Assembly: GCF_024521635.1 (NCBI RefSeq)
Contig: NW_026250404.1
Span: forward strand, 1-64,000
Direction: 5' to 3'
From: Tricharina praecox
Taxonomy: Eukaryota
DNA: 64,000 nucleotides
Of this stretch, positions 1 to 64,000 are shown piece by piece. The stretch's first letter is position 1, and each line of letters starts with the position of its first letter. Below the pieces are notes generated by a model that was not told the DNA's origin, did not search any database, and worked only from the letters and a program-made list of their open reading frames with translations. Made by a program: the position numbers and the translations under genes.

Positions 1-946
1 GGCGTAAATCCCTCCTTGAGTGGAATCTTATGGTCGTAGTGTCGGTGCGGGGGCAAGTTCTGGGCAAGGGCTTCAGAGAATAGCGGTAGGAACTCGTGGT
101 ATTGGTGAGGTATATGTGCCGTGGGGTCCTTGTTTCCTTCCAGTGCGCCGTTGACCTCGGCAAGCGTGGTGTTGAAAACCGTGAGGCTTTCCTTGTTGAC
201 CAGTTCTTAGAATGACTTCATCTGTAAGGCTGAGATTCTGACTGTGCTTTCCCTTGAAAGGTTAGTGCATTCTTCGTGATTCTTCCTTGGGGGAGACGTA
301 ATGTAGCGGGCCACGATGTCGCCGGCCCCCGCGCTTACCGCTGGCTCTTGCTGAGCTGCTTTTGACGCGAGAGCATAGGTGGATACGTCAGGCGGGTCGG
401 TGGTGATTCCATGTGCAACTGTGGGCACCGCATTGCAATTGGCTGTGCAGTATTGGGAGCCGAAGGTGAGGGTTCGGGAGCTGAATCGGATGGCCACATC
501 GTGGAGGTCCATCCAGGGGATTCCGAGTACAACGGGGTAGTGGCCTAGTTTGGTGACAAAGATAGGCATTTCCTCGTGGTGTTCCTGTATGGACAGGGTG
601 GTGGTGGCAACATGTGTGATGTCGCCTGACTCGATGGGACGGCCATCGATGACTTCAAGACTTCGCGGGGATTTCAGGGGTACGAGGGGTAGGTGGTGAT
701 GGCGGGCGAAGTCTTTGTCTACAAATGCAATTCCGGTTGCCCCACAGTCGATCAGCGCATGCGTGGCAATGGTTCTGTCACCAAACGAAAGGTTACACAA
801 TACAACAAGATGTCTTCCTTCCATTGATGATTCTTCCACAACCCTTCCTGACACTGAGAGACTAGACAAACCAAAAATAGGGGACATAGGAGACAAAGAC
901 TTATCCTGGGTACGACCAACAACAGTGTCATCAAGCGGTTGTTGGT

Positions 947-2143
947 CTAGGCTTTTCCCGACTGCTGGGAAGTCTCGCCGCAATCCTGGTTGCAGTTGTG
1001 ATAGGTGTGAGTCGGGGTGGTGTTGGTGGGCTGGGCTGACTCCAGCCGGGCAACGGCTGCTCGGAACGGATTTCGGTTTTTGTTGGGGCAATGCCTGGCC
1101 ATGTGGCCACTTCCCCCACAGTACAGGCAGCGGCCTTCGCGGAGCCGGGCAGCATGCTCTTGGTCTGGGATCCTGCGGCTGTTGGCACTCAAGTCCATGG
1201 CTCCGGGAGCCGTTCCTGTGGCAGTGGTCGTCGCGGGCATGGTGTTGTGGGTGGTGTGCCTGAGCGGCGCCGTTGGGTGTGAGGCGCTACTCTGCCGAGG
1301 GGGGTTGGTGGTGCGGCGTCCCTCACGAAGTTGGAGGGCACGCAGCTCGGAGTCAAGGCGTTGACAGAGGGCCACAAACTCATCGTAGTTGAGGCCCTGA
1401 GTAGGGCCCACAAGTTGCCGGTGGAGTTCGAAGGATACTCGTTCTCGCCGCGCGTCAAATTCTGCATGCTTGTCCCAATTGAGCTTGGAGACAAGCATCT
1501 GGAATTCCGCAAAGTAGGAGGTGAACTCCTTATTGCCTTGCTTCAGGTGGTGTAGCTTGGCTCAAGCGGTGGCCGCTGGGTCAGGGTCACCAAATGCGTT
1601 GTTCAGGAGTGTGATGATCGCATCAGCGTCGGTGAGGGTGATATTGTGATTCTCGATGTACGGCAGGATCTGGGCTTGGGCGCGGCCTTCCAAGCGATTG
1701 AAGGCACAGGCCATTCGGAGTGCTGGAGTTGGGAAACGGGCTTGGTCGCTGTACAGCTTGAGTCGAAGTTGCGCAACGAACCCTTCCAGTTTCTTGCGTG
1801 TTCCGTCGAACATGGCTGGCTCAGGGACACGCTCAGCGCGGCTTTGAGGTTGGGTTTCAACGGTGGCGAGGCGGTTGGCGATGCGGCGGGTGTCAGCAAG
1901 TTGTTCTTCGAGTTCGTCGAATCGCCAGGTCGGTACGGCTATTGGGGACAGGGTGATTGCGCGGGCTAGGATTCTGAATTCGTTGTACAACCCCATCATG
2001 GTTGCATCATCGGCGGGTGCATCATGATTGACGAAGATCTCGAGTTGTTTGTAGATGGCGGCGGGAATTTGTCAGTAGAAGGGAGGTGCCACTGGTACTT
2101 CGTGCTGCTGGGGGGCCTCGGGTACCTGAGTCTTGGTGGCCAT
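947..2143 (-). pseudogene. gag: Gag of copy A1, interrupted by TGA stops
   Basis: ORF pieces 1562-1999 and 947-1498 match the intact Gag at 4221-5417, including CLYCGGSGHMARHC. Confidence 0.95.
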
Positions 2144-2182
2144 GGTAGTTCGCTAGGTGGAGAGATAGGGGACGCAACAAAG

Positions 2183-2741
2183 TGTAACGGCACGGTCGGG
2201 CAAGGCTCGAGGTAGCGAAGTTGGGCTGGGGATCCAGTTCTGGGTTCGGCAGAGGCAAGACGGGTTCAGGGGACAAGGTGAGGCAGGGTTCAGTGCAGAC
2301 GGCAACTGAGAACAGAGGCAGGGACAAGGACTACGGCACAGACGGCAGCCGAGGCAAGGACTGAGGTAACAGTGGTTGAAGTAACAAGTTGTTGCGTGAA
2401 GAACTAAATACAGAGGGGTAACGGCCCGTTTATATAGAAAATCCTCCACTTCTTCCCGCAACCTGACAATGACCGTGGGCGTGTGCCAGACCCTGAGAAA
2501 TCCACCTTGCCAGTACCCCACTTCCGGGACTCATACCCTGCGCAGCTGCACTACCCCTGCTTCCTGCACACAGCCCCAATCTCCTGCGACTCATTACTGC
2601 GCTATCCCTGCTCCCTGCACACAGCCCCCAATCCTCTGCGACTCATCCTTGCACTGCCGGTACACTGCCTCTGCACTGCCCCTCAACTCTCCCGATCCTT
2701 GTGCCGACCCTCCCTTCGTCATTCCCTCACGAGCCGTGACA
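2183..2741 (-). repeat. Family A 5' LTR (559 bp)
   Basis: TGTCACGG...CCGTTACA on the minus strand; same length as the other family A LTRs. Confidence 0.97.
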
Positions 2742-3622
2742 GCAAGAGTGAGCTCGACCATTTTGAGTGGGCCCCAGCACGGCGCAGGTTGGGCAGCCCT
2801 AGGTATATGTTTGCGGTATGAAGCGGCCACGGCCCCAGGAACTCACTAGTGGTACCAGGGATACGCATAGACGGACGGATTAACCTGTTTTTACTCATCC
2901 AACTGCGGCATGCGCAGCGAAGTGCGAGCCCCCTATCCCCGCCATCGGACCACGGCCCATCATAGACATGCCACTTCTATGGTCTGAGGGTAAACAACAC
3001 TGAATTGGTGTGCTCGTGAATAGAGGATGCACCATTCCGATGATCGATGGGGGTCCTGCAGAGAAGTTGCGGCTGCTTCTCATGGAGCGTCCCAAATCAA
3101 TCGAAATCAAGGACTTCCATGAAACCATTGTGAAAGGCGCTGGCGAATATTATTCAATGCCGATGATTCTCCAGAACTGAAAGCATTACTCCACCAAAAC
3201 TTTCGAGATTCCTACACCGGACAATTATGATGCTTACCTCCTTCATTGGTGGATGGCAAAACATCAACCGTCTAGGATCTGGACCAATGGAGGCAGGAAC
3301 ATCCACTTTGACAGCACAGGGTGCAAGGAACACTGCACCCGGTACTAAGCAACGGCCTTTCCAATTGACCTTGACACCTCTGTGGTTCACAACTCAACAG
3401 CTCCCATTATTGCCTATGTTTCAACAGACGCAACCTCAGAAGACCCACTAACCTTGGTACCCCAGAAGTTCAGACAATTTGCCGGCCTCAGGGGACAGGA
3501 AGCTGCGGATGGGTGGCGTGATCACAAGCCTTGTCATCACGCAATCGATCTGAAAGAAGCAGGAGTGCCACCATGGGGAGCCATGTACGCTCTTTCTGAG
3601 ATAGCACATCAGGCACTCACGG
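2742..3622 (+). pseudogene. Family B gypsy element B1, left part (gag end, protease, pre-RT region), decayed
   Basis: Similar to 14060-14850 (GPRPII, IEIKDFH, WWMAKH motifs). Ends at HQALT, where element A2 inserted. Confidence 0.88.
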
Positions 3623-4181
3623 TGTCACGGCTCGCGATGGAATGACGAAGGGAGGGTCGGCACAAGGATCGGGAGAGTTGGGGGGCAGTGCAGAGGCAGT
3701 GCACCGGCAGTGCAAGGATGAGTCGCAGAGGATTTCGGGCTGTGTGCAGGGAGCAGGGATAGCGCAGCAATGAGTCGCAGGAGATTGGGGCTGTGTGCAG
3801 GAAACAGGGGTAGTGCGGCTGCGCAGGGTATGAGTCACGGAAGTGGGGTACTGGCAAGGTGGATTTCTCGGGGTCTGGCACACGCCCACGGTCATTGTCA
3901 GGTTGCGGGAAGAAGTGGAGGATTTTCTATATAAACGGGCCGTTGCCCCTCTGTATTTAGTTCTTCACGCAACAACTTGTTAATTCAACCACTGTTACCT
4001 CTGTCCTTGCCTCGGCTGCCGTCTGCGCCGTAGTCCTTGTCCCTGCCTCTGTTCTCAGTTGCCGTCTGCACTGAGCCCTGCCTCACCTTGTCCCCTGAAC
4101 CCGTCTTGCCTCTACCGAACCCAGAACCCGATCCCCAGCCCGACTTCGCTACCTGGAGCCTTGCCCGACCGTGCCGTTACA
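3623..4181 (+). repeat. 5' LTR of A2
   Basis: TG...CA ends with imperfect terminal inverted repeat TGTCACGGC/GCCGTTACA; direct repeat of 9256-9814. Confidence 0.99.
3928..3935 (+). promoter_or_regulatory. TATA box in LTR U3
   Basis: TATATAAA, conserved in all family A LTR copies, about 30 nt upstream of the predicted self-primer and transcript start. Confidence 0.75.
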
Positions 4182-4183
4182 CT

Positions 4184-4192
4184 TTGTTGCGT
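4184..4192 (+). promoter_or_regulatory. Self-priming-type primer binding site of family A
   Basis: TTGTTGCGT, 2 nt after the LTR, is the exact reverse complement of ACGCAACAA at 3967-3975 in the LTR. Confidence 0.8.
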
Positions 4193-4220
4193 CCCCTATC
4201 TCTCCACCTAGCGAACTACC

Positions 4221-5417
4221 ATGGCCACCAACACTCAGGTACCCGACGTCCCCCAGCAGGACGAAGTACCAGTGGCACCCCCCTTCTACCGAGAAATTCC
4301 CGCCGCCATCTACGAACAACTCGAAATCATCGTCAATCATGATGTACCCGCCGATGATGCAACCCTGATGGGGTTGTACAATGAATTCAGAATCCTCGCC
4401 CGCGCAATCACCCAGTCCCCAATAGCCGTACCGACCTGGCGATTCGACGACCTCGAAGAACAACTTGCCGACGCCCGCCGCATCGCCAACCGCCTCGCAA
4501 CCGTCGAAACCCAACCTCAAAGCCGCGCTGAGCGTGTCCCAGAGCCAGCCATGTTCGACGGAACACGCGAGAAACTGGAAGGGTTCGTTGCGCAACTTCG
4601 ACTCAAGCTGTACAGCGACCCAGCCCGTTTCCCAACTCCAGCACTCCGAATGGCCTATGCCTTCAACCGCTTGGAAGGCCGCGCCCAAGCCCAGATCCTG
4701 CCGTACATCGAGAATCACAACATCACCCTCACCGACGCTGATGCGATCATCACACTCCTGAACAACGCATTTGGTGACCCTGACCCAGCGGCCACCGCTC
4801 GAGCCAAGCTACACCACCTGAAACAAGGCAATAAGGAGTTCACCTCCTACTTTGCGGAATTCCAGATGCTTGTCTCCAAGCTCAATTGGGACGAGCATGC
4901 GAAACTTGACGCGCTGCGAGAGGGAGTATCCATCGAACTCCACCGGCAACTTGTGGGCCGTACTCAGGGCCTCAACTACGATGAGTTTGTGGCCCTCTGT
5001 CAACGCCTTGACTCCGAGCTGCGTGCCCTCCAACTTCGTGAGGGACGTCGCACCACCAACCCCCCTCGGCAGAGTAGCGCCCCACACCCAACGGCGCCGC
5101 TCAGGCACACCACCCACAACACCATGCCCGCGACGACCACTGCCACAGGAACGGCCCCCGGAGCCATGGACTTGAGTGCCAACAGCCGCAGGATCCCAGA
5201 CCAAGAGCGTGCTGCCCGGCTCCGCGAAGGCCGCTGCCTGTACTGTGGGGGAAGTGGCCACATGGCCAGGCACTGCCCCAACAAGAACCGAAATCCGTTC
5301 CGAGCAGCCGTTGCCCGGCTGGAGTCAGCCCAGCCCACCAACACCACCCCGACTCACACCTATCACAACTGCAACCAGGATTGCGGCGAGACCTCCCAGC
5401 AGTCGGGAAAAGCCTAG
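4221..5417 (+). CDS. gag: Gag (capsid plus CCHC zinc knuckle), 398 aa
   Basis: ATG 39 nt after the LTR; PEPAMFDG capsid-type motif, PGAMDLS motif, knuckle CLYCGGSGHMARHC. Confidence 0.96.
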   Translation: MATNTQVPDVPQQDEVPVAPPFYREIPAAIYEQLEIIVNHDVPADDATLMGLYNEFRILARAITQSPIAVPTWRFDDLEEQLADARRIANRLATVETQPQSRAERVPEPAMFDGTREKLEGFVAQLRLKLYSDPARFPTPALRMAYAFNRLEGRAQAQILPYIENHNITLTDADAIITLLNNAFGDPDPAATARAKLHHLKQGNKEFTSYFAEFQMLVSKLNWDEHAKLDALREGVSIELHRQLVGRTQGLNYDEFVALCQRLDSELRALQLREGRRTTNPPRQSSAPHPTAPLRHTTHNTMPATTTATGTAPGAMDLSANSRRIPDQERAARLREGRCLYCGGSGHMARHCPNKNRNPFRAAVARLESAQPTNTTPTHTYHNCNQDCGETSQQSGKA

Positions 5418-5450
5418 ACCAACAACCGCTTGATGGCACTGTTGTTGGTC
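5405..5450 (+). promoter_or_regulatory. -1 programmed ribosomal frameshift signal
   Basis: Slippery heptamer G GGA AAA (5405-5411) in the gag frame, 5-nt spacer, perfect 10-bp stem GACCAACAAC (5417-5426) / GTTGTTGGTC (5441-5450); pol lies in the -1 frame. Confidence 0.88.
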
Positions 5451-8400
5451 GTACCCAGGATAAGTCTTTGTCTCCTATGTCCCCTATTTTTCGTTTGTCT
5501 AGTCTTTCAGTGTCAGGAATGGTTGTGGAAGAATCATCAATGGAAGGAAAACATCTTGTTGTATTGTGTAACCTTTCGTTTGGTGACAAAACTATTGCCA
5601 CGCATGCGCTGATCGACTGTGGGGCAACCGGAATTGCATTTGTAGACAAAGACTTCGCCCGCCATCACCACCTACCCCTCGTACCCCTGAAATCCCCGCG
5701 AAGTCTCGAAGTCATCGATGGCCGTCCCATCGAGTCAGGCGACATCACACATGTTGCCACCACCACCCTGTCCATACAGGAACACCACGAGGAAATCCCT
5801 ATGTTTGTCACCAAACTAGGCCACTACCCCGTTGTACTCGGAATCCCCTGGATGGACCTCCACGATGTGGCCATCCGGTTCAGCTCCCGAACCCTCACCT
5901 TCGGCTCCCAATACTGCACAGCCAACTGCAATGCGGTGCCCACAGTTGCACATGGAATCACCACCGACCCACCTGACGTATCCACCTATGCTCTCGCGTC
6001 AAAAGCAGCTCAGCAAGAGCCAGCGGTAAGCGCGGGGGCCGGCGACATCGTGGCCCGCTACATTACGTCTCCCCCAAGGAAGAATCACCAAGAATGCACT
6101 AACCTTTCAAGGGAAAGCACAGTCAGAATCTCAGCCTTACAGATGGAGTCATTCCAAGAACTGGTCAACAAGGAAAGCCTCACGATTTTCAACACCACGC
6201 TTGCCGAGGTCAACGGCGCACTGGAAGGAAACAAGGACCCCACGGCACATATCCCTCACGAATACCACGAGTTCCTACCGCTATTCTCTGAAGCCCTTGC
6301 CCAGAACCTGCCCCCGCACCGACACTACGACCATAAGATTCCACTCAAGGAGGGATTTACGCCCCCATACGGACCCCTGTACTCACTTTCGAAAACGGAG
6401 CTTGTCGCACTGAAGGAATGGCTTGACGACAACCTCCGCAAAGGTTTCATCCGTGCCTCTTCCTCTCCAGCAGCATCGCCAATCCTGTTTGTCAAGAAAT
6501 CGGACGGCTCCCTACGCCTGTGTGTGGATTACAGGGGCCTGAACGAAGGAACAATCAAGAACAGGTACCCACTCCCACTCCTCCAAGAAACTCTGATGCG
6601 GCTATCCGGGGCAAAATACTTCACTACCCTGGATATCCGTGGTGCCTACAACCTTGTGCGGATGGCGGAAGGAGAAGAGTGGAAAACTGCCTTCCGGACA
6701 CGCTATGGGCTCTTCGAATCCCTCGTCATGCCCTTCGGCCTCACCAACGCCCCTGCCGACTTCCAAGCTCTGATCAATGATGTGCTACGCCCGTTCCTCG
6801 ACGACTTCTGTACCGCATTCATCGACGACGTCTTCATTTACAGCGGATCCTTAGATGAACACCGGAAACATGTCAGGAAAGTACTTCAGGCCTTATCAGC
6901 AGCCGGTCTGCATCTCAAACCCGAAAAATGTCATTTCCACCAGACGGAAGTCAAGTATTTGGGACTGATCATTACAACAAACGGGATCAAGATGGACCCA
7001 TCGAAAGTCTCCTGCATACTGGAATGGGAGGAGCCGAGTACCGTCACCGATGTGCAATGCTTTCTGGGATTTGCGAACTTCTACCGGCGATTCATCCAAG
7101 ACTATTCCAAGGTGGTATCCCCATTGACAGCATTGACCAAGAAGGAGGATGGAAAGTATGTTCCCTTCGTGTGGGGACCGGAACAGCAGAAAGCATTCGA
7201 CGAACTAAAAACAGCATTCACCTCGGCCCCGATCCTCCGGCACTTCGACTACGATCGGGAGATAGTAGTGGAAACTGACGCCTCCGACTACGTCTCTGCC
7301 GGAGTCCTATCTCAGTACGACGACGAGGGAATCCTGCACCCAGTGGCATTCTATTCCAAGAAACACTCCCCGGCAGAATGCAACTACGAGATCTATGACA
7401 AAGAACTCCTTGCAATCATCCGCGCCTTTGAGGAGTGGAGACCACACCTGGAGGGCGCTCCTCACCCCATCCAAGTCCTAAGCGACCACAAGAATCTGGA
7501 GTATTTCATGACAACGAAACTACTCAACCGACGACAAGCGCGATGGTCAGAGTTCCTTTCCCGTTTCCATTTCAAGATTGTCTACCGACCAGGCAAAGCG
7601 GGAGGAAAACCAGATGCACTGACCAGGAGGTCAGGAGACCTCCCTAAAGAAGGGGATGAAAGACTGCTTGCCAACCAGCAGGCAGTCCTGAAACCGGATA
7701 ACCTACCGGAAGAGCTCCGGTTGGCAGCAACCAACACACCCGAACAAGACCGTCCCCTCCTCACGTCACTGATAACAGAAGGCTACGACATAGACCCCGT
7801 CCCAAATCGAATCCTCGAGCTACTCCGAAATGGTACACGCCACTCGAAGGAGATCTCCTTGGCCGAATGCCGTGAAGTCAACGGGCGACTGATCTACCGA
7901 GACTGCCTCTATGTTCCAGAGTACGACCGACTCCGACTACGACTGATCCAGGACCACCACGACCCACCGACCATGGGGCACCCAGGGCGCGCAAAAACCC
8001 TGGAACTACTTGCTCGAAGGTACTACTGGCCACAGATGCGAAAGGACGTTGACCAGTTTGTCCGAAACTGCCACACCTGCCGACGAACCAAGGCCACCCG
8101 GCACGCACCCTATGGTGTCCTGCGCCCCCTCCCAGTACCCGAGAAGCCATGGCAACACATCTCAGTCGACTTTGTCACTGGCTTACCGGCCTCAAAGGGG
8201 TTTGACGCCATCTGTGTTTTTGTTGACCGACTGACCAAGCAACGCCATCTCCTACCATGTACCACGACCATCACCTCGGAAGGACTGGCCGAGCTGTTCT
8301 GCGACCGGATCTTCAGGTACCACGGGTTGCCAGAAACCATCGTCTCGGATAGGGGTCCCCAGTTTGCCTCGAGATTCTGGAAACACCTATGCTCATGCCT

Positions 8401-9406
8401 CAAGATCGAGCCACGCCTGTCAACTGCCTTCCACCCCCAGACCGACGGCCAAACCGAACGGATGAACGCCGTCATGGAACAGCACCTCTGTGCGTACGTC
8501 AGCTACCTCCAGGATGACTGGGTCGACTACCTCTTCTTGGCCGAATTCGCCGGCAACAACCAGGTCTCCGACACGACTACCCTGTCCCCATTCTTCGCTA
8601 ACCTAGGATACCGCCCACGGTGTGACTTTGAGCTGGATATCCGTGTCGACACCAAGGAGGAACATCAAGCTCAGAGTGCAGCGGAACGGTTGCATCAAAT
8701 CCACGACGTCGCCCGCAGCCAAATGCGGTATGCCCAGGCACGGCAACAGGACGACTCCGACCGACACCGAACCCCTGCGCCAGCCTTCCAACCAGGCGAC
8801 ATGGTATGGGTGGATGGTCGGAACTGGCGCACCGAGAGACCCAGTCGCAAGCTGGAAAACAAACACCATGGTCCCTACCGTGTGATTCGGATAATCGGAA
8901 CCCACGCCTACGAATTGGACATCCCGGACACCGTTCAGAATCACCGAACATTTCCTGTATCCCTCCTTCATGCCTCCGCTGACGATCCCTTCCCTGGACA
9001 AATTCCACCGCCACCACTTCCGGTAATCGTGGACGACCAAGAAGAATGGGAGGTTGAAGAGGTCCTCGACAGCCGGAACCTCAGGGGCAAACTCCAGTAC
9101 CTGGTGAAATGGAGAGGCTACGCGGCACCAACATGGGAACCAGAGGAGAACCTTACCGAGGTACAAGCTGTGGACGACTTCCATCGACGATACCCCATGC
9201 AGCCTGGACCAGTCGAACTTGCTCTCGTGGGAACTCGAGCCTTAGGAGGGACTACTGTCACGGCTCGCGATGGAATGACGAAGGGAGGGTCGGCACAAGG
9301 ATCGGGAGAGTTGGGGGGCAGTGCAGAGGCAGTGCACCGGCAGTGCAAGGATGAGTCGCAGAGGATTTCGGGCTGTGTGCAGGGAGCAGGGATAGCGCAG
9401 CAATGA
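5405..9406 (+). CDS. pol: Pol polyprotein: aspartic protease, RT, RNase H, integrase, chromodomain (probably made as a Gag-Pol fusion)
   Basis: Uninterrupted ORF with [55 protein letters not shown], and WEVEEVLDSR..YLVKWRGY..TWEPEENL. Confidence 0.98.
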   Translation, partial: GKSLDQQPLDGTVVGRTQDKSLSPMSPIFRLSSLSVSGMVVEESSMEGKHLVVLCNLSFGDKTIATHALIDCGATGIAFVDKDFARHHHLPLVPLKSPRSLEVIDGRPIESGDITHVATTTLSIQEHHEEIPMFVTKLGHYPVVLGIPWMDLHDVAIRFSSRTLTFGSQYCTANCNAVPTVAHGITTDPPDVSTYALASKAAQQEPAVSAGAGDIVARYITSPPRKNHQECTNLSRESTVRISALQMESFQELVNKESLTIFNTTLAEVNGALEGNKDPTAHIPHEYHEFLPLFSEALAQNLPPHRHYDHKIPLKEGFTPPYGPLYSLSKTELVALKEWLDDNLRKGFIRASSSPAASPILFVKKSDGSLRLCVDYRGLNEGTIKNRYPLPLLQETLMRLSGAKYFTTLDIRGAYNLVRMAEGEEWKTAFRTRYGLFESLVMPFGLTNAPADFQALINDVLRPFLDDFCTAFIDDVFIYSGSLDEHRKHVRKVLQALSAAGLHLKPEKCHFHQTEVKYLGLIITTNGIKMDPSKVSCILEWEEPSTVTDVQCFLGFANFYRRFIQDYSKVVSPLTALTKKEDGKYVPFVWGPEQQKAFDELKTAFTSAPILRHFDYDREIVVETDASDYVSAGVLSQYDDEGILHPVAFYSKKHSPAECNYEIYDKELLAIIRAFEEWRPHLEGAPHPIQVLSDHKNLEYFMTTKLLNRRQARWSEFLSRFHFKIVYRPGKAGGKPDALTRRSGDLPKEGDERLLANQQAVLKPDNLPEELRLAATNTPEQDRPLLTSLITEGYDIDPVPNRILELLRNGTRHSKEISLAECREVNGRLIYRDCLYVPEYDRLRLRLIQDHHDPPTMGHPGRAKTLELLARRYYWPQMRKDVDQFVRNCHTCRRTKATRHAPYGVLRPLPVPEKPWQHISVDFVTGLPASKGFDAICVFVDRLTKQRHLLPCTTTITSEGLAELFCDRIFRYHGLPETIVSDRGPQFASRFWKHLCSCLKIEPRLSTAFHPQTDGQTERMNAVMEQHLCAYVSYLQDDWVDYLFLAEFAGNNQVSDTTTLSPFFANLGYRPRCDFELDIRVDTKEEHQAQSAAERLHQIHDVARSQMRYAQARQQDDSDRHRTPAPAFQPGDMVWVDGRNWRTERPSRKLENKHHGPYRVIRIIGTHAYELDIPDTVQNHRTFPVSLLHASADDPFPGQIPPPPLPVIVDDQEEWEVEEVLDSRNLRGKLQYLVKWRGYAAPTWEPEENLTEVQAVDDFHRRYPMQPGPVELALVGTRALGGTTVTARDGMTKGGSAQGSGELGGSAEAVHRQCKDESQRISGCVQGAGIAQQ

Positions 9407-9814
9407 GTCGCAGGAGATTGGGGCTGTGTGCAGGAAACAGGGGTAGTGCGGCTGCGCAGGGTATGAGTCACGGAAGTGGGGTACTGGCAAGGTGGATTTC
9501 TCGGGGTCTGGCACACGCCCACGGTCATTGTCAGGTTGCGGGAAGAAGTGGAGGATTTTCTATATAAACGGGCCGTTGCCCCTCTGTATTTAGTTCTTCA
9601 CGCAACAACTTGTTAATTCAACCACTGTTACCTCTGTCCTTGCCTCGGCTGCCGTCTGCGCCGTAGTCCTTGTCCCTGCCTCTGTTCTCAGTTGCCGTCT
9701 GCACTGAGCCCTGCCTCACCTTGTTCCCCGAACCCGTCTCGCCTCTACCGAACCCAGAACCCGTTCCCCAGCCCGACTTCGCTACCTGGAGCCTTGCCCG
9801 ACCGTGCCGTTACA
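9256..9814 (+). repeat. 3' LTR of A2
   Basis: Direct repeat of 3623-4181, preceded by the PPT. Confidence 0.99.
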
Positions 9815-11045
9815 CATGGAGTGGCTCAAGGAAATGCTCAGAACCGGCAAGATCCGCAGTTTGAAGTCCTCCGCAAGTGCTCCCATCCGGTTTACACCAC
9901 AGACACATGAGAGAGGGCTCTGTCTGTGCGTGGACTATTGGGGGACCAATAAGAGCGCGGTTGCCAACTGCTACCCACTCGCCATGATGGCCGAGTTGCA
10001 ATGCTGTGTGCTAGGAGCCAAGGTCCTTACAAACATCGACTTGAAGAAGGGGTACCATTTGATCTGCATCTAGGAAGGCGATGAATCAAAGACTGTGTTC
10101 CGATGTTGTTATGTTCTCTTCAATTTGCTTGTGATGCTTTTTGGGTCAACCAACACACCAGCAACCTTTCAGGACATGATCAAACCCATCTTCCGCCATA
10201 TGGTGGACCTCGGCCTCGTTACATGCAGTGATGACCAGCTCATCTACGCTGAAACGCAAGCGGAGCACGGCCGCATAGTTACCGAGCTATTGCCGCGGCT
10301 AGACAACAACAAGCTGTCAATCTCTGTGGACATTTGCGTGTAGTCAACAAACCGTGTCGGATTCCTACGGCATGTGATATCCCAAGGGAGCAACCCACCA
10401 GATCAATGTGTGGAGTCAACACCAGAACCTTGAGTACTTCACTACCACAAAAGTCCTCAACCCTTACCATACCGACTGCTTGACGCCCGTGAGATCCCAT
10501 ATGCTCCAAAGCAGTCAATTGCGATGGACTTCATCACCGACCTACCCCTATCGGAAGAGTGTGACCAGCTGAGGGTGGTTGTGGACAGGTACACCAAGAT
10601 GGCACACTCCATCCCCCTACCCAAACATGGAAAAACAGTCGCAGACCTTGCGAAAATCTTTGCACGCGAGATATGGCGCTTCCATGGGATACCCTCAGAT
10701 ATTGTATCGGATAGGGACTCGCGGTTCACATCAGGAACCTGGAAGGACTTCACCTGGCTGTCGGGAACCCGGTTCCGCATGTCCACGGCACTCCATCACA
10801 AGACGGACGGACAGACGGTACGCCCGGATCAAACCATTGAAGCTTACCTACGCTCCTTCGTGCATCCCGAACAAGACAACTGGGTCAGCCTACTATCAAT
10901 GATCTAATTTGCATACAACAACTGCACCACCACGGCCACAGGAATGTCGCCATTCTATGCGGACTACGGTTTTCACCCTACTGCCACACGGCCTATTGCC
11001 GTCAAAACGCTCAATCCTGCCAGCACCACCTATACCCACTGGATA
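9815..11045 (+). pseudogene. Family B element B1, right part (RT and integrase, internally deleted, decayed)
   Basis: Resumes EWLKEMLRTGKIR across the A2 insertion; LCVDYWG, MDFITDLPLS, FHGIPSDIVSDRDSRF, KTDGQT; stops present and RNase H not visible. Confidence 0.9.
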
Positions 11046-11155
11046 TGTGATAAAGTACACTGGGAAAGTACTATACCATTCGTCCAAAAGGTATTTAATG
11101 GCGGAAGGCCATCATCCCAGTAGCTACTTAGGGCAAGAATTTCTGAACCGTGACA
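11046..11155 (-). repeat. Isolated terminal repeat of the TRIM-like family (110 bp), no TSD
   Basis: Clear homologue of 17321-17431, 28729-28840 and 29026-29137; TG...CA ends; flanks GGATA and CCCTT do not match. Confidence 0.88.
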
Positions 11156-11351
11156 CCCTTTGCCTCGCCCCATTTTTCCTATTGGGTGCCGTTCGCAGTG
11201 AATTTCATCCCATGAGGAAGACTTTGGTCGTAGTCCCATTCCTTCTTCATATGCGGCTGTTGTTCTCCTGGATCCAAATTCATACGTCATGCAAGCAATG
11301 CATCATGTTTATAGGCACAGTGGTTGGTTGAATCATTGCATGCTCATAGAC
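11156..11351 (-). pseudogene. Probable decayed DDE DNA-transposase fragment
   Basis: One minus-strand frame reads DSTNHCAYKHDALLA*RMNLDPGEQQPHMKKEW...GEAKG, which resembles from memory a widespread fungal transposase motif (D.S.NH....DAL...MNL.PGG.QP.M..GW...G.PKG). Confidence 0.5.
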
Positions 11352-12041
11352 TGTGACACCCCGATAGGTATCGGAGGTCACGACGGTCGCAAGAGATGTG
11401 ATTAGATAGTTCAGGTGATTAGAATAGAGTTGCGAGCCGAGAGGATAGTTAGAAGCGATCGAGGACAAGATAGGAAGGAGGGAGCAAACGGATTCCAGAG
11501 TCTAGACAGTGATCGGAGATGCGGGAGATCGGGATAACAGTCCAGAGGACTTTGCGATCTCCGTTCATACAGCCCCGCAGTAGGAACTCCGATCCAGGGA
11601 AAAACTGTTATGACGAGAGAATCGAACATCAACCGATGGGGGCAGACAACTTCGAGCGAAGAACTCTGCTGGCCCATGAGGGAGATAATTGCTCGGAAAC
11701 TCCGATCTATCTTGGGCGCGTGGTGTTTACCACCTGCCTAACCGGGAAGACTATCCGAAGAGAGCTGACGACGACTCAAGGCTAGGCCGCGGAACTCCGA
11801 TGCAAAGGAAGCAACGGAGCTACGTTAGGCCGCACTCTAGAGAAATCACGTGCTGAGGATCGGAACGACTATAAGGCGAACCGAGCGGGCAACCGAACCA
11901 AACTACAATCATCGCACCGAACAAACTGTCGAAGAAACACCCTTAAGATCATTCCGTTGTGGATTATCGAAATCCCTGACTTTTGTTCTACACTTGATAC
12001 TACCATAGACTCCGACGATGCAAACTCGTTCCAGTCTCACA
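11352..12041 (+). repeat. Family B 5' LTR (690 bp)
   Basis: Homologous to 18355-19043, 14851-15465 and 26534-26993; TG...CA ends. Confidence 0.92.
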
Positions 12042-12043
12042 CT

Positions 12044-12055
12044 ATAATCTTAAGG
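12044..12055 (+). promoter_or_regulatory. Self-priming-type primer binding site of family B
   Basis: ATAATCTTAAGG, 2 nt after the LTR, is complementary to CCTTAAGATCAT at 11941-11952 (11/12) and perfectly complementary to CCTTAAGATTAT in the LTR copy near 26893. Confidence 0.78.
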
Positions 12056-12079
12056 TTACAGTCACCAATTTCTATCGAA

Positions 12080-14083
12080 ATGTCCTCCTCAAACCTCGAC
12101 ATACTCCGCCTCGAACTTCCTCAGACCCTGAGCAATGCGCTCGTTAGCATCCCGCAAGCATCCGAAACCGTCAAAGTACGAAACCCGGCAGCCTGGCTCA
12201 GGCTGATGAACCACCAATACCAAACGGCACAAAGAGACCTGCGCCAAGTTTTCCAAGCATGCGATCAGAAGTTCAACGAAGAGGACTCCCAGATGCAGGA
12301 GATCAGAAGGAGCTACGAACAACTCTGCGATGGGGTCAAGTATGTGTACAACCTCTACGCCCACAATGCCGAAATGAATACAGAATGGCTTCGAACCGAG
12401 CTGTCAACGGTAGCGAACGTGACGCACGCCCTGAGCAGCGACGTATGGGCAGTCATTCGAGAACGTAACCAGAAAGACGAAGACAACCGCGAGCTGCAAA
12501 GCGTCGCAAACGCTCGGCTACAAGACGCCATCGTGTTCCTCGAAACGGCGCAAGTCGAACAACGCAGGGAGCAAGCGGTGTACAACTGCAACGTGGAAAT
12601 ATGGGCAGGGAATCAGGAAGAGAAGGCAGAATACCTCTACAAAGATCAACAGCGAATCAAGGAAAAAATCGTTCGAGCGGAGAAAAAACTGAAGGCTGTA
12701 TAGGTAAGGACAGGAAAGGCGAAGAAAAAAGCCCCAGATTGGGTAAACACCACACCAAGAGGAGGATCGCGGGCAGAAAGATCAGCAACAAGGGAAACTC
12801 CGGCAGGTGCAGGAATGTCCCCTCCTCCTCCACCCCCAAGACGTCCGGTGACTAACCTTGGAGGTGATCCCTCGGATGAGGAACCATCGGATGATGACGG
12901 TTCCATCCCCTTGCCGCGTCGTTGGCCGCCCCATCACCGAAACGCCCCGCGACCAAGAGAAGACGACGAAGACGAGGAGAGTCGCTTCGCTCGGATCATA
13001 GCTGCTGCCGTCTCCGCATCGAACCCGAGGGCCATCAAGCTCAAAATGAAAAAGCCCAAACCATTTGATGGCAAGCAGAGTACAGCCTTCCGTCCATGGT
13101 GGGACTCAGTCGAGGAATATATTGAGTTCCATCCAGAGACAAACGAGCAGCAGAAGATAACGTGGGTGGGACCGCGACTGGAAGGAACAGCGGCAGAATG
13201 GCATCAGGCCCGTCAAAAAAGCCTGAGGCAGCTACACTTGGAAGATACCTGGCAGGCGTACCAAGAGGCACTCAAGGAGGCGTACCGCGACACGCAGGAA
13301 GGAGCGAACGCATTAAGAAGGATGTGGGCCCTCGAATACAAAGGAGACATTCAGGCTTATATGACCTCCTTCCGATCGCTCAACATGATTGCTCGCGCCA
13401 CTGGCGAACCGCTACAAGACATAGTCAACCAGGTCATGACCACCGACATCATCGACATCTGCTTCAACGAGCACACCGAACCCTACGAAGACGATGAAGA
13501 CTTCCTGGAAACGGTGCTCAGGGCTGGCAACCATATGGAACGACAGGACGCGCTGAATAGGGCAAGGGCAATGAGGAAAGGGGGATCGGGTAGCCAGGGT
13601 TCCGGCGGCGACCGGAAGGGATCTGGCAACACCCGGCGGGGCCAAGGAAAGGGCAGAGACCCCGGGGGCCGCAAGGAAACCGGGGAGTCCCTGGAGGGCC
13701 GAAAGGCCAAGGAAGCAACAGGGGTCAGGAAGGGAAGGACAAGGGAAGGAGACATCTACGCAGGAGCAAAGGAGGCTCTGGTAGGGGTTCCCCAGAAGGA
13801 GATCGATGCCCACAAAGCATCCAAGTGCGACTGTTGGCGTTGCGGACGGGACGGCCACCGAACCTTCCAATGCTGCGCTAGAAAAACAGTCGCTGGTACC
13901 GAGCTCCCCGAGAGTCCAAAGGTGTCATCCGTGACAAAGAGAAAGCGGGACACCCAGGATGCCAAACCCACTCGACCGAGGTCCAAGCAACACAAGGCTG
14001 CGGCGGTTGTGGTGGAGGATGAAGCAATGACGGAGGCCCCTCCATTCTGGGAAAGGAATGAGAGTGAGCCGGAGGATTTTTGA
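12080..14083 (+). pseudogene. gag: Family B Gag (~667 codons) with a long helical N-terminal extension; one in-frame TAG at 12701-12703
   Basis: ORFs 11957-12703 and 12815-14083 are in the same frame and the gap between them is open; PKPFDG capsid-type motif; knuckle CWRCGRDGHRTFQC. Confidence 0.85.
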
Positions 14084-14850
14084 GCGGCCCCAGCACTCCG
14101 CAGACTGGACGGCCAAGTGTATATGTTTGCGGAACGAAGAGACCACGGCCTCAGGATATCGACAGCGAATCCAGAGATAAGCGAAGACGAACGGACCAAC
14201 CTATTTCTACGAGTCCAACCGCGCCGAGCGCCTCAGGGTGTGAACCCCCAAAACCTGTCAGGGGACCACGACCAATCATAGAAATGGTGCTCCTCTGGTC
14301 TGAGCACAAGCGACGCCGGATCCGAGCACTCCTCGACACAGGATGTGCCATACCGATCATCAAACGAAGCCTTGCACGAGAACTTGGGTTGCCCCTCATT
14401 CAACGGACCAAGCCGGTGGAAATCAAGGACTTCCACGGAACTATAGTGGAAGGAGCCGGGGAACATTATACCATGCCGATGCTCCTCCAACACCGGAGGC
14501 ACTACACCAACGAAACCTTCGAAGTGGCCCCCTTGGACGACTGCGATGCCTACCTCCCGTATTGGTGGATGGCTAAGCATTAACTGACAGGGTTCTGGGA
14601 GAATGAAGCACAGAAAATTCGCTTCACCAGCACCCGATGCAAGGAACAATGCACCTTGCAACAAGCAACCAGCTTTCCGATTGAACTTGACACGTCTGTC
14701 GTTCATAATTCGGAGGCTCGCATCATCCGATACGTCTCAGCTGGCCCGGAATCAGATCCACCCATAAATCTCCTTCCGGAGAAGTTGAGACGATATGCCA
14801 ACATCATGAGCAAGGAAGCAGCCGGTAAGCTTCCCGGCCACAAGTCCTAT
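14074..14850 (+). pseudogene. pol: Family B pol start (protease) in the -1 frame, with a TAA at 14581-14583
   Basis: IRALLDTGCAIPII; G GAT TTT heptamer at 14074-14080, immediately before the gag stop. Confidence 0.85.
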
Positions 14851-15465
14851 AATTCACAACGGAATAATCTCAAGGGTGTTTCTTCGATGGTTGGTTCAGT
14901 GCGATGATTTGTGTTTTGGTTTGGTTGCCCGCTTGGTTCGACTTATAATCGTCCCGATCCTCAGCACGTGATTCCTCTAGAGTGCGGCCTAACGTAGCTC
15001 CGTTGCTTCCTTTGTATCAGGGTTCCGTGGCCTAGCCTTGAGCCGCCGTCAGCTCTCTTCGGATAGTCTTCTGGACTAGGCAGGTGGTAAACCACACGCG
15101 CGCAAGATAGATAGAAGTTTCCGAGCGATTATCTCCCTCATGCGCCGGCAGAGTTCCTCGCTCGAATTTCTCTGCCGCCATAGGTCGATGTTTGATTCTC
15201 CCGTCATAACAGTTTTTCCCTGGATCGGAGTTCCTACTGCAGGGCCCTATGAACGGAGATCGCAAAGTCCTCTGGAATGTTATCCCGATCACCCGCATCT
15301 CCGATCACTGTCTGGACTCTGGAACCCGTTTGCTTCCTCCTTCCTATCTTGTCCTTGATCGTTTCTCACTATTCTTTCGGCTCGCAACTCTATTCTAATC
15401 ACCCGGACTATCCAATCACATCTCTTGCGACCGTCGTGACCTCCGATACCTATCGGGGTATGACT
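14851..15465 (-). repeat. Family B LTR, truncated
   Basis: Reverse-complement similarity to 11352-11966. Confidence 0.88.
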
Positions 15466-15925
15466 GCCACGATGTTGCTGGCCCCCGCGCTTACCGCTGG
15501 CTCTTCCTGAGCTGCTTTTGACGGTAGAGTATGGGTACATAGTACGGTCGTGTCGGTGGTGATTCCATGCGAACTGTGGGCACCGCATTGCAGTTGGCTG
15601 TACAGCATTGGGAGCCGAAGGTGACGGTCCGTGAGCTGAACCGGATGGCCACATTGTGGAGGTCCATCCAGAGGATTCTGAGTACAACGGAACAGTGTCC
15701 TAGTTTGGTGACAAACATGGGGATTTCTTCGTGGTGTTCCTGTATGGACAGGGTGGTGGTGGCAACATGTGTGATGTCACCTGACTCGATGGGACGGCCA
15801 TCGATGACTTCGAGACTTTGCGGGGATTTCAGGGGTACGAGGGGTAGGTTGTGATGGCCGGCAAAGTCTTTGTCTACAAATGCAATTCCAGTTGCACCAT
15901 AGTCAATCAGCGCATGCGTGGCAAT
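15466..15925 (-). pseudogene. Family A protease fragment
   Basis: Reverse-complement match to about 5594-6054 (ATHALID, MFVTKLGH, WMDLH). Confidence 0.9.
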
Positions 15926-18354
15926 TGTTAAGATTCCTTGCTAAAGCGTCTGTAAATGTTGGCGAACCCAAGAAAGGCTTAGACTCCCTTCAATGAACGT
16001 AGTGGTTCCCAGCTGGGACGGATTTCGTCTTGCCCTTCGCCGTCTCAATTCCAACTTGGGATATGGCATATCCTAGGAATTTCACACGGTTTGTTGACGA
16101 CAAGCAAATGTCCACAGAGATTGCCGGCTTGTGCTTCTCTAGCTGCTGTAATACCTCGGTGACTATGCGGTCGTGATCCCGTTGCATGTCAGCATAGATG
16201 AGAAGGTCATCAATGTATGCAACGAGGCCAAGGTGCAGCATATGGCGGAATATGTGGTTGATCATAGCCTGCAAGGTTGCTGGTGCGTTTGTCAACCCAA
16301 AGGGCATGACCAGCGATAAGAAGAGATCGCAACGACATCAGAACACAGTCTTCCATTCATCGCCTTCCTTGATGCAGATCATATGGTGCCTGTTCTTCAA
16401 GTCAATGTTTGTGAAGAACTTGGCTCCTCGCACACAGTCTTGCAACTCGGCCATCATGGGGACTGGGTAGCGGTTGGCGAACGTGGTCTTATTGATCCCC
16501 CAATAGTGCTCACACAGACTGAGCCCTCTCCCATGTGTCTTTAGTACACCCATGATGGGTGCGCCTGCAGAGGACTTCGAACGGCGGATCTTGCCGGTTC
16601 TGAGCATTTCCTTGAGCCACTCCGTGAGTGCCTGATGTACTATCTCAGAAAGACCGTACATGGGGCCCCATGGTTGAACTCCTGCTTCTTTCAGATCGAA
16701 TGCGTGATCACACGGCTTGTGATCACGCAACTTATCCGTAGCTTCCTGTTCCCTGAGGCCGGCAAATTGTCTGAACTTCTGGGGTACCAAGGCCAGTGGG
16801 TCTTCTGAGGTTGCATCTGTTGAGACACAGCCAATAATGGGAGCTTCGGAGTTGTGCACCACAGAGATGTCCAGTTCAATTGGAAAGCTCGTTGCTTAGT
16901 ACCGGGTGCAGTGTTCCTTGCACCTTGTGCTGTCAAAGCGCATGCTCCTGCCTTCGCTTGTCCAGAACCTGGACGCTTGGTGTTTTGGCATCCATTAACA
17001 GGGAAGGTAGATATCACAATCGTCCAGTGGAGCAATCTCAAAAGTTTCGGTGGAGGAATGCGTTCGGTGCTGGAGACTCATTGGCATTGCGTACTATTTG
17101 CCAGCGCCTTTGACAATGGTTCCATGGAGGTTATTGATCTCAATTGGGTTAGGACGCTGCATGAGGGGCAGTCTCAACTTCTTTGCAAGACGTCCATTGA
17201 TGATTGGAATGGAGCATCCTGTATCCAGGAGCACAGAAATCCGGTCGTGTTTACCCTCGGGCCTCAGAAGCAACATGTCTAAGATGGGCCGTGGTCCAAT
17301 GGTGGGGGTAGGGGGCTCGCTGTAATAAAGGACACTGGGAAAGTACTATACCACTTGACCAAAAGGTATTTTGATGGCTGAAGGCCATCATCCCAGTAGC
17401 TACTCAAGGCCAGGATTTCTGAACTGTGACACTCGCACCCGCTGCGCCCGGCGCGATTGGCCTTGTAGAAATAGGTTGGTGCGCCCGTCTTTGTGTTTCC
17501 CTGGTACCACTAGCTGGTACCTGGGGCGGCGATCTCTTCATACTGGGACATATACTGGTGGCTGCCCAACCTGCGGTATGTTGGGGCCCACTAAAAATCC
17601 TCCGGCTGACTCGAACTCTCTTCCCATAACTCAGAAGACTCCCTCATGTGGATGTCGCCCACTCTGAAAAGTCCCGGATTCTGTGAGAACCTCATGGTGA
17701 GGATATCCACCGGCATCGCTTCGTCCACCACGTGTTGGAGCGTCTCTGCAGTTGCATTTGCCAGTAGGCTCAGGGCTTGGAATGTATTAAGGTATGACTT
17801 GATGTTTTTCTTATACATCAAGCCCAACATGTTGTTGAGAGCATCTGCACCTTCCCTCAAGTCTCGAGGTTCTTCTTGGATATCATCCTGGTAGGCTTGC
17901 CAATTGTCCAGTCCGCGTAGGATACCTCATGGTACTTAATGCCAGACATGGGCTTCGTGGGTCAACAGGGTTCCCACCCAGGCAATACGTTGGACATCGT
18001 CGATGTTCGGATATGAGTCTAGCTATTTTGTCACAGTATCCCACCACGGTCACGAAGGTGTGGTTGGTTTACCATCACAGTCGTTAAGGTGACGCTTAGA
18101 TACAGCTTGTTAACCCCTCGGTTTGCCGACATGAGGTTTTCAGCCATGAAGGGGATAAAGCATTGTGCTTGGTCCTCGTAATCAGTATCCCTGTGGGGAG
18201 CGGAGTGGCCTCCGCGGCGAGCAGACGAGGCTCTTGTAGGAGGTTCTTCATTGTCATAGAATTCGTGATTCAAGTGGTGACCTCCGAGGTTAGCAGCTGG
18301 ATTATTCAGAGGCGGAGAAGTGGGAATCATTCGCGAACCACCAACATCCCTTAC
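15926..18354 (-). pseudogene. Family B internal region (partial gag, protease, RT), decayed
   Basis: [21 protein letters not shown], gag end SQPEDF*; contains the uninterrupted HQALTEWLK site. Confidence 0.9.
17321..17431 (-). mobile_element. Solo terminal repeat of the TRIM-like family (111 bp) with perfect 5-bp TSD
   Basis: TGTAATAAAG...CTGTGACA flanked by CTCGC at 17316-17320 and 17432-17436. Confidence 0.92.
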
Positions 18355-19140
18355 TGTGAGACTGAAACGAGTTCAGGTCTTCGGAGTCCATGGTATTATT
18401 GAGTATAGAATAAAAGTGAGGGATTTCGATGATTGACAACAGAATAATCTTGAAGGTGTTTCTTCGATGGTTGTTCGGTGCGACAATCTGTGTTCGGTTC
18501 GGTTGCCCGCTAAATTCGACACCTATAGCCGTCCCGATGCTCGGCACATGATTCATCTAGAGTGCGGCCTGATGCGGCTCTGTTGCTTCCTTTGCATCAG
18601 AGTTCACTGCGGCCTAGCCTTGAGTTGTCAGCTCTCTTCGGATAGTCTTGTCAACTAGGCAGGTGGTGAACACCACGCGCCCGAGATAGATCCGAGTTCC
18701 GGAGTAATTTTTTTAAAATGCAATGGCAAAGCTCTTCGCTTGAAGTTTTTGGTCCCCATAAATCGATGTTTGATTCTCTCGTCATAACAGTTTTTCTTTG
18801 ATCGGAGTTCCTACTGCGGGGCCGTATGATCGGTGATCTCAAAGCCCTCTGGGCTGTTACCATGATCACCTGCATCTCCGATCACTGTCTAGACTGTGGA
18901 ATCCGTTTGCTCTTCTCCTTCCCAACTTGTCCTCCCTCGCTTCTAACTATGCCTTCAGCTCGCAACTTGATTCTGATTACCCGGACTATTTGATCACATG
19001 TCTTACGACCGTCGTGATTCCTGATACCTACCGGGCTGTCACACCATCTCCCCTCCCACGAGGCTTCGGCCCGAAGCGCCCAAGTCTACGCCTTTATCCT
19101 AACCTGATAACTGTGGATGAAGTCCTCCATCCCCTTCATC
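18355..19140 (-). mobile_element. Family B 3' LTR (18355-19043) with PPT and element 3' tail
   Basis: 689-bp homologue of 11352-12041, preceded on the minus strand by the purine tract GGGAGGGGAGA (19047-19057). Confidence 0.85.
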
Positions 19141-19184
19141 CTACCACCTGCCCAAGTTCGAGAAAACCAGACGGGAAAAAATGG

Positions 19185-20342
19185 GGGTACCGTTGATGGA
19201 AGCCGTCCACCGCTTGTACCTCGGTAAGGTTCTCTTTTGGTTCCCATGTTGGTGCCGCGTAGCCTCTCCGTTTCACCAGGTACTGGAGTTTGCCCCTGAG
19301 GTGCCGGCTGTCGAGAGCCTTTTCAACCTCCCATTCTTCTTGGTCGTCCACAATTGACGGAAGTGGTGGCAGTGGAATTTGTCCAGGGAAGGGATCGGTG
19401 CTTCTGAACGGTGTCTGGGATGAGCAATTCGTAGGCGTGAGTTCCGATTGTCCGAATCACGCGGTCGGGACCATGGTGTTTGTTTTCCAGCTTGCGACTG
19501 TCGGTCAGAGTCCTCCTGTTTCCTGCCTGGGCATCCCGCATTTGACTGCGGGCAAGGTCGTGGATTTGATGCAACCGTTCCGCTGCAGTATAAGCTTGAT
19601 GTTCCTCCTTGGTGTGGACACGGATATCCAGCTCAATGTCACACCGCGGGTGGTATCCTAGGTTAGCGAAGAATGGGGACAGGGTAGCCGTGTCGGAGAC
19701 CTGGTTGTCACCAGCGAATTCGGCCAAGAACAGGTGGTCGACCCAGTCATCCTGGAGGTAGCTGACGTACGCGCGGAGGTGCTGTTACATGATGGCGTTC
19801 ATCCGTTCGGTTTGGCCATCAGTCTGGCGGTGGAAGGCAGTGGACAGGCACGGCTCGATCTTGAGGCATGAACATCGTTGTTTCCAGAATCTGGAGGCAC
19901 ACTGGAGACCCCTATCCGGGACGATGGTTTCTGGCAACCCGTGGTACCTGAAGATCCGGTCGCAGAAGAGCTCGGCCAGTCCTTCCGAGGTGATGGTCGT
20001 GGTACATGGTAGGAGATGGCGTTGCTTGGTCAGTCGGTCAACAAAAACACAGACCGCGTCAAACCCATTTGTGGCCGGTAGGCCAGTGACAGAAATCGAC
20101 TGAGATGTGTTGCCATGGCTTCTCGGGTACTGGGAGGGGGCGCAGGGCACCATAGGGTGCGTGCCGGGTGGCCTTGGTTCGCCGGCAGGTGTGGCAGTTT
20201 CAGACAAACTGGTCAACGTCCTGTCGGATCTGTTGCCAGTTGTACCTCCGAGCCAGTAGTTCCAGCGTTTTCGCGCGCCCTGGGTGCCCCATGGTCGGTG
20301 GGCCGTGGTGGTCCTGAATCAGTCATAGTTGGAGTCGGTCGT
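19185..20342 (-). pseudogene. Family A integrase-chromodomain fragment, decayed
   Basis: VDRLTKQRH, QTDGQTERMN, EWEVEKALDSR; indels and stops relative to A2. Confidence 0.92.
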
Positions 20343-23300
20343 TGTCACGGCTCCCCACGGAATGACGAAGGGAGGGTCGGCACAAGGATCGGGAGAGTTG
20401 AAGGGCAGTGCAGAGGCAGTGCACCGACAGTGCAAGGATGAGTCGCAGAGGATTGGGGGCTGTGTGCAGGGAGCAGGGATAGCGCAGTAATGAGTCGCAG
20501 AAGATTGGGGCTGTGTGCAGGAAGCAGGGGTAGTGCGGCTGCGCAGCGTATGAGTCACGGAAGTGGGGTACTGGCAAGGTGGATTTCTCAGGGTCTGGCA
20601 CACGCCCACGGTCATTGTCAGGTTGCGGGAAGAAGTGGAGGATTTTCTATATAAACGGGCCGTTACCCCTCTGTATTTAGTTCTTCACGCAACAACTTGT
20701 TACTTCAACCACTGTTACCTCAGTCCTTGCCTCGGCTGCCGTCTGTGCCGTAGTCCTTGTCCCTGCCTCTGTTCTCAGTTGCCGTCTGCACTGAACCCTG
20801 CCTCACCTTGTCCCCTGAACCCGTCTTGCCTCTGCCGAACCCAGAACTGGATCCCCAGCCCAACTTCGCTACCTGGAGCCTTGCCCGACCGTGCCGTTAC
20901 ACTTTGTTGCGTCCCCTATCTCTCCACCTAGCGAACTACCATGGCCACCAACACTCAGGTACCCGAGGCCCCCCAGCAGGACGAAGTACCAGTGGCACCT
21001 CCCTTCTACCGAGAAATTCCCGCCGCCATCCACGAACAACTCGAGATCTTCGTCAATCATGATGCACCCGCCGATGATGCAACCCTGATGGGGTTGTACA
21101 ACGAATTCAGAATCCTCGCCCGCGCAATCACCCTGTCCCCAATAGCCGTACCGACCTGGCAATTCGACGAACTCGAAGAACAACTTGCTGACGCCCGCCG
21201 CATCGCCAACCGCCTTGCCACCGTCGAAACCCAACCTCAAAGCCGCGCTGAGCGTGTCCCTGAGCCAGCCATGTTCGACGGAACACGCGAGAAACTGGAA
21301 GGGTTCGTTGCGCAACTTCGACTCAAGCTGTACAGCGACCAAGCCCGTTTCCCAACTCCAGCACTCCGAATGGCCTATGCCTTCAACCGCTTGGAAGGCC
21401 GCGCCCAAGCCCAGATCCTGCCGTACATCGAGAATCACAACATCACCCTCACCGACGCTGATGCGATCATCACACTCCTGAACAACGCATTTGGTGACCC
21501 TGACCCAGCGGCCACCGCTTGAGCCAAGATACACCACCTGAAGCAAGGCAATAAGGAGTTCACCTCCTACTTTGCGGAATTCCAGATGCTTGTCTCCAAG
21601 CTCAATTGGGACGAGCATGCGAAACTTGACGCGCTGCGAGAAGGAGTATCCATCGAACTCCACCGGCAACTTGTGGGCCCTACTCAGGGCCTCAACTACG
21701 ATGAGTTTGTGGCGCTCTGTCAACGCCTTGACTCCGAGCTGCGTGCCCTCCAACTTCGTGAGGGACGCCGCACCACCAACCCCCCTCGGCAGAGTAGCGC
21801 CCCACACCCCATGGCGCCGCTCGGGCACACCACCCACAACACCATGCCCGCGACGACCACTGCCACAGGAACGGCTCCCGGAGCCATGGACTTGAGTGCC
21901 AACAGCCGCAGGATCCCAGACCAAGAGCGTGCTGCCCGGCTCCGCGAAGGTCGCTGCCTGTACTGTGGGGGAAGTGGCCACATGGCCAGGCATTGCCCCA
22001 ACAAAAACCGAAATCCGTTCCGAGCAGCCGTTGCCCGGCTGGAGTCAGCCCAGCCCACCAACACCACCCCGACTCACACCTATCACAACTGCAACCAGGA
22101 TTGCGGCGAGACTTCCCAGCAGTCGGGAAAAGCCTAGACCAACAACTGCTTGATGACACTGTTGTTGGTCGTACCCAGGATAAGTCTTTGTCTCCTATGT
22201 CCCCTATTTTTGGTTTGTCTAGTCTCTCAGTGTCAGGAAGGGTTGTGGAAGAATCATCAATGGAAGGAAGACATCTTGTTGTATTGTGTAACCTTTCGTT
22301 TGGTGACAGAACCATTGCCACGCATGCGCTGATCGACTGTGGGGCAACCGGAATTGCATTTGTAGACAAAGACTTCGCCCGCCATCACCACCTACCCCTC
22401 GTACCCCTGAAATCCCCGCGAAGTCTTGAAGTCATCGATGGCCGTCTCATCGAGTCAGGCGACATCACACATGTTGCCACCACCACCCTGTCCATACAGG
22501 AACACCACGAGGAAATGCCTATCTTTGTCACCAAACTGGGCCACTACCCCGTTGTACTCGGAATCCCCTGGATGGACCTCCACGATGTGGCCATCCGATT
22601 CAGCTCCCGAACCCTCACCTTCGGCTCCCAATACTGCACAGCCAATTGCAATGCGGTGCCCACAGTTGCACATGGAATCACCACCGACCCGCCTGACGTA
22701 TCCACCTATGCTCTCGCGTCAAAAGCAGCTCAGCAAGAGCCAGCGGTAAGCGCGGGGGCCGGCGACATCGTGGCCCCCTACAGTACGTCTCCCCCAAGGA
22801 AGAATCACGAAGAATGCACTAACCTTTCAAGGGAAAGCACAGTCAGAATCTCAGCCTTACAGATGAAGTCATTCTAAGAACTGGTCAACAAGGAAAGCCT
22901 CACGGTTTTCAACACCACGCTTGCCGAGGTCAACGGCGCACTGGAAGGAAACAAGGACCCCACGGCACATATACCTCACCAATACCACGAGTTCCTACCG
23001 CTATTCTCTGAAGCCCTTGCCCAGAACTTGCCCCCGCACCGACACTACGACCATAAGATTCCACTCAAGGAGGGATTTACGCCCCCATACGGACCACTGT
23101 ACTCACTTTCGAAAACGGAGCTGGTCGCACTGAAGGAACAGCTTGACGACAACCTCAGCAAAGGTTTCATCCGTGCCTCTTCCTCTCCAGCAGCATCGCC
23201 AATCCTCTTTGTCAAGAAATCGGATGGCTTCCTACGCCTGTGTGTGGATTACAGGGGCCTGAACGAAGGAACAATCAAGAACAGGTACCCTCTCCCACTT

Positions 23301-26300
23301 CTCCAAGAAACTCTGATGCGGCTATCCGGGGCAAAATACTTCACCACCCTGGATATCCGCGGTGCCTACAACCTTGTGCGGATGGCAGAAGGAGAAGAGT
23401 GGAAAAGTCCCTTCCGGACACGCCATGGGCTCTTCAAATCCCTCGTCATGCCCTTCGGTCTCACCAACGCCCCTGCCGACTTCCAAGCTCTGATCAACGA
23501 TGTGCGACGCCTGTTCCTCGACGGCTTCTGTACCGCATTCATTGATGGCGTCTTTATTTACAGCGGATCCTTAGATGAACACCGGAAACATGTCAGGAAA
23601 TTACTTCAGGACTTATCAGCAGCAGGTCTACATCTCAAACCCAAAAAATGTCATTTCCACCAGACGGAAGTCAAGTATTTGGGACTGATCATTACAACAA
23701 ACGGGATCAAGATGGACCCAGCGAAAGTCTCCTGCATACTGGAATGGGAGGAGCCGAGTACCGTCACGGATGTGCAATGCTTTCTGGGATTTGCGAACTT
23801 CGACTGGCGATTCATCCAAGACTTTTCCAAGGTGGTATCCCCATTGACAGCATTGACCAACAAGGAGGATGGAAAGTATGTTCCCTTCGTGTGGGGACCG
23901 GAACAGCAGAAAGCATTCGACGAACTAAAAACAGCATTCACCTCGGCCCTGATCCTCCGGCACTTCGACTACGATCGGCAGATAGTAGTGGAAACTGACG
24001 CCTTCGACTACGTCTCTGCCAGAGTCCTATCTCAGTACGACGACGAGGGAATCCTGCACCAAGTGGCATTCTATTCCAAGAAACACTCCCCGGCAGAATG
24101 CAACTACGAGATCTATGACAAAGAACTCCTTGCAATCATCCGCGCCTTTGAGGAGTGGAGACCACATCTGGAGGGCGCTCCTCACCCCATCCAAGTCCTA
24201 AGCGACCACAAGAATCTGGAGTATTTCATGACAACGAAACTACTCAACCGACGACAAGCGCGATGGTCAGAGTTCCTTTCACGTTTCCATTTCAAGATTG
24301 TCTACTGACCAGGCAAAGCGGGAGGAAAACCGGATGCACTGACCAGGAGGTCAGGAGACCTCCCTAAGAAGGGGATGAAAGACTGCTTGCCAACCAGCAG
24401 GCAGTCCTGAAACTGGACAACCTAACGGAAGAGCTCCAGTTGGCAGCAACCAACACACCCGAACAAGATAGTCCCCTCCTCACGTCACTGATAACAGAAG
24501 GCTACGACATAGACCCCGTCCCGACTCGAATCCTCGAGCTACTCCGAAATGGTACACGCCACTCGAAGGAGATCTCCTTGACCGAATGCCGCAAAGTCAA
24601 AGGGCAACTGATTTACCGAGACTGCCTCTATGTTCCAGAGTACGACCGACTCCGACTACGACTGATTCAGGACCACCACGGCCCACCGGCTATGGGGCAC
24701 CCAGGGTGGGCGAAAACCCTGGAACTACTTGCTCAGAGGTACTACTGGCCACAGATGCGAAAGGACGTTGACCAGTTTGTCCGAAACTGCCACACCTGCC
24801 AACGAATCAAGGCCACCCGGCACGCATTCTATGGTGTCCTGCGCCCCCTCCCAGCACCCGAGAAGCCATGGGAACATATCTCAGTCGACTTTGTCACTGG
24901 CTTACCGGCCTCAAAGGGGTTTGACGCCATCTGTGTTTTTGTTGACCGACTGACCAAGCAACGCCATCTCCTACCATGTACCACGACCATCACCTCGGAA
25001 GGACTGGCCGAGCTGTTCTGCAACCGGTTCTTCAGGTACCACGGGTTGCCAGAAACCATCGTCTCGGATAGGGGTCCCCAGTTTGCCTCGAGATTCTGGA
25101 AACACCTATGCTCATGCCTCAAGATCGAGCCACGCCTGTCGACTGCCTTCCACCCCCAGACCGACGGCCAAACCGAACGGATGAACGCTGTCATGGAACA
25201 GCACCTCCGCGCGTACGTCAGCTACCTCCAGGATGACTGGGTCGACTACCTGTTCTTGGCCGAATTCGCTAGCAACAACCAGGTCTCCGACACGACTACT
25301 CTGTCCCCATTCTTCGCTTACCTAGAATACCACCCACGTTGTGACTTTGAGCTGGATATCCGTGTTAACACCCAGGAGGAACATCAAGCTCAGAATGCAG
25401 CGCGACGGTTGCATCAAATCCACGACGTCGCCCGCAGCCAAATGCGGTATGCCCAGGCACGGCAACAGGACGACTCCGACCGACATCGAACCCCTGCGCC
25501 AGCCTTCCAACTAGGCGACATGGTATGGGTGGATGGTCAGAACTGGCGCACCGAGAGACCCAGTCGCAAGCTGGAAAACAAACACCATGGTCCCTACCGT
25601 GTGATTCGGACAATCGGAACCCACGCCTACGAATTGGACATCCCGGACACCGTCGAGAAGCACCGAACATTTCCTGTATCCCTCCTTCATGCCTCCACTG
25701 ACGATCCCTTCCCTGGACAAATTCCACCGCCACCATTTTCGGTAATCGTGGACGACCAAGAAGAATGGGAGGTTGAAGAGGTCCTCGACAGCCGGAACCT
25801 CAGGGGCAAACTCCAGTACCTGGTGAAATGGAGAGGCTACGCGGCACCAACATGGGAACCGGAGGAGAACCTTACCGAGGTACAAGCTGTGGACGACTTC
25901 CATCGGCGATACCCCATGCAGCCTGGACCAGTCGAACTTGCTCTCGTGGGAACTCGAGTCTTAGGAGGGACTACTGTCACGGCTGGCGACAGAATGACGA
26001 AGGGAGGGTCGGCACAAGGACCGGGAGAGTTGGGGGGCAGTGCTGAGGCAGTGCACCGACAGTGCAAGGATGAGTCGCAGAGGATTGGGGGCTGTGTGCA
26101 GGGAGCAGGGATAGCGCAGTAATGAGTCGCAGGAGATTGGGGCTGTGTGCAGGAAGCAGGGGTAGTGCGGCTGCGCAGCGTATGAGTCACGGAAGTGGGG
26201 TACTGGCAAGGTGGATTTCTCAGGGTCTGGCACACGCCCACAGTCATTGTCAGTTTGCGGGAAGAAGTGGAGGATTTCCTATATAAACAGGCCGTTGCCC

Positions 26301-26533
26301 CTCTGTATTTAGTTCTTCACGCAACAACTTGTTAATTCAACCACTGTTACCTCAGTCCTTGCCTCAGCTGCTGTCTGCGCCGTAGTCCTTGTCTCTGCCT
26401 CTGTTCTCAGTTGCCGTCTGCACTGAGCCCTGCCTTGCCTTATCCTGTGAACCCGTCTTGCCTCTGCCGAACCCAGCACCCGATCCCCCGCCCGACTTCG
26501 CTACCTGGAGCGTTGCCTAACCGTGCCGTTACA
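20343..26533 (+). mobile_element. Family A full-length defective copy A3 (6,191 bp) with mismatched LTRs and no TSD
   Basis: LTRs at 20343-20901 and 25975-26533; stops at 21520-21522, 22875-22877 and 24306-24308; 1-bp deletion at about 24366; RT motif FIDD changed to FIDG; flanks GTCGT and AGGAA. Confidence 0.97.
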
Positions 26534-27532
26534 AGGAACTACGATCAAGGGAGAAACTGTTATGATGAGAGCATCAAACATCAACCTATGGGGGCAAAGA
26601 ACTTCCAGCGAAGAACTCTGCCGGTGCATCAAGAAGATACATGCTCGGCAACTCCGATCTATCTTGGCGGGTGGTGTTTACCACCAGCCAAATCGAAAAG
26701 ACTATCCGAAGAGAGCTGACGCTGGCTCCAGGCTAGGTCGCGGGAACTGCGATGCAAAGGCAGCAACGGAGCCGCATCATGCCACACTCTAGAGGAATCA
26801 CGTGCAGAGGCTCGGTACGTCTATGAGTGTCAAATCGAGCGGGCAACTGAACCGAACACAGTCACCACACCGAACAACCATCGAAGAAACACCCTTAAGA
26901 TTATTCCGTTGTGAATCATTGAAATCCCTGACTTTTATTCTTTACTCGATATTAGCATAGACTCCGACGACCCGAACACGTTCCAGTCTCACACCTTCGG
27001 CTTGCAACTCTATTCTAATCACCCGGACCATCTAATCACATCTCTTGCGACCGTCGTGACCTCTGATACCTATCGGGGTGTTTCAGATTGCATGATCACA
27101 AGGCTTGTGATCACTCAACTTTTCCCCAGCTTCCTGTCCCATGAGTCCGGCAAATTGTCTGAATATCTGGGGTAACAAGGCCAGTGGGTCTTCTAAGGTT
27201 GCGTCTGATGAGACATAGCCAATAATGGGAGTTTCGGTGTTGTGAACGACAGAGATGTGAAGTTCAATTTCAAAGCTCGTTGCTTGGTGCCAGGTGCAGT
27301 GTTCCTAGCACCTTGTGCTGTCAAAGCGAATGTTCCTGCCTTCATTGGTCCAGATGCTGGACGGTTGATGTTTTGCCATCCACCAATGAAGGAGGTAAGC
27401 ATTACAATTGTCTAGTGGAGGAATCTCGAAAGTTTCGGTGGAGTAATGCTTTCGGTGCTGGAGATTCATTGGCATTGAATAGTATTCGCCAGCGCCTTTG
27501 ACAATAGTTCCATAGAAGTCCTTGATCTCGAT
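26534..27532. mobile_element. Family B debris: 3' part of an LTR (+, 26534-26993), 5' piece of an LTR (-, 26994-27085), protease-region fragment (-, 27086-27532)
   Basis: Direct sequence similarity to 11582-12041, 11352-11445 and 3100-3545. Confidence 0.85.
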
Positions 27533-28003
27533 TGTCCAACTTGTCCCTATGCTATGACTATCAATTCCTGTGATCCGAACAGAGGAATAGATAGGTATAG
27601 CATAGAGACACGTTAGGTAGGAGTGAGCCAAAGGGATTCAGAGTTTTGACAGCGATCGGCGATAGATGTGATGCACAATGAAGTCTGATACAGCTGAGAT
27701 GGCCTGAGATAGTGCATCATGTAACCCCTTCGAAGGGAACGCCGATCATGGAACCTGTTACGACGCACGATTATGAATGTATCGACAAATAGAAGCCTGT
27801 AAAACCGGGCCAGTTCTCAATGCTCAGATGAAGATATGTACTTCTTACTCAGTGCTTCGCTAGGGTAGGAAGTGGTGAGCACTTATTGCCTAGTCGGAAA
27901 GACTATCCCTGCTACAGCTTACTCCCGTTCTACGGCCTACCCTTAGTGGGGGAATTTCTGCAGCGCTCACACTTGAGCATAACTCAAAAGGGCGTTTACG
28001 ACA
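27533..28003. repeat. Possible isolated LTR of a further family (~470 bp)
   Basis: Unique non-coding block between family B pieces that starts TGTC and ends GACA; no TSD and no second copy in the window. Confidence 0.3.
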
Positions 28004-28050
28004 GGGTTCCCCATAAAAGTGTTTTGAGATCACATGCTTAGGTGTACGGG

Positions 28051-28607
28051 TGTCACGGCCCGCCACGAAATGACGAAGGGAGGGTCAGCGCAAGGATCAG
28101 GAGAGTTGGGAGGCAGTGCATAGGCAGTGCACCGGCAATGTAAGGATGAGTCGCAGAGGATTATGGGCTGTATGCAGGGAGCAGGGATAGCGCAGTAATG
28201 AGCCGCAGGGATTGGGGCTGTGTGGAGGAAGCAGGGGTAGTGCGGCTGCGCAGGGTATGAGTCACGGAAGCGGGTACTGGCAAGGTGGATTTCTCAGGGT
28301 CTGGCACACGCCCACGGTCATTGTCAGGTTGGGGGAAGATGTGGAGGATTTTCTATATAAACGGGCCGTTGCCCCTCTGTATTTAGTTTTTCACACAACA
28401 ACTTGTGAATCCAACAGATGTTACCTCTGGCCTTACCTGGGCTGCCATCTGCGCCGTAGCACTTGTCTCTGCCTCTGTTCTCAGTTGCCGTCTGCACTGA
28501 GCCCTGCCTTGCCTTGTCCTGTGAACCCGTCTTGCCTCTGCCGAACCCAGCACCCGATCCCCCGCCCGACTTCGCTACCTGGAGCCTTGCTCGACCGTGC
28601 TGTTACA
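28051..28607 (+). mobile_element. Family A solo LTR with perfect TSD
   Basis: TGTCACGG...TGTTACA flanked by ACGGG at 28046-28050 and 28608-28612. Confidence 0.96.
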
Positions 28608-28728
28608 ACGGGTACACTATATAGTCACTCGACTATTGTCACGGATATATCAATACCAGCACAACTTGCACACCGAACACTGCGGACGATATCACCCAAG
28701 ATTATTCTGGTGTGAATTATTGTAATCC

Positions 28729-29137
28729 TGTCACGGTTCGGAAATCCTCGCCCTGAGTAGCTACTGGAATGATGGTCATCAGTCATCAAAAATACCTCTT
28801 GGTCCAGTGGCACGGTCCTTTCTTACTGTAGTTTATTACTGTTTCATGGCTGCCAAGTTTATGAGTTCAATTCTCACTGTGAGCAGTTACTTTCCTCTTT
28901 GCAGAGTTGTTCAGGAACCACATGGCTTACAGTGAGTGATGCATGATGATTTTTACATCAAATATCACTCATCTGGGGTTAAGTAGTTGAAGGCTTCCTG
29001 GAGTAAGCCTGTAAAGACGGGATACCGTCATGGTTGAGAAATCTTTGCCTTACCTAGCTACTGTGATGATGGCCGAAGGCCATCAAAAATACCTTTTGGT
29101 CGAGTGGTATACTACTTTCCCAGTGTACTTTATTACA
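28729..29137 (+). mobile_element. TRIM-like miniature LTR retroelement (409 bp)
   Basis: Two diverged ~112-bp direct repeats (28729-28840 and 29026-29137), 185-bp non-coding core, purine tract AAAGACGGGA before the right repeat, perfect TSD AATCC (28724-28728 and 29138-29142). Confidence 0.85.
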
Positions 29138-29207
29138 AATCCATGACTTTTATTCTAGATTTGATTCTATCAAGACTTCGACGTCCCGGAACCGTTTCAG
29201 TCTCACT

Positions 29208-29468
29208 CCTATATAAACAGACCTTTGCCCCGCTGTACTTAGCTCTTCACCCAACAACCTGTTAATTCAACAACTGTTACCTCTGCCCTTGCCTCAGCTG
29301 CCGTCTCCGCCGTGGTCTTTGTCTCCGTCTCTGTTTTTCAGTTGCAGTCTGCACTGAGCCTTGTTCCGCCTTGCCGTTTGACCCGCCTGGGTCTTGCCGA
29401 ACCCAGTTTCCAGTCCACCCGTCCACCCGTCTTCACTCCCTTGAGCCCTGCCTGACCATGCCGTTACA
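29208..29468 (+). repeat. Old family A LTR 3' half; last LTR-derived sequence in the window
   Basis: CCTATATAAAC...GCCGTTACA, diverged from 3926-4181. Confidence 0.85.
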
Positions 29469-32400
29469 CATACCTCTTGCAGCGCTGGACCAGACACTCC
29501 TTGATTCGCCCAGTCTGTGGTACTAAATGTCACTACAACCACACATCTCACTGGCATGATTGCTACACGTTTTTTCTTCAGTCAGAGCAGGTTATTGGGC
29601 CAGTTTCTTCCATCATCTCCGTTTGGGATCTTGAGACGGTGACCTTCTACGGTCCGTTATCCATCATGTCAAATCACTCCTGTAGCAAGTGACATCCATG
29701 CACGTCTCCCGATCAAGCTCGCTGCCGTGGATCACACAATAAGACAATCGATTCTAGTAGTACAGTTTGGCGACGCAAGTCCAAGACGATTTCTTCGATA
29801 GTTTGACTCATTGACTTGCGCAGAATGTGGCAATTTGAGGGCATGGAAGGAGACTACACACAGCACAGGGGAGGCGGCACTGGAGCATCGCCCAACTATT
29901 CGCAGACGAGCGCTCGGTAAATCGGTACTATGCTACAATTCCCGACTACAATGATGGACGGGGGGGGGGCAGAAATTTTTCCCATAGACGAGGAGAGCGG
30001 TGCCCGCCCCCGGGACCGAACATGGGTGTCCGGCGGGAGTGGGTCACTGCATATGTGGGATATGCGACTGAAGACCAATTGTGATACCTATGCTACCAAT
30101 ATAAATGCGATCCGGCAAAACTGAATGCATAATGCGACATCCCAGGTGGCAGGTACCGCCGTATAGGTGTCACATGCGCACACTTTAGCACTCGCTGGTA
30201 TTATCATGTGATGGCAGAATAGGTTGACCAGCGCTGAGAGGTCCACGACAGAAAATTGGTTCTCTCTCTCTCTCGCTTCGCAATCCAGAGACGTGCCTGG
30301 AGGAGCCAAACTCTGCCTGGGGGCTCCAAGCGATCGCAGTCAATCAATCAGTCACGGTATCCGAGGCCGGGGCCTAGACACAACGGCCGCACTGCGGCCA
30401 ATCGAGCAGGAAGATGCTGCTACATTCCTACCAGCCCGGACAAATAGGTAGGCAAACCGCAAGCGCTCAGATAGGAGAGAACTTCCGGTGCATGTGTGTA
30501 TCGCTTGGATGAAGAGATGAAGAGATAAGGCCTAACTGGATGCGGTCCCGTGATGGCCCGTATCAGAAGGAGCCTGGGTATGTAGGTTGATATCGACCGC
30601 GAAGGGCCAATGTACATACAAGTCACATCGGTCAAATGAGAATCGCCAACGTTCAATCGATCCCTGGCTCCCCAGGCCGTCCCGGCGCGACGTCCATCGC
30701 TGCTGCTGCTGCTGCTGCGCCTCACGACACGCGGCCCGACCGAGTGCTGCTAAGTGACAGGCGAAACGCTCCAATCAAAAGACAGCAATCCGCCGCCCAC
30801 TCGGCAACGGCACCGGGAACGGCACCGGCTACGGCCGCGGCTATAGCAACGGCGTTGCTCACGGCCTGCCTTTTACCGACGACGATGACACCACACAGCC
30901 ACTCGCTGCTCCATGGCGATGCATGCAAAGTGTTTCCCCACCCCTCCCCCCCCCCCCCCCCCGCTCAACCCGGTTCGTTGGGGCTGGGATCGACAACATG
31001 AAACGTCAGACTGGGCTGTCACTTGTCACGCTACCAACCCGACCGAAGCGAGGCAGCCATGACAGCGGCTTCTGGAAAATCCCATCCCCCCACCAAATTG
31101 AACGTGGAACGTGGCAGAGAATTGCGCGCTATGGATCTATGTACGCCGCCAGAGGTGGATATATGTCCAGCACTTCTCATATGTTCCCACCGACCTACCT
31201 ACTTCAGCACCTACTCTACTTTATATACCTTCCTACATTCCCCTACGTATATCCGTGCGAGTATGTAGGCTGCGTGGTGCATAACACTCTACGGCCCCAC
31301 CAAACCAACCACCCACCATCCACCGTCACGGCGCATATGCCTACCTTTCCCGGCGGGGGCTTCGCCAATCCGACCACATCTGTCAAGCAACCAACGATAT
31401 AGTTGCACAGTGCACACGACGTCGGCCCAGAGTGACGATGAATATAGCCGTGGCTGGAAGCTGCTCTGGACTCTGGAGACTGGATTCTGGAAGCTGAACT
31501 GGAAGCCGGCTCTGCCAAAAAAGAAAAAGAAAAAGAAAAGATAAACCAGCAACAACTGCCATGCAGATTTACTCTATGATACATGCCCCGCCGGCCCGGT
31601 CGGCATCGTCCGGCCGGCCGATGATGTACCCAAGTACCTACAGCACAGTACAGCTACCAAATTACCTACATTCATGCATAGATACATACCTCATACGACG
31701 GAAGAATCCCCGGAATCCGTCGCCCGTGCTCCGCTCCTTGTAAGGCCCGTGTTCCGCCGATTCCCATTGCCCACGCCCTACGAGGTGTCGGTCATCTATG
31801 TAGAGTAACTCTGCGCCTCGGCGAGGGTTGTCCGGCTAAACGCACCCCATCCCGTTCGCCCGTTCGCCCCTTCCCATCCCTCCTTCCCCTTCCCCACGCT
31901 CGGGAGGGGGGGCTTCAGTCGAGGCATTCATTCATTCGCATTGACCACGACAACGACCTTTCGTAGCGTCCATACGGCGCGCCATACCATACCATACCAC
32001 AGTTATCGGCCTGGCTCACGTCGTGCTCACGTCGCACGGGGTGGATGGGTGGACAGGTGGTGGATGCGCTGGTGTGCTGGTTCGGTTCGGTTGGATGGTT
32101 GCGAAAGGAAATATCGCCAAGAGGTGTAACGCATGCACGTCACTTACCGATGTGCGTGCTAATATGCACCGCACATACGCGACGATTAACTGGGGCTGTG
32201 GGTGCGATTGCGATGGGAAGGAGGGGAACGAGGGTAGATTACGTACCGCGCCGTACCGGCTCAAAGGCGACCACCACCACCACCACCACCACCCACCGGG
32301 AAATCTCTGGCTGGCTTCTAGAACGTTGCGCGCATCGGTACTTGCTGGCATGGAAGTTGGAACAGAACAGCTGCATTGCCGCCGCCTCCGCCGCCGCCGC

Positions 32401-35202
32401 GACGTAGGTACTCTACACCGGTGCTCTGCGTACCCGCAGGTTGCGTCACGCTGGACGGAAGGCGTGGCTTGGACGGGGGAAGCAGGCGCCGGACGCCCCA
32501 CAGTGCACACGGCACCTATCGCGACCTTACTGTCCTCGGAAACAACTGCTGACATTGTCGCAGCGTCGCATTGTCGCACTGTCGCATTGATGGTAGCTCA
32601 CCGTGAGACGGTTTGCCGAGCCGAGACAGAGGTCTGAAGACTCCGATCGTCAGGAATTACTGCCTCCTCATCATCGTCATCATCGACGTCATCATCATGC
32701 ACCCATGCATGAACGTCTAGACTCTACATAGTCACGCCGAACCGGGGGTCGTACATGCATACATACGGACACGTCCGGTTCAAACTACCGACGAACAAAC
32801 CCAAGACCAAGACGTGATGGATGGCGAGCGAGGGAACAATCCGAGTCAATTTCTCCGCCTCCACCCAGTTTCCCCGATCTTGTATGGACGCTTCCTTGTT
32901 TGACCGGATCGGATGGAGCAGGCCCAGTCCTCCCCCGCAGCTCGTCCGTGGTGACTTCAAAATTCCGCACCTGCCACAAGTAACACTATCCACTGAGCAC
33001 TCATCCTTGGGAAGGGGGCCCACGGTACTCTACTCGACTCTAATGCCAGCGGCGGCAGCGATGTTGCGTTTCCCCATCCGGCCAGCCACCCTTCACCATT
33101 TCTCTTCATCCTCATCCAAAGCACTCTAGCTTCACCGCGCATTCTCGGTGACACCATCTACCACTCACGCACCCCCCCCCCCCCCCCCCCCCCCCACGCC
33201 CCCCCGCAACCGCGCCCCACACACGCTCGATACGTACAACAACTCCGTGGACATATGTACTCTACATATGCAAAACGATTACCTACCTACCAACGGCACC
33301 TGCGGCAGACACCGGCTTACCAGATCGAGGGTTCACCACGTTAACGCGGCACCTGACAGCGGCGGCGGGGCGCGGGCATTTCGCCGCTCAGGCGCTGACT
33401 GGTTGACTGGCTGGCTAGCTGACGGACTGACTGACTGGTTGACGTCTGGCGTTGTGGAGTGCCGTGCCGTGCCGGGGATCGGCCGCGAGCCAGCCAGCCC
33501 TAACCATTCGATTCGGGACGGAACGAGGCGTGCCAGGCGTGCTAGGCAGTCCTGGACGTACAGGGCAGGACTGGACGTAACTAACGGCGTTTCGAACGTG
33601 TGGAGCATACCTACCTAGGCAGTTACGGCGCCATCGCCATCGCCGTCGCCTGAAGGTCCGGACATCTGTTGCAGTTGCTGTCGGTGGCCTGCGCCAGTGC
33701 TTCCCTAGGGGGGATCGTCACAGGCTACCGCCCCGGGAGGTCAATCACCGCACGTCCTCCCACCGATATTGCCGCCGGCGCCGCGCACAAAGTGCCGCCG
33801 CGGAAAGTGCTGTCCGTCCAATGTGCATCGTGATCTCCGATCTGGGGGATCTCACTTCATATCCGTCCAGGGGGGGCCGCGCTCTGCGACAGATACACTC
33901 TCGCCGTCTCTCCGTCCCTCCATCCGTCCGGCGCGACACGATCGCATCGCGACAAAGCCCGCGCGCCCGCTCGGTACATACATATTCAGGGTCTCGGGGG
34001 TTGGTTTGCTAAAGTCTCGGATGACTGCCCTGCCAACTGCCTGCCAGCCAGCAGGTATTTTTCTTTTTCTGTCGGATTATCACCCCACAAATACTCTACA
34101 TACCGGTACAACGTCAAGTTTCATCACTCTACTCTATATTTCGGACGTACTTATGTGCAATGTACAGGCCCTCGTGGGGCGCTGCCAACAATAACATTAC
34201 CGATCGCATCTCCCGTTCCGGTTCCGGAACGTACATAACATTCGCGCGCCAGGGATCACCGCACTGCTTGTTCTAGAAGCCTCGGGTAGATTTTGGCGCT
34301 GAAACGACGGCGTGCGATAGCGGTACTAGTGGCGGTAGCGGTACTAGTAGCGGTAGCGGTAGTTATGCATGGCGGGGATGCTCGGTCTGTCGGTACGTGC
34401 CGACGGTATCGTGGCATGCCGAACGAACCAACGAACCAACGAAACTAAAAAGCATGGACGTAGGGGAGACTACAGTACCGTGCAGTGTGTACTCCTGATT
34501 TCCTGCTTCCCCCCGCCCCCTGGGCGAAACCGTCACCAGCCTCCCATCATCCACTGCTGGCATATGTAATGTTTATTGTTTGTTGTTTATTCCGGCAGCG
34601 CCAACGGTCAGAGTGGATCTCTAATCCACGCACGCACACAGGCACACAGGATCCCCAGCAAGTATCCCCAGCTGCAAGCATCGCACACACGCACGTACTT
34701 CCTTGGACAGACAACTCCTGGACGGACACTCATTCTCACCCACCCCATCATCCATGCTTGCAGACGGGGGGCCCAGTTCAAGGGGAAAAACGACCTGGGT
34801 TCGGAACGGAAAAGTCGTCCGGCAATGTTTTTCAGGCCACAAGGGATAACTAGCCTCAGCGGAGGCCGAGCTTTGTCTGGAGTCTGGACTCTACACTCTG
34901 GACTCTGGCACCCTGCTCCTCGACGATCATCCATCCATCCATGACCGCGTCCGTAGATTTGCGCCGGCAACACCATGGCCCGCCAGTGCCAGTGCCACTA
35001 CCACTAACAGCATGTACCTAATGTAGACAGTCGACAGCAGACAGCAGACAGTACCGGTACACACTACTGGTCTGACACACGTCCCCTCGGAAGAACCCCC
35101 TCGCCCTCCCCAGCAGCCAGCAGGCAGCACCACCACCCGGTCTCGGTACCTTCCCCCCCGTCCACTCGGCACACCCGCGCAAACAACGACATACTCATCT
35201 CC

Positions 35203-35316
35203 GTCCAGTGTCCAGTGTCCAGTGTCCAGGTGTCCAGGTGTCCAGGTGTCCAGGTGTCCAGGTGTCCAGGTGTCCAGGTGTCCAGGTGTCCAGGTGTCCA
35301 GGTGTCCAGGTGTCCA
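35203..35316. repeat. Tandem repeat: (AGTGTCC)n grading into about 11 copies of AGGTGTCC
   Basis: Read directly from the sequence. Confidence 0.95.
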
Positions 35317-35460
35317 TGTCAGTGCAACTCGCGCCACGGCCGCACATGCTGACATCCCAATCGCACGTATGAAGTATGTGTGTTATGTACCGTATGTATG
35401 TACCGTATGTATGTACCGTCGGTACATGCACAGACGCACAGGGCACTCTACTGTGTACGG

Positions 35461-35508
35461 TGTACGGTGTATGTACGGTGTATGTACGGTGTATGTACGG
35501 TGTATGTA
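35461..35508. repeat. About 4 copies of the 11-mer TGTACGGTGTA within a GTATGTAC-rich tract
   Basis: Read directly from the sequence. Confidence 0.85.
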
Positions 35509-37044
35509 GGGAGTACGGTAAGTAATCCAGGTAGGCCAGCCATGTATGTACGGTATATGTACACCTGCGTGCTCCGGATCAACCCCCTTCCCCCTCCCAT
35601 CCCAGCCCAGACCACCTCTTCCCTCCCTCCCCTCCGCAAATCTCCCATCTGCAAGTACCTTTGCAAGTACCTCTGCGGGCACCTCTGTGGATACCGTATG
35701 TACATGAGTGACCGCGTGAGTTGGTTACTATTATTATTACTAGCCCCCCAGCCTCACCCCCGACCACCTACCACCGACCACCGACGCGCCGACGACGCAC
35801 CACTCCTTTACTCTACCTACCGTATGTATTCCGTATGTATGCCGTATGTATGCCGTATGTACACAGGTACATAGGGGAGATTCAAGATTCGAGATCAGAT
35901 TCAAGTGAGATTCGAGATTCCAAATTCGAGATTGTAGATTCGAGATTTGGCTTAGGCAGCCTACTCTAGATTGCCGAACTGATCGGCCGGCTACCACACT
36001 CCCTCCCTCCCTCCCGCCCTCCCCCCGCCGAGGAGATTCGAACGCCGAAACCGTCGCATACATAGATCTTCCGTTCCAGCCGGTGTCAATTGGGAAGTAC
36101 CGCCGCCTGGCTGGGCGGACGGACAAGATAATCTTGGTAGACGGACCCACGAACACGAGGAATAGGGATAGGATGAGACGCGCAACGAATGCGTGAATGC
36201 GTGGCGGTGCCACCCCTGACCGGGGACGCGACGTGTAAAGATTCCCATGTATGTATTATTTATGGGCGACGTGCTGGAAGGAAGGGATGGTGTAGGATCA
36301 GGCATACAGTTATATAGTACCGTATGTACATAGTATATAGTACCGTATGTAATTCCTGCAGGATGATTTTCCGTTTGGGCACGGGCACGGGCACACGGCA
36401 GATCCAATTCACGCACAGGGGCGCCCGGGGGACAAAAGCCAGGTCAAAGCTTTTTTTTGCGAAAATCATCAGAATCCATCACCCAGTAATGCAATATAAG
36501 TTCTCCATCTCTTATGTATAGTGTATAGAGTAGAAATGAAAATGCCAAAAAAAAAAGAAAAGAAAAGCAGAGCCGAAAAACACAGCAGGAATGAAGAAGA
36601 AGAAAAAATACATCGCTACGCCCCTTGTAAGACAGCCGGGAATATATGCGCCAGTTAAAAAAACAAATCAAGACGAGAGCAAATTGAAATACAAAGAAAT
36701 AGAAAGAGCAGACGAACGAAGTGGAACAACCCCAGCCAAAGAAATGGAACACAAAAAAAAGACCATAACGTAAGAGCTCTCTTATACACGTTAAACATAG
36801 CATAACACCACCGCCCCTCCCCCCTCCCCTACCCCCGTCGACAATCATCGCTGGCTGAATCACCCGAGCCAGGCTACAAATGCAAAATCCGTGAATGAAG
36901 CCGTAAAGGAAACGATAACTAGAGTAGAAAATCCGGTAAATAAACAAAAAAATGGCGGGAGTATCCGATGGCGTCTATATGTATGCGAGCTGATGTACAC
37001 CTGGACCGAGAAAGCAAAGCACCGTGACTTTTCCATAAAGTCGT

Positions 37045-38306
37045 CTATTGCGTCGAGCTAGTTCTTCGAGAACCCGGGGATCTCGAATCGGAGTTCGTGA
37101 TGGCGGGTATTCTACGCCGGCGAGCATTGATGAACCAGTTGCTAATCTACGATTCTGTCAGTACTTCATAAACAAAAACAACTCCTTTGAACTCACCTGA
37201 TGGATCGTCAATCCAGTCTGAGCCATCAACATCTGTTTCTCGTCTTCTGTAGGGTATGGGTGGTGGAGATGGTCGTTCAACCAACTTCGCAGCAGATCCG
37301 TCACATGCTTGGGCAGATTCCCCCGTCTCCTCTTTCCCGGTCTGCCCTGCTCAAAATGATCCATGCTCAATTCCCCCGGGTGTCCCTGCGAGGAAAATGG
37401 TGATCTGGCGTCCGGCGCACCGGGCTGACGAGCAGGGTACCCGGCGTGCGGTCTTGGCTGTTGTGCGTACGGCGCGGTGTGAGAGTAGTATGGCTGCGAA
37501 TATTGCGTGACGGGCGACGATGATTGGTACGGGCTCGGAGAGATGGCCGAGCTGGATGAGTATCTGTGGTAATCCGGTGTGGTTTGCTGACTCCTCATCG
37601 CCTCGTGCTCGTACTGTGGTGCATACGCGCTGTGGCCTGACTGGTGGTGCGAACTGTACAGAGGCAATGGAGCTGCGATTCCCGATGCCGGCCTGTCCGA
37701 GTGATCCATCTCAAACGACGAGCCTCTCGACGACGTCAACGATGATACCGGGGGCAGGTACGGACTCGGCCTCGAGTCGCCTGCGTGTGGCGATGAGACG
37801 ATCCGCCTCGAATCCAAATGTCCGGGGAACATGTAAGTCTGGGCATCGTAGGCTCCATCCATGTGATCGTGCGCTGATACTGTGGGGTTCCCGGTCAGAA
37901 AGAGGTCTGGGTAAAAGCTTCTCGGCGTCGGAACGTCCGATGATCCAAAGTAGGAAGGAAATGTGGCCATACTTCCGGCATCAGAGATGGTACTCGACGA
38001 AGTGGGGGAAGCCCTGTGAGGTGGCTGCCTGAAAGATGGAGATCCGCGCTCCGCCAGTTTCCGCGGCACACTCGAGGACCTCCGCTCGTGTGGATTGTGG
38101 GAATGGAATTCCGGTATTGCCTTGTCGTCGCCAACATCGAAGTAAGCATACGGGTCATTGAGAAGGTTCAGAGGTGTATAGGCTACCTGATGGAGAGGTG
38201 GCAGTGAGTTTGGGTGACCGGAAGAGGGTGTGGAAGACATGGTCATTGTCGGCTCGAAAGATTTTCGGCTCTCAATGTTCCAAGAAGATATTCCAGCCGT
38301 GTACAT
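37045..38306 (-). CDS. TALE-class homeodomain transcription factor (Homeobox_KN; Cup9/Tos8/TGIF-like); exons 38306-37197 and 37146-37045
   Basis: Removing a 50-nt intron (37196-37147; GTGAGT, branch TACTGAC, TAG) completes KRRRGNLPKHVTDLLRSWLNDHLHHPYPTEDEKQMLMAQTGLTIHQ|ISNWFINARRRR, which has the PYP loop and WFIN. The N-terminus is rich in S, P and Y. The start could instead be the ATG at 38246. Confidence 0.95.
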
Positions 38307-39552
38307 TTGGAACAACCTGCCAGCCGGTAGAATAGGTGTATGTATGTATTTGGATATGGCCCTAGAACCTGTGTCTAGGCTTCCAGAAGGTGGGAAATCT
38401 CGATGACTTTATGTACTGTGACGCCTCTACTGCGTTGTCTAAGTCTGGGGGTTAGCCCGATGCCACCAACACCAGCGCCAGCAGTACGACTAGCAACGGC
38501 ACCACCACACTACCACCACGTTCCTGATACACAGCATTTTTCCTTGTCAAGGATGGGAGAACAAAGGTGTGAAGTCATACGGGGCCCCTGAACAACGTGA
38601 CGGGGCGGGGGTATGGGGTTGTGGGCAGGAGGGTGGGGTGGGGGCGAGACGAGCAAAAGAAAGTCCAAAAGGACACACCATTCCAAAGCTCCGAAAGAAA
38701 GACAGTGGAAGTAGTAATCCTGGGAATCGGTACATTGGATTGCATGCGTAGATGATGGGGTAGAGGGTGGACACGCACAAGGGAACGAAACGCAAAGGGG
38801 GGGTGAAACACCGAGCAGGCATTGTCCGATTGGGGTTTGGGGAGGAATTGGGGGGGTGCAGCAGTTGGGTACGACCAGAAGCACTACCGACGAACACGAT
38901 GGATGGGGATGGGGGGTGGGGGGTGGGATCCGAGTAGTAACGGTGAAAGCCCCATAAGGCATGGTTCACGAAGCGGGGCGTAATCATGGTCCCGGGGGTG
39001 GGGTGGGGATGATGGGCATAAGAAGATCGACAAGAGGAGAAGGAGAAACGCGCGTTTGAGCGTGAGAGGCACATACCGACGAATATTATATAACCACTTT
39101 GAGAACAAAGCAATAAGACCCGAGAAATTTATTAAGCGGGATGCGGAGCCCGGGATGGGATCCTTTGATGTGGGAGGAGAGAAGAGTTTCGCTAAAACGA
39201 ACAAGCGTGTCGAGGTGGAGGCTGGGGGGTGGAGGGGTGGGGAGGAGCTTGTCGAAAGCTGGACGACCAACGGAGAAATCGATTTCGGCGGGACGGATAT
39301 CGGAGGTCGGTGGAGGGTGGGGGAGGTGGAGGGGTGAGGGGTGGGTGGGAGTGTGTAGTGTAGTGGTGTGAGCGCCGGGGGTGGGGTAGGATCTGGAGGG
39401 CAGGCGGGAAGGATCGCACTGGAGGTGGGGGAGTGATGGATGATATACGGGAGCAGCAGGAGAGCTGGACGGGATGCACGATTGCGAGCGAGCGACAGTG
39501 TGTGCGAGTGTGAGGGTGCAAGTGAGAGGTAGGAACCAGGCAGGTATGTACT

Positions 39553-39668
39553 CTAGAGTGGGTAAGTCAGTGAGTAGGTAAGAAGGTAGGTGAGCAGGTA
39601 GGCAAGAGGGCAGGCAGGTAGGTTACAGTGCACGGGTAAAACTGGCGCGGGTGCAGGTGCTCACTTAC
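39553..39668 (-). other. Candidate 5'-UTR intron of the homeobox gene
   Basis: Minus-strand GTAAGT donor at 39668, pyrimidine-rich body, CACTGAC branch site, TAG acceptor at 39553. Confidence 0.4.
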
Positions 39669-39954
39669 GTGCTTAGCTCTGGATCTGAGCTGCGTTAGGA
39701 GCAGTAAGGGTACTATGTAGCTCTCAGCGGACCGGGGAAATGAGTGACAGACAGCCAGACAGACAGATGGACCGACAGACGGGCGGACCGACAGACGTCA
39801 CCGATTTGTGGCTCTAATTTGATTCGTGGTACCTGCGGGGGAGGGTGGAGGGTGGAAGGGAGGGGGGGCGGCGGGAGACTGGGACCCGGAGTTGGTCTGC
39901 GTGCGAAGAGAGCAGGGCTGATGTGAGGGCGCCGTAAGGGCATGAGGGCAGAAA

Positions 39955-40124
39955 GCGGGTCAGTGGTGAGGGCGGAGAGCGGAACGCAGGTCAGCGGTGA
40001 CGGCGGAACGCAGGTCAGTGGTGAGGGCGACAGGGCGGAAAGCGGGTCAGCGGTGACTGTGCGAGGGCGGGAAGCAGGTCAGCGGTGGCGGCGTCGAGGG
40101 CAGAACGATGCAGGTCAGTTGTGA
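39955..40124. repeat. Six irregularly spaced copies of GC(A/G)GGTCAG(C/T)(G/T)GTG
   Basis: Read directly from the sequence. Confidence 0.8.
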
Positions 40125-41433
40125 GTCCCTACCGGCAATCACCTTCTCTCGCGGAAAAATAAATAAAAATGGTGGCTCCCACACGTCGAAGGCAGCAGGC
40201 GGATGCAGATTGGTGTATGTACCGCCACCAGACGGACGGAAGGTCACGGCCCACCCTACTCCACCACCACCTCCACCAACAACAACAACACGACAGGCGG
40301 ATCCAGACGACCGATCGACTAGTTGGTCAGTTAGTCCACGGCACCAGCCAAGCAGCGCAGAGACACGACCAAGCACGAACCGGCGCGAGACAGAACACGG
40401 GTACCCTATCCGAGCGGAGCAGGTATGATGGCGCGGGCAGCAGTGGCAGATGTCGTCGTTGTCGGAGTGCGATCGTAGTCGTGATCGTGCTTGTGACTGT
40501 GAGTTGCGTGTGAGCGTGAGCGGGAGCGGGAGTGTGGGCGTGGGGCGTGAGCTTGTGAGTCCGCTGTGAGCTCGAATGCAGGAGGGAGATGAGGGCGAAT
40601 CTCGAAGGGATGGCGGAATAATAGCCGTGATCGTTCGTTCGCTCGTTCTTCGTTCGTCGCCGGTAGGCTAATGACGGAAGCAGGACGACGAAGACGAAGA
40701 CGCCGACGCCGACGAGCTGTGGCTGTGGCTGTTCGTCCGCTCGCTGGGTCCCACCACTAGTTGCTCTAGTACCGTACCATATTCTCCTGCCATGTATGTG
40801 AGTGGACCGGAAGTCCGAGCGTCTACCTGCTCCATATCAGCAGTGTGTAGCCTTTTTTTCTTCTTTTTTTTCATTCTTTCTGTGGCGTCTGTATCACGAC
40901 GGGTGGGTAGCCGGCCACACGGTCTGACTGGATCGATGGGAAATGTCCGCTATCGGAGCAACACGATGCGGACAGACGTATGTCGTGCAGAGCTGCGAGC
41001 AGGCAGAGCGGAAGAAGAAAAGCTGGAGAAGAGTCACCTATTCCGGTCCGAACACGGTGGTACGGGAGAACGAGCTAGCCAGCGTACCTACGTGGAGAGT
41101 CGTGGACCCGCCCCCAGCTGCGAAGTGAGGAAGCGACTCGGTCGGTTTGGATGGTTATCGAGTGGGGAACGAAAGGAAGGAAAAAAGCGAAGCGGATGGG
41201 AAACCAAAAGGCGTTGGTGATGCTGTTCCGCTGCTGCTGTTGTTCCGCTGCTGCTGCTGATGCTGCTGCTGCCGACGATGTCTTGGATCGATTGCACGAT
41301 AGGTGTCAGTCAGCCGTTCTCGGTCAGTTAGTCCGTTAGTCAGTCAGTCGTTCTCGGTTAGGTAGTCCGTCGGTCACTCTCGGTTCGCCCGTCAGTCATT
41401 CTCGGTCCGCACTTCGGTCCGGCTTCTCCTTCA

Positions 41434-41547
41434 CCTTCCTCTCCTACTCCTTCCTCTCCTACTCCTTCCTCTCCTACTCCTTCCTCTCCTACTCCTTCCT
41501 CTCCTACTCCTTCCTCTCCTACTCCTTCCTCTCCTACTCCTTCCTCT
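41434..41547. repeat. Perfect 15-bp minisatellite CCTTCCTCTCCTACT, about 7.6 copies
   Basis: Read directly from the sequence. Confidence 0.97.
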
Positions 41548-41854
41548 TCTCCTCTTCTTGGCCGGTCCTATCCTTTCAATCCACGCATATATTTTACTCC
41601 CATCTGACACCGTCCCGGGTGCGTGTGCTCTGCATTGGCAGCACTGCCTCTTCCTCCATGTGGATGGGATGGTAGGTATGCGTATCCGCTGTCTGTCTCT
41701 CTCACTGCCTGCGCCTACCTTGACGTGGGAGCGCCGGATGACGATCTTAGCACTGATCTGACCCGAGTGGAACCTTCAAGGAATATTTAATCGTCCGTCC
41801 GTCCACCATCATCCGTCCGCACGTCTCTCTTGTCTCACGTCGGCGTGTAACTAC

Positions 41855-41993
41855 TTTCTACTGGCAGTGTGAGGATGGCGCATATTCCTCGTGCTGATGC
41901 TCTCTACTCTACTGGCGAGTGGTGTAAGGATGCGTATATTCGTCCTGCTGGTTTCTACTGGCAGTGTAAGGATGGCGTATATTCCTCCTGCTG
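41855..41993. repeat. Three imperfect copies of a ~45-bp unit (TCTACTGGCAGTGTAAGGATGGCGTATATTCCTCCTGCTG)
   Basis: Read directly from the sequence. Confidence 0.85.
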
Positions 41994-44900
41994 CTGAGCT
42001 AGAGCAACTTGGCTGCTGCTGCTCGCCGTCTGTCAGTTAGCCATAGCAAGCTGACATCCAACACGCAGGCAGGCAGGCACCAAGGATCATCTCGGTCGTT
42101 CTCGTCCACGCTTTGCCTCTGACCACCACCACCACCTCCACCGCCACCAACGCAAATGTCTCACAGAGTTCGAAAATCTTCACCCCTTGTCTTTAGGTCT
42201 GTCTTCAGCGACCAAACCGCCTCCACCCCCCAACCATCGCATCCCGGAAGAGAAGGAAAGACCAGCCATCGTAGGGGTGTGGCTCAACTAGTGGGGGAGG
42301 TACATAGCAGCCGGGCCTGGGACCTCGCTATATAGATACTCTAGCACGGCGGGTGTTTTCTCCTGTCACACTCGAAGCCGGTCCGGCGCTACCACTGGTC
42401 AGTTGCGTTTCCCGTCAAGCTCACCACCCCCCCCCCCCCCCCCCCCCCCTCCAAAGAGCAACCTGGGATTCGGATCGGCTGACGAGATGCGTAGCATACC
42501 CTTTCCTTTCCCACAGTACTCTACCGTACATGATCACCGTCGAAGTGACGGAAAAAAATGCAGAGCCAAGAAAACTCTCACCTTCTTCATCTTCATCAGC
42601 ATCGCCAGCCCAGCAGCAGCAGTAGCATCGCCAGTGACGCCCGAATCCAGGGGGAAAGAAGCGGACGGAAAGAAAGAGAAAAAAAGAAAGGGAAGGGAAG
42701 GGAGAACTGCGCTTCGCCGGCAGAGTAGCACTCGTCAAGTACTAGTATAGCCAGCCTGCCTGCCGACCAGTCAGTCGGCATCAGGTCGTCAGTTGAAACT
42801 ACCCACCCACCTCCCACCTCACACAGAGACACACACACACACGCACACGCATACACGCATACACGCATAACTCTGTACACGCACAGAATGCGTAGAGTAA
42901 GTGGCATATCGGCTGTCAACGCGCTCGGGTGGTCCATGGCCGGTTTCCCGCCGTCACCGCCATCAACGCCAGCATCATCACCACCACCACCGCCAGCCGG
43001 CATCATCACCACCACACCACGTCGTCGTCTCCGCCGCAGCTGGGATCTGCGCCTATGGGATCCGATTTTCAATGATTGATCAGTCGCCGTAACACAAGGG
43101 CTAACCAAGGCGCGCCCACCCCGGGTTGTCTGTATGTAACCTGTCGGAGCTAGTCTGGGCTAGCCTGGGGGGCGTGGCGGACATCAGCTACTCTAGACAT
43201 CCATCGATCATCCATCCAGACTTTCAGACATCCAGACATCCAGATAGGTACGTACCCAGATATTCAGACATCCATCCATCATCCATCATCCATCATCCAC
43301 CACCCACCATCCATCCCTCTCAAAATCGGATTCCTCTTCTGGCCCATTAAGCAGCAAGCGCCAAAAAAAACCCCCAAAAAAATAAACATCTATCTCAGAC
43401 GGTGGGTGGGTGTGCAATCATCAACGTGCATGGAAGCTCGGTCACGACGCCTACGCGTGCGTGCGACACTGCGACGTGCCTCGATCGTTGGAAGGGGCCG
43501 ACGACAACGACAGCTCGAGAGTCGAGACGATTAGCGTAGTGGGGATCGATAAGAACTAGAGTAGGGACCGCTAGTTGGTTGTACTCTACATGGTCTAGCG
43601 CGCCCCACGCACACGCCCACATGGAGAGTTTCCTTATGCGCTTGCGGGTTGCTCGCACGATACGATTCGACGATTTGTCGCCCCGGATTCTTTTTTTACT
43701 TAGTATACTTTCGGATGGACATTGGACATTTGGAATTTTGGATCGCTCTGGCTCTGGCCAGACAATTCGATGCTCCTCTCCTCCTCGTCGTCGTCCTTCC
43801 TACTTGCATGGCACACATACCTGAGCTACTGCAACCGTGCGTTGACACTTGAGTGCACAAGCAAGCAGTCAAGCAGTCAAGCAGTCAAGCAGTCAAGCAA
43901 GCAGGTAAGCTGGTAAGCAGCGAGCGAGCACGCAGAGCGTCGAAGGAGACCCAGAGTACCGTAGAGTATCGAAATTCGGGACCGGATAGTCATGTCGCAC
44001 ACCCTCTTCCCTCTTCTCCCAGCTGTCTTCCTGTCCTGTCCTGTGCTCTCCAGTCCTGACCCTCAGGAGCCGCCGACATCCGTGTCATCCAGCGCTGCTC
44101 TCCTCCCTCCCCAAGTCGGCGCAAATAACCGGCAGCCCCCTCCTCGTGTCCCGAAGCGGCTAGGACACGCACACACATGGTTCGAGTACCCTATCTAGAT
44201 GTTGAGAAAACGCTGGGTGGGGCGGGGTGGAGATTCGCAGCGGCGGGTATCTGAGAAGTCATTTCTGGATGTAGGTAGGTGGGTTCGTATGTATGCACAC
44301 CTAGATGCTTCTTCTTCTTCTTGCCTACTCTGGACGTATGCAGACATGCTCCTTCTTACCCACTCTGGACGTAGGTACTAGATTGAAGCACACTAACTAT
44401 TCCGCATGTACTGATCCGCAAGGAAAGTGGGCAGGAAATGCACTTACCTAGGTCTTCACTTCCGGATCTCCCTTGTTGGAACTTGGGGATGAGGGATCAT
44501 GGCTGGCACCCCTTCCGACGCCACTACGATTCCTACATGCATACTCACCCCCCTCCCGTTCCACTCGATCCCTTTCGCCCGCTGCACTGCAGACTATCAT
44601 CGACATCCTCAGCAGCAGCAGCAGGTGCCCTACTCACTCACTCACCGAGAACAGCACCGCTGGAAATACAGTGCTGCCTTCTTCTTCTCCGTCTCCTCTT
44701 CTTCTTTTCCTGCCCTCTCTTCTCTCCTGCTCTCTTCTCCACGTCTCTCTCTCCACGCCTCTCCACTCTCACCTCTCCTCCCTACCCGCTTACAGAATCA
44801 TCCCCCAGAACGGGGTTGGCTAGCGAACCGAGACAATTGCACGACAAGGGATCGTGGGAGGGACCCACGGAAATAAGGATATGATGATGATGATGGCGCG

Positions 44901-47647
44901 TCAAGGATCATCCTGTTACCGAGAGAACAGCTTGCCAGCCAAGCCAGCAGGCCAGCACCTGCGAGCGGTGGGGACGGTACCGTGCTAAGCGGGACGGACA
45001 AACTCACGCACTCAATCACTCACCTACTATGCGTGACCTTCCCGCCCACTCAGTGGTCGTGGTGGGCGTGCCGGTCACTACTCCCTCCTCCTCTTTCTCC
45101 TCCTCTTCCTCCTCCTCGAAAAGCATATCCGCCGCTCGGCTCTATTTGCTACTGATGTACCGGTACTCTGCTCCAAGTAGAGTCCACTGATGACCGAACC
45201 AGCCCGCGACACCAAACCTAACGCTGCTCGGCTGGGCGCTTCCACCCACCGCAAACATGTCCCCACACTGCACAGTCGTGTGTCTCTTGTGCCACTCAAG
45301 GGAGTCGTTAGCAGTTGACTAGCAGTCAGCAGTCAGCAGTCAGCCATCGAAAGGAAAAAGAAAAAGAAAAGCAAAAGGAAAAGGAAAGACATTGAACTGA
45401 CTGGCTGACCGACTGACTGGCAGCTAACCCCATTGCATGACATCCGCCGTGACCGTGTCTCGACTCTCGCTGCGGAACTTCTAGCATGAAGGATCATGGC
45501 ATCCGCCCCACCCCCTATGCCGAGACTATGTACTCGTACATAGACTTCGAGGTACTCTATATTCCAGGTAGAGGAGCATCAAGGTATGTACCTGGTTGAT
45601 TTCCAAATCTCCACAGGTATGTAGAGTACATAACCCATGATCCATCAACCATCTCCACCCGCCCTTGCCCCTCCTCCCCTTGAGATCCTTTCCCTTCGTA
45701 GACCCCCGTCTCAACCTTTCCAGGAACGGGCCGAGCATCACAGCTCACGACGACGATCAATCGGTACATATATTACCCCCGTTCGTTCGTGCGTTCGCTC
45801 GTTTCGTTCGCCCTAGGCTGCATCCCTCACCGGTCTGCGCGGCGCGCGCGGATCGATCACCGACCCTCGAGTCTCGGCTGTCGTTCGCGGTTCGTGGAGG
45901 TCTATCTAACCCCTCCCCTCACCCCCTTCCCAGTCGTAATGTATAGTCGTATGTAATGTATATGTGTGTCGTATCCAGTCTTCTTCTGCTTTTGCTTCTG
46001 CTCTTGCTTCTGCTGCTGCTTGTTTAACTTCGACTTCGACTTTGTCTGCTTCGTCTTCAAGTTCTTGGACTTCTTGGTGTTCTCAAGGTTGTCCATCTGC
46101 ATTCGTTCGTTTCACATAGCACCGATGCAATGCGATGGCGTTTCCCACCGCCCCTCCCCTCCACTCTAGTGTAGCGTTCGCCGTAGGGTAGCCTGTAGGG
46201 GTTTCTTTCGTTCTTACAAATTGCTCTTCCTTTTGATTTCTATTTATAACGCACCAACCACCCCTGGAGTCCTGGAGTCCTGGAGTCCTGGAGTCCTGGA
46301 GTAACGAGTTTGAAGTTTGACCGCGACCAGGTTCCAGCAGCTCGTGGTATGTAGATCTGGATACCTTATGTATAGTACTCTGCTACATTTACTATACTAT
46401 GGGACTATGCTGCATAGTACTAGGCACTTGGGATATAGATACTCCACTGTTCTATACGATACTATAGCATACTTCCTATGCTATAGTACAGTAGACGTCT
46501 ATGTATGTACATAGGTACGTATGTGCGTACGGGAAATCGGAATTCGAAAAGAAAGAAAGAAATAAGTGGATACGAGGAATCCTCCTCGGCTTCAGATCTT
46601 TCCGTGATGATCGTTCCGAGATTATTCCGAGATCATTCTAGGTTTCTATCACTATGATATGTAGGTAGGTGTGATTTGGCCGATGTGCCGGGCGTGAAAG
46701 GGGTTGATTACAGGTTTCTACACAGCCTACGGGGCGGGTTCCTATATCAACAGGTTTCTATACAGGTTCACTTACAGGTTCACATACACACAGGTTACCA
46801 TTCGGACAGTTGGGGTGCGCGAGACTGGGCACTGCACTGGGCACTGGACACTGGGCACTGGGCACTGGGCACTGGCCGGAGATCATCCGTACATACATGA
46901 GTACTATATGTAGTAGTACTATGTGCTATATGTGAGGCGGTGAGGCGTTCGGATTTACTTGCCTATGTACTTACATAGAGACCTAGAGACCTAGATAGTA
47001 GAAACCTATATGTCTACGCACCTATGGATGTACATAGAGACCTACTTTCCTACTTACCGGCCTATACATCTATGCCTTTACCTATCAATTTACATAAAGA
47101 CCTCATTATATAGAGACCTACCCACAACCCCACCTATACCGCCCCGCTCCACCGGCGGCAGGCAGGCAGGTCAGCCAAATTCCTTCAGCATGTTCCAAGG
47201 GGCCAACCACGGTCCACCATCCACCATCCACAACTGCAATATTCGCCGTATCTGAGTCTAGAGCAGAGCGTTTATATTGCGCAACCAGTGCAACCTGGTA
47301 CGGTATCCACTGGCGGGGGCGTCACCGAAACTTAGTTTGTGTAGTATCTAGTTAGCGGTGGCTGTCAGGCTTGTCAGCTGCCACTGCCACTGCCACTCAG
47401 TGACACTGACTGACGGATGATATGATACGGTACCAGATCACGGAGGGGCACACGCACGCGCGTACGTGCGGACGTATCTCGTACGGACAGACGGAAGGGC
47501 GGACGGATAGCTCGGCGGCTTCGATGGCTTCAGCTTCAGTTCGGCGGGAAGGGAAGGGAAGGGAAGCAGGGGCGGGGCGGAGTACTTACTGCTGCGGCCT
47601 GCGGCTGTCTGATTCGCGAGCGTTTCATCGACACGACGACGACAGCG

Positions 47648-48025
47648 CTACTACTACTGCTGCTGCTATTACTGCTGCTACTATGTATTACTGCTGTTAT
47701 TACTACTACTAGGTACTGCTATTACTGCTACTAGTGCTACTACTAGTGCTACTGCTGCTATTACTATTACTACTACTATTACTACTACTGTTGCTGCTGC
47801 TACTATTACCGCTGCTACTATTACCGCTGCTACTATTGCTGCTACTACTTTTACCGCTGCTACAATTACTGCTGCTACTATTACCGCTGCTACTATTACC
47901 GCTGCTACTATTACTCCTACAACTACTCCGTAGCCCTAGAGCTCCAAGCTGTACATATGAGCAGTAAACAAACTACTACTATAACTAGTACTACCACTAC
48001 TGCTAACACTACCACCACTACTACA
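47648..48025. repeat. Compound trinucleotide microsatellite (CTA/CTG/TTA) containing an 18-bp higher-order unit TTACCGCTGCTACTA(CTA)
   Basis: Read directly from the sequence; it accounts for the poly-Leu ORF. Confidence 0.92.
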
Positions 48026-51000
48026 ACCCCGTGATGACGGAGGTTGCCAACCTGCTATTACGGGAAACATCTAAACGCGATTCGGCCGTTCGTTCGTGTA
48101 TAACAACTTCAGCCGGCCGTATACACGGAGAAAGAAGCGCTCGACGAGGAGCCGGAAGCAACCGCACCGGCTGCCACCGTCCCACGGAGCTTCTCCGGCC
48201 CTCGGGTTCTAATTGCGTGTTGCGTTCACTCTACTATACAGACTACATCTACTCTACATTACATGTATGCATTGTACCTATGCAATATTATGTACTCCAC
48301 TTGTATGCAATGTTATGTAGGTACTGCCCGGCAGTAGTAATGAATGTAGGACCTCTACTGCTCCTGCAGTGCAGTGCTGATCATCGTTCGTCCTTTCCCT
48401 CCCCATCCCTCCCCATCCCTTCCCTTGCCTTCCTTTCCGTTTCGTTTCGTTTGAACTTTTGACAGGCAGGCAGGCAGGGTAGATAGGATAGGATGATGGC
48501 GTCTGCAGGAAAATCAAAAAATTTGCAAAGAAACACCCGATGACAGCTACGGACCAGCTACGGACTTTTTTTTCGGTCAAACCAGATGAGACGCCCGCCC
48601 TGCTCTGGGACCGAGGCATGGGGGGAGGGGCGGGAGGGTGTCGGCGGCGGGGACATGGGGCATGGGGCATGATGGGGCATTATGGGGCATGATGGGGCAT
48701 GCTTGGCCGATACTGGTACGTACTGGGCTGCTCGGCTTGGTGGTCGGCTGTGACCCGGAGTTTGTGTGGAGAACAAAGTACTCAAGACTCAAGTACTTCT
48801 ACCTAGGCAAATACTCAACTTGGGTATGATACCTACATAGTAGTGGCCGTGGAGATGTATGGTAGTTATGGTAGCGCGTAGGCCACATGTGACGTGCCGT
48901 AGGTTGTTATGTACGAAAGTCAAACCAAGTACCTGCCTCCTACCTACTATAAATTCATGCCATGAAAAAAAACACGACATGCCCCCCCCCCCCGACTCCC
49001 CGAGTGTGGAGTACACCATTTTCGGCGGAGGTCTAGACGGGCTCTCGGCGGGAGATGAGGACAGCGAGAAGGAAATCAATAATTCTAGCCACTTATTGGT
49101 CGGCTGGCCGGGGTGCGGTACGTCAAGCCATATCGAGCGTCGACTGTACAGCATGTGGCGTTCGCTCGGTTTAACGAGCCTGGTCGTGAATGGATGGCGG
49201 CCACACTTCCTTCTCTCTTTCTCTCTCTCTCTTTCGCTGCTCTTCGTTGCTCTCCGCTGCTCGTCGGGAGATTTCTGCTGAGGATGAATACGACGACTTG
49301 TTTGCTCGGCAATCTATATTATAGTAGCATGTTGACGGATGAAGCGAAATCGTTGGCTGCACCAAACTGACGGGGCCGCTGCGTTGGCCCTTACACGAAA
49401 ATCTCAAGGAGGAGCATGTAGGGTATAGGTAGGTGCTTTTGATTGCCCACCACCACCACCATCCACCATCCACCATTCACCATCCACAATCATCCACCAG
49501 CGTCCATCAATCTGCACGCTTATGGCGCATAAACTCAACTTAACTCGTCCGCTGGTTAGGGTCGACTACGCTTTCAGTCCAAAGGGAGCATCACGAATCT
49601 CAACTTTCAGGTTTCTGCAACATGCGAACCATGGTGGCTGCCTGGCATCTGGATTGCAGTGGCTGAGTAGCTGAGCTGGTTACAGTTACTACTTTCGTGG
49701 GACCCTAGGTGCGACCGGGCATCGACGAGAAGAAGAAAGAAAAAAAGAAAAGAAAATAAAAAAAAGCAATGCGATCATATGTCCGCACGCAGGTCTGGAC
49801 CCAGGCCGAGAGTTGTGATTGAGTGAGTGGGTACCTGGGTCATCCTTAGTTAGGTCCTGCCAAATCCAGGTGGCTTGCTGGTGGAGTCGAGTAGGTTGAC
49901 TTCCATGAATGAACGATGTCTCGGTGCGCAAAGTTACTTGGGGGATGTATGATATTCTTTCGGTGTCTCATTGGTGGCTGCGAGCTGAGGGTACTACCGG
50001 GCTCTTGCTTGCTTCGTCGTTCCGTCGTGTACCCACCGGGAGTGAGTGAGTGGGTGTGGAGGATCTTCGTGTTGGTCCCTCATGCGACTGCGTGGAGCTG
50101 CTGCCGGGTGGTGGTGTACTCCGAAGATCCGGATGTTCCTGATGCAGCTGAGCACCACCATGGTTCTCTGTTTTTTTTCCTTTTCTTTCTTCTGGACAGA
50201 GTGATGATGATGCAGCTGTGAGTAGCGACAAGCAAGTATGTGGTAGCTAATAAGGCGGGTCTACCCAACATAGCGTACCTGTCGGCAAATTCCCATGAAC
50301 CAGAACTCTCCGTGTCGTCCTGTCGGCAAGCAGTACCAGCAGGTTCAATAGCACCTGCTGCTGTCCAACCGCCAACAGCAACGGCAGCGACAAGTAGATT
50401 AGTGTATCCCGAGTTCTAATCCGAGACAACAGAGTAAACCGGTTGAAATCGTGATTGTCGCCCCATATTTGCGTGATAATGCCCATCCACATCAAGTTGT
50501 GTCGGGAAGCATTGGAAACTCCACCACCACTCATCCTTGGTTGAGGCTGAGCAAAAGAGATACATAGCTTTGCTGGTTTTTCTGGCTGGCTGAACCGTCG
50601 AACGAAGGGGGGAAGGGGGGGGTTTGGAGGAACGCCGGTGACGAGTGGATGTTTGCAACCCCCGCCCTTCCCCCCACCAGTTGGCGGGAGCAAGCGAAAC
50701 TGAAGAACAAGTGGGATACAGCTGTCCGCCTGTCCCAGGCCGGATCGATTTTGTGGAATTTGGTCTTTCATCATCTTCTTCGCCCTGCTTCCCGCACGAA
50801 CGACCAACGATTCCCTTCCCATTTTTTTGTTGGATACGGATCGGACGTCGATTGGCTGACGCCCGGTGTTGCCTGGCACATTTCATGGATAACCGGGAGC
50901 TCACGGCGACGTACAACAGGCCCTGAGGAATAATTGGGGGCGCAACGTCAAATTCTTTTCCTCTTCGTGGCAGATATCCTTGCTCGGGCCAGCAGCAGTA

Positions 51001-54000
51001 AACCTGGAACTTCCGTCCGTTAGTCAGATGGGAGGGTCTGTCCTGCTGCGCTGCCTTGCCTGCATCGTTCCGCAAGGAGTTTAGGTGCAGGCTGTTGTGC
51101 AGTTGGGTAGCGAACACGATAGGTGTAGAGTATCGCCACCTTAGGTACTTCCGCTCTCGCCGTTTCCCTTCCCTTCCCTTCCCTTCGCCTTCCCCCGTAA
51201 CTCTTCCGGTCGCGAGGATGTTGTCTGTCGGACGGAATCTCGAGTGCATTCCTCCGTGAGGGGAGTCGCACACACATGGGCGCATTCGGAAGGTCAGGCA
51301 GGAATGGGGCGGAAAAACACACAAAATCGAAAATAAATCATGATTGCACGGAGCCGAAATATGACGGTTCTAGGGTCTCAGAAAGCTGCCAAAAGCCGTT
51401 CTGCAGTTGACACCCGTAGGGCGGGCGGAGGAGGAGGGATGGAGTCGTAAAGGCGGGGCCCAGACCATGCCACCAAAGTTGCCCATGCGCCCCCCCTCCT
51501 CCCCCTCCCCCCCATGCAGGCCCATATGCTATCCGGTGAAGCTCAAGCAAGTAGCTGGCGGTTGGTCGTACTGGCAGGCAGGCTTCGAGCAGCATCAGCA
51601 GCAGCAGCGGCCCCCCGTTCGAAACGTGGAGGTTATGCCCCACAGACGCCGGTGCTGTGCTGTGCTGTGCTGTGCTGTACGGTGGTGCTGTGCTGCTACT
51701 GGCACTGCTGCTGCCGCTCCTGTGTTCATGTCTCTGACGATAAAGTGAAGTGCAGCTTTCATACCACCACTCGTGCACCAATATAGCGTGCCCGTCACTA
51801 GCCATTCCGACGGGCCTGTCAGCGAGGCAGGAAATGCATGAAGTACTGAGACAGTCGTCGTGGCTAGAGCGATAGGTAGGGGATGAACGACGAGGGGGCT
51901 GAAGAGTATCCGATGAGGACGGTGGTTGACTGCTGCCGGCAGTGTACCCGATCGAAGATCGAAGTCCAAATTCCGCGCGCGCGTTCGACGCCGACTGAGC
52001 GGGGGGTGGGCGGAACTGCCTCAACCAGACACAGCCGAGACATACTGGATGATTGAGGCGCAGATACAAGGAGCGTATTCGCCCCAAGAGCGCTTGGGAG
52101 TTTGGCGGGCGGCCTATCGGGGCTGGCAATGTCCGGGAGCCCAAGCGGAGAAGCTGATCAATCGCCGTGGAGCCGAGTTAATGCTCTGCGAATGCTCGGC
52201 GGAGGGGTGGATCGCACTTACCGAGATCGCTGCTGACTTGCGACCACTTCGGCCGCGGATCCCTCGACTGGATGCGGCAAGGCGCCGCTTGCAGCCGCCG
52301 AAAAGTGTCTCTGCAGAATACTCTAGAGTCTATCTAGAGTATCTACATAAGTCAAACAGGAACTTGTGTAGCTCTTCCGACTGTACATAAGTAAATGAGT
52401 GCTCATGGACTTAGCTCATCCGACGCAGCCCGTCGTGACAAAACGTTTGACAGCTGGCGTCTGTCATCTGAGCGACCGCCGCCACCGCTGAACAGACAGC
52501 ACGCGGCCGATTCACAGCTACCGTAGCTTCCGTCACTCTTTGCGGCTAGCGGCGGAGTCCGAAAAGAAACAAAAGAAAAGAAAAGGTAAAAAAGGACGCT
52601 CCCGACTGGAACATAAAAGAGACCGGCTCCTGCTGCTGCGTGTGGCCCACTAAGAGTGGTATCCGCTGTGGGGCATTTCGCCGCGACACTTCTTTACCTC
52701 CGATTAAAGTCGCAGATGAGCGCATTCCTCACCCCTTCCCCTCCCACCCCCCGATACCCAGCGTAGGCCCGGCGCCGGGCCCTGCGCTGCGCTGCTCGCT
52801 AGTAGTGTGGAGAGAAAAAGCCACTCCTGGCGAGCTGTCACCATAGGAACTCGCTGGATGGGTGTGCATAGCTTCCGTCCAATCCGGCGACGTCCCAGCC
52901 AGAATTTGACAGGCGGCAGACTCCGGCCTAACCAGAGAGCTACGCAACCTGCATGACGGCGGTGAAAGTAAAGAACGAAAAGGAAAAAAAAAGAAAGAAA
53001 AAAAATAGACAGCATCAGCACTTCGGCTCCTACCCCCCACAAACAGCGCTGTCCTAACTCTCTACTGCCACCGCATCATCATCATCGATATGAAATCTAC
53101 ACCCTCAGCACGAGATATGTAGTCGATATCGTTGATGCCACCTCGACCATACCGACTGAAGCCCTGCCTCCGAATCTGCCGATTTGCCGGTCACCACCAA
53201 AATGTTGGGCCCCGCCGTGTCCCTGGTGTGCCCATGACACATGCATTCTGCTGCTCGAATGGTCCGTCGATCATCTTTGTCGGGTTACCGGTGTTGGGGA
53301 TCGATTGCACTTGCGCAAGCCCTTCGAATGCGATGACCATTCCGAAACCGGTAGGCCCATGAAGTGCGTACATAGCAGGTGCTCCGGTAGAGGGCCACCG
53401 AATATGGACTCATGGAGAGTCGGAACAGGGCTTTCCTGGTACTCTAGAGATGCCATGGCGCTGGAAGCAGGACTGCGAACCTGATAGGCAGCGCATCTGG
53501 AGTATAGTAGCAGCACCGCAACTGCATCCGTCCCGGGGCCAGTCAAACGATCGTCTTTCCTCCAACTCGCAAAGGCAAACGCCCCGCCCCAGCAGCTCCG
53601 CGACTGAGCACGATCGGCCGGCATCAGGCCATGGGATAGCCAGCGACCCAAAGCCCCGCCGGGTCGACGTCGTAATCATGATCAGAGAGTCTGCGTGTCT
53701 GCGGCGTCACACGTGGCATATGTCCAGCTGTCAAACCAAGTAAGTTGGTATGTAGGTGGGTAGGCCTTCCCGAATTTCCGGCACTTTCTGCTGAACTCTG
53801 ACATGTGGATAGGGTGATTTGCCGGTGAGCCAACGCCCGGAGACGGGGTTCTCTTCCCCCCAGCTGCCTCCGCTGTCATGTCCGTCCGTCACGGCTGTCA
53901 TGTCTGTCATCTCTGTCGATCCTTCAATGTCGGTAAATGGTAGCCTCGCGTACGATTTGGTAAAATGGCTCGCGGCTATTGGCGGCGACGTTTTCGTCGG

Positions 54001-55536
54001 GTATTCCCTTCTGTGTATCATGTCGTCGTGGTATGATGTTGCAGCTGACATCCTTCGCACACTCTCCACTGCGCCGGTTTGCTTCGTCCTTTTCTCCGCA
54101 ACACCCCGACGATTGCGCGTACGCGCGTGTTTCCATAGTGGGCAGTCGGACGGCGCACACTATAATTGGGAGCTTCCCGGAACCTAAGCTGGTGTGAGAT
54201 GTTAGCCGTTGCGATGTGAATGGACGGAACCGCATGCTCACTATGCTTGTCGACGCCGTTCGTTATCTAGACATCACCGTTTGGGTTGGGTTGAGGAGGG
54301 GGGCGGTTTATTTCGTGTGGTAGAGGATGAGAGGTCGCAGAGCCAGTCGGAAGATATAGAGAACGGACGGCGTCCGGGAGGATGAGGAATTCGGACAAAC
54401 ACCTTCGGTTAAGTACGGCCGCGGACATTGAATTTGGCTCGAACGAGATTCTGACAGGAACGGTCTTTTCCTGCCTCTCAGCAGAGGGAAAGTATAGTAT
54501 TTACCGCAACCGGGTAGCAAGGCAAACGCGGACGGGATCAGACCACCACCTCCACCACCACCACCACCAACCACCACAACCAGAACCGCAACCACGACCA
54601 CAAATTAGAGTAACTGGTGCCCCCTATGTACACCAGTCGTCCCAGCCATTGGACGAACCAGCCTCAGCCCGCGGGGGACAAACGGGAGCTGCAATCTCGG
54701 CTTCGTACGTGGCATCCATAGTGACAGCTACCGTTTGGGAATTTTATGGCCGCTTTTGCAACAGGCATCCCTGGCCCTGTGTCAGGGACGGCTGGTGCTC
54801 TCGACCAACCACCGATTATCGACGACAACCTCCCAGTGTGCCGTCTATGGCGGTTCCGCGAGCTGCTGCTGCTGCATTGTCTGATACATACGCTTGTTGG
54901 TGGCCACGCACGAGACGCGTGCGAATCATGGCTGGATCATCGTCGGCCGTCAATGCGGCGCGCGGCACGGCTGAGCAGAAGCGTGGTGTCGTTCGTCATT
55001 CATCCTCCGTCCGTTCGTCGTTCGTCGACGCTGCGAAAGGACAGCAGAGCGCTCGATTCCTCACACGGCCGAATTGCCTTGGGAAATGCGCAAAGGCTGA
55101 TACCGCATACTTCGAGCAAGTACGGCTTCCGTAGTTTATTTAATTCCCGTATATTGCAGGTGTCAAAAACGCGGCAAGTCGCTGGGTTATCCATGCTCGC
55201 ATTTCATAGGACTGACAATGCTTCCGCCCAACTGGAAATGAAGGCACGATACCTACCTATATCCGTCAATGCAATGCGATCCGATGCGGTGCGATGCGAG
55301 GTGATGCGATGCGATTCGATGCGCTTGCGTTCGCGTTCGCCACCTCTTGCTGAGAAGTTCATCCCATCCGCGTCTAAATCACGATGCTCAGGTTTTTCCG
55401 TTTCCAGCAGGATCAACGCAGCATAGCTATGGGGGACCCTGTGCGATACTCCGGGACCTGCAGACTCGCCGCTAACGCCATTTACCGGGCGCTCTGTGGG
55501 TCCTGTCCTGTCCTGTCCTGCCGGTCACAATTCCAT

Positions 55537-55667
55537 CGGATCGAACGGACGTCCGGAATGGAAGACGTCTTGCGGGAAATATGTACCAAGTACATACAAC
55601 CCCCGGATCGAACCGACGTCCGGAATGGAGACGTCCTGCGCGAAATATGTACCGAGTACATACAACC
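55537..55667. repeat. ~67-bp imperfect tandem duplication
   Basis: CGGATCGAAC..GACGTCCGGAATGG..GAAATATGTACC..GTACATACAACC occurs twice. Confidence 0.9.
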
Positions 55668-56644
55668 GTGATGGTAGCAAGTCGCAACCGTACTAAGTAC
55701 CACCACCCGTTCGAGGGCGCTGCGGAAGCCCTGTTGACTCCACCCACGTCCTGGAATGAGATGGACCTCCATACCTAGATAGTGGGTATCGAACACTCAC
55801 TATCCCTCCCCTTCCTTCTCAAGGACGAAGTTCGAACTCTAGAAGCACCCTGCCCAACCTCCCATTTCTCACATTCCTCCAGCCGGCCACCAGCCCATGA
55901 CAGGAATGGCGAATGATTTTTTTCTTTCTTTATTTCCTTATCTGCGGTGCGGAGAGATCCTAAGGCTGGGGGGAGGGCTTGGAAAGGAGGTTCATCCGTC
56001 CGTCCACCCCCCCCCCCCCCCCTCAATGAATCGAGAATCGAGGATTCCATCGATCTGGCAGGTGAATGCATTGCTTTGCCGCCCTGCGGGTATCCGCGAG
56101 ACCCTGCAAGATCTGCCGGTGGTACTGAACGGCGGCTGTTGCAGTTGTTACATAGGTATGAGGTGGGATAGTGGGGATATATTACAGGCTATGGAAGATG
56201 ATGCTAAGAATCGCTCAGCATTCCGCTGTTATCGATGAGCTCCCTGGAAGATGTGTGCCCCGAGAGGTAGAGAGAGAGACCGCATATACTGGAGTAGTTA
56301 TTGCTCTGCTCGAATTGCTGAGCCGTGAATACGTACGTGATGTTTTTGCGAGGGCTCTTTCGCCAATTGGCAATGCTTCTCCAGGCCGGAAGCGGCAGGC
56401 CGAGAGAGGAAGAACACACAAGGAGAAAGAGAAGATGGTGGTTGATCGTCTATTCTATAGATGATGATGATAGAGCAAGAAGAAGAAGAAGAAGAAGAAG
56501 ACCCTGTCGTGGCCTCTAACGTTGATTCACACCGCTACCAACCACATCCGTTTGCTCCCGCCGACAGCAGTCCTCAATCGCCCCGCCACAGTGTTTCGAA
56601 GGCCAAGACCACGTGCAAAACAGTCCAGTCTCTAAGTACATTGC

Positions 56645-56949
56645 GGGCGTATTCGGGTGCCAGCTGCATTTTGAATCCACCACACAAAATTGAGATGCAG
56701 TTTGAAAGTTGAAACCCTCAGTTTCCGAGCGACGGGTGACCGTTCGGCACACCACCCCAAAAAACAATTCGAGAAACCGCATATTGTCGACTGAGCCACA
56801 ATACACATAAAACGTGTGGCGTGCCGTTGAATATCTGGGTTGCCGAACGGGCCATCGGGGGAAATGAGAGTTTGCAGCTGTAGCTTTGGTAACCTTCAAC
56901 TCGGCAGAAACCCCGGGTTTGAAAATGCAGCTGGCACCCGCACAGGCCC
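56645..56949. mobile_element. Probable MITE (possibly PIF/Harbinger-like), ~305 bp
   Basis: Perfect 19-bp inverted repeat CGGGTGCCAGCTGCATTTT (56654-56672 and 56922-56940), extending imperfectly to GGGC..GCCC ends; TAA follows the right end but no left TSD is preserved. Confidence 0.5.
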
Positions 56950-57448
56950 TAAGTAGCTTGCTGGCTCTCCTGCAAGGCTGCAACCATCCGTTTCTGTAAG
57001 CATGGCAAAAAGTCTATTTGCTTTTCTCGGCGTCTACTGTATAAGTTCATAGATATGCTCGGCTGGGCTGGGCTTGAGCGCTCTTCACTTCATTTGATCC
57101 TCTGCAAAAGTGTTTACTACGGTTTGCGACTTGGTGGAATGGTTAATGGTTCTGGTTTTGGTTCTGGTTTTGGTTCTGCGTCTTCACACAATCACACGGC
57201 ATTGCCACATGGCCGTGCCGCGGCAATGATGAGCCTCTTCCACGTCCCTTCCACCGTTACATTTTTTTCGGCAGGGCCGCTTAGCATACCTATTACTTCC
57301 TATGTACTTCCATTCCCCGAGTCGTTCCGCCAGCCCTCCTGGTGCTCGGAGCCTCGGCATCTCGGATGGCAATCTAATCACAATAATATCGTTTCCCGTC
57401 CCGTCCGTCTGGTACTAGTATGTACATACCGTAGTACCCCCGTTCGCC

Positions 57449-57832
57449 CAGTGTTCTCCATGATCTGGACGGGCTGGACGGGATCGGTCCAGTCCCGTGC
57501 CTTCCTTTTAGAGGACAGGAATCATAGAAGTACGCCATCCCGTCCGCCAATTTTGCTGGACGGGGTTGGACTACAGTCCGGTAGTGAAAAAAATGCCGCT
57601 ATTTTCAGCACTTCCCCCATCCAATATGACAGTTAAACCTTTTCGCGACACCATCTTCGTGCAGTACCACAGTACCAGTCTTGGCAGTTGGCCGTAGTCG
57701 ACTGCAGTCCGTCCCGCCCGACCGTACTAGCGGACCAGTCGATCCAACTCACACCTCGGGACGGACTGGATGTATGCAGTCCAGTCCCGTCCATGGGTCT
57801 GGACGGACTGGGCCGGACTATGTAGAACACTG
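57449..57832. mobile_element. hAT-type MITE (384 bp)
   Basis: TIR CAGTGTTCT(C/A)CA (11/12), perfect 8-bp TSD CGTTCGCC (57441-57448 and 57833-57840), many subterminal GGACGG/CAGTCC motifs in both orientations. Confidence 0.92.
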
Positions 57833-60558
57833 CGTTCGCCTTGTGCCACGCTGTTATGCGACCCGCTCGCCATGCCATTTACCTGCAGAAATACCTGGCT
57901 CCGTTCTCGGAGATGTTGCCGTGCAGTTACATAGCTCGCACACCCTTCTCGCTGCTGGGATCGTTGCTGGTACTCTCCAGATGTATGCCGATCGTCCGAG
58001 TGATACGCTGTGCAGCGCATGCATCACCGTCTCGAACGTGCGGGTTCTGGCGGAAAACGACGTCGTAGATGTCGGACTACTATTATAATATGGAGGGAAA
58101 GAACGAAACGATATTCGACCTCTCGCACCACTAGAGGACTCCGAACGGTGAAGCTCGTAATCCTCAGGCCCGTGGCGAGTTGGTTTGTGGTGCACGAGTG
58201 ACGAGGTCGCTGCCGGCTGTAAACTCGGTCGGACGGAAGTGTTTGCGGTTGTTGTCTTGTGGTTAATAGTTACTCCGAGTCTCCTGGCCATATCTACTTA
58301 GCTCTTTCTGAGGCGTACCACGGAATATCTACTCTACTGCACATCCATCATGGGGATTCTCGAAGAGGCAGTTTTGGACGCAGTATGTAGACTCGGTGAA
58401 GGCTCCGGGCTATGGATCACCAAGTTCCAACTCGCGGTCGCTCAGGGCAGGGGTGGGTTCCGTAATCGAGGCTAACTAGCTGGAGAATACATATTATAGA
58501 GATTTGTCTCACGATCGCGAGTTATCGCGGAGTCTTCTGCGGGCTGATATCTGTGATGTGGGTTCCCGGCTCAAGGCAGGGAGTCGTTCGCTCTCTCGCA
58601 GACTGACCAACTACAGAATCGCCAGTTTAGCTGGTTTCTTGGTGGTACTGTTACATACCGTTTACGGTGCATCCCACGGATGTGGGAGGCGGGTGCTGGT
58701 GATAGCCTTGCACCTCTCTGGGGGGCTGCGGTGAAGAGAACGGTTGGTTGCTGGGCGATGTAGTCACTGCGCCGGTCACCGTCATCCCAGAGGCACAGGG
58801 AAGCCGGAAGAACAGTTCAAGCTGCTAGTAACGATGAGCGGAGGCAGAACCACGGTTAGGGAGGGACATCACCTGTAAGTATAGATATAGCTCGGGAGCC
58901 TAGCGATGCTTTACGCATGTATGTACGTACATGTAGCGCATTCGCTTTCGCTGCGAGTCTGGATTGTCCTGGACCGTGTGACCCCATGTAGGGGCGACTT
59001 CCGTCGGTGCATGTCGCCTGGATCTCTCCAGGTCCCACAGCACCAGCTGGCAACTATGTATAATCGAAACGACACATGGGCTGGCAGGAAAGGGCTGTGT
59101 CGAGGTGGGGCACCCCGCCCAGGTGCTCCATCTCGCCATGTATAAGTCGTCGAGCAGACTACATACCCTGACCCGTGCGCTGAGAACACACACACAGATT
59201 CCAGGCTTCCCCGGTGATGGCGCTATGTGAGCAGCGTGGGTGGCGTGCATAGCTGGGTTCGTGTGGAGATGGACGTACGTGTACACGTGTATGCTTGAGT
59301 CTCTGTCAGTAAGGATGTCACCGCTGAAGTTCCCTGAAGACACAATGGCGTCTCGACCCAAAAAGAACATCTGTGGCAACCTGCCAGGAACATCCTGGAT
59401 GAAAGCGGGAGGCTTCCGTGGGCACCGGGTGTTCACCATGCAGTCAGACGTGGCGACAGCTGTAACTTCGCCTATTGTGCAGTGGATCCGTTGGGATTTT
59501 GCTTGAGCATTCATGCATGCCCTACTGGTAGGTAAGTAGGTGGGTACTTGGTCGAAACTTGGGAGTGACCGGCCGTGTCCCTGTCGGACGGAGGATGACA
59601 GTAGAGTATGCACCACGACCTCGGGGCAATCGAATTGTCCGGATAATCTCGGAGGAGAGATGCTGCAGAGCAAGTAAGAAGCCGGAGACTATATATGGAA
59701 GGAGGAGTGAAGTGGCATCGGTAGCCTGCGCCAATAGGTAGACCATGTCTATTGGTTCTCGGTTTCCGAGACGAAGGCTCCGAAAACGCAACTCAGGGGT
59801 GCGATCGGACATATTCCGAGGAGATAACACTCAAAACTGTGGCGTTCAGGGTCCGGGAGAAGTCTCGCTGGAGAATCTAGATTTGGCCGGTATTAGTGGA
59901 GAAGCGTGATGCTATGAAACACGTTGATCATGAGTGACCTCCGAGGAGGAAAAGCTCAAGACTATGGCGGCTAATGCCTGGAAAGCGCTTGCTGAAGAAT
60001 CTATGATTAGCCTATGACTTGAAGTAGGTAGTAGGTACATACTCCAGCAGCGCAATACGCACTGACAATCTGTGACCGAAGCTTTAGGTGAATAATATCA
60101 GATTGTAGTCTTAGGACTGGCACGCTCAATAATCCGGTGCCGTGATAGTGCTGATTAGGGAGGCAGCAGAATTACCCAAGATGTTCCATATCGACTGTTG
60201 AGAGCCGAGTGATGACAGCCAGGGGCTTCGAGCTACCCAACGTGGTACATACGCGGTTGCCGACAATCCATTTCGGGATCAAATCCAGCATGCCGAAGCC
60301 GTCCAACGCGGATGTAAATTCGTTTGACAACTGATTCCAGAAGCGTGTAGTGCACATCGGAACCTGGAGCTGCAAGATCAAGGTTGCACAAGGCTGCGGC
60401 GTTTGGTCTCTTTGCTTTTCCTGCGACTGAACTGTGAAAGCTCGTTTTGCGGACGGCTCTTTTGCCAACACCCCTCCAGGCCGGCTGCGGAGTCCAGAGG
60501 AGACTACACACAAAAGAAAGAGGGGCAGATGTTGACCGTCGACTATCTGTAGATGATG

Positions 60559-60590
<32 letters not shown>

Positions 60591-60738
60591 AGGCTTCACG
60601 CGTTCGCCCCCTCCCTGCTGGCTGCCCTTGCCATGATCCACACTAATTAGACTAGTAAACAATCGTGTGGCGACCACACGGTGTGTGGTCATTAGGCTAG
60701 CGCCACTTAATGTAAAGTCATAAGTACGTACGTTGCGG

Positions 60739-61164
60739 TTAGGGCGTATTTGTGGGAGACAAGATGGAGTTGCCTTCATTGTATCGTACTCCAGGTCTCC
60801 AGAAAGCAAACGCAATGACGGAGAGTGATTGACGGCAGGTTCTGCAATACGCGGTATCATCGCCAGAGTGAGCTGGAGCAGGTACAGTCGGTTCAATCTG
60901 TAGATCTAGCAGCATCGTAACTTCTGCGGCATCATTCGAAATACGATCTTGAAACAGAGGCTGAGTATCTGCTTGCACGCCTTGTAGTGTTCTGACTCTT
61001 CGTCGTTGCCGTGGCAGTCGTTGAACTTCCATCTAAAGAACAGTATTAGTCGTTATATTTTTACACTGTGCGGAGACTAAGAGCTAGAAACTGACGGGCT
61101 CCGTATCATGTTTAGCTGCATTTGCAGTCTGTTGAGCAGCCACTGCTATCCTGATAAATTCCAT
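60739..61164 (-). CDS. Candidate small spliced orphan ORF (~120 aa), function unknown
   Basis: Exons 61164-61096 and 61032-60739 join in frame across a 63-nt GTCAGT..CTAAT..TTTAG intron; CRTC motif; minus-strand TATAAA at 61451-61456; no recognised homology. Confidence 0.27.
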
Positions 61165-61213
61165 TCTATTAGAGTCCACGGCGATCTACAAATCTAGCAG
61201 TGTAACGGCAGCG

Positions 61214-61351
61214 CAGTCGCTCCGCAGTATCGTCGCTAAATCTCCTCCACGGCTCCGCTCCAAAATATTAGGACTGGACAGTCGCTCTGCGGTATCGTCG
61301 CTAAAGCTCCTCCACGGCTCTGCTCCAAAATATTAGGGCTGGGCAGTCGCT
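61214..61351. repeat. 65-bp imperfect tandem duplication
   Basis: CAGTCGCTC..GTATCGTCGCTAAA..CTCCTCCACGGCTC..GCTCCAAAATATTAGG occurs twice. Confidence 0.92.
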
Positions 61352-62633
61352 TCGCTCCAACATCCGACAGTCAAAAATTTAGGGTTTAGCCACGGAAATC
61401 GCCACCGTGAAACGCCACATCGGCCACCGCAAAATGACACACCACTGCCCTTTATAGGAATAGATTCGTTTCCTCTCGCCGACAGCTACTCCATCATTCC
61501 GCCACACCCACATTATTGGGAATGCTACCGCGGATTGCGAAAAACCATCGCATGTTCCCTGGCTGTCAAACGAAACCGCCTACCGAACCGTCGAAGCTGA
61601 GTCTCCCCTAGGCTACACATATACTTGAATGTATTTCCTTTCTTTATACACCGTAGGGTCGAAATTGAAGTACATGATCCATCCCAACCAGCAGGTTGGG
61701 AATCATTTGGATGGGGCGTAGACCACAACAGGCCGCAGTGCATCAACCAACATTCGACTGAACTGGGCTTATGCTTGGGATCTCGAGACTGGGGCGGAGA
61801 GACGGCAGCGGGAAACGGTGGCGATTTGATTCGACATTATACCTAGCTCGCTGAGACTTCGTTGGAAAGCAGGTTACTAACCTGCCGGCAAAAACCTCGG
61901 ATGCCGAGGAATCACCGTGCCGATATGCGGCGGGCCGTGATACCTACCTTTTGCGTGAAAGGCTCTCCAGCCACCCCCCGGACCGAGAAGTTCAAAAAAA
62001 ACCTCATCCCCTCGCATTGCAGCCAGGAGGATGATGTTTTTTATGAGGAAAACCCGCAGGAAAAAACCTCGACCGAGTAAGGGGCGTTATGTCAGTCCGC
62101 TGTGCTCTTGCCACGTTATGTGCCTGCTCTTTGCTCTTGCCACTGCTGTTGTGCTTTGCTCATGCCTGTGCTTGGAGAGAGAAGATGGGAGGATAGGGGG
62201 GTGAGGAGGTTTTATAGGTGTGATCGCCGCCGGATGGCTTCGAACGTGGGTCTTGCTTGTTGAAGGGTCATTCTGCTAGCTAGTGACGGCATCTCTCGAC
62301 CCTTTGAAGGATAACCCTAGGCCCCTTCATCTTCCGTACACATTCTACTTATCTTTCTTCCTTCTCTTCCTCTTCCTCTTCCTCTTCCTCTTCCTCTTCC
62401 TCTTCCTCTTCCTCACTACTGTCACCAACACCAACACCACTAGGTAATATTCTTTCTACAAAAAAAGGAACCATCCGACCAGCACCAGGACGCCACTCCC
62501 GGTACGGATCGAAAAGAAATACACCGAAAATCTTCCATACACGACATCTTGGTTCTCAATACCTTGACTGACAACGTGAGCTGATGCAACCGTGGGGACG
62601 GTTGTGGGGAATCTGGAGACCAACTGGACAACT

Positions 62634-62899
62634 CGGCGGATACTAATGGACTAGCAACAGCAGTAAGGGAATTTTGTGGGGAGGGAGTGCGGACGTAATG
62701 CAGGCTGCACAGAAGACCGACAATCGGGATCACGTACCCGCGAACACGGCGGATTAACCACGCGGCGGATACTAATGGACCAGCAGGATTCAGGGAACTT
62801 TGTGGGGAGGGAGTGCGGACGTAATTCAGGCTGCACAAAAGACCGACAATCGCGAACACGGCGGATTCACCACGCGGCGGATACTGGACCAGCAGCAAC
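62634..62899. repeat. ~110-130-bp imperfect tandem repeat (two copies plus a partial third)
   Basis: CGGCGGATACT.. starts at 62634, 62763 and 62875; shared block TTTGTGGGGAGGGAGTGCGGACGTAAT. Confidence 0.9.
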
Positions 62900-64000
62900 C
62901 CGACTAGGTATCCGGATACCACCAGGATTAATAGACGTATATCAAACATGCATCCTTCCACCACGCCTCTGTGTTCAATACTTTGGTTGTGGTGGAAGCG
63001 AGCGTATGCAGACATACCGGCATTCGGGGGATCGTATGTAGTAGTATGTAGGATCGTGGATAGAAACTATTCAGCCAATGGCTGATCATAAACCAAACAT
63101 TATACTCAGATCGCTCGGGTCATCATTTGCACCTAGAGTCTGCTATTACGGGCGACGGGCTCTGCTGCGCGGATTGGTGGTTTTTGTTTGTCCTGTCACG
63201 CGTGAGTACTCATATCTGTGGGGAACCGAAGCTGACTGGAGGCTGCAGCCTGTAGATGTCGTCTTTATGCGAGTGCCGTTTGGCGTGTACGGTGTCTTAC
63301 TATCTTACGCTGCTTGTACATACTACTATCGGCAGAATATTATGATTTGATGGTGCTTGTCTTTTTGGAATCGGATGACGTTAGGTCTACATACGGCGGG
63401 TTGCTGACTTGATACCCCTATCTAAGCTATGGCAGTATATCCATCGAGTCTTTTTTTTATCCATCGTATAGCATACAACCTCTTGGACCAAGCCAAGTAC
63501 ACTGACGGTTTCCTTGTCCACCGTCCAAACCTGACCGAAGTCGAGCGGCCCGTTGCAACCTCCCCTGCCCACCGCCCGGGCCTTCCTCGAAGATATGTAG
63601 AATGCACCAAGGAAATAAAGCTAGGAAAATAAAGTGTCCACTCCTCATTCCGCCTCGTACGCTTACTCGCAGAGTCCATGGCATCTTTCTGGAATGAAAA
63701 GTCAATATCCGAGTGATGTGTTATGATTATGTGTCCCCCGCCTCCCTCAAGTTCTAAGCCTTAAACACCGCCAAACGTCTATTGACTTCGTATTGTTAGA
63801 GGCATTTAGCTAGCAGCTCGCGAGTAGCAAAATCACACGTAACTACTGTGGCAAAAAATGGGGGTTTATCGGTATGGTAGCAGCACCGGTACAGGACGGT
63901 CATCAGATTAAAACTCGGTAACCAAAAAACGGCGACATCTTTACAGTAGGAACAGGAATAGAATATTCAAAGCAATGCCCAATGACATTTCGGTGCCTAA

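Follow-up and report, generated by a model that had tools for sequence, protein, structure and literature searches.

The 409-bp unit at 28729-29137 of the window (the whole stretch of Tricharina praecox DNA that was analysed, 64 kb in length) is probably an old and decayed copy of a multi-copy family of TRIM-type elements that are self-primed and find their most likely helper in a chromovirus of the family-A lineage. That the unit belongs to a TRIM-type family is in itself very likely. TRIMs are defined as elements of less than 1 kb with two short LTRs, only a PBS and a PPT, and no genes (PMC10886601, partial text). The 409-bp unit lies below this length, is without coding capacity and has a PBS after its 5' LTR and a PPT before its 3' LTR. 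Its interpretation as a TRIM-like element inserted by an integrase is based on the TG..CA repeats, the PBS and PPT, the 5-bp TSDs with their empty sites, and the further copies found in the window and in public sequencing runs, and these observations support the TRIM-like, non-coding element that was proposed in the initial annotation.

The unit had been described as two repeats of about 112 bp around a 185-bp core, flanked by a perfect AATCC TSD, and the coordinates of this anatomy are right (Table 1). The two repeats match each other with E = 5e-16 in a comparison within the window, and nhmmer, run over the 64 kb with a profile built from all four copies, detects the repeat four times and the core once, with no further matches. 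The consensus of the four copies runs from TGTCACGG to TTTATTACA, with the end of the mini-LTR also read as ..TTATTACA, and these tips give the repeats the TG..CA ends typical of LTRs. As TG..CA reads on both strands, the plus orientation was chosen from the purine tract, which precedes the 3' repeat on the plus strand only. No ORF of more than 75 aa overlaps the 409-bp unit, and the longest ORFs there extend into the repeats. The putative U3 of the mini-LTR is only 51 nt long and on direct reading contains no TATA box.

Table 1. Coordinates of the mini element, its relatives in the window and the LTR retroelements around it.
Feature	Position	Strand	Remarks
409-bp mini element	28729-29137	+	two 112-bp direct repeats, 185-bp core
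Left TSD AATCC	28724-28728	+	same letters as 29138-29142
Right TSD AATCC	29138-29142	+	same letters as 28724-28728
5' mini-LTR, 112 bp, TGTCACGG...TTATTAC(T)	28729-28840	+	17 changes from the four-copy consensus
3' mini-LTR, 112 bp, (C)GTCATGG...TTTATTACA	29026-29137	+	12 changes from the four-copy consensus
Internal core, 185 bp, non-coding	28841-29025	+	no second copy in the window
Putative self-primer / start of R, CAGTCATCAAA	28780-28790	+	inside left repeat; CAGCCATCAAA in the solo copy and the run consensus
Self-priming-type PBS TTTCATGGCTG	28842-28852	+	1 nt beyond left repeat
PPT AAAGACGGGA + TAC	29013-29025	+	adjoins 3' repeat; direct reading
Solo mini-LTR	17321-17431	-	nearest to consensus, 4 changes; CTCGC at 17316-17320 and 17432-17436
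Empty site of the solo insertion	2924-2928	+	paralogous degenerate gypsy fragment 2746-3625, single target copy
Fourth mini-LTR copy	11046-11155	-	6 changes from consensus; without TSD (GGATA vs CCCTT, + strand)
Uninterrupted target GAAATCCCTGACTTTT (16-mer)	11969-11984	+	in family-B LTR
Host LTR interrupted by the mini element	28637-29469	+	about 419 bp without insert; starts TGTCACGGATA, ends GCCGTTACA
Solo family-A LTR	28051-28607		5-bp duplication ACGGG; 29 bp upstream of host LTR
Family A copy A2, candidate helper lineage	3623-9814	+	LTRs 3623-4181 and 9256-9814; 4/559 positions differ
A2 gag frame	4212-5417	+	
A2 pol frame, open, 1442 aa	5078-9406	+	Pfam: RVT_1, RNase H, integrase, SH3_Tf2-1, Chromo
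Family A PBS TTGTTGCGT	4184-4192	+	two bases beyond LTR; complementary to ACGCAACAA at 3967-3975 inside LTR
Sequence before 3' LTR			mini AAAGACGGGA + TAC; family A GGAGGGAC + TAC; family B ..GGGGAGATGG
LTR start			mini TGTCACGGTTC; family A TGTCACGGCTC; family B TGTGACA..
LTR end			mini ..TTATTACA; family A ..GCCGTTACA; family B ..AAGGTTACA (..GATGG)

Once the element and one AATCC are taken out, the joined flanks give a continuous alignment over the junction with 26866-26996, 11915-12040 and 18452-18356. The 16-mer that spans the target is also present as an exact match at 26921-26936 and with one mismatch at 18412-18427 (-), and four matches were reached in none of 100 shuffles. The empty site that had been claimed in family-B LTRs is therefore real, as three paralogues keep the target uninterrupted. 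The solo mini-LTR, which interrupts a degenerate gypsy fragment, has an empty site of its own in an intact paralogue of that fragment, where the self-BLAST matches 2746-2928 and 2924-3625 share 5 bp that correspond to the lone target of the insertion. The fourth copy, which lacks a TSD, may be a recombinant solo. At least three transpositions had been proposed for the family, which agrees with at least three insertion places in the window and a mechanism that duplicates 5 bp, with the proviso that no duplication surrounds the copy at 11046-11155. Two solo insertions lying side by side were considered as an origin of the 409-bp unit and rejected. The left repeat is bordered by AATCC and GTTTC and the right one by GATAC and AATCC, so that neither repeat has a duplication of its own and the pair has one. 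A MITE, that is a derivative of a DNA transposon, was likewise rejected, as the repeats are direct and only their TGT/ACA tips are inverted.

Further copies of the element were sought in Logan contigs from four public soil-metagenome runs (X1 to X4) of two studies, aligned to 28629-29228 at 80% likeness. X1 is possibly the sample from which the window itself derives and X2 and X3 come from the same study, so that independent support amounts to one further study (X4) with two contigs. Contigs lose rare variants, their summed depths are not copy numbers, and the variants given below are a partial set. One X1 contig matches exactly over 878 bp with 0 differences at a depth of 9.8. In other contigs the core is found at about 80-90% likeness. 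One of these spans 28827-29005 of the core region (record 2), another runs from 28963 to 29052, that is from the core through the PPT into the 3' LTR (record 7), and in a contig from the second study the match extends over 28789-29009 and includes 33 differences (record 24, X4). Three contigs of 400-478 bp (records 4-6, depth 7.6-12.1) lead from an LTR end into the core, in one case with 29137 joined directly to 28841, and four X1 contigs continue past 28898 with a sequence that is recognisably the remaining core. The LTR 3' end also exits into flanks that are unlike one another, in 13 + 4 contigs of X1 and 9 + 1 contigs of X2 (agreement 0.42-0.5). Junctions between core and LTR are thus present in several contigs from two studies, and a second copy is at no point read end to end across both LTRs.

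These contigs bear on the possibility that a single deletion in a normal element left the unit behind as a remnant, with its other copies arising from segmental duplication. The window does hold just one copy with two LTRs, and the LTRs of that copy are highly diverged, both of which favour a remnant. This origin is nevertheless very improbable, because core sequences with LTR junctions recur at 80-90% likeness in several contigs, one of them in a run of the other study, because several core contigs are near the depth of the single-copy contig, because the flanks beyond the LTR differ among contigs, and because the unit has its own 5-bp duplication with a clean empty site. Uniqueness of the 409-bp form had been named in the initial annotation as grounds for giving up the TRIM reading, and the form is probably not unique, as other contigs likewise contain the core joined to repeat sequence. 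The summed X1 depth is 70-138 over the core and 1816-3490 over the 3' half of the LTR; depth is not copy number, and this difference is a rough indication of a large excess of LTR copies over cores. Most LTR copies would then not be attached to a core and may be solos or part of another element. Contig cover is low over the 5' halves of the two LTRs in the window, to which no meaning is attached, since divergence from the consensus is greatest in these halves. In the JGI metagenome contigs, an IUPAC pattern fitting all four LTR copies of the window and a 23-nt piece of the core without variation among the run contigs both gave 0 matches, which indicates that the family is absent from that collection in this form.

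The PBS of the mini element had been reported to match the family repeat at 10 of 11 positions. This holds for the CAGCCATCAAA of the solo copy, to which TTTCATGGCTG is complementary at 10/11, but not for the repeats of the element itself, where the complementarity is 9/11 with its own left repeat and 8/11 at best with the right one. Among 20000 random 16-nt segments of the window, 125 reach at least 10/11 against the solo copy. The mismatch is corrected in other copies: 28845 is changed from C to G in five X1 contigs and in the single X4 contig, which makes the complement to CAGCCATCAAA 11/11, and this is the sole change listed inside 28842-28852, with 28854, 28858 and 28860 just beyond it being variable. 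The loose-end consensus ...CCTTCAGCCATC, the stretch of the LTR that contains the primer, is present in all four runs. The last base of the left repeat is similarly repaired, as 28840 is changed from T to A in four other X1 contigs and the X4 contig, restoring an ..ACA end. The MFE fold of 28780-28856 pairs its 5' end with the PBS at an ordinary energy (z = -0.59). In family A, where the MFE and centroid folds of 3967-4196 pair TTGTTGCGT with ACGCAACAA, z is +0.83, and in both elements the pairing thus rests on complementarity and not on a stability signal. Covariation between primer and PBS was not seen among the contig copies, in which both are simply conserved. Each mini-LTR contains a hairpin made of GATGGCC, a loop of 3-4 nt and GCCATC (28771-28787, 29068-29084, 17373-17389 (-) and 11097-11113 (-)). 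The putative self-primer shares bases with the right arm, and the left arm is similar to the PBS, so that part of the complementarity reflects one repeated motif. The hairpin could compete with or regulate the fold-back pairing.

Self-priming of the Tf1 type is the likely mode of the mini element, judging from these complementarities. The proposal of self-priming has gained support, since the mismatch is corrected to 11/11 in other copies and the resident chromovirus has a fold-back arrangement as well. It is improbable that the family is of the TRIM type and primed by a tRNA. In that case TGGCTGCCAAG (28847-28857) would pair with a tRNA 3' end ...CTTGGCAGCCA, and the resemblance to the LTR would follow incidentally from the hairpin, with which the PBS indeed has an ATGGC motif in common; a TGG is found 6 nt beyond the LTR, and the frequency of 10/11 matches among random segments is not negligible. 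The matching tRNA would however need to begin with U, and tRNAs that begin with U are uncommon. The only change listed inside 28842-28852 restores the complement to the LTR, whereas 28854 varies (one contig makes up about half of the summed depth), as do 28858 and 28860, and the resident chromoviruses are fold-back primers. Precedent is on the side of the tRNA, as most described TRIMs are primed by a tRNA, at its 3' end or, in fungal Helenus, at its anticodon loop (PMC10886601, partial text).

Whichever primer the family uses, the copy at 28729-29137 is almost certainly dead, given its diverged LTRs and a primer-PBS match that falls short with both of its own repeats. Between the left and right repeats there are 30 differences over 112 positions (73% identity, K2P 0.34), and such a low identity marks the copy as old and decayed. 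Neither repeat is as far from the two other copies as the two are from each other, and mutations have hit the last base of the left repeat and the first base of the right one. RIP was considered as a cause of this divergence and rejected, as the differences comprise 18 transitions and 12 transversions, and indices of 0.96 and 1.17 give no clear RIP signature.

The mini element lies near the end of a nest of LTR retroelements that makes up the first 29.5 kb of the window. In the remainder, an ORF at 37158-38408 (-) encodes a Homeobox_KN domain (E = 5e-13) and has its best named relatives in Rhizina, Morchella and Pyronema at 45-50% identity, and fourteen other long ORFs between 30 and 64 kb have no Pfam match. 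Tandem repeats at 35206-35333 and 41403-41567 are built from an 8-bp unit (GTGTCCAG, ~15 copies) and a 15-bp CT-rich unit, and long poly-C runs are located near 30940, 33170 and 42430. Within the nest, the family A copy A2 looks young and intact; its gag overlaps pol in another reading frame, and its flanks CACGG and CATGG are alike at 4 of 5 positions. Among named organisms, Morchella (59-61%) and other ascomycetes have the proteins most similar to the A2 pol, and metagenome proteins reach up to 80%. Together with the relatives of the homeobox ORF, this points to a fungal host that is probably a Pezizomycetes species with no near relative sequenced. Family A is an element of the self-primed Tf1/sushi kind. 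The segment ACGCAACAA, to which its PBS is complementary, sits 39 nt beyond a TATATAAAC box (3928-3936), and the 9-nt fold-back PBS is the same in copy A3. At 18352-20342 (-), a pol 3' end with 83-93% DNA identity to family A is followed by a family-B-type LTR (start TGTGACA), and for this reason A and B seem to be closely related families whose LTRs differ. The LTR interrupted by the mini element is family-B-like around the insertion site and family-A-like over its 3' 260 bp (76-80% identity), and appears to be a mosaic of the two types.

The mini element resembles family A at those places that an RNase H and an integrase read. Its LTR start, TGTCACGGTTC, agrees with the TGTCACGGCTC of family A at 10/11 positions and both LTRs end in TTACA. 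Family A carries GGAGGGACTAC at the same place as the PPT junction of the mini element, and a change of 29018 from C to G in other contigs gives the mini PPT an unbroken purine run. The mimicry of family A that had been proposed stands as far as the TGTCACGG / TTACA tips and the TAC junction are concerned, but the tips are also present in the type of LTR that the element interrupts, so that they point to the lineage and not to copy A2, and family A is not singled out. As tips and PPT junction are the parts that are read by RNase H and integrase, a helper from the A lineage is a reasonable reading, and the shared tips, TAC junction, duplication length and mode of priming put the chance that the helper is a chromovirus of this lineage at about even. 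Another autonomous helper is a less likely but appreciable possibility, for instance an unseen element that carries these 111-bp LTRs and would have given rise to the mini form by internal deletion. Such an element could account for the X1 depth over the LTR 3' half, which far exceeds that over the core, as well as for a core that shows no similarity to family A in the self-comparison of the window; the tips shared with family A are, moreover, present in another LTR type. In the 64-kb window, however, there is no coding element with a mini-LTR, and the 10/11 match of the LTR start and the TAC junction are specific to family A as against family B. The contigs that leave the LTR 3' end have no common continuation except the core, which is a weak argument (agreement 0.42-0.5) because similar junctions collapse into few contigs.

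Among known systems, the mini element shares with TRIMs its short LTRs, gene-less interior, length below 1 kb, 5-bp duplications and frequent solo LTRs (PMC10886601, partial text), and SMART provides a comparison element within the TRIM-type group (PMC3281118, partial text). It differs from a typical TRIM in its ascomycete host, in a PBS that matches its own LTR and no recognised tRNA end, and in its likely helper, a chromovirus of the Tf1/sushi type. Fungal terminal-repeat retrotransposons are reportedly the subject of Santana et al. 2013. The statement in the initial annotation that few fungal TRIMs are known has to be tempered, as 113 Helenus families in rust fungi and a few in Agaricomycetes are in print (PMC10886601, partial text), together with one TRIM in a library of Zymoseptoria tritici (PMC10652580, partial text). 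Like the mini element, Helenus is a fungal, miniature, non-autonomous element with two LTRs, 5-bp duplications and many solo LTRs; unlike it, fungal Helenus belongs to Pucciniales and some Agaricomycetes (Basidiomycota) and uses tRNA primers, and Helenus and Cassandra/Ajax (TRIMp3) have a pol III promoter derived from a tRNA or 5S gene in the LTR (PMC10886601, partial text). A TRIM of the Helenus, Cassandra or Ajax type was rejected for the mini element, as a search of Rfam at E up to 10 with all four mini-LTR copies gave no tRNA, 5S or other credible match; ARAGORN finds 0 tRNA genes in the 64-kb window. The TAGCT..TGG and GGTCGAG motifs of the mini-LTR bear a weak resemblance to a pol III promoter by eye only.

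The priming arrangement is reminiscent of that in Tf1, Tf2, Tj1 and the Tf1/sushi group, in which the PBS adjoining the 5' LTR is the complement of a short stretch within the LTR, interpreted as the 5' terminus of the RNA. Tf1 primes with its first 11 nt, and the complement between PBS and LTR in the mini element is likewise 11 nt. The members of the Tf1/sushi group are autonomous elements of 5-6 kb that encode RT and RNase H, whereas the mini element encodes nothing and would have to offer its fold-back structure to enzymes provided in trans. Self-priming is established for Tf1 and has been proposed for Tj1, Maggy, Skippy, Cft-1, Boty, Afut1 and the Tcn1 clade (PMC4600332, PMC6934838, PMC6317226, each in partial text). 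For TRIMs, a paper on bivalve elements does no more than raise self-priming as something that might apply where a PBS is lacking (PMC6934838, partial text). Full-text searches of the literature gave no description of a self-primed TRIM, and Repbase or Dfam may already contain the family.

In the proposed cycle, the RNA of the mini element would have its 5' end at CAGCCATCAAA in the 5' LTR or upstream of it, and its 3' end within the 3' LTR. Its 11-nt 5' segment would fold back onto the 11-nt PBS one base beyond the LTR, the RNase H of the helper would presumably cut behind this segment, and the RT of the helper would extend it, so that no tRNA is needed, as in Tf1-type self-priming. The PPT with its TAC would prime the plus strand. 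The helper integrase would then recognise the TGTCACGG... and ...TTACA tips and insert the DNA with a 5-bp duplication, and recombination between LTRs would give rise to solo LTRs. The packaging of the RNA, like the identity of the helper, is a putative part of this cycle.

The family may, tentatively, be the first described self-primed TRIM, a gene-less and minimal fold-back substrate that is used in trans by the RT and RNase H of a chromovirus and whose LTRs have been amplified. If so, an R-U5 of about 60 nt and an 11-nt PBS would be the minimal cis-acting substrate of Tf1-type priming, and the element, in which primer, loop and PBS together take up less than 80 nt, would help to delimit the RNA features needed by the enzyme. 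It would also mean that non-autonomous parasites can hijack self-priming as they do tRNA priming. When repeats in fungal genomes or metagenome bins are annotated by routine methods, LTRs of 100 bp and elements of 400 bp are overlooked or mislabelled. TRIMs have mostly been a plant story, and an ascomycete TRIM with its own primer would widen the known parasitism of LTR retrotransposons.
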